Positions 1-64,000 of a stretch of 64,000 nucleotides of DNA are shown here, piece after piece; the first letter of the stretch is position 1; each line of letters begins with the position of its first letter. The stretch is from a virus. The position numbers were made by a program, and so were the translations under genes. The stretch lies in the IMG/VR virus record IMGVR_UViG_3300045988_070909, positions 78,626-142,625 of that record; one strand, written 5' to 3'. Under the pieces are notes generated by a model, which was not told where the DNA came from, did not search any database, and worked only from the letters and a program-made list of their open reading frames with translations.

Positions 1-792
1 CCATTGTTTAGCCTGGTTCTCGCATTGATTTTGGAAGCGATAAAGAACTTTGTTTGATAGCAGTCTGAGCTGATCACTAGTTAAGTTAGCATATTTATCT
101 CGTTTCAATCTACACATAGATCTAAACTCAGCATAACTTAATCCAGTATCACAGATTTTCAGAGCTATAGAAGGATTCAAACGAAGTTCCTTACTTACTA
201 CTAACAGTCTGTTAACAGCTTTACCTGTCACTGGGTCTTTACGATACAAGTCTTTCTGCATTTCTTGCTGTGTAAACCACAGTCCCATTTTTACAATGAA
301 GTTAAGCGTCAAATGAGAGTTGTCAAACAATCCCAAGGAATCTAAACAAGCATCCATAACTAAACTTACTGGTACTTCTCTAAACTCTACAGGGATTCCA
401 TTAAGAATCTCTCCAATTGGATAGACCTTAATAGCTTCATTAGTTAACACTTCCTTATTGTTTTTGATAACAACTTTCAAGTCTTCCAAACAACGTGTGT
501 TTGTGTATTGCTTTTCAGCTCTAAGCCATCTAATAAGAAGCTCTGCACGACATCTTTGTATTTGGTCGGACACAATTCCGAGTAATGTTACACGACCCGG
601 ATTCTTGGTATCAGAGTTGTACAACATTTGTTCACAATGATTGTAGAATCGTCTTAGCTGGTCATAACCTGCGTCTACCAATTTAATTTCCTCCTGGACC
701 CCATTTACCTTAGGTCCTTTCCATACATAGCTATTAACGTCGTTTGCTTTATCGCTCAAAGCCTCTCTCAGCTTATCTCCTAATACAGTCAT
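1..792 (-). CDS. hypothetical protein, 5' part only (ATG at 792, continues past window start)
   Basis: Long stop-free minus-strand reading frame from ATG at 790-792 to the window edge; not in the ORF track because the stop lies outside the window. Confidence 0.45.
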   Translation of the reverse strand, partial: MTVLGDKLREALSDKANDVNSYVWKGPKVNGVQEEIKLVDAGYDQLRRFYNHCEQMLYNSDTKNPGRVTLLGIVSDQIQRCRAELLIRWLRAEKQYTNTRCLEDLKVVIKNNKEVLTNEAIKVYPIGEILNGIPVEFREVPVSLVMDACLDSLGLFDNSHLTLNFIVKMGLWFTQQEMQKDLYRKDPVTGKAVNRLLVVSKELRLNPSIALKICDTGLSYAEFRSMCRLKRDKYANLTSDQLRLLSNKVLYRFQNQCENQAKQW

Positions 793-837
793 AAATTATT
801 CTTTAAAAATACTTCATAGTTTATCTCCTTTTTAATG

Positions 838-1161
838 TTAATCTAATAATATTTGTCCATCTTCAATGATAGGCTTTTCATGAATAAATTTCAAGAAAAT
901 TATATTACTATCCTTGTATGGAACAAAATCTTTACCATCGTACCATTTATCGATGCCTTCTTCTACGTATCTTAGTGAAACATAGCCGACATCTCCTAAT
1001 TTCATAGAACACTGGTTCCAATTCGGGAATCGAACACACATTATATCCTTGTAATCTAGATTATCATATTCTAGCCTTTCAAAGACATAATTAGCGTATC
1101 CCATCCCGTCCTCACATTCAGCAACAAATTTGACATGGTAAGTTACTTCTTTGGTTTCCAC
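838..1161 (-). CDS. hypothetical protein
   Basis: 107-aa ORF in the track; stacked on the same strand with its neighbours. Confidence 0.5.
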   Translation of the reverse strand: METKEVTYHVKFVAECEDGMGYANYVFERLEYDNLDYKDIMCVRFPNWNQCSMKLGDVGYVSLRYVEEGIDKWYDGKDFVPYKDSNIIFLKFIHEKPIIEDGQILLD

Positions 1162-1352
1162 ACTTCAAATGTATTAATATCCTCGAACTTCCTACAACCA
1201 TAAGAAGCGAAGTCTCCTTGCAGCTTATCCATGTTAGGCAAGCAAGGGTAATTCTTACACCTAGTGCAGCTACGTTCAGGATGTTTGTAGTGAAAACCAT
1301 CTTTGTCCTTAAACATTACTTCAGTAATAGGCATAATAATATTAATACACAT
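1143..1352 (-). CDS. small Cys-rich hypothetical protein
   Basis: 69-aa ORF with paired CxxC motifs. Confidence 0.35.
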   Translation of the reverse strand: MCINIIMPITEVMFKDKDGFHYKHPERSCTRCKNYPCLPNMDKLQGDFASYGCRKFEDINTFEVWKPKK

Positions 1353-1690
1353 GAACCAGCAGTGCCATATTTAATGACATTCTGCTTCTTTTTTAAAGAC
1401 TTATTAAGACCTTCAATAGATCTATTTTTATCTTCAATTATGTTTCCATAATACAGTAACTGAACTCTACGAAGAGAATCCGTTTTTTCCCAACTCTTAT
1501 TTATTAGTTCTAGATTAGTTATTCGCTTATTCAATAACGGAACAGTTTCAGACAACTTCTGATGCTCAGCAAATATCAGATTAGTTGTTTTTAGTTGCTC
1601 GCTGGTTATTGTAACGGTCGATGTATTCTGAGAAAAAGCACAAATTGATGCTATCAGAACTAGACATAATAGTAGATACTTTCTCATCAT
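1316..1690 (-). CDS. secreted hypothetical protein (signal peptide)
   Basis: 124-aa ORF with a hydrophobic N-terminus (LLCLVLIASICAFSQ). Confidence 0.5.
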   Translation of the reverse strand: MMRKYLLLCLVLIASICAFSQNTSTVTITSEQLKTTNLIFAEHQKLSETVPLLNKRITNLELINKSWEKTDSLRRVQLLYYGNIIEDKNRSIEGLNKSLKKKQNVIKYGTAGSCVLILLCLLLK

Positions 1691-1886
1691 ACTCTTTGTC
1701 TATATACTTAATTTTCTCCACGATGGAATCGTTAACTATATAGATGCTATCTCTAATTATAGAATCCCTTACTATTTCCTGCACATTAGGTGGAGAAACT
1801 GTGGTTTCCTTCTTAGGTATTAGCAAATAAATAATTAACAATCCCATCAAGGCTATTAAGATATAGCAAAACTTAGTCCTGTTCAT
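1581..1886 (-). CDS. small membrane protein
   Basis: 101-aa ORF with one transmembrane segment. Confidence 0.4.
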   Translation of the reverse strand: MNRTKFCYILIALMGLLIIYLLIPKKETTVSPPNVQEIVRDSIIRDSIYIVNDSIVEKIKYIDKEYDEKVSTIMSSSDSINLCFFSEYIDRYNNQRATKNN

Positions 1887-2457
1887 TCAGATCAACGCCT
1901 ATTGCCTTGGCTTTAGTTACCAGTTCAGCGCATTTAACTACATCTATACCTTCTTTAGCTAGATTCAAAGCTTGCTTCTCTTTATCAGAGAGATTTTTGA
2001 TTTCATTTTTGAGGGCTTCTTTTCTTTCAAACCGAGCTTTCATTTGGTTATATCCCTTAATGATACGCTCTGGATTTTCTTTCAAGAAAGTAAGCTCCTG
2101 TTCCAAGAATGCTTTTACCAGCACTTTACCTGCTACACCTCTAGATGTAGTATAAATAGCTGGACACTTTGGATCATGAAGAGCCTTATCGTAAGCCTTC
2201 TTCTGTCCCTTAGCCAAATCGAAGGTATCACTAGGATTACATACTGCAATACCAACGGTTACTACTCTACAGATTCTAGCATAGTCCGGATCATTTGTGC
2301 ATATGTATTCATCGGGAGCCACCCAACCTACTGCTAAGACACAATCATCCTCACTTACTTCAGCAGCCTGACTTAAAGCACAAGCTACAATTTTACGTTC
2401 TTCACCCTTAAAGTCTACAAATGAGTCTACCATGTACTCAATCACATCCTGTTTCAT
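1873..2457 (-). CDS. hypothetical protein
   Basis: 194-aa ORF ending in TAA. Confidence 0.55.
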   Translation of the reverse strand: MKQDVIEYMVDSFVDFKGEERKIVACALSQAAEVSEDDCVLAVGWVAPDEYICTNDPDYARICRVVTVGIAVCNPSDTFDLAKGQKKAYDKALHDPKCPAIYTTSRGVAGKVLVKAFLEQELTFLKENPERIIKGYNQMKARFERKEALKNEIKNLSDKEKQALNLAKEGIDVVKCAELVTKAKAIGVDLNEQD

Positions 2458-2722
2458 TTTCTACAATTTTAAAACCGTTATTAATTAAATATTCTTCGGG
2501 AGCAAATTGTAATTCAAAGAACCTATGCAGAGAGTATTTCTTCCTCTTACAGCATAGTTGATTCTTTTTCAATACAATGGGTTTATTAGAAGAGTAGTAT
2601 TTTTCTTCCATTAGAGCAGCTCCCCAGCTCCATATTTGATATACTGAACTACAGTAGATAAACTTATCATGCGTATGCACAATCTGTTTATCCTTCTCGT
2701 AAGTCCTCCGTGAGGTCGTCAT
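2438..2722 (-). CDS. hypothetical protein
   Basis: 94-aa ORF. Confidence 0.4.
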   Translation of the reverse strand: MTTSRRTYEKDKQIVHTHDKFIYCSSVYQIWSWGAALMEEKYYSSNKPIVLKKNQLCCKRKKYSLHRFFELQFAPEEYLINNGFKIVENETGCD

Positions 2723-3161
2723 AAAATACCTTTATAATCTTAAAAATGAATTGATTCTTTTGAGTATTATAACAGTCATTCCAGCTACATTTCTGATAGT
2801 GAGATAGTAGTTCGGAAGCTTTTACACCCGTATACACATTTCTGCAAAAGCTATCGTCATCATCACAATCTGCTGCGTTTATGGTGTACTTTCCAATAGA
2901 AATCGCATAATGATAATGACTTCCCGCTACTTCGCTAAACTTTTCTTCTAGTTCATAATCCTCGTAAATAATGACTTTGAACTTGAATTTATCTCTACTT
3001 AGTAGCCTGGCTAGACAGTATGCTATATAGCAACACCCTCCACAATTAACGTCATATTCCTCATTTAAGAATCTACAAAGCTTATTCAGCCTCTCCGCTA
3101 GAATCTCCTGAATCTCCTGAGACTTCGAGTTTAATTTCCTCCTTTGCCTTTTTAAACTCAT
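2688..3161 (-). CDS. hypothetical protein
   Basis: 157-aa ORF. Confidence 0.5.
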   Translation of the reverse strand: MSLKRQRRKLNSKSQEIQEILAERLNKLCRFLNEEYDVNCGGCCYIAYCLARLLSRDKFKFKVIIYEDYELEEKFSEVAGSHYHYAISIGKYTINAADCDDDDSFCRNVYTGVKASELLSHYQKCSWNDCYNTQKNQFIFKIIKVFYDDLTEDLREG

Positions 3162-3384
3162 CTAAGTACCTACCTAAAGTTATAACTTCATCTTTTCCGA
3201 ACTTTTTTCTTACTGCATAATGGCGACATCGCTCTATAGCAGCTTCTAGGGGATAGCCGTAGCCCTCCACTTTAAATTCTTTTCTCGGATTTTTCCCACC
3301 AATATCATACAACAATTCCAAGTCAAACCTCGGAGAAGATTCACTAATGGGAGTAAGTCTGTAAAAAGGACCTTCAATTACCAT
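3082..3384 (-). CDS. hypothetical protein
   Basis: 100-aa ORF. Confidence 0.45.
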   Translation of the reverse strand: MVIEGPFYRLTPISESSPRFDLELLYDIGGKNPRKEFKVEGYGYPLEAAIERCRHYAVRKKFGKDEVITLGRYLDEFKKAKEEIKLEVSGDSGDSSGEAE

Positions 3385-3393
3385 TTTATTTTG

Positions 3394-4203
3394 TTATTTA
3401 CAAACGTCTATTACAGTTAAGTTCTCGTTGCTGGGACGATAATTAATATCCCTATGAGAATTAGATACAATAACCTGGTCAAAATTATTACACATATTAA
3501 CCAGGCCTTTATCATTAACTGCATGACATACGATTATGATAAACTTGCTATTTGGATATCTCTCTTTGAGAACCTTAAGCTCTCCTAGGAAAGTTCCTCC
3601 AGCATCACACAAGTCATCAATGAACACAAATGTAGAATAGTAGCAATTCTTAGACTCCTCTATTTCAAAGGACTCAATTCTTCCAGTCTCTAGATTTCTT
3701 TCCTTTTTGAAGACTAAATAACCATAGTGAGAATAGTTACTTCCATATCTGTCCTTCGCCCCATGGTCTGGGAACACGATATTACTTTGGGCTGGAATCC
3801 AAGAGTGGTGTCCAAATTCCCAAGGTAAACATCTGTCACCAAGAAGATGAAAAGTTCTACTAGAATGTGCCTCAAGAACATATATGTTTCTATAGCCTAA
3901 GCTATTTAACATATTACATACTACTTTCAAGGAGAATGGACGATTAAAACTCATTACTCTATCCATACGCATAGACATTAAATAAGTAATGTGTAAATCC
4001 CATTCTACTTCTTGTCTATCTAAAATATCTCCTACTTGCATTAAGAGGAATAAATCCTCAGTATTAGATATTCTACAAATGACATCAATAGATTCCTTTC
4101 TGTTTAATTCCTCAGTAAGGAAAAACTGAGGCTCTCCATCAGGAAATCTAGTAACATCGTACTTAATTTCACTGATTTCCTTGTTGATTAAGTTTAATTT
4201 CAT
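3394..4203 (-). CDS. prs: ribose-phosphate pyrophosphokinase (PRPP synthetase)-like
   Basis: RFPDGE (cf. Prs RFSDGE), LEAHS (cf. DLHA) and PRPP-binding FIDDLCDAGGT (cf. VDDMIDTGGT) motifs. Confidence 0.75.
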   Translation of the reverse strand: MKLNLINKEISEIKYDVTRFPDGEPQFFLTEELNRKESIDVICRISNTEDLFLLMQVGDILDRQEVEWDLHITYLMSMRMDRVMSFNRPFSLKVVCNMLNSLGYRNIYVLEAHSSRTFHLLGDRCLPWEFGHHSWIPAQSNIVFPDHGAKDRYGSNYSHYGYLVFKKERNLETGRIESFEIEESKNCYYSTFVFIDDLCDAGGTFLGELKVLKERYPNSKFIIIVCHAVNDKGLVNMCNNFDQVIVSNSHRDINYRPSNENLTVIDVCK

Positions 4204-4624
4204 CTACTACATATTTTAAGATTTCATAACTTTCTTCTAGACCTGCCCTATCATCTAGGAGGATATTATAATAGGGTTTCTCAGAATTAGGAAATACAGG
4301 ACTTTCATTTGTATATAGCTCAAAGTCTTCATCCAGACCTAATAATTTAGCAGTTTTCATCTGTTTAATACATAGCTCTTGAAGATTTGTTTCACAGGTA
4401 AACAATATCAAATGAAATCCCAATTTATAACACTTATTAAGTAAATTTATGACTTCACTATAATCTCCTCCATTATTATGGTAATCGAAAATAGTATTAT
4501 CAAAATCGAAAGCGACTATTAGCTTTCCGTATTTATGATACTCTTCTAATAGTCGTTTCTTGCAAGCTTCTTTCCCAAAAGGATGATTAAAGTCCATGGT
4601 CAATTCTTTGTCTGATTTCTTCAA
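4169..4624 (-). CDS. HAD-superfamily hydrolase-like protein
   Basis: N-terminal FDFDNT (DxDxT) HAD motif I. Confidence 0.5.
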   Translation of the reverse strand: MKKSDKELTMDFNHPFGKEACKKRLLEEYHKYGKLIVAFDFDNTIFDYHNNGGDYSEVINLLNKCYKLGFHLILFTCETNLQELCIKQMKTAKLLGLDEDFELYTNESPVFPNSEKPYYNILLDDRAGLEESYEILKYVVDEIKLNQQGNQ

Positions 4625-6089
4625 GAGAATATTCTTTCTTCAAGATACCATCTTCAAAGACAGTCTCTAAGCATCCCTCTTTTTCCTCCTCGATTGAGAC
4701 CTGGTCGGTAGCAGTATACTTCCCATCCAGACCTTTATAGACAGCAATCAAACCTTTCAAAGAGTTCTTAGTACCATCATCAGTTTTAGGATGTTTGAAG
4801 ATTTCTTTCAATTCGCCATTTACTACGCAAGCAGTAGCCTTAATAGCAAACCCAAGACTATCTCTACTTGCATACTGATAGGAATATGAACCTACTCCCA
4901 GAACGAGATTACAAGCCGCCATATGAGCGTTTTCTAATCTCAAGTAGATTTGCTTTTGACGTTCTAGAGTAATAGAATCTCCATAAAGCAGACCAACCTT
5001 AGTGCTAGGATAACGGTAATCCTTTGAAGTAGTATTCCATCCGAAGATTTTACCAAGCATATAATATGCCCCATAATATTGACCTTCGGACACTTCAACA
5101 TACTCTGCATCGTCGTTAAACGGAGCATAGCAGCAATAATACTTACCTTCTTTCATTCTGGTATTGAAGTGAGGATTAGTTCTCAACCCGCAGATTATAT
5201 CTACTGGGTCTCCACTATCAGGACGGATTACTACTCTACCATCACGAGCCATAATGTCTTTCTTCAGCTTGGGCAAGAAATTTTCAATTACATTCCAGAA
5301 ATCCCAAGTATCAGATACAATAGAAACAAACCCAGAAGGATACAAATCATTAATTAGACGTTTGAAAGTGCCCAGCTCATCTTCCTCCCCTCCAGCACAC
5401 ATTACAGAGTGTTCTGTTGCTGGAACTGTAGCAGCAATCAATTCCTCGTCTGAATTAGCTCCATAATATTCTTCCAAAGCAGCAATAGCTGGAATAGTTT
5501 CACTTCCCACAAAAGAAGTCATATGCGCCATACCAGATATAATTGCGGCTTCCATTCCCGCCATACCTCGCATTGAGAAATCATGACAACAAAAACCAAG
5601 ATTTACATCTGTTGGAAAACCAGTCTTGCAAGCATGACGATGTAGCTCTTTCTTATAAAGCCTAGCTCTAGTAGCAGATGTGCATGGCATCCACAAGGTA
5701 CAGCTGATAATAGTCTCTAAGTAGTTAGTTAACCAAAAGAACTCGGGTAGAGTATTTGTAATGGTCATCATGGGAACCCGAATAGGGCACACAGAACCTT
5801 CAGGAAGAGCCTTTATGCGAATTGGTAGATACCCAAGGTCATATAAAGCTTCAATATGTCTGTACCCAACGGATTCAATACCAACAAAGTTGTTTACTCT
5901 ACGATAGAACATCTCCACAGCTTCCTTCTTTGGTAGATTAAAGAAGTTTTTCTCAAACTGTTTAATGAGATATTCTTTGATTAGGTATTGAATACCAAAT
6001 ACTACTGAACCTTCGGTTGCTTCTGGGAAGTATTTATTACTTCTAGGAGTCCAGTTACTATAAACTTGTTCAGTACCTTCGGGGTACAT
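4587..6089 (-). CDS. nadV: nicotinamide phosphoribosyltransferase (NAMPT/NadV)
   Basis: 500-aa ORF with a NAMPT-like core (PATEHSV ... SDTWD, cf. SDSYD); adjacent to the PRPP synthetase gene. Confidence 0.85.
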   Translation of the reverse strand: MYPEGTEQVYSNWTPRSNKYFPEATEGSVVFGIQYLIKEYLIKQFEKNFFNLPKKEAVEMFYRRVNNFVGIESVGYRHIEALYDLGYLPIRIKALPEGSVCPIRVPMMTITNTLPEFFWLTNYLETIISCTLWMPCTSATRARLYKKELHRHACKTGFPTDVNLGFCCHDFSMRGMAGMEAAIISGMAHMTSFVGSETIPAIAALEEYYGANSDEELIAATVPATEHSVMCAGGEEDELGTFKRLINDLYPSGFVSIVSDTWDFWNVIENFLPKLKKDIMARDGRVVIRPDSGDPVDIICGLRTNPHFNTRMKEGKYYCCYAPFNDDAEYVEVSEGQYYGAYYMLGKIFGWNTTSKDYRYPSTKVGLLYGDSITLERQKQIYLRLENAHMAACNLVLGVGSYSYQYASRDSLGFAIKATACVVNGELKEIFKHPKTDDGTKNSLKGLIAVYKGLDGKYTATDQVSIEEEKEGCLETVFEDGILKKEYSLEEIRQRIDHGL

Positions 6090-6150
6090 TCAGTGATGGC
6101 CCAACTTGTAACCATCTGTAGCATTAATTATTTCCATTCTAAAAATTATT

Positions 6151-6675
6151 TTAATAACTAATTGTTAATAAACTTTTCATGCCTTTACCACTAGCTAAAT
6201 TCTTAAAACACTGAGTGATAAATTCCTTCGTTTCTGGATGGATAGCCCTAGGAGAATTTATATACTTAATCCACCAGTTATATTCTCCTTGAAAACTATT
6301 ACCGTTGTATACTTTACCAGCAGCCAGATAATCGCATACCAATTCTAGAGCATACTCTTTAGGCATCTTCACTGGAACACCGCCAATGTCTAGCTTAGTT
6401 ACCCAGTATTCATAATGGTGTGGATTTCTTCCTCTGTGATGTAAATAAGACCTAGAATATCCTAGAATTTCTTTTTCCTTGTTTAAGGGAGATGTGTCAT
6501 CATCGTAAAATTTTACAGAACGAGAGAACTCATACCATCCGAATTTAGATAAGTCGTGCAAGATGCCCTGTTTGTATAAACCTAACTGAAAACAGTAATA
6601 AGCTACCCAAAACTTATGTCTAAGTATTCGCCTAAGATGTTTCAGTGTTATACACATACATTTAAGAATTTCCAT
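6151..6675 (-). CDS. putative HD-domain phosphohydrolase
   Basis: LHDLSKF and HH...HHYEYW metal-binding-like motifs. Confidence 0.4.
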   Translation of the reverse strand: MEILKCMCITLKHLRRILRHKFWVAYYCFQLGLYKQGILHDLSKFGWYEFSRSVKFYDDDTSPLNKEKEILGYSRSYLHHRGRNPHHYEYWVTKLDIGGVPVKMPKEYALELVCDYLAAGKVYNGNSFQGEYNWWIKYINSPRAIHPETKEFITQCFKNLASGKGMKSLLTISY

Positions 6676-6744
6676 ATCTTCTTCACTATTCTAGTTAGAA
6701 AATTATTTCCTCTTAGATTGAACTTATGTGTATATCCAGACAAC

Positions 6745-6996
6745 TTATCTGGATTCCACACAGCATGAACTATATAGAATAAATATCCTACTGTGTATAG
6801 CATAATGTTCAGTACTGGGATAAATCCTAGGATTAGTATTACTAAAAACTAGCCACACTGGAACTTTAAGGTCATAGTCTTCTTCTATAAGTGCCACACT
6901 TCTGCTATACCCATTGTAATAAACGGTTACATGGGTATCTTTCAAGATAAGCACCGTGATGATTACCATCACAGTGCATATTACTAGATACATCAT
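6745..6996 (-). CDS. small membrane protein
   Basis: 83-aa ORF with a hydrophobic N-terminus. Confidence 0.35.
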   Translation of the reverse strand: MMYLVICTVMVIITVLILKDTHVTVYYNGYSRSVALIEEDYDLKVPVWLVFSNTNPRIYPSTEHYAIHSRIFILYSSCCVESR

Positions 6997-7820
6997 TTGT
7001 TATTAGCTACATCTTTAAATAAGGTGGGAACCTGACCATAAGTAGGAAGTTTTCCATCCCACTTCTTAATCATATCCTGCTGAACTATGAGAACTGACAA
7101 AGATGCTGAAATCTTTCTATTATATTCAGCTTCTGCATCACCCTTAATCTTAAGAGCTTCTGCCTCTCCTTGTGCAGCTGCTACTTTCTTTTTAGCTTCT
7201 GCCTCAATAGTCTTAACTTCATTCTCTGCCTTCAAAGCCTGTTGAATTGCAGCATTCTTAGCATCAATAGAATTGACTAGCGTCTGTGGATATTGAAGAC
7301 CAGAAGTCATTTGTTCAAGCTGAAAATTCTCAGCCAAGAGTTCCTTTGACAGTCTATCTTCTATAGACTTCTCAAACTCCTCACGTTTACTTACTAGTTC
7401 ATCAGTAGTATAGTTATTCAGCTGAATGCGAAAAGCATTCTTTACGTAATTATACAAAGTAGTGTTAATTACCTCTACAATATCTTCCTTTCTATACTTC
7501 TTAAATACTTCTGGTGATTTCCCGTCAACAATCTTCAAAGAAATTGTAGGGTCTACAGTAAATGATGATCCATCTTTAGCATTAATACTGAAAGGAGGAT
7601 AGTCCACAGTCTGTACGAATGTAGGATATTCATATACAGCCGTAGTAACAGGATTGTACCATACCGCACCAGTAACAAGAGACACATCGTCTACTCCTTT
7701 ACCATCTCCGTATAGATTTACCTTGATGCCTTCATAACCAGCATCAATTCTCTCATAGCCACAACTAGATAAGCCAAACACTAAAGTTAATACGCACAAA
7801 ATCTTAATAATTGTCTTCAT
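6993..7820 (-). CDS. SPFH/band-7 (prohibitin/HflC-like) lipoprotein
   Basis: Lipobox LSSC after a signal peptide; band-7 core followed by an Ala/Glu/Lys-rich coiled coil. Confidence 0.65.
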   Translation of the reverse strand: MKTIIKILCVLTLVFGLSSCGYERIDAGYEGIKVNLYGDGKGVDDVSLVTGAVWYNPVTTAVYEYPTFVQTVDYPPFSINAKDGSSFTVDPTISLKIVDGKSPEVFKKYRKEDIVEVINTTLYNYVKNAFRIQLNNYTTDELVSKREEFEKSIEDRLSKELLAENFQLEQMTSGLQYPQTLVNSIDAKNAAIQQALKAENEVKTIEAEAKKKVAAAQGEAEALKIKGDAEAEYNRKISASLSVLIVQQDMIKKWDGKLPTYGQVPTLFKDVANNK

Positions 7821-8016
7821 TTTCCTTATTTAAGTAATGTTTCTTAATATATTTGAATATCCTATAAACTAAACTTGGGATTGCCACTAGTAATAGTAAC
7901 AACCCCAAGATATTTGCAGCATACAATGATTCGGATAATAACCATAAGCTGATGTTGTAAATTACAACGATTAATAGAACGGCAACAAATGCCTTAATTA
8001 AGTTTTTCTCGACCAT
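7804..8016 (-). CDS. small membrane protein
   Basis: 70-aa ORF with two hydrophobic helices. Confidence 0.4.
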   Translation of the reverse strand: MVEKNLIKAFVAVLLIVVIYNISLWLLSESLYAANILGLLLLLVAIPSLVYRIFKYIKKHYLNKENEDNY

Positions 8017-8257
8017 AGAATAATATATTCTCTATTGCCGCTTTTATTATACCATAGTAGTACATTATCCTCTGTAATATCTACATACGGGTCATAATAA
8101 ATATACGCGGCAAACATTATGCACACAATTATAAACGCAATCATGATTTATCGAGTTTTAATAGACCCAGGTCTGGTAGTTGCAGCCTGAAAGTCTTTTC
8201 CTTGTTTATCCCACCATGCTTGCTTTGCTTTTAACCAAGCTACTTTTTTCTTATACT

Positions 8258-9274
8258 TCATTGTTCGGAAATTATTACGATACGATTAAATTCATTATCT
8301 CCAAATTCAGTGGTAATTCCACATCCCTTAACAACCAATTTATCCTCTGGAGCACCATAGCTAATCAGAGCCTTCTTCATAGATTCTGCCCTAGCTACAG
8401 CAAGGTTATTATTAAACTCTTCTGGACCTTCTTCCGAAGCATATCCCTCAATCACATAAGTTTTTCCACTATTAGAAATATAGGAAGCTAGTTCTGAGAC
8501 AGCCACATTGGAAGTTTTAGAAATCTCTGAAGAATTTTGAAGGAATTGAATTTTTGGAGTCAAAAGCTCTACTTTAGTAATTTCGATTGTGTCCGTCTTA
8601 ACAATTTCTATTGGTTTACGAGCCATAAGTTCCTCATTCTTGGCTCTCAACTCATTAATAGAAGCGTTTAGGCTTTCAACCTCGGCATCACTATACAACT
8701 TCATAATTGGAAAGTCCCCCTTGCTAGACTTAAAGCGATAGGTAGCACCAATATAGACGTTAAACTCATGATTCAGAGGAGAAGTCTTGGGAAGTAACAT
8801 ATACTCAGGAGTAACATTTAATGCCCATCTATTAGAGATATTAAAGTTACATCTAACGGCTCCACGGGCGGATACATTATTATAGACATCTCCATAAGTA
8901 TGATACCAACCAGCACCAACGATTAGTATAGGCTCAAACAGACGCCTATCTCCGTTATATCCACATATCAGGTTAGTAAGATTGGTAGTAACGTTAGCTG
9001 TCAAATTATGTGAATCAAAGAATGTTTTATTTCCTTGGTTCATTCCAGCCATCATGTCTAACTCCAAGCCAAAGATAGGAGTAATCTCCTTACCAATAGC
9101 AATGTTTACTAGTACATCATTTGGTTCAGCCCAACTTCTTGAGTTGTCCCAAGTTGTGGTACCTACATTACCAGAAACATACCAGTTATCTTTCAAACTT
9201 CCAGTTTCAACAACTTGTGCGCTAGCAAACACGCACATTAAACACAAACAAATAATACTAAAAATTTTCTTCAT
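8258..9274 (-). CDS. OmpA-family outer membrane protein
   Basis: Signal peptide, beta-strand-rich N-terminal half and C-terminal OmpA-like domain (YVIEGYASEEG...NLAVARAESMKKALISYG). Confidence 0.7.
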   Translation of the reverse strand: MKKIFSIICLCLMCVFASAQVVETGSLKDNWYVSGNVGTTTWDNSRSWAEPNDVLVNIAIGKEITPIFGLELDMMAGMNQGNKTFFDSHNLTANVTTNLTNLICGYNGDRRLFEPILIVGAGWYHTYGDVYNNVSARGAVRCNFNISNRWALNVTPEYMLLPKTSPLNHEFNVYIGATYRFKSSKGDFPIMKLYSDAEVESLNASINELRAKNEELMARKPIEIVKTDTIEITKVELLTPKIQFLQNSSEISKTSNVAVSELASYISNSGKTYVIEGYASEEGPEEFNNNLAVARAESMKKALISYGAPEDKLVVKGCGITTEFGDNEFNRIVIISEQ

Positions 9275-9290
9275 AATTCTATTAATTAAA

Positions 9291-9725
9291 TTAATCCCAC
9301 CAAGACCTCATACGTTCAAACTTTAGTTTGTTGTATAAGTACCAGGCTTTTTCTCTTCTCAGATAATCTTTAAGGATTGGAGTATTCCAATCGAGATCAG
9401 CAGCCTTAGGGTGGAATCGATTCCAATTTTTAGTATTTATGTGTCTATCTACAAATCCCTTTGACCCAGGTCTAAAGTCATGGTGATACGCAGAATCTAT
9501 TTCTAGCACAATATCTAATAGCTTTAGTGCTAGATTTAGCTCTTTTTCGACACGTTCATTGCCTTCCGCAATTCTAGATACCTTAAAGTATTCATACATT
9601 CTAATTAGGGCTTGTTTCTCTAAAGAGAGAACAAATCCATAATCGAATGGATAAAACTTCATAGCTTCTTTGATAAGTTTCTTATTCTTATTCTTTCTTA
9701 GTTTCATATTCCTGACTTGCTTCAA
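9291..9725 (-). CDS. hypothetical protein
   Basis: 144-aa ORF. Confidence 0.5.
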   Translation of the reverse strand: MKQVRNMKLRKNKNKKLIKEAMKFYPFDYGFVLSLEKQALIRMYEYFKVSRIAEGNERVEKELNLALKLLDIVLEIDSAYHHDFRPGSKGFVDRHINTKNWNRFHPKAADLDWNTPILKDYLRREKAWYLYNKLKFERMRSWWD

Positions 9726-10131
9726 CTGCTAATTTATCTGCGAGATTATTCATCTGAGAAAAGAAGTCTGAACTTGAAGTATGTCCTTTCACCCAACAAA
9801 AATCTATATTAGGACAAAATTGCTTTGCCTTATTTAAGACCTTGTCGTATAAATTCCATAACTCTACGTTCTTCTTTCTTTTCCATCCTTTAGTAGCACA
9901 TCCTATGACGTACTGAGAATCTGAGTAAATAGTCAGAGATTCGATTTTACGACTTACTGCATTTAGAGCATAAATTACTGCTAACAACTCACATTTATTA
10001 TTAGTAGTATTAGGAATCATCTTACTAAATTCATAGGCTTTTTCCCCATCAATTACGAATACAACTCCTACTCCTCCTGTGTCTCTAGACGAGCTAAAAG
10101 CTCCATCAGTGAACACTTCTAGCCTGCTCAT
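9688..10131 (-). CDS. rnhA: ribonuclease H
   Basis: TDGA...ELLA...IYSDSQY...WVKGH...NNLADKLA RNase HI motifs. Confidence 0.8.
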   Translation of the reverse strand: MSRLEVFTDGAFSSSRDTGGVGVVFVIDGEKAYEFSKMIPNTTNNKCELLAVIYALNAVSRKIESLTIYSDSQYVIGCATKGWKRKKNVELWNLYDKVLNKAKQFCPNIDFCWVKGHTSSSDFFSQMNNLADKLAVEASQEYETKKE

Positions 10132-10519
10132 CAGCAGTATTTACTCTCATGTTAGTTCCGAGTAATATTGCTATCTTTAGCAAATCGTCTTGATTGTCAC
10201 AAAATATATTATCTAAAATATAGTTTGCATAATCAACAATTCTAACTCTCTTTCCTATAGCACCATATTTTTCGTTAAGCCATTTAAGCTGAGGAGCAAA
10301 ATCTTCTAGGTCGTCCCCTAAATGCCGTAAAGCCTTCCTAATAGGAACAGGAAACCACATTTTCTCCTTTATCCAGTCTAAATGACAATAACCAAACGCA
10401 AATGCTCTACTTAAATCCTTCTGAATAAACTCGTCTAACTCGAAATTTCTCTCATGCCTACCAGCTTCCTCGAAATCATCTTTCAAATCCTCACAAAAAA
10501 TCTGATTAAATTCAATCAT
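10106..10519 (-). CDS. hypothetical protein
   Basis: 137-aa ORF. Confidence 0.5.
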   Translation of the reverse strand: MIEFNQIFCEDLKDDFEEAGRHERNFELDEFIQKDLSRAFAFGYCHLDWIKEKMWFPVPIRKALRHLGDDLEDFAPQLKWLNEKYGAIGKRVRIVDYANYILDNIFCDNQDDLLKIAILLGTNMRVNTADEQARSVH

Positions 10520-10904
10520 AACTCCAAGTTTCTAGGCAAGCTATAAGTTCCAGCATCCCATATCTGCAAATAACCTTGAATGGTCCAGTAGCTATAGAAA
10601 GATAAGGACTTTTGTTGTCATTGTACAGCTTCATTACTTCTCTTAGTAGTACGCTAGCATTTCTGGATAGTTCGTAAAGAGTGGGAACTCTGTATTCGTT
10701 CGGACCTACATACATTTTCCATGTACTTTTGCCTATACAGCGACCCTCGTCATCATATTCTCTATGACTCTTGTCCCACTGCATATACTCCAGAACCTTA
10801 TCAAAATCAAAGTTCTCCATAATGCTTTTGTATTGTTCCTCCAATGGGGGACAATCATCCCTTGTCAGGACTGTTCTCTTTGTTTTGCTCATTTTTTGTA
10901 ACAA
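10512..10904 (-). CDS. hypothetical protein
   Basis: 130-aa ORF. Confidence 0.5.
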   Translation of the reverse strand: MLQKMSKTKRTVLTRDDCPPLEEQYKSIMENFDFDKVLEYMQWDKSHREYDDEGRCIGKSTWKMYVGPNEYRVPTLYELSRNASVLLREVMKLYNDNKSPYLSIATGPFKVICRYGMLELIACLETWSYD

Positions 10905-11197
10905 TTAACAAGATTCTGTAAGTTGGACAACTTATCAGTTCTTACACTGACCAGTAGCCCACCCTTACGTAAGTTGTAACTAAGTTTAATTCCGCAATGA
11001 TTTAGAATTTCGATAAACTCTCTCAATGCGCTTCCCTTTAACACATTTCTGTAGACTAGTTTCTGACCATCTTGATATCCTGCTCGATAGTATTCATTCG
11101 CAACATCAGAAATAAGCCATCGCTTAATAGGAGATACCCTACTTAAGAGTTCATTGACTCTGGTTGCGATAAAATCCATATTACTGAATACTATCAA
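10889..11197 (-). CDS. hypothetical protein
   Basis: 102-aa ORF. Confidence 0.5.
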   Translation of the reverse strand: MIVFSNMDFIATRVNELLSRVSPIKRWLISDVANEYYRAGYQDGQKLVYRNVLKGSALREFIEILNHCGIKLSYNLRKGGLLVSVRTDKLSNLQNLVNCYKK

Positions 11198-11354
11198 TTA
11201 CAAGACTATCCACACCTAGAGTGTCTACACTCATTGTGTCAGCAACTTCTTTAACGATTGCGATAGAATCGTTTTCTGGAGCCTGAGTCTTTGTATTACC
11301 TGCACAAGCAGACATCAGTGCAACCATTCCGAAAAGCAATAGTACTTTCTTCAT
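11181..11354 (-). CDS. small lipoprotein (58 aa, below the ORF-track threshold)
   Basis: MKKVLLLFGMVALMSAC signal peptide plus lipobox, read by eye. Confidence 0.35.
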   Translation of the reverse strand: MKKVLLLFGMVALMSACAGNTKTQAPENDSIAIVKEVADTMSVDTLGVDSLVIDSIQ

Positions 11355-11822
11355 TTTTCTTAATTTAAATTAGTTAATAATCATTTTATCTATCAAAAAA
11401 AAGAGTGGTTCCAGTATCTGTGCTTCACCAGATACTTTCCCCACTCCTATCACTCCGAAGAGCTTGTACCATTATTAGGTTGGTCAACCTCCCTCTTCAT
11501 CTTGTTGAGAATTTGGGATAATAGTCACCAAGTTTAAAGATTACTTGTAACTGAAGCAAAAGGCTAGAATCCCGAAGGGATTCCGTAACTCCTTCAACAC
11601 GTGGTTGACGAGCTATGTAGGAAGCTAACGCGCAGGCAAAGATGAAGCCGTAGTCAAAGACCTAGCTACACTAACAAAGACTAAGACACTCAATTAGAGA
11701 GTAGGTTGTAAATTTTTGTGTAGCCAGCGAATAAAGATTAAATCCATGCGGATTTAAGAATATACTGTTCATAATTATTCCTGTTAAGTATGTTATGTTA
11801 GCTTCCTACGGAAGTCCTCTAA

Positions 11823-12728
11823 TTACTTAGAGGAAGAGTCGCCTTGTCTCCTAATCTCTTCGAAAATATCTAAAAGATTCTTAGGCAAAGCGATTTTTAG
11901 TTTGGAAATACGTTCCATTTCAGAAGTTTTCCAACTATTGAAACGACTTCTCAACTCTCCTAATTCGGAGGTATATTTATCGTATTTTGCTTTAAATTCA
12001 GCCATTTTCTCACGATACTCTTGTTCTTGAGTGTTAGAAAGTTTATTAACCTCCTCCTTAAGCTCAGCTTTAAGAGCATTTAACTCCTTCTCGTAAGAAC
12101 GATAGGTGTCTTGAAGAGACATGAACATATTGTCCACCTTTTCTACTTCGATGGTAGGGTCTTGGTAGTAGAGAATTAAATCTCTTCCAGAGCCTTCCTT
12201 ATAGATAGGACAATTCTCAGCTGCATGAACTTCTTTTCGTGCCTTACTAAAGGCTCCTTTTGGATGAATATACTTTCCATAGGTAGAAGCAAACGCCTCT
12301 AATCTTAGGAATTTATTTCTCTTGTTAATATCCCACGACTTTATGATAGTTTCTTCAGTCGGAGAAGGTAGAGCTTCTGGATACTTAGGCTGCTCTGGCA
12401 GTCCTATTCCCTGACTTTCTGCCCAATCATCAAGCATAGTAGCAGATACTTTGCCAATCATTCCTTCTTTCTCTTTGATAGCTTCTCGTACCCAAGCACA
12501 AAAACTATTCATGGCAGCGACCTTTTCCAAATCATCTTTTATAAAGTCAAGGGACTTTTGTCCTACTGTCATTAACTGCTTTTCTCCTCCACCGATAGAG
12601 GCTACAGATACTTGAAAGAATTTCACATTATTCAAGCGTTCCTGTGCTGCTTGAATCATTTCTTGTGCGATGTTCGCATAAAAGTTTGCTGACGTAGAAG
12701 TCAACCCTTCATTTCCAAAAAAATACAC
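11823..12728 (-). CDS. hypothetical protein with C-terminal coiled coil
   Basis: 301-aa ORF. Confidence 0.55.
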   Translation of the reverse strand: MYFFGNEGLTSTSANFYANIAQEMIQAAQERLNNVKFFQVSVASIGGGEKQLMTVGQKSLDFIKDDLEKVAAMNSFCAWVREAIKEKEGMIGKVSATMLDDWAESQGIGLPEQPKYPEALPSPTEETIIKSWDINKRNKFLRLEAFASTYGKYIHPKGAFSKARKEVHAAENCPIYKEGSGRDLILYYQDPTIEVEKVDNMFMSLQDTYRSYEKELNALKAELKEEVNKLSNTQEQEYREKMAEFKAKYDKYTSELGELRSRFNSWKTSEMERISKLKIALPKNLLDIFEEIRRQGDSSSK

Positions 12729-12925
12729 TGTTCATATTAGTTACGTTTTGTTAGTTTATCCACAACATTAATTATTGATTCTTCTCCTGCTATAAATCCA
12801 TCACGATGAACATTTCTAAGTAAACTCTTCAGAGATTCTAATTCTTCATCTGACTTTAGAGTATTTTTTCTATATATTTCAATAAGTTCTTCTATATATC
12901 TTTCCATATTATTGATATTAAATTA

Positions 12926-13011
12926 GTACCCGAAGTGGGACTCGAACCCACACGCCCATTACTGGGCATCAGAGCTTAAATCTGACGTGTCTACCAATTC
13001 CACCATTCGGG
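12926..13011 (-). tRNA. tRNA-Leu (anticodon UAA), class II
   Basis: Cloverleaf read by eye: acceptor GCCCGAA/TTCGGGT, anticodon loop TTTAAGC, long variable arm, T-loop GGTTCGAGTCC. Confidence 0.8.
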
Positions 13012-13098
13012 CATAGTAATTAGCTATACTCACGTACCGCTAATCAACTTACTATAATAACAGTACAAGTGTTAAATTCAAAGTTAAAAACCGTTAAC

Positions 13099-13413
13099 TT
13101 ATTTAAACTGCAAACAAATGTTAATAAATTTATCGACATCAGTTCCGCAATCTACATAATTCGGAGTGTTAGCTTCGAAGTATTTGAGAACGGCCTCTGT
13201 TCCAAAAAGTCCTATCTCTTCGAAGTCATACCCCTCACCGTGAATATCCGATGTAGGCATATTTGGTCTGAATACTAACCAGGCTGTACCAGGAAATTCA
13301 CAACACGTACAAACAGTCAATCCACTTTCTCTTAGTTTATCTAAGATTTGTGGACTAACTGTTTTCAATACGACACAATTATCCGAGTTCTGCAAGTCGT
13401 TGTCTGATTTCAT
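13099..13413 (-). CDS. hypothetical protein
   Basis: 104-aa ORF. Confidence 0.5.
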   Translation of the reverse strand: MKSDNDLQNSDNCVVLKTVSPQILDKLRESGLTVCTCCEFPGTAWLVFRPNMPTSDIHGEGYDFEEIGLFGTEAVLKYFEANTPNYVDCGTDVDKFINICLQFK

Positions 13414-13753
13414 CTTCGGACATACTTTCCATTTTCTCGGACTGTTTCTTAGCCAGCAGTTCAGTCAGGCGTGCCTTCTCAGCTGCCTTATCTTTAGCTG
13501 CTTCTCTAGCGGCCTTGTCTTTCAGCTTATTAGTGATAACATCTTTCACAATATTGAACTTTAACTCCAGTTCGCTATTGCTAGGAGTATCATTAGTTAT
13601 GAAAGATTTTCTAGGACTCTTGGCTAATTCCTCGTCATAGGACACTGCCAGTCTGTCCAATGCAGGCAGACTTAAGTCCCACAAATCTTCCACACTCAAA
13701 TTACCTTTACTAGTTGCAAAGCGCAACTTCATTTTAGACGCTTGTTTGTACAT
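13379..13753 (-). CDS. hypothetical protein (Lys/Ala/Glu-rich C-terminus)
   Basis: 124-aa ORF. Confidence 0.5.
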   Translation of the reverse strand: MYKQASKMKLRFATSKGNLSVEDLWDLSLPALDRLAVSYDEELAKSPRKSFITNDTPSNSELELKFNIVKDVITNKLKDKAAREAAKDKAAEKARLTELLAKKQSEKMESMSEDEIRQRLAELG

Positions 13754-13755
13754 AA

Positions 13756-15771
13756 TTAGAATTTAATTTTAAATGGTTTATTATCGACTTTAACTACAAC
13801 CTCGTCGTGAGACGTACTAGAGAATCCTAGTCCACTCAACTGGTTATCGTTGTATTCTGCTTTAGCTCTAGAGCCAATAGCTTCGAATACTCTCTTATGA
13901 TCTTTTTCGAGATCGGGTCTCAGATATTCATTGAAGAATCCTCGAACTGGGTCAGGATTTTTACATCCATCAATCATGAAGAATAGGTGCTTGTTTCCTA
14001 TTTCATTACCTTCCCAATAATTTGGAGAATACATGATGCAAGAAACAGTTTGGAAACGCATAGTATCAATGCCCCACTCGTTCATAGACTTATATGAGGT
14101 TGCACCTTCGGCAATTACCGGACTTAGGGTTATATTACCAATAGAATCTACCTTGATAGTTGCTACCGTAATATATTTTCTGTCTGGCACCATCTTATCA
14201 TAGTTGAACTTATGAAGCTCTCCATTGATTTCGATTTCTACCTCGAATCCAAAGTCTATATGCTCTCTTTTGCAGAAGTTATGCACTCTCACTACATATT
14301 GACCTGCTCTGAGTCTAGATTGGTCAGTCCAGATAATATTCTCAACTGCATCTCTGGTTTTACCAGAACCAGCGTTCATATCTACATCTAGTGTACCACC
14401 AGTTAATCCTCTCTTGTGTCCGTAATAGATTTCATTACCACCAGGTTCTGTTACATGGAGGTCAAGGTCATCATAGTTAAACCAGTGTAGAGAACACCTT
14501 AGGAATCCATTTACGTTACCACCTGCTGCTTTCACTTTCTCCTTAAATGAATCCGCCATAGAGCCATTATACACCCAAGCGAAGTTATTCTTCCATTTGA
14601 ACAGCTGACCTGCATCAGGGTTCTCTGGAGCAGTTAGGGTAACAAAATTAGGAATATGCTTATTCTCAACAAGAATTTGCACATCCTTAGAGTGCGGCAA
14701 TACATTAGTTACAAACTCCGAAATTGAGATTTCAGTAGCTTTGGTATACTCTTTAGGATTAACCATTGAGGTCTCTTTTAAAGAGTCAAATATACCTCCT
14801 TTCATACGTGAACGAGTATCTCTATTTACGAACAGAACGTCGTTTACAGAAATATCTTCTACACGAGCATGACGGCGAGGAAGGGCATCAGTTAACCCAA
14901 GTTCTTCAACCTTCTTCTGAGCAGCCTCAATTTGTTTCTTAGTAATAAGAGCAGTAGGTCTCTTATAGTTAGATGGAGCCATAATGTTCTCATAAGACTT
15001 AACAGCTCTTTCCAGGTCCACACCATTACTTAAGTCAATCAGTAGAGTTCCCATAGCTGTATTTCTAATCTTAGCTATTGGAGATTTGAAGTTAAACCAA
15101 CAATAGTTAGTGCGAACCTCTGGTGAGAGATTATCGGCCTCAAGCATAGTTCTTCTGAACTCTTGCAGAGTCTTTAGGAACTCCTCTCCGCGATAGAGAT
15201 TATTATCCTCTATCAACTCAATTACGGTTTCTACCGCACTTAGTTTAAGCTCGGAAAGAGAGCGTTCAAAGACACCAGCTCTAGCTCTAACATCTCCGCG
15301 ATAACCTGCGGCAGAATCGAAATGATGTACTCTCTTGTTGAATTTAAACTTGTTAGGAATAGTCACGTACAAGTGAGTCCAAGTTCTAGTAGTTCCATCA
15401 GGAAGAAGTTGCACATTATGGTCACAACCGTGAAACTCATTAACATCCTGAATGAATATATCTCCTATTCCAGCTTCCTTAACGAGCTTAGCTAAATCAG
15501 ATGCGGTCTTTTCATAGCCAGGAGTGTGAACATCATCCCAGAAGGTTTTCACCTTGTAGGTTTGAGGGTCTATAGCGACTACCTTACCATAGTGACGTAT
15601 GAAAGACTTACAAGCATTACAATTGTGATCTTGCCGAATTGTTTCGTCCTCAAAGGAGAGAAGATAACTCATCCACAAAAGGTCTTTGTCTACATTAACT
15701 ACAAATAAATTATCTGCAATCATAGCATTGAAAGCAGACTCTACATCTTTCTTGAAATCTTTAAAATTCAT
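13756..15771 (-). CDS. large hypothetical protein (671 aa)
   Basis: Long ORF; no motif I could assign with confidence. Confidence 0.6.
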   Translation of the reverse strand: MNFKDFKKDVESAFNAMIADNLFVVNVDKDLLWMSYLLSFEDETIRQDHNCNACKSFIRHYGKVVAIDPQTYKVKTFWDDVHTPGYEKTASDLAKLVKEAGIGDIFIQDVNEFHGCDHNVQLLPDGTTRTWTHLYVTIPNKFKFNKRVHHFDSAAGYRGDVRARAGVFERSLSELKLSAVETVIELIEDNNLYRGEEFLKTLQEFRRTMLEADNLSPEVRTNYCWFNFKSPIAKIRNTAMGTLLIDLSNGVDLERAVKSYENIMAPSNYKRPTALITKKQIEAAQKKVEELGLTDALPRRHARVEDISVNDVLFVNRDTRSRMKGGIFDSLKETSMVNPKEYTKATEISISEFVTNVLPHSKDVQILVENKHIPNFVTLTAPENPDAGQLFKWKNNFAWVYNGSMADSFKEKVKAAGGNVNGFLRCSLHWFNYDDLDLHVTEPGGNEIYYGHKRGLTGGTLDVDMNAGSGKTRDAVENIIWTDQSRLRAGQYVVRVHNFCKREHIDFGFEVEIEINGELHKFNYDKMVPDRKYITVATIKVDSIGNITLSPVIAEGATSYKSMNEWGIDTMRFQTVSCIMYSPNYWEGNEIGNKHLFFMIDGCKNPDPVRGFFNEYLRPDLEKDHKRVFEAIGSRAKAEYNDNQLSGLGFSSTSHDEVVVKVDNKPFKIKF

Positions 15772-15852
15772 AATCTTTATTCGTTAAATATTTGATTGCA
15801 TAATATAATAGTTAGACCAGTCATAACTGCGGTCTCAAAACCCATTACTTCC

Positions 15853-16119
15853 CTAGTTACTAATAGTATTGTTCCCATCAGAACTATTACTAGTAATCTT
15901 ACTAATTCCTTTTTCCACCATTTCATGCTCTAGCTTCTTCAAAGTTTCTACACTCTCCTCATTGAACTTATCCACTCCCAGCTCACTAATCTTATATATC
16001 ATAAGAATTTGGTGAAATCTTAGATAAGGATATTGGTCAATGATTTGACTCAATCTAGTTAATATCTTGAAATTAGCTTTCTTTCTAAATTTGATAGCTT
16101 CTTCAATTTGAGCTTCCAT
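15853..16119 (-). CDS. hypothetical protein
   Basis: 88-aa ORF. Confidence 0.45.
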   Translation of the reverse strand: MEAQIEEAIKFRKKANFKILTRLSQIIDQYPYLRFHQILMIYKISELGVDKFNEESVETLKKLEHEMVEKGISKITSNSSDGNNTISN

Positions 16120-16597
16120 ATTTATTAAGTATATCTAATTCCAATTCCTTAACTTTACTTTCATACAAGGAATCCTCAGCGTAGCCAATTCTGTCTAGGA
16201 ATTTGTAATAATCCTCTTCTGGGTTATACTTACTAAGGATAAATTGCTTATAAGCGAACACACAGCTTATCCAACTATCGAACTTGAAGTAAGACATTGT
16301 TCTGGAGTTATACAACCCGAACAGATTGTTATTGTCCTTACAAAGTTTCGATTTAAAATTGCCAGATTCCAGAACAGCCTGAGCTGTTATAATTGCTGGA
16401 TTTGGAAAATCGTAATGCTTCAAAGTATTGTACAATACTTCTTCGTTTACTTCATCCAATAAGTAGAATGGATGCTCTGGCAGCAATACCATTTCCTCCT
16501 GTTTCTGATTGAAATGTATCAGATGATGCAAAGAATAACCAGTTGCAAATCCGAATACAATACTAATCATAAGGATAATTAAAACTTTCTTTTTCAT
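16103..16597 (-). CDS. peptidoglycan glucosaminidase (GH73-like), membrane-anchored
   Basis: N-terminal TM helix; AQAVLESGNFKS....NNLFG matches the GH73/FlgJ glucosaminidase motif. Confidence 0.65.
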   Translation of the reverse strand: MKKKVLIILMISIVFGFATGYSLHHLIHFNQKQEEMVLLPEHPFYLLDEVNEEVLYNTLKHYDFPNPAIITAQAVLESGNFKSKLCKDNNNLFGLYNSRTMSYFKFDSWISCVFAYKQFILSKYNPEEDYYKFLDRIGYAEDSLYESKVKELELDILNKYGSSN

Positions 16598-16751
16598 AAA
16601 ACTTCTTCTTCTATTAATCTAATATCCCAGTAATTTTGAGTTACCGCCCATTCTATAGCGTCTTTCTTCTCTAGAAAAAGAGGAGAGATCTTCTCATAGT
16701 TTATAGGGACTTGCCCGTCATATGCCGTGGGAATTGAAATATAATATACTT

Positions 16752-17054
16752 TCATATCTCAATTGAATTAATAAATCTCGCATCATTAGCTAATTGATAT
16801 ACAGTAGTATTTAGCTCTGGCACATAGACTATATAGTAGTAATCAAAGAATTGATTATTATCCTCAAATCCTATGATTACTCCTTTTCGTCCTCCATCTA
16901 CAATGCAGTCTCTATACATATATTTTGCAATATCTTGACGGATTCCGTCATGATTTATTACAGCCTGCAATGCAGAAAGTCCGTAGTAAGATGTATTTAC
17001 ACCCCTTATCTCATGTCCAAGCAAATCTTTATCAAAAGGAGAACTTACTATCAT
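16752..17054 (-). CDS. hypothetical protein
   Basis: 100-aa ORF. Confidence 0.45.
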   Translation of the reverse strand: MIVSSPFDKDLLGHEIRGVNTSYYGLSALQAVINHDGIRQDIAKYMYRDCIVDGGRKGVIIGFEDNNQFFDYYYIVYVPELNTTVYQLANDARFINSIEI

Positions 17055-17374
17055 AACAATACTTTAGTTAGGTCCTCTACAGTTAGATTAGCTATCTTCG
17101 ATAATTCACAGATTTGGTTTGAGAAATCTAGCCTTGTTTTAAGTTCTAAATCCCTCCATTGCCGTACCTCCTCTCGACTCTTTCTAAGTTCTTCTTGTAA
17201 GTAGGATATAGCCGCCCTTGCTGACTTTAATTGCTCTGTAGAACAAACGACAAAGTGCTTAGCTCCCTTCTTATTTGTAGAAGGAAGAGCGGCCTCAGCC
17301 TCTTCAATACTATCGAACTGTCCTAAGATAAAAGGAATATTATTACATTCCTTAATTAAATAGTACTTACTCAT
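17051..17374 (-). CDS. hypothetical protein
   Basis: 107-aa ORF. Confidence 0.45.
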   Translation of the reverse strand: MSKYYLIKECNNIPFILGQFDSIEEAEAALPSTNKKGAKHFVVCSTEQLKSARAAISYLQEELRKSREEVRQWRDLELKTRLDFSNQICELSKIANLTVEDLTKVLL

Positions 17375-17591
17375 CTTTAATTCCTAGATAATCCTTTAAT
17401 AATTGAATGTTTCCTTCTCTCAAATGCCGAATAAAAGCCTCCCTTTCTCTCTCAAATAGCAGAATTTTACTCTCTAACAGGTCTATTCGTCTTTGTTGAT
17501 TTTCCTCGTATTCTTCAATAGCGTCAGAAATTGCTTTAAGTATAGAAGATTCCTTCATAGCGCTACTCATTGTAGAACTCTTCGTCCCCAT
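17367..17591 (-). CDS. hypothetical protein
   Basis: 74-aa ORF. Confidence 0.4.
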   Translation of the reverse strand: MGTKSSTMSSAMKESSILKAISDAIEEYEENQQRRIDLLESKILLFEREREAFIRHLREGNIQLLKDYLGIKDE

Positions 17592-17990
17592 TATCGTCGC
17601 CTATAGGATTCTCCCATCCGTACTTTACAGCAGTAGCCTTAAACAAAGGCAACCCATACATAGCATAATTCTCTTCAGGATAATTCTCTAAGCCCTCTTC
17701 TAGAACTTGATTCCATCTTAGTACCACGTAGAACATTAGGCTAGCTGAAATGCCTCTCTGGTCTAGAGCCTTCTCAAAACCAAACTCTACGTCAGACTTA
17801 AGTTGCTCTAGGATATTCCCTCTAGTCCATTCCTTAGGCTCTGGATAAGGCTCATCACCATCGTACTTGAAGCCTATTTTTTCTAACTGCTCTTCTGTTA
17901 AAAAACTTTGCTAATCTAGAACCGAAACGGTCATCGAGAACTACGGCATAGTCTTTGTAATTGTCTAAAATCTCATTTAACGTTTTCATT
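17581..17990 (-). pseudogene. gene interrupted by a frameshift at an A6/T6 homopolymer
   Basis: ATG at 17988-17990 opens a 45-aa frame; a ~100-aa continuation lies in another frame across the TTTTTT run near 17899-17906. Confidence 0.35.
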
Positions 17991-18314
17991 TTTTACATAA
18001 TCTTTTAGGTAAATATTTTGAGGATATTCCCCGAATACTGATAGAGTTACAGCACAAATCCATACCCTGTCATTGTAATTCTTACTTTTGCATAAGTAAG
18101 TTGCTCCACATTCATCCTCCTCAATTTTAGACAACGTTATCTTAGCTGCAGCTGGGTCAACCATCTGCAATCTAACAAACTTATTATCTAGAGAATCAAG
18201 AAGTTCATCTGCACCACCAACCATTGCTAGTTCCTCTGGTGTTCCGTCGTAATCTGGCCACCAATAGAACCAGACTCCTCCAACCTTTACAAACTCAAAT
18301 GTTTTTCTCATCAA
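17973..18314 (-). CDS. hypothetical protein
   Basis: 113-aa ORF. Confidence 0.5.
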   Translation of the reverse strand: MMRKTFEFVKVGGVWFYWWPDYDGTPEELAMVGGADELLDSLDNKFVRLQMVDPAAAKITLSKIEEDECGATYLCKSKNYNDRVWICAVTLSVFGEYPQNIYLKDYVKNENVK

Positions 18315-18371
18315 TTATTAATTATATTAAACAAAAAATACCCCAACAACTTCCGCTGCTGGGGTACATAG

Positions 18372-18443
18372 TAACGCCAACGGGATTCGAACCCGTATGG
18401 CAGGCGTGAAAAGCCTGAATCCTAACCATTAGATGATGGCGCT
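18372..18443 (-). tRNA. tRNA-Glu (anticodon UUC)
   Basis: Anticodon stem CAGGC/GCCTG with loop TTTTCAC; T-loop GGGTTCGAATCCC. Confidence 0.75.
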
Positions 18444-18446
18444 ATC

Positions 18447-19121
18447 CTACTGCACAATCAAGCTATAAGCTTCTTGCAACAGTTTAATAGTTGGAACCAT
18501 ACGGTTATCAACAACTATTATTTTATAAATGTTCAGAATTTCTTTGTAGGTTAAAGATGTACAAGTTAGAAATATCTGCACATCTTCGTTTACAGAACCA
18601 TTTGACAATCCCAAATCTACTTTAATCATACTGGGTAATGTTCCAATCTGAGAAATGTCCCAAGTAGATTTAGTTCTCCTGAAAACTTCCCGCTGTTTGG
18701 AAGTAAGTTGCTTTTCTTTCAATCTAGACTCAATAATAGTACCATCAAACGTTAACGAACCTCCATCGGTATTACTATTATTTAATGCTAGCTGAATCCT
18801 CTGAACTGCAGAGTCTTTAGGTTTTGGCTTAAGTTGCACTCCTTCCTTCAAGCCCTTAATAATCTGCAATGAAGGAATAAAGTCTTTTATTTGAGTTGCA
18901 TTCCACACAAGAAATTTTCCAGGACTATCTTTAACAGTAACTATATACTTAGTCCCTCCGTTCAATGGAATAATCACTTGTAAGTCTGCATCACTCATTT
19001 TACTTAAATGGTCTGATACTCTAACTTTGACGTTTCCAATGACAAAGTAGCGAGAAACAGTTGTTTCCGCTTCGATAATCTCAGTAGCAGTTGCTACTAA
19101 ATACTTTTCCAATCTAGTCAT
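18447..19121 (-). CDS. hypothetical protein
   Basis: 224-aa ORF. Confidence 0.55.
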   Translation of the reverse strand: MTRLEKYLVATATEIIEAETTVSRYFVIGNVKVRVSDHLSKMSDADLQVIIPLNGGTKYIVTVKDSPGKFLVWNATQIKDFIPSLQIIKGLKEGVQLKPKPKDSAVQRIQLALNNSNTDGGSLTFDGTIIESRLKEKQLTSKQREVFRRTKSTWDISQIGTLPSMIKVDLGLSNGSVNEDVQIFLTCTSLTYKEILNIYKIIVVDNRMVPTIKLLQEAYSLIVQ

Positions 19122-19148
19122 AAAAATTAATCTAATTTAATGGTTAAG

Positions 19149-19221
19149 ATCCCCCACTCGGATTCGAACCGAGGTCTCGAGATTACAAATCACGTGTTCT
19201 AACCAACTAAACTACAGGGGA
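19149..19221 (-). tRNA. tRNA-Thr (anticodon UGU), probable
   Basis: Loop TTTGTAA; one mismatch in the anticodon stem; T-arm CTCGGTTCGAATCCGAG. Confidence 0.6.
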
Positions 19222-19227
19222 ATAAAT

Positions 19228-19265
19228 GCCGAGACTGGGGGATTCGAACCCCAACCTTCACAGTG
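19228..19265 (-). other. orphan tRNA 3' fragment (variable region, T-arm, acceptor strand) abutting the 3' end of tRNA-Asp
   Basis: GAAGGTTGGGGTTCGAATCCCCCAGTCTCGG parallels the Asp 3' half GAAGGTCACCAGTTCGAGTCTGGTACTCTCGG. Confidence 0.5.
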
Positions 19266-19337
19266 CCGAGAGTACCAGACTCGAACTGGTGACCTTCGCA
19301 TAGACAGTGCACTATTCTACCACTGAACTAACCCTCG
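19266..19337 (-). tRNA. tRNA-Asp (anticodon GUC)
   Basis: Acceptor CGAGGGT/ACTCTCG with discriminator G73; anticodon loop CTGTCTA. Confidence 0.65.
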
Positions 19338-19348
19338 GTGTAACTGGA

Positions 19349-19900
19349 TTACTCCAGACTAATTAAACCCTTCTCTAACATAATATGGTGATTCGGACAT
19401 AACCATACTAAATTATTCTCGTTGTTAATCTCCTTAATAAGAGTGTCTTCGTCAAATTCTAATATTCCTTTAAGATGATGTACTTCAAGTATTGCATCAA
19501 ATTCATGATTATGACAATATTGACATACTTTCTCACGTTCGGAACTTTCTAATACTCTACGAGCATTAGTCCTTATTTCTTGACATTTAGATGATAAGTA
19601 CTTCTGCCCAGATGTATAATAACCTAATGTTTTGTTACCAATTCCATTAAGTTCTTCCCAGCAACTACGACACATTTCTGAATCTTTATGCTTAGGTTTA
19701 CCACATCTAGGACATATCTTGTTTTCATCGTGCTTTATCCTACCTCTATTATTGTAAGAAGCAGCACACGAATGACTACAAAACTGTTTCTTCCTCACAT
19801 CTGCGACCCTCTGATTATCTAGTACTTCGATTACCTTACCACATTCCTTACAGTGGTTAGGATTCTCATAATACAATTTAAGAGATTGTTCTCGATTCAC
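19349..19900 (-). CDS. HNH homing endonuclease
   Basis: Cys-rich zinc-ribbon region plus HHLKG...NNLVWLCPNHH HNH motif; sits inside the tRNA array. Confidence 0.75.
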   Translation of the reverse strand: MNREQSLKLYYENPNHCKECGKVIEVLDNQRVADVRKKQFCSHSCAASYNNRGRIKHDENKICPRCGKPKHKDSEMCRSCWEELNGIGNKTLGYYTSGQKYLSSKCQEIRTNARRVLESSEREKVCQYCHNHEFDAILEVHHLKGILEFDEDTLIKEINNENNLVWLCPNHHIMLEKGLISLE

Positions 19901-20049
19901 AGATAAGTTTAATTAATTTTAATGACAGTGTGATATGCAAGCCATTACACCACAGCCTCGATATTTAATCCCAGTACCATATTTCTCTGAGGATTTTTAC
20001 TTGTTGTTTGATTTGTTCAGAAATTTTCTACATATTATTTACAGTGTTA

Positions 20050-20121
20050 GTTGGGAAGGGCAGAGTTGAACTGCCGTCTAGAAATTATCAGTTTCTTGTT
20101 CTAACCGTTAAACTACATCCC
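20050..20121 (-). tRNA. tRNA-Ile (anticodon GAU)
   Basis: Anticodon stem AGAAA/TTTCT with loop CTGATAA; T-loop TTCAACT. Confidence 0.7.
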
Positions 20122-20147
20122 AATCGGTTGAGCTATAGCCCTGTCAT

Positions 20148-20699
20148 GTGGACCTAACGGGAGTCGAACCCGTGTCCAAACAACCCTTATTACAAGGATA
20201 ACGTGCGTCTCATTTTTATTACATCAGCTAGTGAGTTCTAGCATTTAGATAGTTTTACTAGATTTACTCTAAACTACACTATCGAGTTTTAGAAACTAGT
20301 TTACAAACCACCAAACTGGGCTGACCAAAGTCAACTCTCCACCACCTACTTTTTAACGCTAAAATAGGAAAACGAGTGTTTGTGGTGAGTCAACCACGCA
20401 GGTACACATCCCTTCTGTTTAAAGACAGCGGAGATTCAGTCTTACTAACTCTTAGAGTGTTCTGATTAAAGATATACCACGGATTATCGTCCGCACGCCA
20501 TTAGCGGTATACCTAACCTCTTCTGTTTCTAGGTCTCTCCAGTAACCCGACTTGATTAATAGTGTCTATTAATAAGCCAGCAGCTTAGGCTGCCATTCTT
20601 ACAGGTGCAATTTCTGCAGTTATTTGTTTTCTTCGTTTAAAGAGATTGCGCTCTACACGTCCTTATAATTCGTAATCGCCTGTCAAATCCAAGTAGGCC
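20148..20699 (-). ncRNA. ssrA: tmRNA (ssrA), unusually long (~550 nt)
   Basis: 5' end GGGCCUACUUGGAUUUGACAGG matches the tmRNA 5' consensus; G3-U70 wobble pair; 3' end T-arm ACGGGTTCGACTCCCGT plus acceptor TAGGTCC-A; candidate tag ORF GCA GAA ATT GCA CCT GTA AGA ATG GCA GCC TAA (AEIAPVRMAA*). Confidence 0.65.
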
Positions 20700-20742
20700 C
20701 ATGTTCCAGTTTATCTCTGATTAGAAAACTGGAGAAAAGAAA

Positions 20743-21000
20743 TTATAGCATTATAGTTGAGCCAGGAGGCAAAATTGTGACCTTACAAGTAAGCAAACGA
20801 CGCGTATCCTCAACAGTAAACAGCTTAGGATAGCATAGACCGCTACGCCCACCAATGATAATTAAAGCATCTCCGTACCTCTGAACTATAGTTCCAGGCT
20901 CCATTTCCTCGTCACAGAACCAATTTACAATCTCAGCTACATCTCCATCTTTCATATTTGTAAGATGTGTTGTGATTGTCTTATTAATTACTTTTGCCAT
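20743..21000 (-). CDS. hypothetical protein
   Basis: 85-aa ORF. Confidence 0.45.
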   Translation of the reverse strand: MAKVINKTITTHLTNMKDGDVAEIVNWFCDEEMEPGTIVQRYGDALIIIGGRSGLCYPKLFTVEDTRRLLTCKVTILPPGSTIML

Positions 21001-21562
21001 GTAAACACTGTTTTAATATTTCCTTAGTAACTACTCTATCAGCTTCTCTAGATAGCTTATCCAACTTTTCTAAGTCAAACTCGCTAGACTGGAACTTAAA
21101 TTGAATCCAAGTTGGTTCACTAGGTCTATAGTCTAAATAAGTCTCACACTTATCAGTTCCCAAAACCTCATGCACCATAGCTAATATACGTTCACCAGCA
21201 GCTTTAGTTTTTACGAATCCAGATAAATCATATCCAACACCTCTAGAACTCCAGTATTCTCCTTCCTCTGGACGAACATCCTTTGGTTCCCAATGCCAGG
21301 CTGGAATACCAGACCTTGGATGAGGAATCCGACGAGCATATTCCATTACGTATTCAGATTTAGGGTCTGATGGATTTTCTGGATGAGAGCCATATCGTAC
21401 TGTGCCTATTCCATTGTCGCTCCTTATTTCAAAGGTTAACTTACAATGCCTGCAAGTCCCAGTAGTAACTCCTCCACCAGAGAAACAACCACTAATAGCC
21501 GAATCACAGCCACAGTTTGGGCATCCCCATTCTTTGTATTCGTTGTATAGAATTGACAACAT
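20984..21562 (-). CDS. hypothetical Cys-rich (zinc-binding) protein
   Basis: 192-aa ORF with CPNCGC...CRHC motifs. Confidence 0.5.
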   Translation of the reverse strand: MLSILYNEYKEWGCPNCGCDSAISGCFSGGGVTTGTCRHCKLTFEIRSDNGIGTVRYGSHPENPSDPKSEYVMEYARRIPHPRSGIPAWHWEPKDVRPEEGEYWSSRGVGYDLSGFVKTKAAGERILAMVHEVLGTDKCETYLDYRPSEPTWIQFKFQSSEFDLEKLDKLSREADRVVTKEILKQCLHGKSN

Positions 21563-21858
21563 TATTTATTAAGCTTAAATTCTACTTCCTTTAATACAAC
21601 GTATCTCTTACCGTCTTCCTTCTGTTCTATACAACCATTGGCCTGTAGAAAATTAATTATGAAGTCCATAGGAATGTGGTAATTGTCAGTTACAAGCATA
21701 CTGCCATCAATATGATAGCGTTCTTTTCTCTCTAATCTAGTGGGATTACCATTTATAGTAATCTCACCAGAACATTCATTATCCTTATCTGGTTTAATTC
21801 CCTTTATGTAAATAGAATAACCAGCTTCAGCTAAATAAACTTGTTGTATTACACTCAT
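21562..21858 (-). CDS. hypothetical protein
   Basis: 98-aa ORF. Confidence 0.5.
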   Translation of the reverse strand: MSVIQQVYLAEAGYSIYIKGIKPDKDNECSGEITINGNPTRLERKERYHIDGSMLVTDNYHIPMDFIINFLQANGCIEQKEDGKRYVVLKEVEFKLNK

Positions 21859-22280
21859 AGTTTTGGAACATCAGAACGGTTATCATGATAGCCCTCGTCC
21901 CCAACAAGTTGGGCTAAACAACCGTGCATATAAGGAACAAGTTCGGGTTTCTCCTTATAACACCTGTATAGCATCCAACTCATGCTCATAGAGTTTCCAC
22001 TATGACCATTATCAAAGTACGGAAGTTTGTCTTTGATAGCCTCAATCAGCTCAAATAAGCTAGGATATTTCTCATAGAAGGCTTTACATTCCTCTAGACT
22101 CATTTCTTTGAAAAACTCAGAGAATGATAGGGCTTGCTTTATACAAGCCATTTCATAACCAAATAGGTCATTTTCTTCAAATGTACCATCACCAGCTTCA
22201 ACGAACAAACGATTGAAACGTTCGATTCTCTCCTGAAATTCTTTCGGAAGAGATTCCTTTGTAAGATTCTTGAAATCCAT
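21855..22280 (-). CDS. hypothetical protein
   Basis: 141-aa ORF. Confidence 0.5.
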   Translation of the reverse strand: MDFKNLTKESLPKEFQERIERFNRLFVEAGDGTFEENDLFGYEMACIKQALSFSEFFKEMSLEECKAFYEKYPSLFELIEAIKDKLPYFDNGHSGNSMSMSWMLYRCYKEKPELVPYMHGCLAQLVGDEGYHDNRSDVPKL

Positions 22281-22311
22281 AATCTAATTTTAATTGTTAA
22301 AAATAACTTAG

Positions 22312-22382
22312 TAACGGGAGTCGGATTCGAACCGACGACCTTCAGGTTATGAGCCTGCCTAGCTACCTCTGCTATCATCCCG
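22312..22382 (-). tRNA. tRNA-Met (anticodon CAU)
   Basis: Anticodon loop CTCATAA; T-arm GTCGGTTCGAATCCGAC; acceptor is imperfect. Confidence 0.6.
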
Positions 22383-22387
22383 CGATA

Positions 22388-22573
22388 TTACAAATGCTTT
22401 TTAATTAGTTTACAATGATTATACTCTCCTCCCCATCTAATAGGAAACTCTTTTTCCTTAGCCTCTTTATACTTCTCTGCCTGTTTCTTGTCTAAGAAGA
22501 TTTGGCAATCAGTTTCATAATTTTGAGGAGCATTAGCTGGGTGATAATTTACTACAACTACATATACTTTCAT
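22388..22573 (-). CDS. small hypothetical protein
   Basis: 61-aa ORF. Confidence 0.4.
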   Translation of the reverse strand: MKVYVVVVNYHPANAPQNYETDCQIFLDKKQAEKYKEAKEKEFPIRWGGEYNHCKLIKKHL

Positions 22574-22594
22574 AATTTTTTAAATAAAGTTTGT

Positions 22595-22666
22595 GGACAC
22601 GCAGGGACTCGAACCCTATCTTCCGGTGTGCAAAACCAGCGCTCTAGCCATTTGAGCTAACGGCCC
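22595..22666 (-). tRNA. tRNA-Ala (anticodon UGC), acceptor stem imperfect
   Basis: 5' GGGCCGTTAGCTCAAATGGCTAGAGC; anticodon stem CTGGT/ACCGG with loop TTTGCAC; G3-U70 possible. Confidence 0.55.
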
Positions 22667-23197
22667 ATTTTTGGGATTTTCTTTTTAATTGGTGACATAC
22701 CCATAAATTTCCACTGTTAAGATTCCACAACTTAACAACACCAGATAAGTTTTTTTTGTTTGAATCATGTTCTAGTAGCATAAGTCCGCAACCATGCTAC
22801 TCTCTCAGTTCATCGACTATCGTATCAGAAAAGGTCTTTATGATTCCGCAGGGACTGGCTTCAACTTAAACCCCGAATGGATTTTTACCTTGCCAGGTCA
22901 GGATATTATTACGTTTCTAGCACTCTGAATTGATTTAGCCTGTTTAATCTTATAATCACGAACTACTTCTTTCATATAAGAGTTAAATTCCTTCATGTCT
23001 TTCCATGAAATCTCATTAGCTAGTTTTGGAGTTTGAAACATTTTGTACTTTTCTAATAGGTCTTTCATTTCTCTCTTTAGTTTTCAAAGCATTTTCACAC
23101 GCTTGTTTCTTCATTACATATGGACAATCACAATTTCCACTGTAGTACCAACAACAATAATCACACTGATGCATAATCTAATATAAGGTCAATAGCT

Positions 23198-23267
23198 GGG
23201 GCACATGGACTCGAACCATGATTCTTTGATTAACAGTCAAAAGTTCTGACCTTTGAACTATACCCCA
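23198..23267 (-). tRNA. tRNA-Asn (anticodon GUU)
   Basis: Anticodon stem TTTGA/TCAAA with loop CTGTTAA; T-arm CATGGTTCGAGTCCATG. Confidence 0.65.
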
Positions 23268-23510
23268 ATAGTTAATTTTCTCCACGGGTGTAGATAAGTA
23301 CCCTTTGGTACTTACCTTTTAGTAGTATCTTTACTCTAGACCTCTATAAGGAGGCGGAATAGTTCCAGAAACTAACCATGTATAGCTCTTAGAACTCTGT
23401 TCAAAATACCACTTAGCAGCTTTCTTCACAACATTAATTACTTTCTTCATAACATCAAAGTTTAAAATTGTTAATAATTAATCTAATTCAGAGCCACAAA
23501 AGGAGTTTCG

Positions 23511-23589
23511 TTGCGGAGGTAGGATTCGAACCGTTTATGACGATTTCTAGGTTATGAGCCTAGCGAGATGACCACTTCTCTACTCCACG
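23511..23589 (-). tRNA. tRNA-Met-like (CAU) with an aberrant T-arm; C1xA72 mismatch as in initiator tRNA
   Basis: Perfect anticodon arm CTAGG-CTCATAA-CCTAG and D-arm GAGA/TCTC; the T-stem does not pair; possible pseudo-tRNA. Confidence 0.4.
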
Positions 23590-24014
23590 ATATTGGCAGC
23601 TACTTTACATCCGCTACCCAGGGATGCCTCTATCACCAGTGAGGCACGGACTATTCTAACCGTATAGCACGACTGGTTGGTAACGTCTCCAGACACGGCA
23701 TTTAGACTGAAAATGTCGAAACAGTGATTTAAAGATTAAATAGGCTCTGGAAGATATTTCCAAATGTAGCCATACTATGATTTGGTTTTATTCTTACAGC
23801 ATCCTATAATATGACTCTATGCAGATTTATTGTCAGTAATTCCGTTATTAATTAACCATTCCTAAGCTTCTCTGGAACCAAAGAATACCTGTATAAAATT
23901 ACCTGCTAAGTCATACTAAGCAATTAACTTTGCGTTACTTTTTCTAATTTTTATATTATTTGCCTTCAAAACTTTGTAAATAGTGTCTTTACAGCACCCT
24001 ATTTTTTCTTGTAT

Positions 24015-24371
24015 CTAAGAACTAGTATATCCCAATCTAGCTAATTCTACAATTTCACTATGATTGTATAGAATAGTGCCATCTCCTCCTTTAGAGGCAT
24101 TGTACCCATTAGAACCATAAGTTCCTAGCTCTTTTATCCAATAGATTTCTCTTTCAGATAATTCAGAGTTACTATCTACATATTCCAATTCCTCTATCAT
24201 AAAGTTCTCAACACCATACTTATTCATGGCATCATATAAAGGTCTTTTGTTGCATCTTTCTTTCTAAAAGTCATAACAATGTTCCTTCCAGCGCTCTTCT
24301 ATAGAAGTAGTAGTTTTTCCTACGTATCGCTTGCTATTAATTAAATTTGTAATGCAATAAATATATGCCAT
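24015..24371 (-). CDS. GIY-YIG homing endonuclease with an in-frame TAG codon (at 24264-24266)
   Basis: MAYIYCITNLINSKRYVGKT...ERWKEHCYDF[TAG]KERCNKRPLYDAMNKYGVENF...EIYWIKELGT...GYNASKGG aligns with the I-TevI catalytic domain across the TAG. Confidence 0.65.
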
Positions 24372-24391
24372 ATTTTTAAATTTAAAATTAG

Positions 24392-24475
24392 AATCCGTGG
24401 AGGGATTCGAACCCTCATTAAAGATTTCTCTTTTCAGTTTTGCAGACTGATGGCTAAACCATTCACCCACACGGA
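24392..24475 (-). tRNA. tRNA-Cys-like (anticodon GCA, U73) with a long variable arm (class II-like, 84 nt)
   Basis: Acceptor ATCCGTG/CACGGAT, anticodon stem TCAGT/ACTGA with loop CTGCAAA, variable hairpin AAGA-GAAA-TCTT. Confidence 0.5.
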
Positions 24476-24554
24476 TATTAAGATTTAAAGTACTTCTCTC
24501 TAAATGGGATATTAAATAATGAATCATTAATATCCTTATCAGTTATTTCCCTAC

Positions 24555-24779
24555 CTAGAGCCTTCTCCGCACATTCGCTACAGATAAACACATGGTGGTC
24601 TGGATAATAATCTTTACCTCCCCTTTGTAATAAGAGGAGAATTTCTTTGCAGCTTCTTTTTCAAAATTGGTTAGCTTAAAGTAATTTATTATCTTGTTCC
24701 AAACCTCATCAATAAACATTGGAGAGTTATGGTCTCCATAATAAAATTCTTTATTACATACTGTACACTTTATTTTCAT
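24555..24779 (-). CDS. small zinc-ribbon protein
   Basis: 74-aa ORF beginning CTVC. Confidence 0.45.
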   Translation of the reverse strand: MKIKCTVCNKEFYYGDHNSPMFIDEVWNKIINYFKLTNFEKEAAKKFSSYYKGEVKIIIQTTMCLSVANVRRRL

Positions 24780-24794
24780 AAAACTTAAATTTTG

Positions 24795-24866
24795 AGTAGG
24801 TAATGAGAATCGAACTCACATCCTCGGCATGGCAAGCCGATGCACTAACCGTTGTGCTATACCTAC
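24795..24866 (-). tRNA. tRNA-Gly (anticodon GCC)
   Basis: Acceptor GTAGGTA/TACCTAC; anticodon loop TTGCCAT. Confidence 0.75.
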
Positions 24867-24871
24867 AAATG

Positions 24872-24946
24872 TGCAGATAGAGAGACTCGAACTCTCCCCT
24901 TCAGATTGGAAGTCTGACGTGCTCAAACCATTAACACCACATCTGC
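24872..24946 (-). tRNA. tRNA-Gly (anticodon UCC)
   Basis: Acceptor GCAGATG/TATCTGC; anticodon stem TCAGA/TCTGA with loop CTTCCAA. Confidence 0.75.
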
Positions 24947-24983
24947 ATAAGGAGAGTTATACGATACTCTCCTAAACGCTATC

Positions 24984-25397
24984 TTAAGATAGTAATTCCT
25001 GTGCCTCAATCTCGCCGATTATTTTAGTAACCGCAATCTTGAACGGATTTCCCTTAGTCTTGTCAAACAGATGTACATCACGTACCTCGTCAACCTTGTC
25101 AGGAACATTCACCTTTCTTTTCCCTCTCTCTATGGTCTTCCAAGTGATGACTTCGCACCATTTCACGTCATAAACGCTATCGTTGCGGTCTACATAGACC
25201 CTGAAGAAGTTCTTCTTATGCTTCACAATCTCAACTCTTTTAAAGTTTTTGATGTTAGCATGAAATTTCAAATCGCATTTTCCGTTAGGTAAGAAAATCA
25301 ATTCTGCCATAATGATACTCCGCATAGTCGGAGATTCAAAGTTAAAAACTATGTTAATTCCAGTCTTTCGTCTGGCACTCCACCTCGTTTTAACCAA
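24984..25397 (-). CDS. hypothetical protein
   Basis: 137-aa ORF. Confidence 0.5.
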   Translation of the reverse strand: MVKTRWSARRKTGINIVFNFESPTMRSIIMAELIFLPNGKCDLKFHANIKNFKRVEIVKHKKNFFRVYVDRNDSVYDVKWCEVITWKTIERGKRKVNVPDKVDEVRDVHLFDKTKGNPFKIAVTKIIGEIEAQELLS

Positions 25398-25448
25398 TAG
25401 CTACTGTTCTTCACTACTTGAGCTAAGCTCTAAACTGGGATAAAGGTA

Positions 25449-25832
25449 TTATTCTATATAAATAAATGGTTTTCCAAATTCTTGCCTGAAAGACTCAAGC
25501 CAGCCTTCCATTTCCTCATCACTATCAAAATAGATAGACTCATCATGTCTCTCAGAGAACTCTAGAATAATATGCGGCTTCTGGTATACTATTCCATCCT
25601 TGTAGAAGGACGTTCTCTTACTAATTGATTCGAGCATCCCTTTCTCAGAGTAAGTCCCAAAGCATGGGTCTAGAAGATACCAATAGTCAATATGTTTTTT
25701 CCAGAATAAGAATTTAGTATCTGCTATTCTATGCTTCCATTCTGGATGTTTTCTAGTTTTAAAAACTAGTATCCTCTTTATTAGATTTCCATTAATATAT
25801 TTATCCATAATTAATCCCAATATTCTGGACAA
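25449..25832 (-). CDS. hypothetical protein
   Basis: 127-aa ORF. Confidence 0.5.
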   Translation of the reverse strand: MSRILGLIMDKYINGNLIKRILVFKTRKHPEWKHRIADTKFLFWKKHIDYWYLLDPCFGTYSEKGMLESISKRTSFYKDGIVYQKPHIILEFSERHDESIYFDSDEEMEGWLESFRQEFGKPFIYIE

Positions 25833-26239
25833 TCATCTGTCGTTAATAATCCTTTCTCGCATAGACCTCCATCATAGAATATACATGATGAGCATGAAAG
25901 ATTGTCCCTGGACTCATATTCCTGAATACCTTCCTGGATATCTTTCTTAGCCTTATATCTATCTTTTCTATTCTCTTTCTTATATTCGTACTGCATCATC
26001 TTACTTCTGTAGGGAGAAGTGCAATTCTTAAGCATTTTGGCATACTTGGAATCATTAAGAAAATCCGTAATTGATTCACAAATTCTCAGTGCTCTATTTC
26101 TGAAAATAGGAACATTATACTGAACACTGGCTTTAATTCCGTTTACCGGGATATAGAACTTCCCGCAAGAGTTATAAACTTTTTTAGCTCTAGAAATCCA
26201 CTTTCTTTTAGAAAGCTCTCTTCTTAATTTTCTGTCCAT
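25811..26239 (-). CDS. hypothetical protein (start trimmed to ATG 26239; the track ORF runs into tRNA-Cys)
   Basis: The upstream extension translates the tRNA (GSNPT motif). Confidence 0.5.
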   Translation of the reverse strand: MDRKLRRELSKRKWISRAKKVYNSCGKFYIPVNGIKASVQYNVPIFRNRALRICESITDFLNDSKYAKMLKNCTSPYRSKMMQYEYKKENRKDRYKAKKDIQEGIQEYESRDNLSCSSCIFYDGGLCEKGLLTTDDCPEYWD

Positions 26240-26259
26240 AGGCAAATAAATTAGTGTAG

Positions 26260-26333
26260 AATCTGGAGTGGGATTCGAACCCACGAAACACGGTTTTGCA
26301 GACCGTTCCCTTAGACCACTCAGGCATCCAGAC
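26260..26333 (-). tRNA. tRNA-Cys (anticodon GCA, U73)
   Basis: Acceptor GTCTGGA/TCCAGAT, anticodon stem ACGGT/ACCGT with loop CTGCAAA. Confidence 0.7.
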
Positions 26334-26360
26334 ATAAAGGGGAGACTAGCTCCCCAGTTT

Positions 26361-27533
26361 TTAAAGTACCAAAGAATCGTATCTTCCCGTACGATACAGA
26401 GATGGCTTACTGTTAGGATCTTTAATCCAGTAGTAGTTAATTTCGTTACCGTTCTTAGTAACAATAACATTCAACTTCTTGTCAATAGCGATAATCTCGT
26501 CACTGTAGAAGCCGTCTCCCACCTTAAGATTGCTGAACTTGGTAGAAGAGTAGATAAAGTAATACGACAGGTTGTGGAAGTTATGGCGACGATACTCATA
26601 GTATTCGTTGAGAGCTTTTCTTTCCTCCATAGTACAGTTATCCTCATCGTTAACAATAGGCTTAGGTATAGGATTATTAAATCTCTCAACAGCCTTGGAG
26701 AAGTTCTCAATAGAGAACTTATTCTTGTCTTGCTCAATTTCTCCAGTGTAAGCATAACCTCTGATACAGGAATACTCATACTCATTAGTTACTACATTGA
26801 AGAAACTCTTAGCCTTTCTCAAACCTTCAATTCCATGAATGTTAACTTCATTAACTATAGTTTTGAGAATATCAATAGTTGATATGGTCAAAGAATCAAT
26901 GAAGTCAAGCAAATCTTGACGTGCTTCTGGAACTTCCAAGGCATCGTCTAGATATTCGTTTACAACCTTCAAATCAAGATTTTCAAACTTCTTGACGTAG
27001 CGGATTCTAGACGGACGTCCTACCATATTATCGTTGATAGACATTGCATTAGTAGTCAACAAGAATACCTTACGATACTTAGAGTTATAAACTCCATCCA
27101 TAATTTGGAGGATTGTAGAATCCGACTCGCTGAAGTTCTTTTCAAACTCGTCTAGGAAGAGAACACAGTCTCCCTCAATGCCAGAGAGAAACTCAATCAT
27201 AGATTGATTATGGTCTCCCATATCCTTTACTATAATAACAGGAAGGTTCAATTTGTTAGCTAATTCTTTAGCTGTGACAGTCTTTCCAGTACCTTTTGTA
27301 CCAGTAAGCATGATTCCCAAGTTTCCTTCCGTGTTACTATAAGTTTTGATTACATAGTCTATGAAATCTTCCTGCAGTCCATACATCTTGTACGGAAATA
27401 CGAACTTGTCTGCATACTTATCCAGGTGATAACCTGTCATTGTCAGACTAATACCGTAAATACCGACCGGAAGAGATTCCGAAACCTTGTAACCTGAGCC
27501 TACTTGGGTGTATGTAGACCCGGACACATCCAA
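26361..27533 (-). CDS. AAA+ family ATPase
   Basis: Walker A GTKGTGKT and Walker B VLFLDEFEK. Confidence 0.75.
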   Translation of the reverse strand: MDVSGSTYTQVGSGYKVSESLPVGIYGISLTMTGYHLDKYADKFVFPYKMYGLQEDFIDYVIKTYSNTEGNLGIMLTGTKGTGKTVTAKELANKLNLPVIIVKDMGDHNQSMIEFLSGIEGDCVLFLDEFEKNFSESDSTILQIMDGVYNSKYRKVFLLTTNAMSINDNMVGRPSRIRYVKKFENLDLKVVNEYLDDALEVPEARQDLLDFIDSLTISTIDILKTIVNEVNIHGIEGLRKAKSFFNVVTNEYEYSCIRGYAYTGEIEQDKNKFSIENFSKAVERFNNPIPKPIVNDEDNCTMEERKALNEYYEYRRHNFHNLSYYFIYSSTKFSNLKVGDGFYSDEIIAIDKKLNVIVTKNGNEINYYWIKDPNSKPSLYRTGRYDSLVL

Positions 27534-27775
27534 ACTTTGTTCATTTCTTTATTTTTAATTGTTATTTAATATGAATGTTTCAGAACATTCAGTTAATTAA
27601 AGTTCTCCACTGTCTTTGATAAGTTCTTTAGCCTTATCCATTCCAGCTTCGTAAGCCTCCACAACGTACTGTATAGCAGTTTTTGAATCAATCTGATTCA
27701 TGGAGTTGCTATTTTCTACCAATTCTTGAATAATTTCACTTAACTCTTTCATAATCTATAATCGAATAAAAGTTG

Positions 27776-27857
27776 TAGGGTAGGAGGGACTCGAACCCTC
27801 ACGCCTTGCGGCACATGGGCCTAAACCATGCCTGTCTACCAGTTCCAGCACTACCCC
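27776..27857 (-). tRNA. tRNA-Leu (anticodon UAG), class II
   Basis: Anticodon stem CATGG/CCATG with loop TTTAGGC; long variable arm. Confidence 0.75.
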
Positions 27858-27861
27858 AAGG

Positions 27862-28311
27862 TTACAATTCCCTGTCTCTTATTTTCTCAGCCATAGCACA
27901 CATTTCTTGATAATACTTGACTACTTTATTGAACAATTCTTCAGGAACTATTGCACACTTTTCACTTCCCTGCCCAGGAAGCCATTGACGATTTATCATT
28001 CTCTTCTTTTCAAGACCTATTCTAGTTGTATTGCTGTCTATGAAGACCTCATAGAAATCTTCTTTAACATCTTCTCTAAAGGCAGTAATATCTTTAGTTA
28101 TCTTAAAATAACCAAATGATTGTCTATTGAAGTTTATTTGAAAGCATTTTCCCTCAAAACTTTTTAGAAGTTGATTATTTTCTTCTTCTTTTAGTCTCCT
28201 TCTTTCTGCTTCCTCTCTAGCAATATTATCTAAGTATTCACAATACTCTTGAAGAGAACAGCCAGGATGTTTCCTGGCATATTCTTTCATTGGACTTTCT
28301 CTTGACCACAT
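27862..28311 (-). CDS. hypothetical protein
   Basis: 149-aa ORF. Confidence 0.5.
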   Translation of the reverse strand: MWSRESPMKEYARKHPGCSLQEYCEYLDNIAREEAERRRLKEEENNQLLKSFEGKCFQINFNRQSFGYFKITKDITAFREDVKEDFYEVFIDSNTTRIGLEKKRMINRQWLPGQGSEKCAIVPEELFNKVVKYYQEMCAMAEKIRDREL

Positions 28312-28727
28312 TATTTCACTAATTTTATTTCACAACAAATATTGAGTTTAGGAATAGAAATCCACTCACATATTCCATTGCTATCAACTGGTTTTCCTCC
28401 ATTGATTGTACAAATAGTAATATGTGGTTTGGCATTTGCACAAGGCAAGTCTGGTATAGTAACTCTAAAAGCTATTGCTTTGTTAGAGAAACCTATTCCA
28501 TTTACTTCTACCATCCATGATTCATCAATCTTCTTTACAAGAGAGTCATATATCTCTTTGTCGTTTTGATTTCTGTGGAGCAGAGTACAATGGTCTAGAT
28601 ATAAAGTACTTCCTCTTTGAAGGACCAGATTAGCTATAATAGGATTAGCAAAAATGATTTTCATAAGCTCATTCCTATTATGTTCATTTAAAAACAATCC
28701 GAAATACTGATAATTCATAAATTCCAA
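28311..28727 (-). CDS. 2H-phosphoesterase family protein (LigT/cyclic phosphodiesterase-like)
   Basis: Two H-x-T-x motifs (LDHCTLLH and KPHITIC). Confidence 0.55.
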   Translation of the reverse strand: MEFMNYQYFGLFLNEHNRNELMKIIFANPIIANLVLQRGSTLYLDHCTLLHRNQNDKEIYDSLVKKIDESWMVEVNGIGFSNKAIAFRVTIPDLPCANAKPHITICTINGGKPVDSNGICEWISIPKLNICCEIKLVK

Positions 28728-28742
28728 TTTTTAATTCTCTAG

Positions 28743-28786
28743 TGGACCTAGAGGGCTTTGAACCCCCGACCTCCTGATTATGAGTC
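28743..28786 (-). other. 3' half of a split tRNA(CAU): anticodon loop CTCATAA, T-arm, acceptor TAGGTCC-A
   Basis: Pairs with the 5' half at 29492-29522 (GGACCTA); the HNH ORF stop codon TAA lies inside the anticodon loop. Confidence 0.55.
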
Positions 28787-29323
28787 TTTCTTTCTTATTC
28801 CTTGAATAACTCTGCGAGTTAATCCAAAATGCTGAGCAACTTTCTCCCAATTCTTAAGTATTTCGTACTGCTCATTTACTTCTTCTAGAGAAGGATAATG
28901 TTTATCAGCATCTCTGCATTCCTTAGAACAGTATATCTTACCCTTAGATTTAGGAAATCTTTTGCCGCATACTGGGCATACAGACCCAGTCATATTTTCA
29001 AAAGACGTCTTATCTTTAGCTTCAGTATTAACTAAATCTTCAACTTCGTCCATTCCCAAGTGAGGGTTATGTACTTCTCTATGACAATTAGCGCATAGAA
29101 GTTGACATTTATCTACTTCCTCTTTAAGCCTTTCTAGACTTGTATTAGATAAATGTCTCATATCTAACTGAAACTCTTTCTCATCTGGATTGATATGGTG
29201 AAATTCTAGAACAGCTATGTTTCTATCATAGCTACATAGTTCACATTTACCACCACGAGATTTTATTAGCTCTAATTTGCGCTTTAAACCTCTTAACTTT
29301 TGTGTATTATAATCATTGTAATT
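28778..29323 (-). CDS. HNH homing endonuclease (start trimmed to the MNYNDYN ATG near 29323)
   Basis: CELC...HHINP...LLCANCH HNH motif and C-terminal CPVC...CSKEC; sits between the two halves of a tRNA. Confidence 0.7.
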   Translation of the reverse strand, partial: NYNDYNTQKLRGLKRKLELIKSRGGKCELCSYDRNIAVLEFHHINPDEKEFQLDMRHLSNTSLERLKEEVDKCQLLCANCHREVHNPHLGMDEVEDLVNTEAKDKTSFENMTGSVCPVCGKRFPKSKGKIYCSKECRDADKHYPSLEEVNEQYEILKNWEKVAQHFGLTRRVIQGIRKKDS

Positions 29324-48418: not shown

Positions 48419-49021
48419 ATGGAAACTTTAAGAACAGAATTGAACAGTAATGAGAAACTAGCACTAGCTATAACTGGTATGGAAGGTACAGGACAGCACC
48501 TTATAGTAAATGGAGAAGCTGCAGATAAAACTTTATTAAGAGAAAAACAGGAAAGATTCAATACAGCAGTAGATGAATTAGAAGATAAATTCTCTAAACA
48601 TAATGCAGCTTTAGAATCTTACGCCAAATCATTATCTGAGGATATGAATGGTGTAGAAATTATGCCTATGTATGGGTATGCATTAATTAAACCTTTCGAA
48701 CAAAATCCGTTTCAAAAAATTAAAACTACTAAGAGTGGATTAATTACAGACTTAGGTGGATTTGCTCCAACATATAAATCTAATGAAACAGGAGAAATAG
48801 AAGAAGAACAACAATTTATTAAAGTGGGTACTGTTATTGAGGTCGGGCACAAGTGTGAGTTCCTAAAACCTGGAGATATAGTATTCTATACAATAGCTAG
48901 CGAGTGCATGGTTCCGTTCTACAAGTTTGGATTTGTTGTAGTTAATGAGAACAGAATTATGGCTGTAGTTAACGAAAATCTAACTGAAAGAAGAAACGAA
49001 TTGAAGTATGGAAACAATTGA
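48419..49021 (+). CDS. GroES-like co-chaperonin (gp31-like?)
   Basis: The C-terminal half aligns with GroES (IKPF...KSGLI...KVGTVIEVG...KPGDIVFY...ENRIMAVVNE). Confidence 0.5.
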   Translation: METLRTELNSNEKLALAITGMEGTGQHLIVNGEAADKTLLREKQERFNTAVDELEDKFSKHNAALESYAKSLSEDMNGVEIMPMYGYALIKPFEQNPFQKIKTTKSGLITDLGGFAPTYKSNETGEIEEEQQFIKVGTVIEVGHKCEFLKPGDIVFYTIASECMVPFYKFGFVVVNENRIMAVVNENLTERRNELKYGNN

Positions 49022-49231
49022 TGAAAAAGTTTATTTTAAGCCTGGGGATTGTGTTACTTTACGGTAGTGTAAAGTAATGCATTCTCCAGTTATGCTTGTT
49101 CTAAGAAGAGAAGCAGCTTTATTTAAAGATAACCAAGGATTACGAGGATTAAGATGTAGATGGTTTACTGATTCCGGACTTATGTAGGAAGCAGTGTTTA
49201 ATACTAAGGATTTAATTAAAGTAGAAGAGTA

Positions 49232-50545
49232 ATGGCTAAAGTGTAGTTTGACCCTGAATTGATGCGTAATATCAAAATTATTTACGGAGATGCGGACTTA
49301 GATGAGAGAACCTTGAGGTAGTTGCATTAGACTTGGGCAACTAATCCAGACATTATTAGAAGAACCGCACAATAGAAAATGCCTAAGTTACAAGAGGCAT
49401 ATTTTGATGCTCCAGAAATGCCTTCATTACCCACAAGATTAGAACCTCTTCCTACTGCTGAAATAGCTTAGGATGATTTAAGAGGTGTTAAAGATTTTAA
49501 GACAGCTTTTAGGGCTGCTAGAGAGAGAGGACTAAAACAGTTTATGTGGGGAAATTCTGTATATACTACAGACTTAGGACAGCCTTCAAGTAAGCCTAAA
49601 CAACCTTCTACCATTCAGATTCCTTAGTCAGATACTTAGATTAGTATAGAAGCTCCAGACCTAATTGCTACAACAAAAGGAACTACTTGGGGTAGAGGAA
49701 TACCAACTATTACAGGAGGCAGTTAGCCAGCTAGTGAATAGACAAGAGCCGAGTAGCCTTCAAGTAAGCCTAAAGTAAATCCTGTACAGGCCACTATCAG
49801 TAGATATACTATGGGAAAGACAGTACAAGGAGGAGATTTTGGGATACATAGGGGGTTATAGAGATTATTTAATTATCTTGGAGATGTATGGAATTCTAGA
49901 AAATCAGAAGCTAAACCATTAACATTATCTCCGGGACATACAACTAAATTTCAACAAGGAGGAACAATGAATAATCAACAAGAATTACAAAAAGCGTTTG
50001 TGGCATATTTAATATAGGATGCGCAGTCATAGGGAGTTCAGATATAGTCTGAACAGGATTTACAAGCTTATGTTGAACAATTAGGTGAAGACGGCATTAA
50101 AGCTAAGTATCAGGAATTTATGCAGAAAATGCAAGGAGGAGTAATGGCTAGGCTTGGAGCTAAGCTTGAGTATTATAAGAAGCTAAAAGGAGTATGTCCA
50201 GAAGGAGAAGAGCTTGTATATTTTAAGCAAGGCGGTAGAATCTGTAAAGCTTGCCAGAAAGCACAAAAAGGAACTAAAGTTACTAAGAAAGCTAATGAAG
50301 TTGATAAATTTAAGGCAGGAAGAGCTTAGTATAAGAAAGATATGAAATCTGCTAGAGACGAAGCCTCAAGAGATTCTATATTAATCAATAAATACAATGA
50401 TTAGGAAACTATGGCCAATAAAGGACATAAGGGTAATTTCCAGGGAGGAAAATGGGTTCCTGACAGAAAACAATATGCTAAGAAAGACGCTTGTGGCTCA
50501 AAAATGAAAGTCAATAAGTGCGGTTCCAAAATGAAAAAGAAATAA
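49232..50545 (+). CDS. TAG-recoded hypothetical (virion?) protein
   Basis: Frame open from ATG 49232 to TAA 50543-50545 only if about 17 in-frame TAGs are sense; includes track fragment 50120-50329. Confidence 0.5.
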
Positions 50546-50582
50546 TAAGATTATCTAATGTGTATGATAATGATTAATGATT

Positions 50583-51143
50583 ATGAATGTATTTAACTAT
50601 AACACTTTAACTAAATAGCTAGAAATAAATGAACCAGAGATATTACTAGTTAAGGAATTTAAGGCTTTAATCTAGAGGGATAAATCTGCAGAAAAGGATA
50701 GAGCTACTAGAGAACTATCTTACATTTATTTAGCTATAGACTGGAAAAGTCCGTACAGTTAGTATTCGGAACATGAACGACATGACGAAGCTATTAGTGA
50801 TTCTGGATTGACAGAGTCAGAATTTAATGACCCTATATTTAGAGAAGCTTGTAGGAAATACAGAGCGTTACAAGATTCAAACAAGTCAATAAAATTACTA
50901 GAAGCAGCTAAAAGAGCTGCAGACTAGTTTATTGATTATTTCGAAACTATTGTAGATTTAAATGAGCGTGATAATAACGGCAAGCCAGTATTCCAGGCTG
51001 AAAAAGTAATGAAGGAAATGGCTACTCTTCACAAAGTTCATGAAGAACTCATAACACTAGAAGACTAGGTTAAGAAAGAACTTACTGAACAATCTACTGT
51101 TAGAGCTGGAGCTGTGGATGGTTTTGACCCAGGAGACTTTTAA
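50583..51143 (+). CDS. TAG-recoded hypothetical protein
   Basis: ATG 50583 to TAA 51141-51143 with 5 in-frame TAGs. Confidence 0.45.
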
Positions 51144-51145
51144 TT

Positions 51146-53518
51146 ATGCCAAGAAAAAAGATATTACCTGAAGAAATATAGAATATTGTAGATTAGGTAA
51201 GAGAAAAAGAATAGAAAGAGGATGCTAAAGAAGCTAGAGAATTAGTATAGAAAATAAGAGAGGAAAGGGTCAGAAATTCTGACTATTGGGATGTTAAAAT
51301 AGGAGATAAAATAGAAGTATTTGACCCTACCTTATCTTATGAAATAACTGGATACAGACCTATTGACGAAACTCATGGATTGGACTTTAATCCAGATTGG
51401 TTTACCGAGACTAGGGAAGTATATAAACGAACTGGTCAATACTGTCCCTACCTTAGAGATAGTAAGCGGTACAACGAATTTTGGAAAGAGCAATATAGAA
51501 GATGTAAGTATGGAATGACAGTTAATGGATACACCATTACTGGAGATAATTACTTCTTCTTAAATTTCTATTAGTTACCTACTATTGACTAGCAGAAAGC
51601 CTCTGGTGAGGGTACTGATAATGACTTCCCAATATTCTTTGCATCACATTATATGTTCTTTCATTATCTATAGATGGCTAGAGTGCTACACAAGCACGCA
51701 GCTTTAATGAAAGCTCGTTCTATTGGATTCTCTGAAATAAACGCCTCTCTTTCTGCTCGTATGTACTCTGTTATTAGAAGAAGTAGGGTTATGATTACTT
51801 GCTTTAATGATACCTTCCTTAAGGGTACCTTTAGTAAGTTTGATAATGCTCTTACATTCTTAAATACCTGTACTGGAGGAGGATTTTTTAAATTGCGACT
51901 TATTGACCAGGATTTGAGAAAGAAATCAGGTAAACAAATCAAAATAAATGGTTAGTTTGAAGACGTAGGATTTAAATCTGAGGTTGTAGCAATTAACGGA
52001 GCTAAACCATCTAATATTCGTGGAGACCGTGTAGATTTATTAATATATGATGAAGCTGGTTCCTGGCCTGGACTTGATACCGCTGTGGTACAAGGTCAAG
52101 AACTTTGTGAAGTTCAAGGTATGCCTCGTGGAACAATGTTGTTTGGAGGTACTGGCGGTGATATGGGTGCTCCTCTAGAGGGCTTAAAAAAGATTTACTA
52201 TAATCCAAGAGCATATAAGATTCTTCCATTTAGACATAATTGGACTTAGGATGGGACTACTATAGAGAGTGGATTCTTTATTCCATACTTTATACAATCT
52301 TTGAATCCAGAATTTATGGACCACAGAGGAGTATGTAATACTGTGGAATATAAGAAATTCTTATAGGAGGAGCGAGATAATCTGTTAGCTGTACCAGAAG
52401 ACTACCTAAAGAAATGCGCTGAACGTTGTTGGAATGCAGAAGAAGCATTTAATCTAGAAGGTGTTAATAAGTTTAATAAAATTTTAGTTGCCGAATAGAT
52501 AGCTAATATAAGACTTAAACAAATTGGCCCAAGACCCGAATGTGGTTATATTGATTATTTTTACAAAAATAATAAACATACTTAGGATAATATTGATGGT
52601 TTTAAATGGATTCCTAACAGCAATGGCAAAGTAAAAATTCTAGAGCATCCAATATGGTCTGACTTATATAAAGAACAAATGGAAAAGCTTAGATAGGAGG
52701 CAGAAGATAATGGCTAGGATTTTGAAGTTCCAGTTTATAAAGAGATGCGAGACTTGTATGTAGCAGGTATAGACGGTATTGATATTGGAGCGAATTAGAC
52801 TTCTAAGGAAACCAGAGACCCGTCTGATTTCTGCATAATGATTAAGAAACGTGCGTTTGGTATGAATGACCCTCAGTATGTTGCCATGTACAAGGATAGA
52901 CCTGGAGACATCAGAGAAGCCTATAAAATAGCTATGTGTTTAGCTCGCTATTATAATTGTAAAATAAATATAGAAGCTACTCGTATGGGTATGGTTACTT
53001 GGGCTAGAGAAAAAGGATGCCTTAACTATTTTATGAAGCGCCCAAGAGCTACTCTAACTGACGTTAGAAATGGAACTACTAAATAGTATGGAACTCCTGC
53101 TACAAAAACTATAATCGAATAGCATACTGATTTAACAGCCGCCTTTATAGAAGACTATTGCCATACTATATGGTTCGAAGAAATGCTAGAATAGTTCACT
53201 GCATATAATGATGAAAATAAGGGTAAGTATGATATTGTAGCCGCTGTAGGTATGACTGAGTTAGCAGACCAAGAGCTATCAGGAAGACAGCCCATACTTG
53301 TGGAGAAAGAAGTTGAATAGTTCCAAGATTTTGGTTACTATTACGACGAGAGAGGAATTAAAAGATTTGGAGTTATTCCAACTAAGAAAACTCCTGAACT
53401 TAATATGCAAAGAAACGAATATGATGACCCATACAGAGTTGAAACAAGTGATCCTAGAATATATGAGGGACTTGTACAAAATGGAGTATATAGGCGGACT
53501 AGATATTGAGAGTTTAGA
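51146..53518 (+). CDS. terL: terminase large subunit (TerL), TAG-recoded
   Basis: Frame from ATG 51146 to TGA 53516-53518 with more than 15 in-frame TAGs; ATPase-like LLIYDEAGSW segment and an RNase-H-like nuclease part (DPSDFCIMIK...INIEATRMG...). Confidence 0.7.
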
Positions 53519-53759
53519 CCCAGTTGGGTATAAAGTCTCTTTTAACTTTGATAGGTCAGAAATGCCATTAGTAATAATAGCAGATTTACCAGACGAAGAA
53601 TTTCTGCCATTTATTAAGGAAGAATTAAGAAGTAGGAAGTTACAAAGAGTTAAGTATTATAACGCTACTAAACTTCCTCCAGAACAACATAATTTATGTT
53701 ATGAAAGAGAAGGAATTGATAGACAAGACAAACGAGGCTATTGCGGAACTTGTATATGA
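53421..53759 (+). CDS. small hypothetical protein overlapping the TerL end and the portal start
   Basis: 113-aa frame MMTHTELKQ... ending TGA 53757-53759. Confidence 0.3.
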   Translation: MMTHTELKQVILEYMRDLYKMEYIGGLDIESLDPVGYKVSFNFDRSEMPLVIIADLPDEEFLPFIKEELRSRKLQRVKYYNATKLPPEQHNLCYEREGIDRQDKRGYCGTCI

Positions 53760-55872
53760 TAAGTATGAGTTACAGAAAGCTTATAATTATTATAATGGTA
53801 AAAGAGATCCTGAATAGTTCCGTTATCTGGAAGAAAACTTCGGAATAGGTAGCCCCACTTCGGTAGAGTTTACGCCTTTATTAAAGAAACACGTAGATGC
53901 TCTAGTTGGAGAATATTTAGGAACTCCTATACTTCCGAAAATTTCTTGCAAAGATTCAGATACTATCAGTAATATAACAAGAGAAAAATAGCTAGAAATA
54001 ACCAAGGGAATAGTAAAGTTTTTGAAAGACCATTTAAGTAATTCAATTCTTAAGTTTATTGATGGCAAGGATATTACTGATAAAGCTGTAAAGACTTAGT
54101 TAGATAAAATTATATAGGATATTGACCAATCCTTTATTTCTCAATATGAAATTGCAGCTTAGAATATAGTACATTATATTATGCAATCCAGAGAAACCGA
54201 TTTAATTACTAAGTTACGTTAGTTACTAACAGACTTATTAATTACTGGTTATACATTCTTTAGAGTGAAATCATCGGCTTCTGGAACTAATATTGAAATA
54301 GAGGTATTAAACCCACTTAATACATTTGTTGATAGAAATCCAGAATCTCCATATGTAAGGAACTCATATAGAGTTGTAGTAAGAAAGTGGATGAGTAAGA
54401 GTTAGATTTTAGCTAAATATGGCAAAGAAATATCTAGAGAAGATTTAAGAAGACTAAAAGATGAATGGCGAGCTGATGATTCAGCTGCTGTTTATAGAAG
54501 AGTATATGGAGATACTTGTACAGTAGTAAATGAAGATTAGAATCATGAAACCATTCCCGGCTATCCAGACAATGAATATAGTGCTCATAGGTTCTAGTTA
54601 ATCCCAGTCTATGATGTTGAATGGATTGAAACAGATGATGATTTTGTGATGTAGAGATACAATACTATCAGAATAGGAGAAGAGATATATATTCTTAGAG
54701 GATTAGACAAGACTGTTATGAGGTCTAAAGATAATCCCAACTTCTGTTCTTTATCGGTAAATGGAGTATATTTCTTAAATCGCTCTTAGTAGCCTTATTC
54801 TCTTATATTAAAATGTGCACATCTGTAGGATAGATACGACTTATTAAACTATTATAGAGATAATCTAATAGCTAATAGTGGTACTGCTGGAGTTATTATG
54901 GATATGTCTCTGTTGCCTACCAACTTAGGAGTTAAATGGCCAGAACGAGTACAAAAATGGTTAGCTTATAAAAAAGGTGGTATCATGTGGATAGACTCAA
55001 GCCAAGAAGGTAGGAATGACGGACAGCAAGCTCCAAACTAGATATATAACGGATTTGATGATACCTTAAAAGCATAGGCTGTATAGGCTATTGAATTAGC
55101 TATTCAATCAGTAGAACAAACTACATCATCAATAACTGGAGTATTTAGGGAACGACTTAACGGTATAGAAACTAGAGATGCAGTTACTAATATTAAGTAG
55201 GGAGTAGCTAACTCGTATATAGTAACTAAGCACTATTTTTAGCAGATGGATTTAATAACCTGCGAGATACTACTAGATAGTCTTAATTAGGCTAAAGTTA
55301 CTTATAAGAAAGGATTAACTGGAACTATTATACTTGGGGATAAATATCAACAGATATTTACAGCACTTCCTGAGTATTTTACTGTTACTGACTACGATAT
55401 TCATATTACTGCTAGTTCAGAAGTGATGGAAGATCTATAGACTATAAAAGCAATCATTCCAGAGTTCGTAAAAAGTCAACAGATGGATCCAGATATTATT
55501 TTTGAGGCTCTTACATCTAAGAGTCTGACAGACCTTAAATATAAGGTTAAGAAAGCTGTTCAAGTTCGCAAAGAGGAAAATAATCAGCTTCAGCAACTAC
55601 AAGAAAAATTAGAAGAAACCTCTCAATAGGCTTAGTAGTTACAGCAAGAATTATAGAAAGCTCAGCAAAAGATTGAAAGCTTAGATGAATAGAGACTGGG
55701 ATTAGAATAGTAGAAGATGCAGTTAGAATATAAAGTTAACTGGCTTAAAGCTCAGTCTGATTCTACTTATAAAGATAGACAAATGGATATTGAAGAAAAA
55801 AGAACTGAAATAGAGTTGGCTTAGCTTCATGATGGAAATCCATATAATGACAAAATAAGACAAATACATTAA
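53701..55872 (+). CDS. portal protein (putative), TAG-recoded
   Basis: ~723-codon frame from ATG 53701 to TAA 55870-55872 with about 30 in-frame TAGs; size and position after TerL. Confidence 0.6.
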
Positions 55873-55873
55873 T

Positions 55874-56602
55874 ATGGCAACTGGAACAATTGTATACAAC
55901 AAAGATTAGTAGTAGATTTATCCTATCTCTGATGGGACAGTAATTATAAGTAATGCTTCCGGTTCTAAATCAAATGTAGAAGACGACTTAAAAAAATTAT
56001 TTAAGTAGGTATCAGATTTATCCGGTTCAAGTGAAGCAGTTAATAGTATTATTATTAAAATACATTATCTCCCTGCTAATACTGCCAATGAATCTGAAAT
56101 AAAACTATCAAGTAAGTAGTGGTCTGATACTTTTGAGCTTCCAACAGAAGAGAATCCATATATATGGAAAAGAACTAAATTTACTTTTTAGGGAGCTGAT
56201 GAATCATAGGGAACTACTATCTATGAAATAGTAGCGAGTGAGGTCTCTACTATTATATAGACTATATATACTAGAACCAAGGGAATAACACCAGTTATAG
56301 AGTATAAACAAAAAACGAATGAAAAAGGAGATCCTCTCTATATGGATTCTGACGGGAGAGAAACCACAGAAGTAACCTCTACTAAAGCCTATGACTATAA
56401 CTACTACTGGAATGGACAGCCCTCCTCTGGGATTGATAAATTACCTCCTACTCCAGATGGATAGTCTTATACCTGGACTGACTATCCACAAGATATTAGT
56501 TTATCTTTTACTTCTGTTTTTATGTCTAGACGTATAAAGCAATCTGGAAAGTGGGGACCTTTTTCTACACCAGCTCAATACGGTCAATGGCCTAACACTT
56601 AA
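55874..56602 (+). CDS. TAG-recoded hypothetical structural protein
   Basis: ATG 55874 to TAA 56600-56602 read codon by codon; 8 in-frame TAGs. Confidence 0.5.
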
Positions 56603-56614
56603 TATTATTGCAAT

Positions 56615-57346
56615 ATGGAATTTAGTATTGATATACATACCCAAATTAATGGGGAAATACTGATAGAAGATTTCTCAAAAGAATATGGCTAGTATATTGA
56701 TGAAGATGTAGAGGTAGTAACTTCTTACGACTCCTATAAGTATAGTGAGAGTGCTACCTTGAATACTATCATCAAAGTTAGTATAAGCGATGCTACTCTG
56801 ATAGATGTCCTACTTAATGACCATACAGAAGACTTAGACTCGTGTATGTTTAAGGTCAAGGATGATGGTTATTACGTAGTAGACCATATCATTATTCCTA
56901 ATATGAAATGGTATGAAAATTCATCGGACGAATACAAGGAATACTATGAGACTATCTATGTTACTGATGGAGAAAAATTATATAAAGAAGTAGAAGGTAA
57001 GCTAGAAGAGTGTACAGTTAAAGAAGTTCTTGAACGAAACATAGAAGGAACTACTATAAAAAAATGTAAGGTAGATGTTTTCTTTACAGGAAACTTGTAG
57101 TAGTGTTACATTAATTATTGTAAGAAACTCTTTGATGCTTTACTAAATAAGTGTCTAACTAGAGATTAGGAAGCAGATATATTTGCTCGAGATTTCATAT
57201 GGATGACTCTTAACATTATAGATTATTTAATATGCTTTAAACAATTCATGGAGGCTGAAAGATTACTAGCGATGTTCCGTACCTGTGGAGGATTCTGTGA
57301 CAATCACCACCATGGACATAAACGTATAGGTTGTGGATGCTCTTAA
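56615..57346 (+). CDS. TAG-recoded hypothetical protein (C-terminal CGGFCDNHHHGHKRIGCGC)
   Basis: ATG 56615 to TAA 57344-57346; includes track fragment 56759-57100. Confidence 0.5.
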
Positions 57347-57543
57347 GAGAAAGGCTATTAAAAGGTATGAGGATTTTCTAAGAAAACTCAAAAAGGGATA
57401 TAAACCAGATTATCAAGATATTCTTAATCTAATTTGTTTTATTAACCTACCTGTAAGACTAGATAATCACGAATTTATTAAATAGCAATTATTAAACTAG
57501 AATGATACAGTCTATTTACACTTCGGTAAGTAACGCAGATATA

Positions 57544-59075
57544 GTGCCTTGTGGTAAAAAGGGTAAGCCTATAAAATGTGAGCCTATACCTCTCTTAAGA
57601 AATAACTATTTAGGAGAATATAGGACAGAACTAGAAAAAGCTAAAGTAAGAAAGAACTTAGGTATTGCTGATGAGTAGAGTCTATTGTGGGGAAACATTA
57701 GTGGAACCATAGAACTGCAAAAAGACCTAGTATAGTATATAGAACAAAAATGGACCTATACTAGTGACGTTGCAGAAGGCATTAATACTGTGAAGGATGC
57801 CCTAGACTATGCCCTATACTTTATTAGCGAATATGAATCTAATACAGAAGCAATAGAAGAACTGAAAGTCGATATAAGCAATATTAGAACTTCTATATCT
57901 GTATTGAAGGAGGATTTACAGCGAGAAATTGATACTAATAGAAAAGGAATTAATAATCTATCTGAAGAAATAGTAAAAATCAATGAAGCTATAGTTGAGT
58001 TGAACAATGCTATTGAGAATATAGATGTTGATAAAAACATTCTTAATTGGATTAAGAATAGTCTCCAAAATTCCAAAACTATAGAACTAAAGGAAAATAA
58101 TTCCTTAGAGGTGATTTTATCTACTTAGGAAGATAATGCTATTCATTTAATAGAATAGGAGATTGGAGAGGAAACCTCTTCTATTATCCTTCCAGGTATC
58201 TATGTTAAGAATCTTGAACCTGCTCTAGAAGAAACAAAGAAAGAAGTATAGAAAACTTAGGAAGCACAACAAGAGACAAATACTAAAGTAGAAGCTAATA
58301 CTGAAAGTATTACTAATATACAAACTAACTTAGAAACTATAGCTACTTATTAGACGGAACTCCCAGATGATACTACTTCAACAGTAATTGAAGGGACTAC
58401 AGTAGAGAAACTTAAGGGCAAGCCCTTTAATGAAATTATTGATACTTTACTGTTTCCAACAGTAGTTAGAGATTTAGTATACCCATAGCTTTATTATAGT
58501 TTTACTTCTCAAATAGTAGAAGTGGGAACTGCTTTATTAACTCCTACACTTACATTTATAAAGAATGATGCTGGAGAAGAAACTGACAGACGAGAAACTA
58601 TTACTTATAACAGTTCTCCTGTAGAGTCTGATACATATAATTCTATTGGTACTTATACTCACTCTGGTACAGTGAGTTATGCCGCTGGAGAATATTTGAT
58701 AAATAATAAAGGAGAAATTACAGATAAGAGAGTAGAAGCTGGTTCTATTTCCGCTACCGCTTAGGTAGTAGCCACATATCCTTGGTATTCTGGTAATACT
58801 GATGGTGTGATTAAATAGGCGCTAGTTCCTTTTGGACAATCGTCTGGAACTATCACATTTTCACTAAGTGGTAAGGCTATTATAAAATTGCCAGGAAGTA
58901 ACACATAGTTAAATTCATTTACCGTAGATGGAGGACTTGGATATTTAAATGTAGACCTAAGTGGTTGGGAAACATCTACCGAGTAGATAAATGGATTTAC
59001 TTACAAGGTATGGACTAAGAAAGATACTTACTCCTCAGCATTGCCACATCAAATTAACTTTATTCTATCACAATA
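57544..59075 (+). CDS. TAG-recoded structural protein (start uncertain)
   Basis: Frame open from ~57526 to TAA 59073-59075 through track fragments 57790-58128 and 58522-58764; GTG 57544 is the first plausible start. Confidence 0.4.
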
Positions 59076-60914
59076 ATGGCATTTAAATATACAGGTGATG
59101 CTACCTTAGGTGTCGCTTTAACCGTAGAAACTCCGAAGCCTCTCGATAATAGAACAGTCGTTAATAACTTAGACGAACTTTATTCTATTCCAGAGAAGTA
59201 TGCTTATCAAGGTATGACCGTTGCTAACATAGATAACGGAAATATTTATATGCTGATTGATAAGTCTAAGATTAAATACAAGGAAGGATGGAAAGCATCC
59301 TATGAATCTATCTAGATAATCACCTGTACAGAGGCTGAATATAAAGAATGGTCTGAGAATACTACAGACGATTTTAGGCCCATAGATGAAAGTAAACCAT
59401 ATCTTCATGCTGAGACATATTATTATATATATGAGGATAGCTTAGACGATAACTAGTTTTACCTATCCGCGGAATGGGGGAAAAAGATAGAAGAGCAATT
59501 AAAATAGAAGGCTCTTAATACTACTGTAGTATAGATTAGAACAGACTTAGATAACACTATTGCTAGCCTATCAGATTATGCTACACTGGAAGAATTAACT
59601 ACTAATTATGTCTCTAACGATTCTTTAGCTCTATCACTGACTAAGTATTATACTAAGGAAGAAACAGACGATATTTTCGTTACTAAAGAAAGTCTTAGAG
59701 GAGAGGGAATGGAAGGAGATGATTTTGTCTTCGTTACAAAGAAAGAATATGAGGAAGATTAGTAGGCCATCCAAGACGAGTTAGATAAAACTCTTAAGGT
59801 AGATGGAGATGGTTCCTTAGAAAGCATCACTGTTGGATAGATAAAATCTCCTGTAGTAGAGGGAGAGAGCTAGCTAGTAGTAGACGTTAGGTCTGAAGGA
59901 TTATTTATAGGTGAAGATTAGATTGCTACTGAATCGGATATTCCGAACTTAGTAACATTAACTGAAGAAGAGTATCTAAAGTTAGTAGAGGAAGGGACGG
60001 TAGAGCCTGATACATATTACTATGTATATGACGTCACAAATGATGCAAAGGTTTATATTACTAAGGAATATTTGGATTAGAATTATCATACTACCAATCA
60101 ATATCAGTCCTGGGTTGCTACAAATTATTACTCCAAGAAGTAGATTGATGAAATAGTTCAAGGTTTGCAAAAACTTGGAAACTACGTTACTACAGAAGAT
60201 ATTAAGGCTTATTATACTATTTAGCAGGTTGATGACAAATTTCTTACTAAGGAAAATGCTCAGTCTACTTATGCTACTCAATAGTCATTATCTGATTTAT
60301 CAGATTAGATAGCCGAAGATTACGTAACAAAAGAAAGTTTAAGGGGAGACTCTCCTGAAACCGGAGATGATGATTTCATATTTGTTACCTAGAAAAAATA
60401 TCAGGATGATTAGGCTGCTGCTGCTAAAGAATTTAGCACTGAGCTTTTGAAATCTACATCAGTAGAAACTTCTGATATTACTATTTAGAAAATTGGAGAA
60501 AAAGAAGTACAATAGGGAACAACTGGAGAACCTTCTGAGGAAACAGGAACTGAGCAAGTTATTGAGAGTTCTGTTAAACTTACCACAGAAGATAACAGGC
60601 TATTTGCTGGAGGCAAGCAAGTTGCTATTACTGAAGAAGTACCAAAACTTGTATGCTTACCACAAGCTGATTATGATGACCTAGTTGAGAATAGTAAGAC
60701 TGAAGAAGATACTTATTATTGCACCTATGGAGAAAAAGATTTACAAGATACTGGATATGTTAGAAGCGAATATCTTATAGAGAGATACTACACCAAAGCT
60801 GAGGTAGAAGAACTAATTAGCTAGGCCGTAGCCGAATTGTAGAAAAAGATAGACGCTTTATAGCCAGGTTCTAGTGTAGAGGTAGATGGAGAAAATGAAC
60901 AATTAATATTTTAA
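59076..60914 (+). CDS. tail-fibre-like protein with internal repeats, TAG-recoded
   Basis: ATG 59076 to TAA 60912-60914; repeated YVTKESLRG-DDFIFVT-KEY units; about 25 in-frame TAGs. Confidence 0.55.
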
Positions 60915-60918
60915 ACAA

Positions 60919-61131
60919 TATGGGAACAATTTATATTGAAGGACAGTTTAAGAGTTCTGCCAAACCAGTAAAAGTTGTTGGAGGAAGTATAGGAGGAGGC
61001 TCTGGAGTAGACTAGGAAGTTCTCAAGAACTATGCTACTAAAGCAGAATTGTAGAAGGCTGTTGAGGACCTAACTGCTTCCATAGAGGGAATAGATCACG
61101 ATGTAGTTGGTGAAACTTTAATAATACAATG
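60919..61131 (+). CDS. small TAG-recoded protein
   Basis: MGTIYIEGQFK... through 2 TAGs to TGA 61129-61131. Confidence 0.35.
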
Positions 61132-61133
61132 AT

Positions 61134-62970
61134 ATGGCAGCAATCAAATCTATAAAGGTTGGGGAAACCACATACGATTTAAAAGCTACTTACGATGGTG
61201 CTGGAAATGTTATAGATACGACATATGCCAAAGCTAATGCAATTCCAACTAAAACTTCTTAGTTACAGAATGATAGTGGATATTTGACTGAGCATTAGGA
61301 TATTAGTGAATTAGCTACTAAGGGTGAGCTTGAAGGCAAAGTAGATAAGGAGTTAGGAAAGGGACTTTCTGAAGCCAATTATACTGAAACTGAGAAGGAA
61401 AAGTTAAGTACTATAGCTAATAATGCTAATAATTATGTACACCCAACTACTTCTGGAAATAAACATATTCCATCTGGAGGAGCGTCTGGATAGATGCTAG
61501 TTTTCTCAGCAGATGGTACTGCTAAATGGGCAGATTCAAGTTCTAAGCTAGAAGAGCAATTTACAGCACTAAATGAGGCTTGGGAAGAATTGTAGAAGGC
61601 ACAACAAAAGCTTGATAAGTAGGTTACTGAGCTAAATAGTAATATGGATTTATATTCCTATGGAGTAGAATGGGATGTTACAGTAGCATCTCCGGAACTT
61701 ACTAGAATAGGTAATCCTTTGTTGCATAAATCTCTTCCTATTCAGTCAGCGTATAGAGGTTGTGTAGCAAACAATGATGTAGTAAATTACTATCTGTTTC
61801 CAGATGACTGGTCTTATAAAGAAGACGGCGAAACTCCATCTGTCTTAGATGGAACTGATGGAACAGTAAGAGTTAATACTCCTAAATTTTATGGAAAATC
61901 TGGCAGCGATGGAAACAAAAGATGGGTTAGAACTTCTACTGTCAAAATTGATGATTCATGGGTAGAAATTCCTGAACTATTAATAGATGCATACAGAAGT
62001 ACAGTTGATACCACAGTCTCCGCAACTCCAAAAGCTGTATCAGTAGTTAATACTACTACTGCATTTAGAGGTGGAGGAAATAGAGCTAACTACGATGATT
62101 ATCTAACTACAGAATTAGAAACTAAGGATATATTCAGAAGTGATTTAGGAAAGCCTAGAACTAATATTTCTAGAGCTACTATGAGAACATATGCAACAAA
62201 TGCTGGTTCAGAATTGCTATGCTATGAATATTACAAATGGATATTCTACTGGAATTATGTCATTGAATATGCTAATTTTAATTCTTAGGCTGCATATAAT
62301 GCAGAGTTAACTGCAGATGGATATCATCAAGGAGGTTTAGGATCTGGAGTTACAGATTGGGCTAACGCAGCTACAAGTTGGTCAGGGTATAATGCAACAT
62401 ATCCACTTACACCTTGTGGTTACTGCAATGAACTTGGTAACTTCACTGGAGTAAAAGATTTAGTTATTCCAGAATGTACAGCTCAAGATGGCACAAATAC
62501 AGTAGCAACTCATACATTTAAAGTACCTCGCTGGAGAGGATTCGATAATCCGTTTGGAGACATTTGGACTAACCTGGACGGAGTAGTTATAGTGAAAGCA
62601 GCTGCTAATGAGATTAGCACTGTCTATACAACTACTAACATATCGGAATTTACAGACGTAGTTGGAGAGAAAACCGTTGCAGGATACGAAGTAGCATCGG
62701 ATGGTTATATTAAGGCATTTGACTTAGGTGAAACCGCTGAAATAATTCCATCCGCTGTTGGAGGAAGTGCTACTACTTATATTTGCGATTACCATTACTG
62801 CAACGCAAACAGCACAGCGCTTCGCACGCTGCGGGTGGGCGGCGACGCGCTCGCCGTCGGCGTTCTCGATCCACGCAGGCCCTGCGGGTCTCAGCTGTTT
62901 CTTTTCTTTCTTTGGCGTCGACAATGCCTCTTCCACTGTCGGGATCAGGACTCTGAATAGAGTATCTTAA
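61134..62970 (+). CDS. DGR target: tail-fibre/receptor-binding-like protein with C-terminal VR1 (TAG-recoded; apparent frameshift inside the VR)
   Basis: Frame 0 runs from ATG 61134 through track ORFs 61644-62288 and 62592-62960; VR1 lies in the last ~40 codons; the AAY-register continuation ends at TAA 62968-62970. Confidence 0.6.
62838..62943 (+). repeat. DGR variable repeat VR1 (contains a ~19-nt insertion relative to the template repeat)
   Basis: GC-rich island; the 3' ~60 nt align to the template repeat with mismatches almost only at template adenines (one G/A exception). Confidence 0.75.
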
Positions 62971-63057
62971 GATATACAATATAAAAATCGATTTAGATGA
63001 TAAATCGTAGGATATTACTTCTAAAAACCGTTGATTGGCAAAAAAGTACTGCTAGTA

Positions 63058-63144
63058 GGCAGCAACGCGAATAATGGCAGCAATGCAGGTCTCAGCTATT
63101 TCAATTCTAACAATGACGTCAGCAATGCCAATTCCAATGTCGAG
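63058..63144 (+). repeat. DGR template repeat (TR)
   Basis: A-rich non-coding repeat upstream of the RT gene; its in-register translation is Asn-codon rich (GSNANNGSNAGLSYFNSNNDVSNANSNVE). Confidence 0.85.
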
Positions 63145-63287
63145 TTATTATATATTTAGAAACATTTTATTATTTTTTTTTAGTTTGCTAAGTAATATCC
63201 TTGCCTCTAGGCAAAAGATAACGTAGTGTTGAATGAAGGGTGTTAGTAGGTTAATTCTCGAACGCTTCCGATGAAATATATAAAAAA

Positions 63288-64000
63288 TTGAAACGTGTAG
63301 GATATTTGCACGAGAAAGTATACGCTGAAGATAACATCGAACTAGCTGACGATAAAGCCAGAAGAAATAAGTCTATTAGATGTGGAATCAAGCAGCATGA
63401 TAAGAATAGATTAAAAGAAAATAAGGAATTATCCGATAAGTTAAGGGATTTGATTTATCAACCCTCTGAATATAGTACCTTTATAATATACGAACCTAAA
63501 GAAAGATTAATCTTTAGACTTCCATACTATCCAGATAGAATAACTCACCATGCTATAATGAATATTATGGAGCCTATTTGGACTAGTATATTTATAGACC
63601 AAACATATTCCTCTATACGAAATAGAGGTATTCATAAAGTAGAGTATGATTTGTTTAAGGTGTTATAGAAACATCCAGAAGAAACAAAGTATTGCTTGAA
63701 AATGGATATAAAAAAATTCTATCCTTCTATAACTCACGACATTTTATACGAAATGTTATAGAGAAAGATAAAGGATAAAAAACTATTAAAACTGTTGAAA
63801 GAAATAATTTATTCAGCGAAGGGAGTTCCTATTGGAAATTATCTATCACAATTCTTTGCAAATTTATATCTGACATATTTTGACCACTGGGTAAAAGAGG
63901 AGTTAAAATGTAAGTACTACTTTCGATATGCTGACGATATTGTGATTCTTGGTAATGACAAGAATTATTTGAGAAATGTATTAGTATCTATAAAACTATA
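63288..64000 (+). CDS. DGR-type reverse transcriptase (partial, continues past the window; in-frame TAGs at 63667 and 63757)
   Basis: IGNYLSQFFANLYL (DGR-type [I/V]GxxxSQ motif rather than group-II QGxxxSP) and YADDIVIL catalytic motif; the frame stays open across two TAG codons. Confidence 0.85.

Follow-up and report, generated by a model that had tools for sequence, protein, structure and literature searches.

Does this viral DNA encode a tmRNA of its own, and if it does, why is that RNA so much longer than its bacterial counterparts, and what might a phage gain from it? The locus lies on the minus strand of the window, by which we mean the whole 64,000-nucleotide stretch analyzed (positions 78,626 to 142,625 of IMG/VR record IMGVR_UViG_3300045988_070909). 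A preliminary description made from the sequence alone had placed a tmRNA gene at 20148-20699 and had suggested either an insertion or a permuted, two-piece form to account for its length. When the region was searched with Rfam, as that description had proposed, the standard tmRNA model RF00023 aligned to window positions 20146-20700 of the minus strand over model positions 1-374, i.e., from end to end, with a significant score of 73.4 bits (gathering score, 47; E = 1.2e-26), and seven divergent relatives scored 47.8 to 83.7 bits, each at or above the cutoff. The gene is thus real, although its coordinates had been off by one base: G1 of the RNA is window position 20700 and the discriminator A is position 20149, such that the gene occupies 20149..20700 (minus strand; RNA 1-552) and its product measures 552 nt before CCA addition. 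The CCA is not encoded, the three bases after the discriminator A being CAU. Both ends were as previously read (GGGCCUACUUGGAUUUGACAGG at the 5' end and ...GGGUUCGACUCCCGUUAGGUCC-A at the 3' end), as was the absence of a protein-coding frame, since no ORF of ≥30 amino acids was found in 20158-20742 on either strand. No other RNA family, intron, or ribozyme was identified by Rfam in 20000-20800 at E values up to 10. Chance-level matches in the same interval comprised wcaG (E = 0.075) and a plastid UTR model antisense to a tRNA. A scan for sigma-70 promoters and intrinsic terminators beside the gene likewise returned chance-level matches, with models that exclude Bacteroidota-type promoters.

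The permuted, two-piece form deserved consideration because such tmRNAs occur in other viral contigs and because the corresponding model, RF04321 (tmRNA_permuted), was matched weakly and in part, with scores of 26.6 and 16.8 bits. Both of these scores, however, fall below the cutoff of 47, whereas the match to RF00023 runs from one end to the other in standard 5'-to-3' order, and the RNA termini pair with each other as one acceptor stem. We therefore excluded this part of the preliminary description, a permuted gene being practically impossible here. At the level of sequence, window positions 20149-20700 are confirmed as a standard one-piece tmRNA gene, an identity that rests on the covariance model and on covariation in the acceptor stem, P2, and the T-arm.

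The carrier appears to be a crAss-like human-gut phage of ~190 kb. The terminase (TerL) and portal genes were identified through PHROG matches, the TerL being 25 to 28% identical to Crassvirales TerL, and these genes, together with amber recoding and the presence of relatives on 100- to 190-kb viral contigs, bear out the earlier claim that the tmRNA is phage encoded. crAss-like phages are among the most abundant viruses of the human gut. Within them, we looked for the features of the Zeta group (crAss-like TerL branching, a 145- to 192-kb genome, stop recoding in late genes, many tRNAs, and introns or inteins). The contigs of relatives reach 185 to 192 kb, 26 to 28 tRNAs were counted, and some relatives have ~1-kb insertions in TerL. 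In-frame TAG codons number 19 in TerL and 28 in the portal gene, with ORFs ending in TAA or TGA, and TerL was amber recoded in all 24 tmRNA-bearing contigs from which it was retrieved. An amber suppressor tRNA(CUA) lies at 44477..44549 on the plus strand, where the TAG-recoded block of late genes begins. The phage probably belongs to the Zeta group, a placement that draws on TerL identity, size, recoding, tRNA count, and the TerL insertions of relatives. The tmRNA gene itself lies within an array of tRNA genes on the same strand, an arrangement repeated in relatives; in the window, tRNA-Ile(GAU) (20050..20122, minus strand) lies 26 nt downstream.

To follow the gene beyond the window, we collected 55 distinct tmRNA relatives of 515 to 596 nt, carried by no fewer than 91 IMG/VR contigs (mostly 100 to 190 kb), and scored covariation over these 55 sequences. 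A 14-mer derived from the tag proved too unspecific as a pattern, and nhmmer applied to the loci among the matches listed yielded 12 divergent relatives. The tRNA-like domain was strongly conserved across this set. The 5' strand of the acceptor stem, GGGCCUA (20694..20700, minus strand; RNA 1-7), pairs with UAGGUCC at RNA 545-551, the 3' strand and the unpaired discriminator A together occupying 20149..20156 (minus strand; RNA 545-552). Over the 55 sequences, 383 of 385 cells of this 7-bp stem were paired (0.99), with compensatory changes at two positions (5 and 7), and the G-U at position 3 was invariant (55/55), in keeping with the G3-U70 alanine identity pair that had been predicted from these two strands. 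The T-arm, ACGGG-UUCGACU-CCCGU (20157..20173, minus strand; RNA 528-544), has an uninterrupted loop of the GUUCNANUC type and was paired in 275/275 cells, with three compensatory pairs among the stem variants ACGGG, GGCGG, GAGGG, and AGGGG. A D-loop analogue, GGAUUUGAC, is also present and aligned to GGaUUCGAC of RF00023.

The connector helix P2 pairs RNA 17-46 (20655..20684, minus strand) with RNA 495-527 (20174..20206, minus strand). It is a long, irregular helix of 23 pairs in three segments, with pairing fractions of 0.97 for P2a (6 compensatory pairs), 1.00 for P2b (5 compensatory pairs), and 1.00 for P2c, giving 11 compensatory positions. The Rfam alignment places PK1 at 20626..20654 (minus strand; RNA 47-75). 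Its stem 1 (AGAG/CUCU) is clear and invariant, with 220/220 cells paired, whereas stem 2 in the window's type is minimal, at 2 to 3 bp read by eye; in other types, stem 2 has 3 bp with one covarying pair (U-A, U-G, or C-G, read from the alignment).

Downstream of PK1, the resume context UAACU (RNA 79-83) and the tag frame (RNA 84-116) occupy 20585..20622 of the minus strand. As had been claimed, AAAUAACU stands before the frame GCA GAA AUU GCA CCU GUA AGA AUG GCA GCC UAA (window 20617-20585), which encodes the 10-residue tag AEIAPVRMAA followed by a UAA stop, and the Rfam alignment puts its first GCA on the resume codon of RF00023. All 55 relatives keep the tag frame, its ...MAA/MVA ending, and the resume context, with UA(A/G)NU ahead of a resume codon that starts with G. 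The 12 tag variants, of 9 to 10 amino acids, fall into two length classes 3 nt apart, and every one has an (R/K)-M-(A/V)-A end. Where tags differ, the substitutions are conservative (R/K and V/Y/F), and synonymous changes were seen in the last Ala codon (GCC/GCG/GCU) and in a Gly resume codon (GGC/GGA). The MAA ending had been singled out as unusual: it does hold family-wide in this broader form, but by itself it is not exceptional, since ...AMAA tags are present in Chlorobi and Cytophaga.

The stop codon of the tag lies in the loop of helix H5 (GGCAGC/GCUGCU; 20579..20594, minus strand; RNA 107-122), which was paired at 0.97 with one compensatory change (GGUAGC/GCUACU in relative L214). Given that the last five tag codons are almost invariant in their nucleotides and overlap H5, constraint at the RNA level accounts for part of the conservation of the tag. 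The stop was TAA in 52 relatives, TGA in 3, and TAG in none, although the lack of TAG says little because bacterial tags also seldom end in UAG.

With these elements, all of the sequence determinants of trans-translation can be recognized in the gene: the acceptor G3-U70 pair, the T-arm, P2, UAACU|GCA, the tag, and the UAA in the H5 loop. The same RNA could instead act as a decoy, titrating SmpB or AlaRS of the host, or stalled ribosomes, and thereby inhibiting trans-translation in the host. Such a role would have a precedent in mycobacteriophage DS6A, whose CDS-less tmRNA-like RNA acts as an inhibitor (PMC11915505), and it would fit with the failure to find a phage SmpB in the window and with an enlarged pseudoknot ring that might suit the ribosome poorly. 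Like the DS6A RNA, the crAss-like RNA is phage encoded and has a tmRNA-type tRNA-like domain; unlike it, the crAss-like RNA retains a complete and conserved tag frame. Since a pure decoy needs neither the resume context, nor the (R/K)-M-(A/V)-A end, nor the H5-loop stop, all of which are kept in 55/55 relatives with synonymous or conservative codon changes, we regard a decoy as quite unlikely. A tmRNA that works in trans-translation is the reading that we prefer.

What, then, makes the RNA so long? The length of 552 nt, compared with 393 to 399 nt in Bacteroidales-type tmRNAs, is indeed unusual, the window tmRNA being ~40% longer than bacterial ones. The whole of the excess sits downstream of the tag stop and ahead of the P2 3' strand, in a region that measures 375 nt in the window tmRNA and 336 to 416 nt in the family but 208 to 214 nt in 16 of 17 Bacteroidales-type tmRNAs. 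Much of it was left unaligned by Rfam (268 nt in the window tmRNA and 114 plus 158 nt in L103), and the three downstream pseudoknots of the consensus layout, PK2 to PK4, were not recovered, an H-type pseudoknot appearance being limited to the last element and, in some variants, to module E. Since PK2 to PK4 tolerate replacement and the region is known to vary and, for the most part, to be dispensable (PMC3985003), the missing layout marks a variant tmRNA rather than excluding one. Covariation scanning of a global MAFFT alignment gave too much noise where the interior is mosaic, and segments delimited by anchor motifs were used instead. Analyzed in this manner, the excess length is predicted to be structured RNA of about a dozen helices, several of them backed by compensatory changes, whereas a tmRNA typically has four pseudoknots (PMC11915505).

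Directly after H5, an extra hairpin, Ha (20549..20578, minus strand; RNA 123-152), is present in every variant with differing sequences, e.g., AUUAAUAG/CUAUUAAU versus GUUGGUAG/CUAUUAAC, and shows compensatory changes at 8 positions. It is followed by an expanded multihelix domain (20318..20548, minus strand; RNA 153-383), which makes up most of the 268-nt insert left unaligned by Rfam and is bounded by a closing helix, GGGUU/AGCCC, that was paired at 1.00. Inside it, a GGAGA/UCUCC helix (RNA 161-165/267-271) gains an extra A always together with an extra U (17 versus 37 sequences, 0 discordant). This helix is accompanied by a hairpin at RNA 167-185, a variable hairpin, Hb (RNA 187-231), that forms with 7 unrelated stem sequences, small hairpins at RNA 243-265, and a variable stretch at RNA 272-326. 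The domain continues with hairpin Hc (RNA 333-357), an invariant GUGGUGGAG, and hairpin Hd (RNA 369-378), which has 4 compensatory pairs. A pairing of 327-337 with 356-366 proposed by RNAalifold was dropped in favor of Hc because CUCCA/UGGAG, CUUCA/UGAAG, and CCUAUUUU/AAAGUAGG each form at the Hc position.

Module E (20248..20317, minus strand; RNA 384-453) comprises a closing stem, GGUGGUUU/AAACUAUC, paired at 0.97, a second stem, ACUAG/CUAGU, paired at 0.88 with 4 compensatory pairs, and an inner stem, UCUAAAACU/AGUUUAGA; in other variants, an H-type pseudoknot takes its position, with stems read from the L001, L004, and L074 sequences. The last pseudoknot (20209..20242, minus strand; RNA 459-492) combines stem 1, GCUAG/CUAGC, paired at 0.93 with 2 compensatory pairs (GCCAG/CUGGC and GCUG/CAGC), with stem 2, in which the loop CUCA pairs with UGAG at 489-492 (0.89 paired).

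An intron or other mobile insertion is another candidate for the added length, with the ~230 nt enclosed by GGGUU/AGCCC (RNA 153-383) being spliced out to leave a tmRNA of ~320 nt. A group I intron is expected to have U at position -1 and a terminal G, whereas the borders of the domain, read from the sequence, show C before it and C as its last base. The search of 20000-20800 at E values up to 10 gave no match to Intron_gpI or to any group I, group II, or ribozyme model. In addition, the domain is present in 55/55 relatives, with invariant motifs interleaved with swapped hairpins and no recognizable conserved catalytic core. ARAGORN, which did not call the full-length gene, accepted the RNA once 153-383 had been deleted in silico and reported the tag AEIAPVRMAA* at 84-116, a result that would be expected of a spliced product; this check proposed by the preliminary description was therefore successful only for the shortened RNA. 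Zeta crAss-like phages are also reported to be unusually intron rich (PMC7886860), and although introns in tmRNA genes are known from the T-loop only, those who built the tmRNA database state that others may have been missed outside it (PMC11915505). In intron-form tmRNAs, a group I intron lies in the T-psi-C loop; in the phage gene, by contrast, that loop is contiguous and the extra sequence is in the pseudoknot region. The 3' part of the domain (Hc-GUGGUGGA-hairpin-CCC) recurs in viral tmRNAs of 425 to 490 nt, and a similar GUGGGUGG-CUUCGGUC motif can be read by eye in Bacteroidales tmRNAs, such that this part looks like ancestral tmRNA. Splicing of the domain is accordingly very improbable, and the insertion originally suggested can be retained only as a growth of the pseudoknot region shared by the whole lineage. 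We propose that the pseudoknot ring has been enlarged specifically in this lineage to 375 nt, compared with ~212 nt in Bacteroidales-type tmRNAs.

In the 55 relatives, the interior of the tmRNA behaves as a set of modules that lie between invariant anchor motifs and occur in varying combinations. A 252-nt cassette (20263..20514, minus strand; RNA 187-438) could not be aligned to its counterparts in L016, L001, L035, and L148 even though the flanks are 94.5 to 99.7% identical over 1.5 to 6.5 kb (the 3' flank compared for L001 is the last 117 nt of the gene, where that record ends). The cassette is replaced outright between near-identical phage genomes, and the modules of the expanded ring are probably exchanged by recombination. 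No paralogue of the expanded domain was found elsewhere in the window. In cyanobacterial tmRNAs, PK4 is replaced by tandem smaller pseudoknots; the phage ring similarly grows by added helices, as in L107 and L120, where a hairpin of ~35 nt is tandemly duplicated, but it differs from the cyanobacterial case in the extent of its growth and in the cassette-like swapping seen among nearly identical genomes. The family may serve as a natural experiment in which the pseudoknot ring grows (336 to 416 nt) and shuffles while other parts do not change, namely, the tRNA-like domain, P2, the resume site, and the end of the tag.

The gene resembles Bacteroidales-type tmRNAs (tag GENNYALAA) in its G3-U70 tRNA-like domain, P2, putative PK1, UAACU-type resume context, 9- to 10-amino-acid tag ending in Ala-Ala, and stop in the H5 loop, and many of the phage relatives also have the UGGUUUUGACAG motif found in that type. 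In the comparison with Bacteroidota tags that had been recommended, the Ala-Ala end is shared, while the phage (R/K)MAA differs from the Bacteroidales YALAA. By nhmmer, similarity to Bacteroidales tmRNAs was seen in the first 90 nt and the last 35 nt, but none was detected in the pseudoknot region, and the phage gene further differs in being phage encoded and inside a tRNA array.

The terminal similarity could reflect a mere passenger, i.e., a host tmRNA recently captured or left over from integration at ssrA, with no role in the phage. tmRNA genes are often integration sites (PMC11915505), and two relatives carry damaged copies: L298 has lost the gene except for its last 37 nt, and L020 lacks the 3' acceptor strand, which indicates that the gene is dispensable in some lineages. 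Nevertheless, no fewer than 91 viral contigs retain the gene at full length, some of them from lineages in which divergence of the acceptor stem, T-arm, P2, and tag has been accompanied by compensating changes, and nhmmer detected no similarity of the pseudoknot region to Bacteroidales tmRNAs. A 20-mer from the tmRNA core occurred in only two MAG contigs, probably binned phage, among 185,579 species genomes, and no integrase was seen near the gene. We consequently consider a passenger exceedingly unlikely. Among GenBank phage records, only two unannotated fecal fragments matched, and no protein neighbor of the tmRNA persists in the divergent variants.

Judged from these sequence features, the locus likely encodes a working, standard one-piece tmRNA of a ~190-kb crAss-like gut phage, probably of the Zeta group. 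The transcript would be processed as a tRNA, with CCA added posttranscriptionally, and charged by the host AlaRS; host SmpB and EF-Tu would then bring it to ribosomes that have stalled at the 3' end of an mRNA, where translation would move onto the tag frame and stop at UAA, freeing the ribosome and leaving a product with a ...RMAA degradation tag. Dependence on host SmpB is an assumption on our part: 40 ORFs of the window scanned with Pfam yielded neither SmpB nor another translation factor, and tblastn of the retrieved loci with an E. coli SmpB query also found no SmpB.

A link to recoding is plausible but less certain. The phage would turn on its amber suppressor tRNA for the TAG-rich late genes, and readthrough of UAG-terminated messages, along with mRNA decay during infection, would generate nonstop ribosomes; in E. 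coli, readthrough by nonsense suppressors does yield substrates for trans-translation (PMC3985003). The tmRNA may plausibly cope with these ribosomes, the extra copy keeping ribosomes available to the phage, and two translation tricks would thereby be joined, namely, amber reassignment by a phage suppressor tRNA and ribosome rescue. We infer this link from co-occurrence in one clade, as seen in tmRNA-bearing contigs. In a stronger version, which we consider doubtful, the tmRNA, with its enlarged ring and swapped cassettes, would be a component dedicated to amber recoding that clears UAG-readthrough nonstop ribosomes and marks their products with a phage-specific ...(R/K)MAA tag, module exchange being under selection (e.g., for escape from an RNA-targeting host factor) rather than neutral drift. 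If that were true, the family would, in addition, set the known upper limit of length for intron-free tmRNAs.

Other phages carry tmRNAs as well, including mycobacteriophages of cluster C. Huge phages carry their own tmRNA beside large tRNA sets, with an assumed role in ribosome rescue during infection (PMC7162821). Some of the huge phages encode SmpB, whereas none was found for the crAss-like phage in the window ORFs and retrieved loci, and the crAss-like family sits in amber-recoded phages of ~190 kb. The tmRNA is unmentioned in PMC7886860 and in a further published account of the Zeta group.

ARAGORN is the standard route by which tmRNAs are annotated in phages, as in Pharokka. Huge-phage tmRNAs were found with it, but it missed 52 of the 55 crAss-like relatives, which points to an annotation blind spot for a tmRNA of abundant gut phages; the other 3 were called with a wrong tag.

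On the minus strand of the window, the sequence from 20700 to 20149 (GGGCCUACUUGGAUUUGACAGG ... GGACACGGGUUCGACUCCCGUUAGGUCC-A) corresponds to a 552-nt tmRNA gene. The preliminary description had placed it one base off, at 20148-20699, but the sequence features it listed were as stated: the tag frame GCA GAA AUU GCA CCU GUA AGA AUG GCA GCC UAA was present, and no protein ORF of at least 30 aa was found within 20158-20742. The Rfam tmRNA model RF00023 matched the gene end to end (20146-20700; 73.4 bits relative to a gathering score of 47; E = 1.2e-26), leaving 268 nt after helix H5 unaligned. ARAGORN called 26 tRNAs in the window and no tmRNA; when RNA positions 153-383 were deleted in silico (window position = 20701 minus RNA position), it called the gene, with the tag AEIAPVRMAA* at 84-116.

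The permuted form that had been considered because of the gene's length was excluded, as the permuted model RF04321 matched only in part, at 26.6 and 16.8 bits (cutoff, 47). Since RF00023 matched in normal order, the two ends of the RNA form one acceptor stem, the T-loop, which is the sole known intron location in tmRNA genes (2025 tmRNA database paper, PMC11915505), is uninterrupted, and no intron or ribozyme family in Rfam matched 20000-20800 at E values up to 10, the gene reads as a standard one-piece tmRNA. RNA 153-383 is unlikely to be an intron or mobile insertion instead: no model matched this segment, and the boundary rules do not fit. The discriminator is followed by CAU, so CCA must be added post-transcriptionally; one Zeta crAss-like phage in the literature carries a gene for a CCA-adding enzyme (PMC12386605), and no such gene was found in the window. 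The tmRNA gene is real and most likely functional.

A 22-mer from the tmRNA 5' end matched 33 IMG/VR loci, and profile searching among loci retrieved through other patterns yielded further, divergent members that differ in acceptor stem, T-arm, and tag. The resulting phage family comprises 55 distinct full-length sequences of 515-596 nt (median, 553), seven divergent members of which scored above the Rfam cutoff (47.8-83.7 bits), and its invariant internal 20-mer, GACCTAGAAACAGAAGAGGT, was found in 91 IMG/VR contigs. Recent capture of the gene from a host, or an origin as an integration remnant, is contradicted by how broad and divergent this family is and by how rarely the core motif occurs in 185,579 species-representative genomes. 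The only two matches there, CALEBD010000016.1 (L148) and CAZEMQ010000001.1 (L149), are contigs from the MAGs of a Clostridium sp. and of a member of the Muribaculaceae; since L148 shares 97-99% identity with the window near the tmRNA, it is probably mis-binned phage DNA. The tmRNA gene can also be lost, because only its last 37 nt remain in one relative (L298, 3624-3660), after an ORF and with the same downstream flank as in L119, and because the damaged copy in L020 (7390-7950) carries unrelated sequence, including a terminator-like hairpin, in place of its 3' acceptor strand. Other RNAs were seen nearby in relatives: a Hatchet ribozyme (81.8 bits; L042, 13016-13099) ~500 nt upstream of the tmRNA, and RAGATH-34 RNAs near the tmRNA/tRNA region of two others (L119, 9604-9704; L298, 4467-4574).

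Helix pairing and compensatory changes were computed over the 55 sequences. The acceptor stem P1 (fraction paired, 0.99; two compensatory positions), P2a (0.97; six), P2b (1.00; five), P2c (1.00; none), and the T-arm (1.00; three) were conserved, and the G3-U pair was invariant. Sliding one partner by 1-3 columns gave far lower pairing for P1, P2a, P2b, and the T-arm; for the invariant P2c, two of six slid registers reached 0.80 and 0.96.

Twelve tags occur in the family: GNTEVRMAA (n = 16), AEIAPVRMAA and ATYSEVRMAA (n = 11 each), AERSDVRMAA and AERSDYRMAA (n = 4 each), AEIDYNRMAA and ATTSVRMAA (n = 2 each), and AAYSEVRMAA, AERSEYRMAA, GNTEVKMAA, GNTVYRMVA, and GETEGFRMAA (n = 1 each). They fall into two length classes, of 9 and 10 residues, a difference of 3 nt. 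In every case the resume codon is GCN or GGN and follows UA(A/G)NU, which we take to be the equivalent of the E. coli U85-A86 context. Substitutions toward the C terminus are conservative (R/K, V/Y/F), and synonymous codons are used both for the last Ala (GCC, GCG, or GCU) and for a Gly at the resume position (GGC or GGA). Tags end in TAA in 52 sequences, TGA in 3, and TAG in none; amber recoding was also seen in the three phages whose tag stops at TGA, and the large terminase (TerL) genes of these three stop at TGA too. Given that the tag frame is conserved, it is unlikely that the RNA acts as a DS6A-like inhibitor. Since the last five tag codons are nearly invariant as nucleotides and overlap H5, the conservation of the tag end is owed in part to RNA-level constraint; the single GCA-to-GUA change in a tag is matched by compensation in the H5 stem (GGUAGC/GCUACU).

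The extra length was located by comparison with 17 distinct tmRNAs of the Bacteroidales type (tag GENNYALAA), taken from prophage flanks in IMG/VR, 16 of which are 393-399 nt long and one 336 nt. The 5' and 3' parts are equal in size in the two groups, whereas the distance from tag stop to P2 3' strand is 208-214 nt in the Bacteroidales type (150 in the short one) and 336-416 nt in the phage family (375 in the window); sequence similarity between them is limited to the 5' 90 nt and the 3' 35 nt. One Bacteroidales-type tmRNA (L172, 11198-11595, minus strand; 398 nt, tag GENNYALAA) has an acceptor stem, GGGCUUG...CAGGUCC, that is like that of the phage family and unlike the usual GGGG...CUCC, which hints at the donor or host lineage.

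The overall picture is of a pseudoknot ring enlarged, in our model, to about a dozen helices; a typical tmRNA has four pseudoknots (PMC11915505). Directly 3' of H5 lies hairpin Ha (RNA 123-152; compensatory changes at eight positions), followed by a closing helix, GGGUU/AGCCC (153-157/379-383; 1.00 paired, without double changes). Inside it, GGAGA/UCUCC (161-165/267-271) gains an extra A always together with an extra U (GGAGAA/UUCUCC in 17 sequences, no extra pair in 37, none discordant), and an invariant ACCU/AGGU hairpin (167-185) precedes Hb (187-231). Seven unrelated stem sequences all form the Hb helix: AGGUAUACCGC/GUGGUAUAUCU, UGUAUCUAAGU/GCUUAGAUGCA, GUACAG/CUGUAC, GAGUAUAUUG/UAAUAUACUC, GUGGG/CCCAC, GUGCAG/CUGCAC, and AGAUAUAUCGU/GUGAUAUAUCU. 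Two small hairpins (243-265) and a variable stretch (272-326) that, partly by eye, forms a single hairpin, two hairpins, or a small pseudoknot in different types lead to Hc (333-357; CCUAUUUU/AAAGUAGG in the window, CUCCA/UGGAG or CUUCA/UGAAG in other types), the invariant GUGGUGGAG, and Hd (369-378; four compensatory pairs). The fold of RNA 153-383 is a model, as UCUCC (267-271) could instead pair with GGAGA at 361-365, and covariation cannot test the invariant motifs of the expanded domain. Module E (384-453) is closed by two stems (0.97 and 0.88 paired; four compensatory pairs in the second), and its interior is a clear H-type pseudoknot in several variants, such as AAGCGGA/UCCGCUU with GCUAGAU/AUCUAGC in the relative L004. 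The final pseudoknot (459-492) is 0.93 paired in stem 1, with two compensatory pairs, and 0.89 in stem 2.

Four related loci (L016, L001, L035, and L148) share 94.5-99.7% identity with the window across 1.5-6.5 kb on each side (on the 3' side of L001, the last 117 nt of the gene only, where the record ends), but window 20263-20514 (RNA 187-438) is unalignable between them and the window. When segments were typed between invariant anchors, Hb fell into 6 types, the next variable block into 5, and module E into 11. Since these types occur in reassorted combinations, with module E type D paired with three different 5' types, the sequences indicate recombination at the anchors. Growth of the ring by duplication is visible as well: extra copies of the ~35-nt hairpin AGGUUUGGAAGCGUCAGCUUCUGAACCUUUAA, one in L107 and two in tandem in L120, sit between GUGGUGGA and the last AGUUUGG and lengthen these tmRNAs to 576 and 596 nt. 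Such module turnover fits the known tolerance of E. coli tmRNA, in which PK2-PK4 are interchangeable and replaceable (PMC3985003).

The DNA of the window is that of a phage; human faeces have yielded near-identical DNA, and viral contigs with relatives reach 185-192 kb. A plus-strand block starting at ~46 kb encodes TerL (51146-53509; phrog_6681, E = 5e-63; 19 in-frame TAG codons) and the portal protein (53701-55872; 28 in-frame TAG codons). Both genes are open only with TAG readthrough, which raises ORF coverage of 48-64 kb from 0.14-0.17 to 0.83-0.92; other late ORFs (46000-64000, plus strand) contain 4-21 in-frame TAG codons, early minus-strand ORFs mostly 0, and the 56 long ORFs stop at TAA (40) or TGA (16). 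An amber suppressor tRNA (anticodon CUA; 44477-44549, plus strand) heads the late block. Given the recoding, the tRNAs, the 25-28% identity of TerL to Crassvirales terminases, and the size of the relatives' contigs, the phage is provisionally assigned to the Zeta group of crAss-like phages (genomes of 145-192 kb, with TAG/TGA-recoded late genes and many tRNAs and introns; PMC7886860). In four relatives (L274, 1501-5022; L279, 1501-5029; L260; L281), TerL is interrupted by ~1 kb of stop-codon-rich extra sequence, consistent with the introns/inteins reported for Zeta crAss-like phages.

The tmRNA gene belongs to a same-strand tRNA array in the early minus-strand region, which uses the standard code, and a tRNA-Ile follows 26 nt downstream. 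ARAGORN missed two tRNA-like genes, at 22594-22666 and 29400-29476 (minus strand; Rfam, 39.5 and 31.7 bits). Among the tRNA genes, the ORF at 23736-24527 (minus strand) has six in-frame TAG codons despite the standard code of this region and, by eye, a motif resembling GIY-YIG (YCITNLINSKRYVGKT); possibly it encodes a homing endonuclease, or it is a gene in decay. Although TAA is the main ORF stop and the tag stop, a tRNA with anticodon UUA, which would read UAA, is present at 41376-41446 (minus strand), 27 nt from a full-length RAGATH-14 RNA (41473-41679, minus strand; 156.6 bits). Early-region Pfam matches, listed for 28311-28727, 9688-10131, 3394-6089, and 8258-9274 (all minus strand), include a domain resembling tRNA-ligase cyclic phosphodiesterase, with a possible part in tRNA repair; RNase H; a nicotinate/nicotinamide phosphoribosyltransferase of NAD salvage, adjoining a PRTase-like protein; and an outer-membrane protein of OmpA type.

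The conserved helices, the G3-U pair, the resume context, and the tag frame are all observed in the sequence. By analogy with established tmRNA biology, we infer that the tmRNA would be cut out of the tRNA array transcript and receive CCA, that host AlaRS would alanylate it via G3-U70, and that host SmpB and EF-Tu would bring it to ribosomes stalled at mRNA 3' ends, where translation would restart at GCA and stop at UAA and the ...RMAA-tagged product would be degraded. No SmpB was found in 40 window ORFs or in the related loci examined. The phage amber suppressor would have to read through UAG-terminated host and early messages, which may be the motive for keeping a tmRNA; nonsense suppressors create trans-translation substrates in E. 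coli (Ueda et al. 2002, as cited in PMC3985003). All 24 tmRNA-bearing contigs with TerL retrieved were amber-recoded (15-20 in-frame TAG codons), a co-occurrence that is suggestive only, since these contigs form one clade without a tmRNA-free comparison group.

Phage tmRNAs are already known, for example from huge phages (PMC7162821), so the kind is not new. What is new is the host lineage, crAss-like phages of the likely Zeta group, for which neither PMC7886860 nor PMC12386605 mentions a tmRNA. The size without an intron is new, a 97,179-sequence database having applied a 500-bp size cutoff and a score cutoff that were taken to exclude all non-intron forms (PMC11915505), as are the architecture, an expanded pseudoknot ring that exchanges cassettes, and the gap in detection: the tool normally used, ARAGORN, overlooks 52 of the 55 sequences and mis-calls the tag in the remaining three. 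Since standard tmRNAs of 425-503 nt occur on other viral contigs, the length of the phage family lies at the top of a continuous range and is not a jump. These other tmRNA-bearing viral contigs include L293 (4521-5023), L305 (3249-3738), L302 (2317-2750), L292 (4355-4779), L285, L287, L289, L294, L301, L303, and L304; three of the standard tmRNAs share a GGUGGUGGA-hairpin-CCC motif. The 425-503-nt forms have long tags by eye, for example 27 aa ending in ELA, and several other viral contigs carry permuted tmRNAs, at least that of L285 lying within a tRNA array.

Follow-up and report, generated by a model that had tools for sequence, protein, structure and literature searches.

A predicted GIY-YIG homing endonuclease gene with six in-frame TAG codons in the tRNA array of a TAG-recoded crAss-like phage

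The window, that is, the whole 64,000-nucleotide stretch of DNA analysed here, is part of a crAss-like human-gut phage genome of ~190 kb in which TAG is read as Gln. Its layout consists of two oppositely oriented gene blocks: the non-structural one holds the tRNA array and the endonucleases, and the structural one a reverse transcriptase that is probably part of a diversity-generating retroelement (DGR). The terminase is 25 to 29% identical to Crassvirales terminases, and its best matches (43 to 44%) are unclassified human faecal contigs. The gene under study sits between tRNA-Cys and tRNA-Met in the phage tRNA array, surrounded by the following features:

23510 to 23589, minus strand: tRNA-Met(CAT), downstream of the endonuclease gene
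23728 to 24792: 1,065-bp cassette, present in the window, comprising the zinc-ribbon ORF, tRNA-Cys and the endonuclease gene
23736 to 24371, minus strand: complete predicted GIY-YIG homing-endonuclease gene, 211 sense codons including six TAG, then TAA
23754 to 24062, minus strand: putative C-terminal DNA-binding region, residues 104 to 206, which holds five of the six TAGs
24099 to 24371, minus strand: GIY-YIG catalytic domain (Pfam), residues 1 to 91, containing the codon-36 TAG
24391 to 24476, minus strand: tRNA-Cys(GCA), 86 nt with a long variable arm (ARAGORN; Rfam, 56.3 bits; fold)
24478 to 24779, minus strand: CxxC...CxxC zinc-ribbon ORF of the cassette, split in the window by a G run that is one base shorter

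The endonuclease frame opens with the ATG at 24371, reads MAYIYCITNLINSKRYVGKTTTSIEERWKEHCYDF-TAG-KERCNKRPLYDAMNKYGVENF... on the minus strand and closes with the TAA at 23736-23738, with no TAA or TGA within its 211 codons. A sequence-only reading of this DNA had placed the end of the gene at 24015, giving 357 nt with a single internal TAG. That position belongs to the second of six TAG codons, and the gene extends to 23736, for a total of 636 nt. The six codons, all on the minus strand, are occupied in homologs as follows:

24264 to 24266, minus strand: TAG codon 36; Gln in L017-L020, TAG in L022-L024, K/R in remoter homologs
24015 to 24017, minus strand: TAG codon 119; Gln in L017-L020 and L024, at least 90% Q in the column of 33 homologs
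23916 to 23918, minus strand: TAG codon 152; Gln in most homologs, invariant Q in the column of 33 homologs
23862 to 23864, minus strand: TAG codon 170; A, I, M, G, S or Q in homologs
23817 to 23819, minus strand: TAG codon 185; R, K, S, Y, H or Q in homologs
23775 to 23777, minus strand: TAG codon 199; Ala in nearly all homologs

The standard code splits this region into ORFs of 87 and 70 aa, and standard-code gene callers fragment the gene. One database entry stretches the endonuclease across the upstream tRNA (263 aa). The two short ORFs, together with a frameshifted copy in the relative L021, could be taken to indicate a decayed or split gene in which the TAGs are real stops, leaving a 35-residue peptide plus unrelated fragments or a conserved two-ORF layout. 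The interruptions are, however, TAG in six out of six cases, never TAA or TGA (chance, ~1e-3), and at such base composition 211 codons without a single TAA or TGA would arise with a chance of ~3.6e-5; the other two frames across the region contain 18 and 28 stop triplets. Comparisons with 61 to 69% identical homologs yielded a dN/dS of 0.14 to 0.16 over the whole frame, which is thus under purifying selection as a full-length unit (dN/dS, ~0.15). The identical 211-codon frame recurs in 13 independent contigs, and every late gene of the phage is interrupted by TAG too. The conserved truncated two-ORF arrangement that the sequence-only reading had named as its refuting case did not appear among the homologs (n = 982), which are full-length, mostly 209 to 214 aa, and include proteins in which Gln occupies three of the positions that are TAG here. 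At the level of sequence, decay or splitting of the gene thus seems already contradicted by the evidence, and we regard it as extremely improbable.

Translated with TAG as Gln, the gene encodes, as judged from its domains, a GIY-YIG homing endonuclease that is free-standing; its catalytic domain is I-TevI-like and its tail a putative helix-turn-helix (HTH). The Pfam GIY-YIG profile (PF01541) matched residues 1 to 91 over its entire length (positions 1 to 78 of 78; E = 6.2e-13), scoring 49.3 bits versus a curated cut-off of 22.6, and the I-TevI catalytic domain (PDB 1MK0 and 1LN0) aligned to residues 4 to 93 (E = 1.4e-9). Both matches run across the TAG, as originally proposed from the sequence. 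Catalytic residues were tested at the two Tyr of the GIY/YIG motif, Arg27, Glu75, and Asn90 (I-TevI numbering); Y5, Y16, R27, H31, E75, and N91 of the window protein align with I-TevI and are invariant in 33 homologs. The structural model that we used is a prediction for a database homolog, P0002, 73% identical to the window protein (pLDDT, 86.5); superposed on 1MK0/1LN0, it gave TM scores of 0.76 to 0.84 and an rmsd of 2.3 to 3.0 Å. In this model, a three-helix HTH opens the C-terminal region and leads into a beta-beta-alpha-alpha-beta module. Matches of the same region to Pfam HTH_23, HTH_28, HTH_7, and NUMOD1 were all sub-threshold, and the Foldseek match to I-HmuI (1U3E) was weak (probability 0.95, E = 0.067). 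PHROG 314, annotated as homing endonuclease, covered residues 1 to 206 (E = 4e-31). The protein is not a member of the T4 Seg subfamily as defined by Pfam SegE_GIY-YIG (PF19835), against which it scored 16.4 bits, below the cut-off of 25.

The code in which the gene is written sets it apart from its neighbours. TAG-rich genes of the window lie on the opposite strand:

49232 to 62984, plus strand: late TAG-rich block with the terminase large subunit, portal, and tail proteins, 121 in-frame TAGs
51146 to 53509, plus strand: terminase large subunit, 19 TAG
53701 to 55872, plus strand: portal, 28 TAG

These late plus-strand genes (terminase, portal, tail) carry their 121 in-frame TAGs in 4,372 codons, whereas 28 long minus-strand ORFs have none in 6,408 codons versus 177 expected at the late rate, their Gln-type codons being 189 CAA/CAG and 0 TAG. 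TAG serves as the terminator in only 3 of 44 minus-strand ORFs, and all three have a back-up stop 5 to 11 codons further on. Reading TAG as sense raised the fraction of the window covered by ORFs of at least 200 aa from 0.24 to 0.46; recoding of TGA or TAA was rejected, as only TAG recoding approximately doubles long-ORF coverage. Apparent TAG-containing minus-strand ORFs, e.g., those at 3394-4212, 6648-6914, 10106-10621, 17536-17976, 28778-29449, and 43145-43612, were discarded as N-terminally over-extended, as TAG-terminated with a back-up stop, or as too doubtful. TAGs also occur in minus-strand genes at 37946-38692 and 45849-46846 that are not known as nucleases, and the minus-strand block is therefore not purely standard-code. 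Of the Gln-type codons in the endonuclease gene, six are TAG and two CAA/CAG (TAG, 6/8), which differs from the TAG-free ORFs (0 and 189) with p = 4e-10 in a Fisher test. Its TAG share of 0.75 is not significantly higher than the late-gene value of 0.50 (p = 0.14), and pooling with the PD-(D/E)XK gene described below gave p = 0.03 against late genes; there is thus no strong sign of preferential TAG recoding of endonuclease genes.

Further nuclease-like or TAG-bearing genes on the minus strand are:

28778 to 29326, minus strand: HNH-type endonuclease-like gene without in-frame TAG, a counter-example in the same block
37251 to 37712, minus strand: predicted PD-(D/E)XK (I-Ssp6803I-like) endonuclease gene between tRNA-Lys and tRNA-Pro
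45849 to 46241, minus strand: small gene with two TAGs, an HExxH motif and two hydrophobic helices
46238 to 46429, minus strand: small gene with one TAG
46505 to 46846, minus strand: small gene with one TAG

The PD-(D/E)XK gene matched Pfam PF11645 (E = 2.2e-23) and PDB 2OST (E = 2.7e-4) and contains in-frame TAGs at codons 12, 56, and 127, the second of which lies opposite the Q of the QVK motif in 2OST. Just 91 nt separate tRNA-Lys from tRNA-Pro in the relative L024. The HNH-like gene was recognized by HNH PF01844 at E = 0.0013, under the curated cut-off. In-frame TAGs had been anticipated in all three small genes between 45849 and 46846 and are present (2, 1, and 1), but the description of one of these genes as holin-like found no support in homology: the gene at 45849-46241 found its best match in PHROG 15610, 'protease' (E = 9.7e-32, or 1e-31 when rounded), and produced no Pfam match at E < 0.1 and no match to any holin family. 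The PHROG search returned no match for the two genes next to it.

The UAG-decoding tRNA that translation of such genes had been predicted to need is encoded in the window, together with two tRNAs relevant to its identity:

30389 to 30461, minus strand: phage tRNA-Gln(UUG) (ARAGORN), closest relative of the suppressor tRNA in the window
41376 to 41446, minus strand: tRNA(UUA) (ARAGORN)
44477 to 44549, plus strand: suppressor tRNA with anticodon CUA (ARAGORN; Rfam tRNA, 66.3 bits)

The suppressor, the only plus-strand tRNA, is 71% identical to the phage tRNA-Gln(UUG) and has the same D-arm, U1-A72 pair, and A73. At codons 36, 119, and 152 of the endonuclease, the homologs of L017-L020 (69% identity) use genuine Gln codons. 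The proposal that orthologs might reveal the residue encoded by TAG was borne out at codon 36, which is Gln or TAG in full-length homologs, and TAGs elsewhere are not conserved. Terminase TAG positions correspond to Q, E, D, K, or R of a TAG-free homolog in 14 out of 17 cases. That TAG is decoded as another residue (Pyl, Tyr, Leu, Lys, or Glu), or by tRNA(UUA) rather than tRNA(CUA), we consider very unlikely. ARAGORN does label the CUA tRNA 'Pyl', but does so by default; K, E, and R occur opposite TAG in sizeable numbers, but the residue most enriched there is Gln (4.5-fold, versus 2.1-fold for E and 1.5-fold for K). Codon columns that are 100% Q (codon 152) or at least 90% Q (codon 119), and the tRNA-Gln features of the suppressor, likewise argue against a residue other than Gln, and TAG = Gln has been confirmed by proteomics in other crAss-like phages (PMC9523058). 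A tRNA(UUA) is indeed present, and wobble pairing might allow it to decode UAG, in which case any gate would be less strict. Searches for an HDV-like or theta ribozyme beside tRNA(CUA), based on generic Rfam models rather than a dedicated theta motif, yielded no match at E <= 1 between 41000 and 45200, and a literature search gave no match for RAGATH-14.

Comparison with close relatives indicates that the endonuclease gene belongs to a variable segment. The cassette is absent from L017, with flanks 99.0% (25000-24793) and 98.5% (23727-23191) identical to those of the window; L017 has in its place 165 nt with a different, 75-nt tRNA-Cys. The tRNA-Cys(GCA), which lies 19 nt upstream of the endonuclease start, is part of the cassette. 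In the zinc-ribbon ORF, the G run is G4 in six sequences, including the window, and G5 (intact ORF) in nine. A second GIY-YIG paralog is inserted beside tRNA-Met(CAT) in L001 and L005, this tRNA is lost in L022, the endonuclease gene is chimeric in L022 and L023, and its paralogs occupy other tRNA spacers in L017, L024, L001, L004, and L005. Seven other recoded contigs encode family members with two to nine TAGs among mostly TAG-free neighbours, whereas family members in standard-code phages have no TAG. Scans for sigma-70-type promoters, a consensus unsuited to Bacteroidota-type hosts, and for terminators remained at shuffle level around both the gene and tRNA(CUA). The presence/absence series in near-identical genomes provides candidate empty-site DNA for cleavage tests.

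GIY-YIG and PD-(D/E)XK endonucleases are frequently intron-borne, the published recoded endonuclease sits in an intron, and tRNA genes flank the endonuclease described here, all of which could suggest a gene inside a group I intron of a tRNA or other gene, as in the cases of I-TevI or I-Ssp6803I. Against such an origin, Rfam found no group I or group II intron, nor a ribozyme around the gene (whole window at gathering thresholds; 23400-24900 at E <= 5), tRNA-Cys and tRNA-Met are both complete at the flanks, and the fold of the conserved 146-nt spacer between the endonuclease gene and tRNA-Met is no more stable than that of shuffled sequences (z = 0.12). The cassette-less relative has the whole segment replaced and does not restore a continuous gene. 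An intron-encoded enzyme is therefore hardly credible at this locus.

The reading that we favour, with a probability of roughly 0.7, is that of a free-standing endonuclease in a tRNA-array spacer that is written in the late-gene code and made upon suppression by tRNA(CUA). The need for suppression follows directly from the reading frame, as the sequence-only reading had held: under the standard code of the host, translation would stop at codon 36 and release a 35-residue peptide devoid of the equivalents of catalytic Glu75 and Asn91, so that no nuclease would be made. Once abundant, tRNA(CUA), a tRNA-Gln derivative, would outcompete the release factor at UAG, and the full 211-residue enzyme would be produced together with the terminase, portal, and tail proteins. 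The enzyme would presumably cut cassette-less relatives near the tRNA-Gly/tRNA-Cys junction, and repair would copy the cassette (endonuclease, tRNA-Cys, and zinc-ribbon ORF) into them, in the manner of T4 SegB and its tRNA region. We infer that suppression is late, that the delay is beneficial, and that this is the cleavage target. Genome layout and TAG avoidance suggest that the minus-strand block is early, and layout likewise suggests that tRNA(CUA) is late. What is observed is a genomic partition, which may correspond to a temporal switch with standard-code genes expressed first and TAG genes after the suppressor.

In this setting, an adaptive late-infection timer is plausible. A passive scenario overlaps with this explanation, invoking the same mechanism and differing in the selective reading alone: the family would circulate among TAG-recoded phages and not be needed early, late-only translation being a by-product and no adaptation for containing a toxic nuclease. 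We see this as possible, if somewhat doubtful. Nothing would then select against CAA/CAG-to-TAG changes, and TAG content would have drifted to the late-gene level, from which the TAG share of the gene is indistinguishable (p = 0.14). Consistently with drift, the HNH-like gene of the same block lacks TAG, family members have 0 TAG in standard-code phages and 2 to 9 in recoded ones, and TAG positions vary between homologs, only some being shared, as ordinary sense-codon turnover is expected to produce. On the other hand, the 28 long neighbouring ORFs have 0 TAG among 189 Gln-type codons, which makes TAG-free coding the norm in this block and the two clear endonuclease genes exceptions to it. That T4 restricts translation of its endonucleases to late times by an independent route (PMC2988022) also suggests a benefit of delay.

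The arrangement is real but of an already described kind, and the timer idea is not new. It was proposed for Agate phages, which are TGA-recoded and carry a recoded endonuclease in an intron of an early gene (Borges et al., bioRxiv 10.1101/2021.08.26.457843; later Nature Microbiology 2022). As in those phages, the gene described here is an endonuclease in a presumably early standard-code region with in-frame recoded stops, and the logic is the same. Agate phages differ in that TGA is read as Trp, the gene lies in a group I intron of an early gene, and the phage clade is another; in the window phage, TAG is read as Gln, the GIY-YIG gene is free-standing in a tRNA spacer with no intron, and a second (PD-(D/E)XK) endonuclease shows the feature too. 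T4 SegB offers a parallel in location: this GIY-YIG endonuclease, also free-standing, is encoded between tRNA genes of the T4 cluster (PMC2330249), varies among related phages and takes flanking tRNA genes along; paralogs of the window endonuclease similarly occupy differing tRNA spacers in relatives. The sequence similarity of the window gene to Seg families is weak (SegE_GIY-YIG, as given above), which leaves it SegB-like by location. Translation of SegB is limited to late times (PMC2988022) by a hairpin that masks the ribosome-binding site in early RNAs, whereas here sense-TAG codons and a suppressor tRNA would impose the delay.

I-TevI, from the T4 td intron (1MK0 and 1LN0), shares the catalytic fold and residues at 36% identity, as well as a modular build of nuclease domain and C-terminal DNA-binding domain with HTH, which in the window gene is putative. 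It differs in being intron-encoded and in having a zinc finger in the linker, whereas the window endonuclease is free-standing with a different, weakly I-HmuI/NUMOD-like C-terminal module. Code-15 crAss-like phages, including the large 'Zeta' group (PMC9523058 and PMC12386605), resemble the window phage in their opposed gene blocks, recoded late genes, and suppressor tRNAs; their non-structural block likewise has a tRNA array and several variable homing endonucleases, and their structural block a reverse transcriptase, probably of a DGR. The cited Zeta paper is silent on recoded stops in its homing endonucleases.

In several unrelated recoded phages, a tRNA(CUA) gene lies directly beside members of this endonuclease family: flanked by two endonuclease genes in L032, 95 nt upstream of one in L029, and ~900 nt downstream in L052. 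The family might live preferentially in phage tRNA arrays. Since homing co-converts flanking DNA, its members could carry suppressor tRNA genes from one phage lineage to another and in this way spread the ability to recode TAG. We offer this idea as speculation and deem it improbable. If it were true, their own TAGs would render these elements functional only in genomes that have or receive a suppressor, coupling a selfish element to a change of the genetic code. The gene described here would in any case represent a second, independent homing endonuclease in late code within a standard-code region, unlike the published case in codon (TAG versus TGA), endonuclease types, and phage clade alike. 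Such a recurrence supports the view that stop-codon recoding may serve as a translational timer for potentially harmful proteins, in parallel to the RNA-hairpin delay of endonucleases in T4.

The GIY-YIG homing endonuclease gene inside the phage tRNA array reads from the ATG at 24371 (-) as MAYIYCITNLINSKRYVGKTTTSIEERWKEHCYDF-TAG-KERCNKRPLYDAMNKYG..., just as the sequence-only reading had it. The end proposed there, 24015, is instead the second in-frame TAG. The frame continues for 211 codons without TAA or TGA to a TAA stop at 23736-23738, and contains six TAGs rather than the single one reported (codons 36, 119, 152, 170, 185, and 199), whereas TAA, TGA, and TAG triplets together number 18 and 28 in the other two frames. 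In sequence of the same composition, the probability of a TAA/TGA-free frame of 211 codons is ∼3.6e-5, and that of all six stop-type codons being TAG is ∼1e-3. Nearly all of the 982 proteins of the family (E ≤ 1e-5) are 209 to 214 aa long, which sets the true start at 24371 and marks a 263-aa database version spanning the upstream tRNA as over-extended. The identical frame with the same six TAGs occurs in 13 independent contigs.

Protein searches were run with TAG translated as Q. Residues 1-91 covered the entire Pfam GIY-YIG profile (E = 6.2e-13), and residues 1-206 matched PHROG 314 "homing endonuclease" (E = 4e-31). The I-TevI catalytic domain, the sole find in a sequence search of solved structures, aligned with residues 4-93 through the first TAG (E = 1.4e-9), as had been claimed. 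Alignment with 32 database homologs revealed invariant Y5, Y16, R27, H31, E75, and N91. A homolog with 73% identity was modeled with AlphaFold (pLDDT 86.5): its N-terminal half superposes on I-TevI (TM 0.76-0.84), and its C-terminal half consists of a three-helix HTH and a beta-beta-alpha-alpha-beta module; HTH and NUMOD1 matches to this half were sub-threshold and that to I-HmuI was weak. Intact flanking tRNAs and the lack of any matching intron or ribozyme model around the gene mark it as free-standing within a tRNA cluster, like T4 SegB (PMC2330249).

The ortholog comparison suggested by the sequence-only reading favors Gln as the residue decoded from TAG. Codons 36, 119, and 152 are true Gln codons in contigs L017-L020, which carry the closest distinct homologs (69-70% identical), and the homolog of contig L024 (61% identical) has Gln at the latter two positions and, like the window gene, TAG at codon 36. 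Among 22 distinct homologs with DNA, which are related and thus give non-independent counts, Gln showed the strongest enrichment opposite TAG (4.5-fold), ahead of E (2.1-fold) and K (1.5-fold). In a 33-sequence protein alignment, where some database Qs are possibly translated TAGs, every sequence has Q at position 152 and at least 90% have it at position 119. TAG codon 56 of a PD-(D/E)XK endonuclease gene falls opposite the Q of the QVK motif in PDB 2OST, and a TAG-free homolog mostly has Q, E, D, K, or R where the terminase has TAG. These alignments indicate that TAG is Gln in this phage, as proteomics revealed for other crAss-like phages (PMC9523058).

ORFs of 200 aa or more cover 0.24 of the window under the standard code and 0.46 with TAG as sense; recoding of TGA or TAA yields no comparable gain. 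TAG is a sense codon in this genome, yet not in all regions, as illustrated by its share of Gln-type codons, TAG/(TAG+CAA+CAG):

From 49232, plus strand: late genes (terminase, portal, tail); 4,372 codons, 121 in-frame TAGs, share 0.50
Minus strand: 28 long ORFs; 6,408 codons, 0 TAG (177 expected at the late rate), share 0/189
23736-24371, minus strand: GIY-YIG gene; 211 codons, 6 in-frame TAGs, share 6/8 (0.75)

Terminase and portal alone carry 19 and 28 TAGs, and the TAG-free ORFs include NAPRTase, SPFH, AAA ATPase, and OmpA-like genes. On Gln-type codons, the GIY-YIG gene is distinct from the TAG-free ORFs (Fisher test, p = 4e-10), while its difference from the late genes is not significant (p = 0.14). 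Standard-code ORFs of 90 aa or more on the minus strand (n = 44) end in TAA (27), TGA (14), or TAG (3); all three TAG-ending ORFs (18447-19121, 39979-40482, and 43166-43612) have an in-frame TAA/TGA 5 to 11 codons downstream, a back-up that would limit read-through under suppression.

The standard code does not hold throughout the minus-strand block, because a radical-SAM-like gene (37946-38692) and three small genes (45849-46846) also contain TAGs. The former, extending to ∼38900 (PHROG 24834, E = 3e-68), has one in-frame TAG and a CxxxCxxC motif upstream of the first ATG/GTG/TTG, and is no obvious late gene. The latter had been singled out for their TAGs, which are indeed in frame; the holin-like label given to one of them, a two-helix membrane protein, is not borne out by homology, which gives a PHROG "protease" match (E = 1e-31); the protein has an HExxH motif. 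On the plus strand, a 133-aa ORF without family match (43937-44338; four in-frame TAGs) forms a small island inside the minus-strand block, directly upstream of tRNA(CUA). A reverse transcriptase gene (63288-63998, plus; PHROG 1423, E = 7e-84), truncated by the window edge, closes the structural block; it has two in-frame TAGs and is probably part of a diversity-generating retroelement.

The tRNA(CUA) gene (44477-44549) is the sole plus-strand tRNA of the window; the minus strand bears 24 ordinary tRNAs and one ochre-type tRNA(UUA). The tRNA(CUA) is closest to the phage's tRNA-Gln(UUG) (71% identity), with the same D-arm, U1-A72 pair, and A73, which also speaks for Gln. A full-length RAGATH-14 RNA (41473-41679, minus; 156.6 bits, over the gathering score) is followed 26 nt downstream by the tRNA(UUA) (41376-41446, minus), which could read TAA by its anticodon and UAG by wobble, although TAA is the phage's main stop codon. 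Rfam also detected, without ARAGORN calls, a tmRNA match inside the tRNA block (20146-20700, minus; full model length with an insertion, 73.4 bits versus a gathering score of 47) and two more tRNAs (22594-22666 and 29400-29476, both minus; 39.5 and 31.7 bits).

The GIY-YIG gene belongs to a cassette (23728-24792) with a zinc-ribbon ORF and an 86-nt tRNA-Cys. Related contigs compare as follows at or near this site:

L008, L010, L015: 99.3-99.9% identical to the window, colinear at the cassette site
L017: flanks 99.0% and 98.5% identical; window 24792-23728 swapped for 165 nt with a different 75-nt tRNA-Cys
L024: GIY-YIG paralog between tRNA-Pro and tRNA-Tyr
L001, L005: additional GIY-YIG paralog adjoining tRNA-Met
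L004: additional GIY-YIG paralog elsewhere in the locus (10951-11280)
L022, L023: chimeric endonuclease gene (6001-6633), N-terminus window-type, C-terminus paralog-type
L021: frameshifted endonuclease copy

The L017 swap removes all three cassette elements, and L017 instead has a 69% identical paralog following tRNA-Leu(UAG); L024 is without the PD-(D/E)XK gene between tRNA-Lys and tRNA-Pro. The first ∼57 codons of the L022/L023 chimera correspond to the window gene and the remainder to the L001/L005 paralog, with the intervening tRNA-Met lost in L022, which looks like recombination between tandem paralogs. The dN/dS of the GIY-YIG gene was 0.16 versus L017 and 0.14 versus L024, with synonymous sites near saturation. 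Judged by these genome comparisons, near-identical phages exhibit typical homing-endonuclease dynamics at the cassette site, and the gene is predicted to be functional and mobile. In the window, a G4 run interrupts the CxxC...CxxC zinc-ribbon ORF (24478-24779, minus). Of the 15 sequences bearing this site, which comprise the window and related loci, nine have G5 (intact ORF, ∼100 aa) and six G4; the difference reflects either an assembly error in the homopolymer or a genuine frameshift polymorphism. The 165-nt segment of L017 also harbors a tRNA-like sequence (∼9630-9710; UAU anticodon loop) that went uncalled.

The closest record to the window is MT837398.1, an unannotated human faecal contig (94%), and related IMG/VR contigs span 185-193 kb. 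The terminase is 43-44% identical to those of unclassified faecal contigs and 25-29% to those of Crassvirales (Bacteroidota phages). The layout agrees with that described for "Zeta" crAss-like phages (PMC12386605), with suppressor tRNAs, variable homing endonucleases in a tRNA block, and a reverse transcriptase in a structural block of opposite orientation.

Unless TAG is decoded, the GIY-YIG product is cut to 35 residues and lacks the catalytic Glu and Asn; the sequence thus shows that full-length nuclease requires the suppressor tRNA. This part of the proposed suppression gate holds; restriction to late infection would follow if suppression accumulates during infection, so that the nuclease is made alongside late proteins. 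It would then cut co-infecting cassette-less relatives, into which the cassette would be copied, flanking tRNA-Cys included. The idea is already published in principle: Borges et al. reached the same conclusion for a group I intron endonuclease, preferentially TGA-recoded, within an early gene of Agate phages. In T4, I-TevI, SegB, and MobE are held to late translation by hairpins that mask their ribosome-binding sites (PMC2988022). The PD-(D/E)XK gene (37251-37712, I-Ssp6803I type, between tRNA-Lys and tRNA-Pro) has three in-frame TAGs and no CAA/CAG, and GIY-YIG family members carry 2-9 TAGs amid mostly TAG-free neighbors in seven further recoded contigs and none in standard-code phages. The TAGs may be an adaptive timer, or the gene may have drifted passively to late-gene codon usage, as suggested by TAG positions that homologs do not conserve, a TAG share not above the late-gene level, and the counter-example of a TAG-free HNH-like gene (28778-29326). 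In three unrelated recoded contigs, TAG-bearing GIY-YIG homologs adjoin tRNA(CUA) (L032, 2671-4673; L029, 5814-6621; L052, 3187-4774), which in L032 is flanked by two of them. This arrangement is a hint that suppressor tRNAs could spread from phage to phage by homing.

Follow-up and report, generated by a model that had tools for sequence, protein, structure and literature searches.

A diversity-generating retroelement with one template repeat and two target genes in a TAG-recoded crAss-like phage

The diversity-generating retroelement (DGR) of BPP-1 (mtd-avd-TR-brt) transfers a template repeat (TR) to a variable region (VR) with adenine-specific changes, and its variable positions follow an AAY codon design. 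It diversifies one gene, which encodes a receptor-binding tail protein; what is annotated in bbp36 as 'variable region 2' is a 330-nt repeat of another sort. The phage reads the standard genetic code, and its DGR needs Avd, which is encoded between mtd and the TR. Avd is present in most DGRs and absent from about a quarter of them, including those of lineage 3.

Closer to the locus described here are the DGRs of crAss-like phages. CrAssphage LMMB and other 'lineage 3' DGRs (PMC7290462; Wu et al. 2018, PMC5758913) have the order target-VR(IMH)-TR(IMH*)-RT with a tail-fibre target and no avd, an absence that is typical of crAss-like DGRs (PMC7290462, PMC12386605). In cr7_1 (Suoliviridae), a tail protein and the reverse transcriptase (RT) are followed by a small overlapping ORF. 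The Zeta crAss-like phages that carry DGRs have genomes of ~182-189 kb and 24-27 tRNAs, including tRNA(CTA); their RT genes contain amber codons and encode a long RT (414 aa) with a GxxxSQ motif, the target is a tail fibre with a C-terminal VR, and avd is absent. Tentaclin DGRs use one TR for two genes that differ in function; the tentaclins are proposed surface binders with an N-terminal C-lectin domain and Ig domains.

The 64,000-nt stretch of viral DNA analysed here (the window, to which all coordinates refer) ends in a cassette of this kind. An earlier note on this DNA had placed a DGR at the window edge (62838-64000), and an RT gene, a TR and a first variable region, VR1, do lie between 62.8 and 64.0 kb. 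Our reading, to which we give a probability of about 0.9, is that the cassette is an avd-less 'lineage 3' DGR (target-TR-RT) with one TR and two VRs, and that it closes the late structural module of a crAss-like gut phage of the Zeta type, ~185 kb in size and TAG-recoded. The cassette itself is not new, since published crAss-like DGRs match it in layout and lineage, including those of ~185 kb 'Zeta' phages with an amber-recoded RT. It is ordinary for gut crAss-like phages, and its main value is as a clean and very widespread example: in public data, the fibre target accounts for >6,500 protein clusters and the second target for 830.

With the Zeta DGRs, the locus shares the amber codons in the RT gene, the GxxxSQ motif, the long RT (about 403-424 codons in relatives), the C-terminal VR in a tail-fibre target and the lack of avd. 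The Zeta DGRs were, however, reported with a single TR-VR pair and no remote VR in a 186-aa non-fibre protein, a comparison made from their published description. The RT of crAssphage LMMB is 56% identical to the RT here over 99% of its length, and relatives of our phage have a small overlapping ORF after the RT gene as in cr7_1; compared with LMMB and lineage 3, our phage is about twice as large, is TAG-recoded, has another C-terminal RT extension and has two targets. The adenine-specific transfer and AAY design are shared with BPP-1, the tail-fibre-like target is the counterpart of its receptor-binding protein, and the spacer between TR and RT gene is nearly equal in length (144 nt in BPP-1, 141 nt here), whereas the recoding, the second target and the absence of a detectable Avd set the two apart.

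Zeta crAss-like phages are defined by a crAss-type terminase and portal, a 155-190 kb genome with a tRNA array, and stop-codon recoding with a suppressor tRNA. In the window, the TerL matches listed in GenBank belong to crAss-like phages (25-29% identity), leaving aside the unannotated 'Bacteriophage sp.' entries; there are 26 tRNAs, including one with anticodon CTA; and the relatives' contigs measure 177-193 kb. TerL, tRNAs, recoding and the size of the relatives would thus place the phage among the Zeta crAss-like phages.

The suppressor tRNA, found by ARAGORN at 44477-44549 (plus strand), makes TAG readable. Among the phage's own tRNAs it most resembles tRNA-Gln(TTG) (52/73 identical), and relatives carry CAA or CAG at the RT positions where the window has TAG; on these grounds TAG is a sense codon, most likely for Gln. 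With TAG read as sense, ORFs cover 0.80 of the 44-64 kb region instead of 0.17, and TAG is sense in the late module only. DGRs of this type are easily missed, because under the standard code an annotation pipeline breaks the RT gene and the target gene apart at their TAG codons.

The RT gene (63288-64000, plus strand) begins with TTG and is cut by the window end after 237 codons, so that its C-terminal part is known from relatives only, in which the ORF spans about 403-424 codons with 4 TAGs. The claim that it stays open only with TAG as a sense codon holds, the two codons lying at 63666 and 63759, and the DGR-type IGNYLSQ and the YADD motifs are both present, within VPIGNYLSQFFANLY and FRYADDIVILG. 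The ORF matches Pfam RVT_1 (2.8e-18) and phrog_1423 (6.6e-113), and its nearest relatives are the RTs of crAss-like phages, at 52-59% identity.

Were the enzyme a group II intron, retron or defence RT, the repeat beside it would be an ordinary duplication. The best NCBIfam match is indeed the group II intron RT/maturase TIGR04416 (1.7e-32), in a set of matched families that comprises group II intron, retron and defence RTs and none specific to DGRs; its score of 113 bits is far under the 300-bit cut-off, and the DNA upstream of the RT gene consists of TR and spacer, not of intron domains. In the PDB, the best match was 8ub7, a 328-residue chain that aligns with BPP-1 Brt (E 4.8e-45), 30 orders of magnitude ahead of group II intron RTs (7e-15) and retron-type RTs (1e-15); BPP-1 Brt itself matched the window ORF by phmmer at 4.3e-33. 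Together with the adenine-specific repeat differences, replicated in two targets and about 70 genomes, these comparisons support grouping the RT with DGR RTs and make a non-DGR enzyme improbable in the extreme. Neither an affiliation with group II intron or retron RTs nor a lack of adenine-biased mismatches, which had been named as evidence against a DGR, was found.

The TR lies at 63048-63146 (plus strand), with a diversified core at 63061-63137 that contains 10 AAY codons. It had been described as an 87-nt A-rich repeat (63058-63144) homologous to the target gene's 3' end. The repeat is real, but its homology to VR1 extends over 63048-63146 and is not gapless, falling into two blocks with a 19-nt offset. 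The pattern of non-A bases of TR 63085-63142 occurs three times in the window, in the TR, in VR1 and in a second VR, and not once in 100 shuffles. Complete relatives likewise hold three copies per genome (TR, VR1 and VR2). The target-TR-RT layout recurs in 28 more distant relatives, in which a 60-nt seed shows no non-A mismatch in 24 cases, one in 3 and five in 1 (L049).

Comparison among relatives reveals the direction of transfer. Among 26 relatives whose 87-nt TR could be placed, 19 carry an identical copy, across RT identities of 87-99%; the 72 unique VR copies (38 VR1 and 34 VR2) differ almost only at TR adenines, and at the adenines of the AAY codons all four bases occur. Across 26 collinear VR1 copies the mismatch rate was 0.74 at A and ≤0.02 at C, G and T, and for the family the rate at A was 0.74-0.76. 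The entropy at TR adenines compared with other bases was 1.26 versus 0.07 bits in VR1 (p = 8e-14) and 1.23 versus 0.03 bits in VR2 (p = 2e-17). The differences fall at first and second positions of AAY codons, as had been claimed, and no stop codons arise because AAY codons cannot mutate to stops at their adenines. We conclude that sequence flows one way, from TR to VR: the TR stays the same, and both VRs change from one related genome to another at the ten AAY codons. Ongoing diversification would follow from this variation between genomes, rather than from heterogeneity within a sample.

The last TR adenine, 63143, is an exception to this variability. It lies in GTCGAG and is G in every VR (GTCGGG in 72/72), a fixed difference that may be IMH*/IMH-like, an assignment that turns on one A/G position. 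In the window's group, 5-bp hairpins with 4-nt loops lie 3' of VR1 (62950-62963) and of VR2. Conservation of the post-VR hairpin does not extend to distant relatives, nor to about a third of the VR2 copies; given this patchy conservation, we rejected the hairpin after VR1 as a conserved target-recognition element, considering it unproven.

VR1 comprises the C-terminal ~35 codons of a tail-fibre-like protein whose gene adjoins the TR. The tail-fibre character that the earlier note proposed is borne out by a match to phrog_5302, a tail protein, at 3.5e-82, obtained with the intact copy of a relative (L001) as query. The gene had been given as 61134-62970, which cannot stand, as 1837 nt is not divisible by 3; the assembled ORF (61134-62984, plus strand, 7 in-frame TAGs) ends at 62984, its frame is broken at 62864 and the final ~40 residues are scrambled. 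The gene of relatives has 605-607 codons, stops at the equivalent of 62970 and ends in ...VGFRTLNRVS*; in the window this canonical end, ...VG(I/F)RTLNRVS*, lies in another frame. Homologues of the protein form >6500 clusters, with a full length of 606 aa.

The break lies within VR1 itself (62828-62945, plus strand). A 5' block (62828-62863, corresponding to TR 63048-63083) is separated from a 3' block (62883-62945, corresponding to TR 63084-63146) by a 19-nt insertion at 62864-62882. Aligned without gaps, the 3' block has 14 of its 16 differences at TR adenines, and the 5' block, compared over 62828-62864 and TR 63048-63084, has 12 of 16, which gives 26 A and 6 non-A differences plus the 19-nt indel. 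The claim that differences fall almost exclusively at adenines is therefore true of the family (0.74 at A, ≤0.02 elsewhere) and overstated for the window's VR1, in which five of the six non-A differences are private. The insertion and these five private changes break the fibre reading frame.

The defect is found in no other copy, which makes it an assembly artefact or a defective allele. The 19-nt insertion is absent from the VR1 of all relatives, from >70 VR copies and from IMG/VR and JGI metagenome contigs, and in a Logan contig that shares the private RT variant QPSEY, VR1 is normal. A search for a donor of the inserted bases gave no 11-mer match in the window or the fetched loci and no clean mapping to the TR. 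Five private non-A changes within ~100 nt contrast with a family rate of ≤2% per site, and the frameshift deletes the conserved C-terminal end of the fibre. We judge an assembly artefact in this hypervariable, internally repetitive, GC-rich stretch to be more likely than a true dominant allele. A short palindrome, CGCAGG-C-CCTGCG, was noted by eye at the insertion junction; by itself it explains nothing.

That the insertion and private changes are real, and mark a fibre allele made defective by aberrant retrohoming, is possible but on balance doubtful. Such an allele could arise by template switching or slippage at the internal GGCNGCNAYGC repeats, and could persist if it was caught at high frequency in the sample or if the phages rely on other fibres. 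Indels do occur in related copies: L127 has an in-frame 18-nt deletion between two internal repeats at the same spot, and the VR2 of L095 lacks 6 nt. One part of the aberrant stretch, CTCGCCGTCGGCGT, aligns with a TR segment lying downstream, at the cost of one non-A mismatch, as a template jump would produce. The source contig was traced through the VR2 protein to ENA ERZ27263542; no gene product on record matches uniquely near VR1. Its name, k119_59452, also weakens the artefact reading, because MEGAHIT at a final k of 119 should phase a VR of ~100 nt, and a de Bruijn path at this k should be supported by reads across it. Since hypervariable VRs can be mis-assembled or genuinely broken, a single contig is not to be trusted for VR sequence.

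A scan with the TR adenines as wildcards located VR2 at 34629-34723 on the minus strand, collinear with TR 63051-63146 and without indel. Across the diversified core (~90 nt) it has no non-A mismatch, and among relatives its 34 unique copies vary only at TR adenines and are diversified as strongly as VR1. The DGR here thus rewrites two genes, not one. VR2 is internal to, and in frame with, a gene for a 186-aa protein (34510-35070, minus strand), with ~40 residues following it.

VR2 also bears on whether the cassette could be a decaying, inactive relic, in which the damage to VR1 would be a sign of lost function and the TR/VR similarity a trace of the past. The indel and non-adenine differences of VR1 would fit such decay, and partial or silent DGR cassettes are known among published crAss-like genomes (PMC7290462; PMC12386605 discussion). 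Against it, VR2 in the same window is perfectly collinear with no non-A mismatch, the TR is the same as that of relatives, the TR-RT spacer is intact, and over its visible 237 codons the RT shares 99% identity with full-length relatives and has intact catalytic motifs. We consider a relic very unlikely, and retain the reading of a DGR with one TR and two targets.

The second target belongs to an early module that is not recoded; its gene is on the opposite strand, 28 kb away from the TR. Its protein belongs to phrog_11581 (unknown function) and has no signal peptide, and its family forms about 220 clusters at 50% identity with a conserved VR-like motif. By hhalign, homology between the two target families is limited to 35 VR-encoded residues, so that their scaffolds are unrelated. 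Like a tentaclin DGR, the DGR here serves two functionally different genes; set beside the published description of tentaclins, however, the second target is a 186-aa protein without Ig domains, from an early module remote from the TR. It represents an uncharacterised small-protein family that appears to serve habitually as a DGR substrate outside the structural module.

Three features suggest that this protein could be expressed early and be absent from the virion: its gene contains no TAG codons, whereas late genes carry 2-28; its neighbours are tRNAs and early genes on the opposite strand; and its stop codon shares sequence with the start of a further gene, which encodes a signal-peptide/TM protein. 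We regard this assignment as speculative and rather unlikely. If it were true, the targets of the DGR would include, besides a receptor-binding fibre, a host-interaction factor that is intracellular or envelope-associated, with an anti-defence binder or a superinfection-exclusion component among the candidates, and the family would be a new class of DGR variable protein. Its ligand would tell what, besides host receptors, these abundant phages keep re-inventing.

DGR variable proteins display the VR on a C-type-lectin (or Ig) fold. Neither target had a match in Pfam, and profile searches against PDB returned none for profiles A1 and A2 and, for profile A4 of the second target, an alignment of 56 sequences at 25-62% identity, only a chance-level match to colicin Ib (E 0.16). 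AlphaFold2 models of the two targets reached pLDDT values of 49.6 and 30.1, low because the input alignments consisted of nearly identical sequences. AlphaFold3 models of the Zeta crAss-like tail-fibre targets contain C-lectin domains (PMC12386605).

Between the TR and the RT gene lies a 141-nt spacer (63147-63287, plus strand) that is conserved across the family. It contains no ORF, and the claim that it holds no avd gene extends to the entire region between VR1, TR and RT. The further suggestion that avd may lie beyond the window did not hold: in relatives with a 99% identical RT, the RT gene is followed by a 129-aa ORF of unknown family and then by an 889-aa protein, without an Avd. The ORF 3' of the RT gene in relatives had no Pfam or NCBIfam match to Avd, and BPP-1 Avd, used as a phmmer query on every ORF in the window and in three relatives, found nothing (best E 1.8), a single-sequence search of low sensitivity. 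These searches covered the ORFs named, by phmmer, with Pfam and NCBIfam applied to the nearest ORFs; ~120 kb of this genome lies outside the window, where a distant Avd could be encoded.

The spacer is closed by an AU stem (63147-63157 pairing with 63274-63284) that shows one compensatory UA-to-CG change among 13 aligned relatives. It also contains a hairpin, TTGCC-TCTA-GGCAA (63201-63214), and a block, GTGTTAGTAGG (63240-63250), that is invariant in the same 13 relatives, while the preceding GG (63238-63239) varies in some. By analogy, the spacer is presumed to be the functional counterpart of the BPP-1 'Sp' RNA, which positions and primes cDNA synthesis. If the element works as in BPP-1, the TR and spacer would be transcribed, the RT would make cDNA from the TR RNA while misreading adenines, and the cDNA would take the place of homologous VR DNA, the replaced stretch stopping at the short GC-rich motif that reads GTCGGG in the VRs and GTCGAG in the TR. 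Because the RT and tail-fibre genes both contain TAG codons, their products can be made only after the phage tRNA(CTA) is expressed; diversification would therefore be expected late in infection.

Between the stop codon of the fibre gene and the TR is a further hairpin, CGATTTA-GATGA-TAAATCG (62989-63007, plus strand), which may act as the target gene's terminator or mark where the TR transcript has its 5' edge. More distant relatives do not conserve it; in the L011/L019-L023 group it reads CAGTTTA...TAAACTG, with both arms changed and two compensatory pairs.

The ORF that closes the window (from a TTG at 63288, + strand, running off the window end) encodes in its 237 visible codons the motifs IGNYLSQFFANLY and YADDIV, and is interrupted by in-frame TAGs at 63666 and 63759. 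This bears out the earlier note, which had described a reverse transcriptase (RT) of the diversity-generating retroelement (DGR) type spanning two TAGs. The visible part matched Pfam RVT_1 (2.8e-18), and the profile comparison which that note had proposed assigned the class: the full-length RT of L001, a relative with a 99% identical RT, matched PDB chain 8ub7 (a 328-residue chain that aligns with BPP-1 Brt, the RT of a Bordetella phage DGR) at 4.8e-45, versus about 1e-15 for group II intron and retron RTs. The NCBIfam group II intron RT model scored only 113 bits against a 300-bit cut-off. IMG/VR holds at least 528 relatives of this RT, the closest among the matches listed coming from contigs of 177-193 kb; relatives' RTs comprise 403-424 codons with 4 TAGs. 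At the two TAG sites of the window, 79 relatives had TAG, CAA/CAG or other sense codons, and the window carries CAA/CAG at 4 of 6 RT positions where some relatives have TAG. Since the RT gene lacked any TAG in 48 of these 79, one DGR family covers recoded and non-recoded phages.

Upstream lies a 1.85-kb tail-fibre-like gene (target 1; 61134-62984 as assembled, 7 in-frame TAGs). A mechanical search paired its variable region (VR1) with the template repeat (TR) in a gapless 59-nt match (62883-62941 versus 63084-63142), and homology to the VR extends over TR 63048-63146. The 87-nt pair of the earlier note was thus found, though wider than stated. The offset of the 5' part of VR1 relative to the TR is 19 nt larger than that of the 3' part, and VR1 therefore carries a 19-nt insertion (62864-62882). 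As a result, the target 1 frame reads ...LRVGGDALAVGVLDPRRPCGSQLFLFF... until it terminates at 62984; the ending that is collinear with the TR, ...AGLSCFFSFFGVDNASSTVGIRTLNRVS*, lies in a different frame. The gene previously placed at 61134-62970 is present, but those 1837-nt coordinates hide the frameshift. Likewise, the adenine bias noted earlier holds for 26 differences at TR adenines, but six differences fall elsewhere (one common polymorphism, five private).

Comparison among relatives revealed a contrast between template and target. Of 26 relatives with a located TR, 19 had an identical TR, and VR1 differed in every relative. VR1 entropy was 1.26 bits at TR-adenine columns versus 0.07 elsewhere (p = 8e-14), and the TR/VR1 mismatch rate was 0.74 at A and <=0.02 at other bases. 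In a more distant set of 28 relatives, whose RTs are 68-78% identical and which share the target-VR-TR-RT layout, non-adenine mismatches in a 60-nt seed numbered zero in 24, one in three and five in L049; overall, there were 31 distinct TRs. In two relatives the TR itself is partly overwritten by VR-like A-to-G/T changes (L006, 5750-5790, GGCGGCAGCGCG; L025, 5820-5857, GGCGTCGGCTTTGCCGATTCCATT), which would fit either occasional homing of mutagenised cDNA into the TR or conversion of the TR by VR sequence.

None of the relatives examined has the 19-nt insertion, and all end ...VGFRTLNRVS*. The window corresponds to ENA ERZ27263542 contig k119_59452 (74.8 kb; 100% identity over 6.5 kb), whose name style would fit MEGAHIT output at a final k of 119. 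We consider an assembly artefact the leading explanation of the VR1 defect (probability about 0.5). A real defective allele is a somewhat less probable reading: length changes do occur at this internal-repeat spot, as in L127 (ENA ERZ19693131), whose VR1 has an in-frame 18-nt deletion between two internal GGCNGCNAYGC repeats, but the insertion was not found in IMG/VR or JGI metagenome contigs, and VR1 is normal and collinear in a Logan contig that has the same private RT variant as the window. No donor was found for the inserted bases. Other explanations seem unlikely.

Scanning the TR over the window with adenines as wildcards identified a second variable region, VR2 (34629-34723, - strand). 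It is collinear with TR 63051-63146, and the core contains neither an indel nor a mismatch outside TR adenines. In 100 shuffled versions of the window the pattern never matched by chance, and a strict scan counted three copies (TR, VR1 and VR2) in each complete genome, hence two targets. VR2 is separated from the TR by 28 kb, has the opposite orientation and belongs to the non-recoded early module. It is part of a 186-aa ORF free of TAG codons (target 2; 34510-35070, -), and the stop of this ORF overlaps the start ATG of a signal-peptide/TM protein gene. Target 2 is conserved among the same relatives, and 34 unique VR2 copies from related genomes varied only at TR adenines (entropy 1.23 versus 0.03, p = 2e-17). 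VR2 of L095 has a 6-nt in-frame deletion. Homology between target 2 and the fibre is confined to 35 VR-encoded residues. Pfam and PDB searches returned no relative of the target 2 protein; it matches phrog_11581, a family of unknown function, and its family comprises ~220 clusters at 50% identity (170-220 aa) with the motif LVGGxAxxGxxxGLGxFxSxxxVG...CxSxEIAxHxSKxFGKLIF. The ORF directly upstream (35181-35639, -) shares the N-terminal motif ITLEQARKWYESGNEDLKKLALAAFSEE with a target-2 subfamily, has no VR-like region and may be a paralogue.

The outcome at template adenines differed with the 3' neighbour. Across the window and L001-L194 (the related loci), adenines before A were randomised and those before T were kept in 55%; at AAY adenines, VRs had A 35%, G 31%, T 23% and C 11%. 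Adenines before G became G in 94% of cases (n = 414, 65 unique TR/VR pairs), so that AGY codons of the TR effectively encode Gly in VRs. At third codon positions, mostly synonymous, the figure was 97%, and at TR 63087 (GCA, mid-core) 69 of 72 VR copies had G and none C or T; protein-level selection cannot explain this outcome at synonymous sites. A dominant influence of the 3' neighbour on adenine misincorporation has been demonstrated for BPP-1 bRT in E. coli (PMC12875486); the AG outcome here is near-deterministic.

The TR-RT spacer is 141 nt long (144 nt in BPP-1) and conserved across the family. It contains a closing AU stem (63147-63157 with 63274-63284; one compensatory change), a small hairpin (63201-63214) and an invariant block, GTGTTAGTAGG (63240-63250); its probable role, by analogy with the Sp RNA of BPP-1, is in positioning and priming cDNA synthesis. 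The VR 3' end is GTCGGG in 72/72 VRs and GTCGAG in the TR, a putative IMH/IMH*-like difference. Another hairpin, between target 1 and the TR (62989-63007), has two compensatory pairs among close relatives.

The VR1-TR and TR-RT intervals of the window contain no ORF, and Pfam, NCBIfam and phmmer searches with BPP-1 Avd found no accessory variability determinant. The suggestion that avd might lie beyond the window fared no better: in relatives, the genes downstream of the RT are an acidic ORF of 129 aa (phrog_11557, function unknown) and, after it, one for a protein of 889 aa that contains 21 TAG codons (L001:7633-10299), and no Avd match was obtained. By eye, the 889-aa protein has metallophosphoesterase-like motifs (GD...GNND...GHKH). 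The layout of tail protein, RT and small ORF recurs in cr7_1, an annotated crAss-like phage. An avd-less state is published for 'lineage 3' DGRs of crAss-like phages (PMC7290462) and for most Zeta crAss-like DGRs (PMC12386605), and the window cassette resembles these nearest published relatives in lacking Avd.

The cassette has the defining features of a DGR that sequence can assess, the IMH/IMH* pair being putative. A 2025 study of Zeta crAss-like phages of ~180-190 kb (PMC12386605) described DGRs that have a tail-fibre target, GxxxSQ, amber codons in the RT gene and no avd. Phage DGRs with two targets have precedents too (PMC10743442), which places the cassette in a known kind. The new elements are the family of the remote second target and, in the window assembly, the broken VR1.

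The window is AT-rich phage DNA (~36% GC) whose coding strand switches near 44 kb. When TAG is read as sense, long ORFs cover 0.80 of 44-64 kb instead of 0.17, and the minus-strand half is almost unchanged; thus, recoding is limited to the late structural module. In-frame TAGs (2-28 per gene) occur only in this plus-strand module (49220-64000 versus 1-44000), and most long minus-strand genes have none. The module includes terminase, portal and fibres, and ends with the tail-fibre-like gene, the A-rich repeat and the RT ORF. Of 26 tRNA genes (12926-44549), 25 lie in the minus-strand half; the 26th (44477-44549, +) has anticodon CTA and is most like the phage's own tRNA-Gln, so TAG is most likely read as Gln. 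A tRNA with anticodon TTA (41376-41446, -) would read TAA, yet TAA evidently serves as the principal stop in late genes. Some contigs that contain this phage (sources of L123, L125 and L129) measure 270, 282, 378 and 484 kb, the last from NCBI assembly GCA_041331915.1, far above the ~185-kb genome; these could reflect concatemers, mis-joins or an integrated element.

Follow-up and report, generated by a model that had tools for sequence, protein, structure and literature searches.

A Gemmiger-identical tract in the DGR variable region of a Zeta crAss-like phage contig, probably chimeric in origin

In Zeta crAss-like phages, most DGRs lack avd, and for the amber-recoded, DGR-positive members of the group Prevotella/Phocaeicola (and Lachnospira) hosts are predicted (PMC12386605). 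The locus described here lies at the 3' end of a window of 64,000 nt (positions 78,626 to 142,625 of IMG/VR record IMGVR_UViG_3300045988_070909), and its DGR is a standard member of the cassettes known from these phages. The likenesses comprise 26 tRNAs in the window with a CTA suppressor among them (ARAGORN), in-frame TAG codons in both the RT and the target gene, a VR at the C-terminus of a tail protein, VR–TR differences that are specific to adenines, no evident avd between VR and RT, and a second VR elsewhere. The locus differs from those DGRs in that VR1, in this assembly only, contains a frame-shifting tract that does not derive from the TR, whereas the VRs of its relatives are ungapped.

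Phage type and DGR cassette

Sequence matches, rather than a formal phylogeny, place the phage among the Zeta crAss-like Crassvirales, where it would belong with the amber-recoded, DGR-bearing group. The window has PHROG terminase and portal matches, and the tRNA block, the recoding (amber or opal in the group), and relatives of 183–193 kb (the group being characterised by genomes of ~155–190 kb) complete the picture. TerL matches only Crassvirales or phages of Bacteroidota, with 26–28% identity to cr52_1 and similar phages and 44% to uncultured faecal phages.

The DGR occupies the last 3 kb of the window, in the order tail-fibre target with VR1, TR, and RT. Target gene 1 (61134–62984, +) encodes a tail-fibre/tail protein (PHROG phrog_5302 ‘tail protein’, E = 8e-80) of 616 aa as assembled under code-15 translation, the C-terminal ~35 residues lying outside the canonical frame owing to the patch described below. 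The TR (63049–63144, +) is identical to the TR of the closest relatives and is adjoined by the RT gene, of which the window holds the 5' part (63288–64000, +). The RT ORF (Pfam RVT_1, E = 3e-18) begins ~140 nt beyond the TR, has TAG codons in frame, and is truncated by the window end, with only the motifs up to motif 5 inside the window. The ORF list of the window contains no avd-sized ORF between VR and RT. Differences between TR and VR fall almost only at TR adenines (23 adenine versus two non-adenine mismatches in the arms of VR1), and the same holds for VR2 and for ~75 related loci. By these features the DGR appears ordinary and active-looking. VR1 as assembled is not collinear with the TR or in frame at the 3' end of the target (+19 nt net, +1 frameshift), whereas VR2 in the window and VR1 of all relatives but one (L016, with a 1-nt deletion) are.

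The target gene and the RT are intact only when TAG is read as Gln, and open-reading-frame content under code 15 is nearly double that under code 11 (window ORF totals). The amber-suppressor tRNA with anticodon CTA (44477–44549, +; ARAGORN) accounts for the reading of TAG as Gln in the late genes, the target and the RT among them. A second tRNA, with anticodon TTA (41376–41446, −), was called by ARAGORN and is a potential ochre suppressor; both VR1 frames nevertheless terminate at TAA.

A second DGR target, VR2 (34628–34737, −), was located by GC-island scan, alignment, and translation within the gene for a 188-aa protein (34510–35073, −), and serves as an internal control for VR1. It aligns with the TR without gaps, and inside the VR proper (GGTGGGC onward) all differences are at TR adenines. 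VR2 lies ~28 kb from the cassette, inside this small protein and not at its extreme C-terminus. Cross-talk between VR1 and VR2 was considered and rejected: most variable positions differ, and only ‘GGGAT’ at the 3' edge coincides.

Net insertion and frameshift in VR1

VR1 as assembled (62829–62943, +), delimited by TR offset analysis and by alignment with 32 relatives, comprises a left arm, an aberrant core, and a right arm. The left arm (62829–62851) aligns with TR 63049–63071 at an offset of +220, with 16 matches, six mismatches at TR adenines, and one non-adenine mismatch; the right arm (62878–62943) aligns with TR 63079–63144 at an offset of +201, with 48 matches, 17 adenine mismatches, and one non-adenine mismatch. 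The two offsets differ by a net insertion of 19 nt in VR1, and the 3' half lies in the +1 frame, which confirms the claim of the sequence-only reading that VR1 carries ~19 extra nt that shift the frame. In the core (62852–62877, 26 nt) neither TR register fits, with 9–13 non-adenine mismatches as against one in each arm. Counted strictly, 26 foreign nt stand in place of 7 VR nt, for a net gain of 19; with the ambiguous overlaps included, 26–36 nt stand in place of 7–17 nt. The full patch tract is 36 nt long (62845–62880, +). In the alignment with the closest IMG/VR relative (L004; 99.1% identity over 6.36 kb), gaps total exactly 19 nt and all of them are inside VR1; therefore, the insertion is not an alignment accident or ambiguity.

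The left arm keeps to the tail-fibre frame (...LRVGGDALAVGV), and the right arm is TR-like in the +1 frame only (AGLSCFFSFFGVDNASSTVGIRTLNRVS and stop, with TAA at 62968–62970). The canonical C-terminal coding segment of VR1 (62881–62970, +; ..PAGLSCFFSFFGVDNASSTVGIRTLNRVS and stop) is now in that +1 frame, within the ORF 62758–62970. The nominal-frame ‘stop’ at 62958–62960 is TAG, a sense codon (Gln) in this phage; thus, frame 0 runs on as ...DQDSEQSILRYTI to the TAA at 62982–62984.

Two details of the sequence-only reading hold in part. The extra 19 nt are present, although the boundaries given for them (62865–62883) are arbitrary, the aberrant tract being 62852–62877, or 62845–62880 with the ambiguous overlaps. 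A few non-adenine differences had also been reported upstream; three of the four fall inside the foreign tract, which explains them, and the fourth, T/G at 62833, is a polymorphism common to many relatives. This last difference from the TR lies at the 5' edge of VR1 (CTGCTGG versus CTGCGGG, Leu versus Arg), occurs in about one third of the relatives, and is probably outside the tract that is rewritten by homing.

A protein-guided scan of IMG/VR yielded 80 homologous loci, from phages of ~180–190 kb. VR1 lacks the 19 nt in all 32 of the closest loci, where it aligns ungapped and in frame to ...VGFRTLNRVS (VG(F)RTLNRVS) and the same TAA, and in six more assemblies from ENA, NCBI, and JGI, found via an identical upstream protein, the target ORF ends at the canonical TAA. 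Every close relative with a complete VR (38/38) is in frame and without the insertion, as is L180 (Logan ERR11777730), the only contig with the window-private RT substitution (Pro at 63462), in which VR1 is canonical. These sequences uphold the earlier preference for an artefact at a hypervariable locus over a pseudogenised target. Across the ~75 loci with a complete VR/TR pair, there are 0–4 non-adenine mismatches each, and all pairs are ungapped but those of L016 and L012. L016 has a 1-nt deletion in VR1 (~5178–5286) that frameshifts the target, and L012 (~5185–5284 plus the TR) carries a surplus C in the TR (GCCC versus GCC), so that any VR rewritten from it would be frameshifted. Neither IMG/VR nor the metagenome-contig collection contains the junction sequence, a search for other carriers among INPHARED phages gave no match, and exact-product look-ups of three patch-spanning ORFs gave none either. 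Nothing relevant was found in the literature on DGR template switching, VR insertions, or VR frameshifts.

Absence from relatives bears directly on the idea that the insertion is functional and that programmed +1 ribosomal frameshifting, or some other recoding, restores the canonical C-terminus. The phage already has non-standard decoding (TAG=Gln, the CTA suppressor tRNA, and the TTA-anticodon tRNA), which lends the idea some plausibility. However, programmed frameshifting is recognised by a shift site and a frame arrangement that are conserved among homologues, and because the insertion is found in no relative there is no conserved shift site here; moreover, with frame 0 read as far as the place where the +1 shift would be needed, the foreign tract would still put unrelated residues, LAVGVLDPRRP, into the ligand-binding loop. 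We accord this explanation a negligible probability, and regard it as effectively excluded.

The rest of this VR1 allele is also unusual, in that residues invariant in the relatives are broken (GLG to GLS, GVG to GVD, and GFR to GIR). Two TR AGC (Ser) codons, at window positions 62891–62893 and 62920–62922, are GGC (Gly) in the VR1 of every relative (L001–L029, L092–L097, and L180) and in VR2 of the window. VR1 of the window alone has AGC and GAC at those two Gly columns, plus ATC for the invariant TTC of the terminal GFR motif (62944). The conservation implies that Gly at the two adenine-derived columns is likely to be under strong selection. Ser, Asp, and Ile at the invariant Gly, Gly, and Phe positions would fit a real molecule that is fresh and unselected, which argues for an insertion made in vivo and against a chimera.

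Foreign tract, donor gene, and host

The patch (62845–62880) is identical at 36 of 36 nt to the chromosome of Gemmiger formicilis ATCC 27749 (NZ_FUYF01000012.1), with the plus strand of the window antisense to a U32 peptidase gene. The 27-mer at 62853–62879 has one exact match only in the 185,579 species genomes searched, which is again G. formicilis ATCC 27749, and beyond the 36-nt identity both flanks are unrelated. In the 596-Gb collection, with GC-rich composition allowed for, the chance expectation is ≤7e-4 for the 27-mer and ≤1e-8 for the 36-mer. The donor is an ordinary bacterial gene (Peptidase_U32, E = 4e-93; U32_C, E = 8e-23), and the tract lies in its C-terminal domain. An identity beyond chance to such a gene establishes the Gemmiger U32 gene as the source of the patch.

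Microhomologies that fit both the VR pattern and Gemmiger lie at each junction: 7 nt on the left (62845–62851, ACGCGCT) and 3 nt on the right (62878–62880, GGC). Donor site and VR are alike outside the patch too, with 11/15 identities directly upstream (left) and, downstream, a GCAGGCGTCAGCT motif like the GCNGGTCTCNGCT of the VR. Such homeology beyond the patch is expected for an annealing- or alignment-driven join. The longest k-mer common to real VRs and the Gemmiger site is 8–11 nt. A Gemmiger 35-mer was found in 82 contigs of human-gut metagenomes; its surroundings there are high in GC and Gemmiger-like in every case and phage-like in none, and IMG/VR lacks the 35-mer. Thus, donor DNA is abundant in the samples where the phage lives and would be plentiful in the tube or read set.

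This identity overturns the view of the sequence-only reading that VR1 is a chimera of VR variants, since the inserted tract is derived from neither TR nor VR and is an exact 36-nt copy of a chromosomal gene of G. formicilis. In its fuller form, the explanation holds that the extra bases are either a mosaic of co-existing VR variants or a TR-templated duplication by RT slippage, as a 19-nt tandem copy of TR 63066–63084. The TR does have an internal GGCAGCAAY repeat, and the tract has a weak likeness to TR 63066–63084 (eight matches, five adenine mismatches, and five non-adenine mismatches over the first 18 nt). However, the internal repeat has a period of 18 nt rather than 19, both registers of the TR give 9–13 non-adenine mismatches, real VR variants never change the fixed T/G positions at which this tract differs, and the bacterial sequence, to which the tract is identical, is found independently in the 82 metagenome contigs. 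The proposed tandem duplication had rested on T>C changes common to ‘copy 1’ and ‘copy 2’, and these are Gemmiger bases. Mosaicism and slippage together are accordingly very improbable, and a chimera of VR variants is effectively excluded.

G. formicilis, which is abundant in the human gut, is a member of the Bacillota (Firmicute; Oscillospiraceae) and has 61% GC at this locus, compared with 35.7% GC for the phage. A Shine–Dalgarno-like motif is present at three of 68 gene starts in the window, as in Bacteroidota and unlike Clostridia. The window also has a gene (8258–9274, −) for an OmpA-family protein that combines an outer-membrane beta-barrel domain with a Bacteroidota-style signal peptide; the product may be host-envelope-modifying or superinfection-related. 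The TerL relatives, the OmpA protein, the scarcity of Shine–Dalgarno motifs, the GC gap, and the Zeta crAss-like type all point in one direction: judged from these genomic traits, the host is almost certainly one of the Bacteroidota and not Gemmiger. Among the hosts predicted for such phages, Lachnospira is less plausible than Prevotella/Phocaeicola. With a host other than Gemmiger, Gemmiger DNA is not expected in the infected cell.

Origin of the join

The VR1 insertion is probably a cross-organism chimera, made in the library or in the assembly at a hypervariable locus. We infer an in vitro or in silico origin from the evidence as a whole, and the exact route between these two is likewise inferred rather than pinned down. 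By one route, polymerase template switching in library or whole-genome amplification would produce a chimeric molecule; by another, an assembler or gap-closer would thread the left and right VR flanks through homeologous, high-coverage bacterial sequence. The chimeric path could become the contig because the true VR variants would each be too rare or diverse to form a continuous path. The real VR1 of the phage would then be in frame, and the target gene would not be a pseudogene.

The locus is fragile in assembly. Nine of the 80 related IMG/VR contigs end within the ~450-nt VR1–TR segment (L006, L010, L015, L029, L032, L039, L042, L065, and L072), and L180 starts at the VR; the DGR is thus a strong hotspot of assembly breaks among these phages. 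Elsewhere the contig is clean, with no other indel in the 6.36 kb compared with L004 and with a canonical VR2. General low assembly quality, as from noisy long reads, was rejected on the absence of other indels and on the count of private SNPs (six, compared with 1–14 in relatives); the apparent G>A bias of these SNPs involves too few sites and is equalled by L005.

In three respects the locus resembles the chimeric joins and contig breaks known from hypervariable or repeated metagenome loci: the donor is an abundant co-resident, the donor site is homeologous to the GC-rich VR, and the locus breaks many assemblies. It differs from typical chimeric contigs, in which there is one genome switch at a long common repeat, whereas here 26–36 nt of foreign sequence are joined through tiny overlaps and the phage sequence resumes at once. 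A patch of this length with such short overlaps is not explained by a simple k-mer mis-join. The k-mers common to VR and donor reach only 8–11 nt, and the microhomologies measure 7 and 3 nt, which is too short for a plain de Bruijn mis-join at k ≥ 21. This route was rejected as unlikely; the join would have required chimeric reads across the junctions, a gap-closing step, or polishing. A double switch from phage to bacterium to phage within 36 nt, with the phage flanks nearly contiguous, is also unusual for random in vitro chimerism.

It resembles a templated, microhomology-mediated insertion. In an in vivo account, aberrant DGR homing, or repair or replication restart at VR1, would have involved a microhomology-guided switch onto Gemmiger nucleic acid, the copying of ~30 nt, and a switch back, giving a templated filler insertion; the result would be a real, non-functional VR1 allele that came to dominate in this sample by chance. 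Short templated insertions made by polymerase or RT switching are known, for example the host-RNA-derived inserts in viral genes and MMBIR/FoSTeS filler insertions, and the group II intron RTs, relatives of the DGR RTs, switch templates readily. Like those insertions, the patch is short and templated, with microhomology at both junctions (7 and 3 nt), a small target deletion (7–17 nt), and both phage flanks kept, which is the architecture of microhomology-mediated template switching and can arise in vivo too. In addition, de Bruijn assemblers could not have invented the junction k-mers, given the 8–11 nt in common.

The known insertions, however, use nucleic acid of the infected cell, whereas the donor here is a bacterium of another phylum and the copy was made without adenine mutagenesis. 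For an insertion in vivo, a phage with Bacteroidota-host features would have to share a cell with Gemmiger DNA or RNA, the 27-mer being found in no other species genome, and the insertion has left no trace in any other assembly. If the DGR RT had made the patch, it would have copied all three core adenines faithfully, when ~75% of TR adenines are mutated (P ~ 0.25^3 = 0.016), and a cDNA of the U32 mRNA would have the opposite orientation, since the plus strand of the window is antisense to that gene. The faithful adenines and the wrong orientation argue against the DGR RT as maker of the patch, and in the reading favoured here the frameshifting insertion was not made by the DGR. Aberrant homing, which the sequence-only reading had offered as an alternative, is disfavoured on these grounds and because the donor is not the host. 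Overall, we consider a genuine insertion in vivo unlikely, including the version in which a polymerase or RT, in the course of mutagenic homing or of break repair at VR1, switched onto nucleic acid from Gemmiger and returned. A true in vivo capture would make this the first DGR target or variable region to import foreign sequence, and would mean that this crAss-like phage or its host cell meets Gemmiger nucleic acid, with unexpected host-range or DNA-uptake biology.

Under the cross-organism chimera that we favour, the VR1 ‘insertion’ adds no new feature to the biology but is an error of a type that had gone unremarked at loci like this one. The apparent pseudogenisation of the target is not to be taken at face value, as the phage DGR and its target look canonical. 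After adenine mutagenesis, DGR VRs are GC-rich islands in otherwise AT-rich phage genomes; they are contig-break hotspots and can also pick up brief stretches of unrelated DNA that is abundant in the community. Such loci could be misclassified when VRs of metagenome-assembled genomes are surveyed and scored as ‘degenerate’, ‘frameshifted’, or ‘non-adenine-mutated’, and screening aberrant VR tracts against bacterial genomes would catch such patches.

Some assemblies place the ~185-kb phage in bigger contigs, namely L093 (378 kb), L097 (372 kb), and L095 (484 kb; NCBI GCA_041331915.1). At ~2x genome length or more, contigs of 370–484 kb suggest concatemers, host integration, or mis-binning with the host genome, and they could reveal the host.
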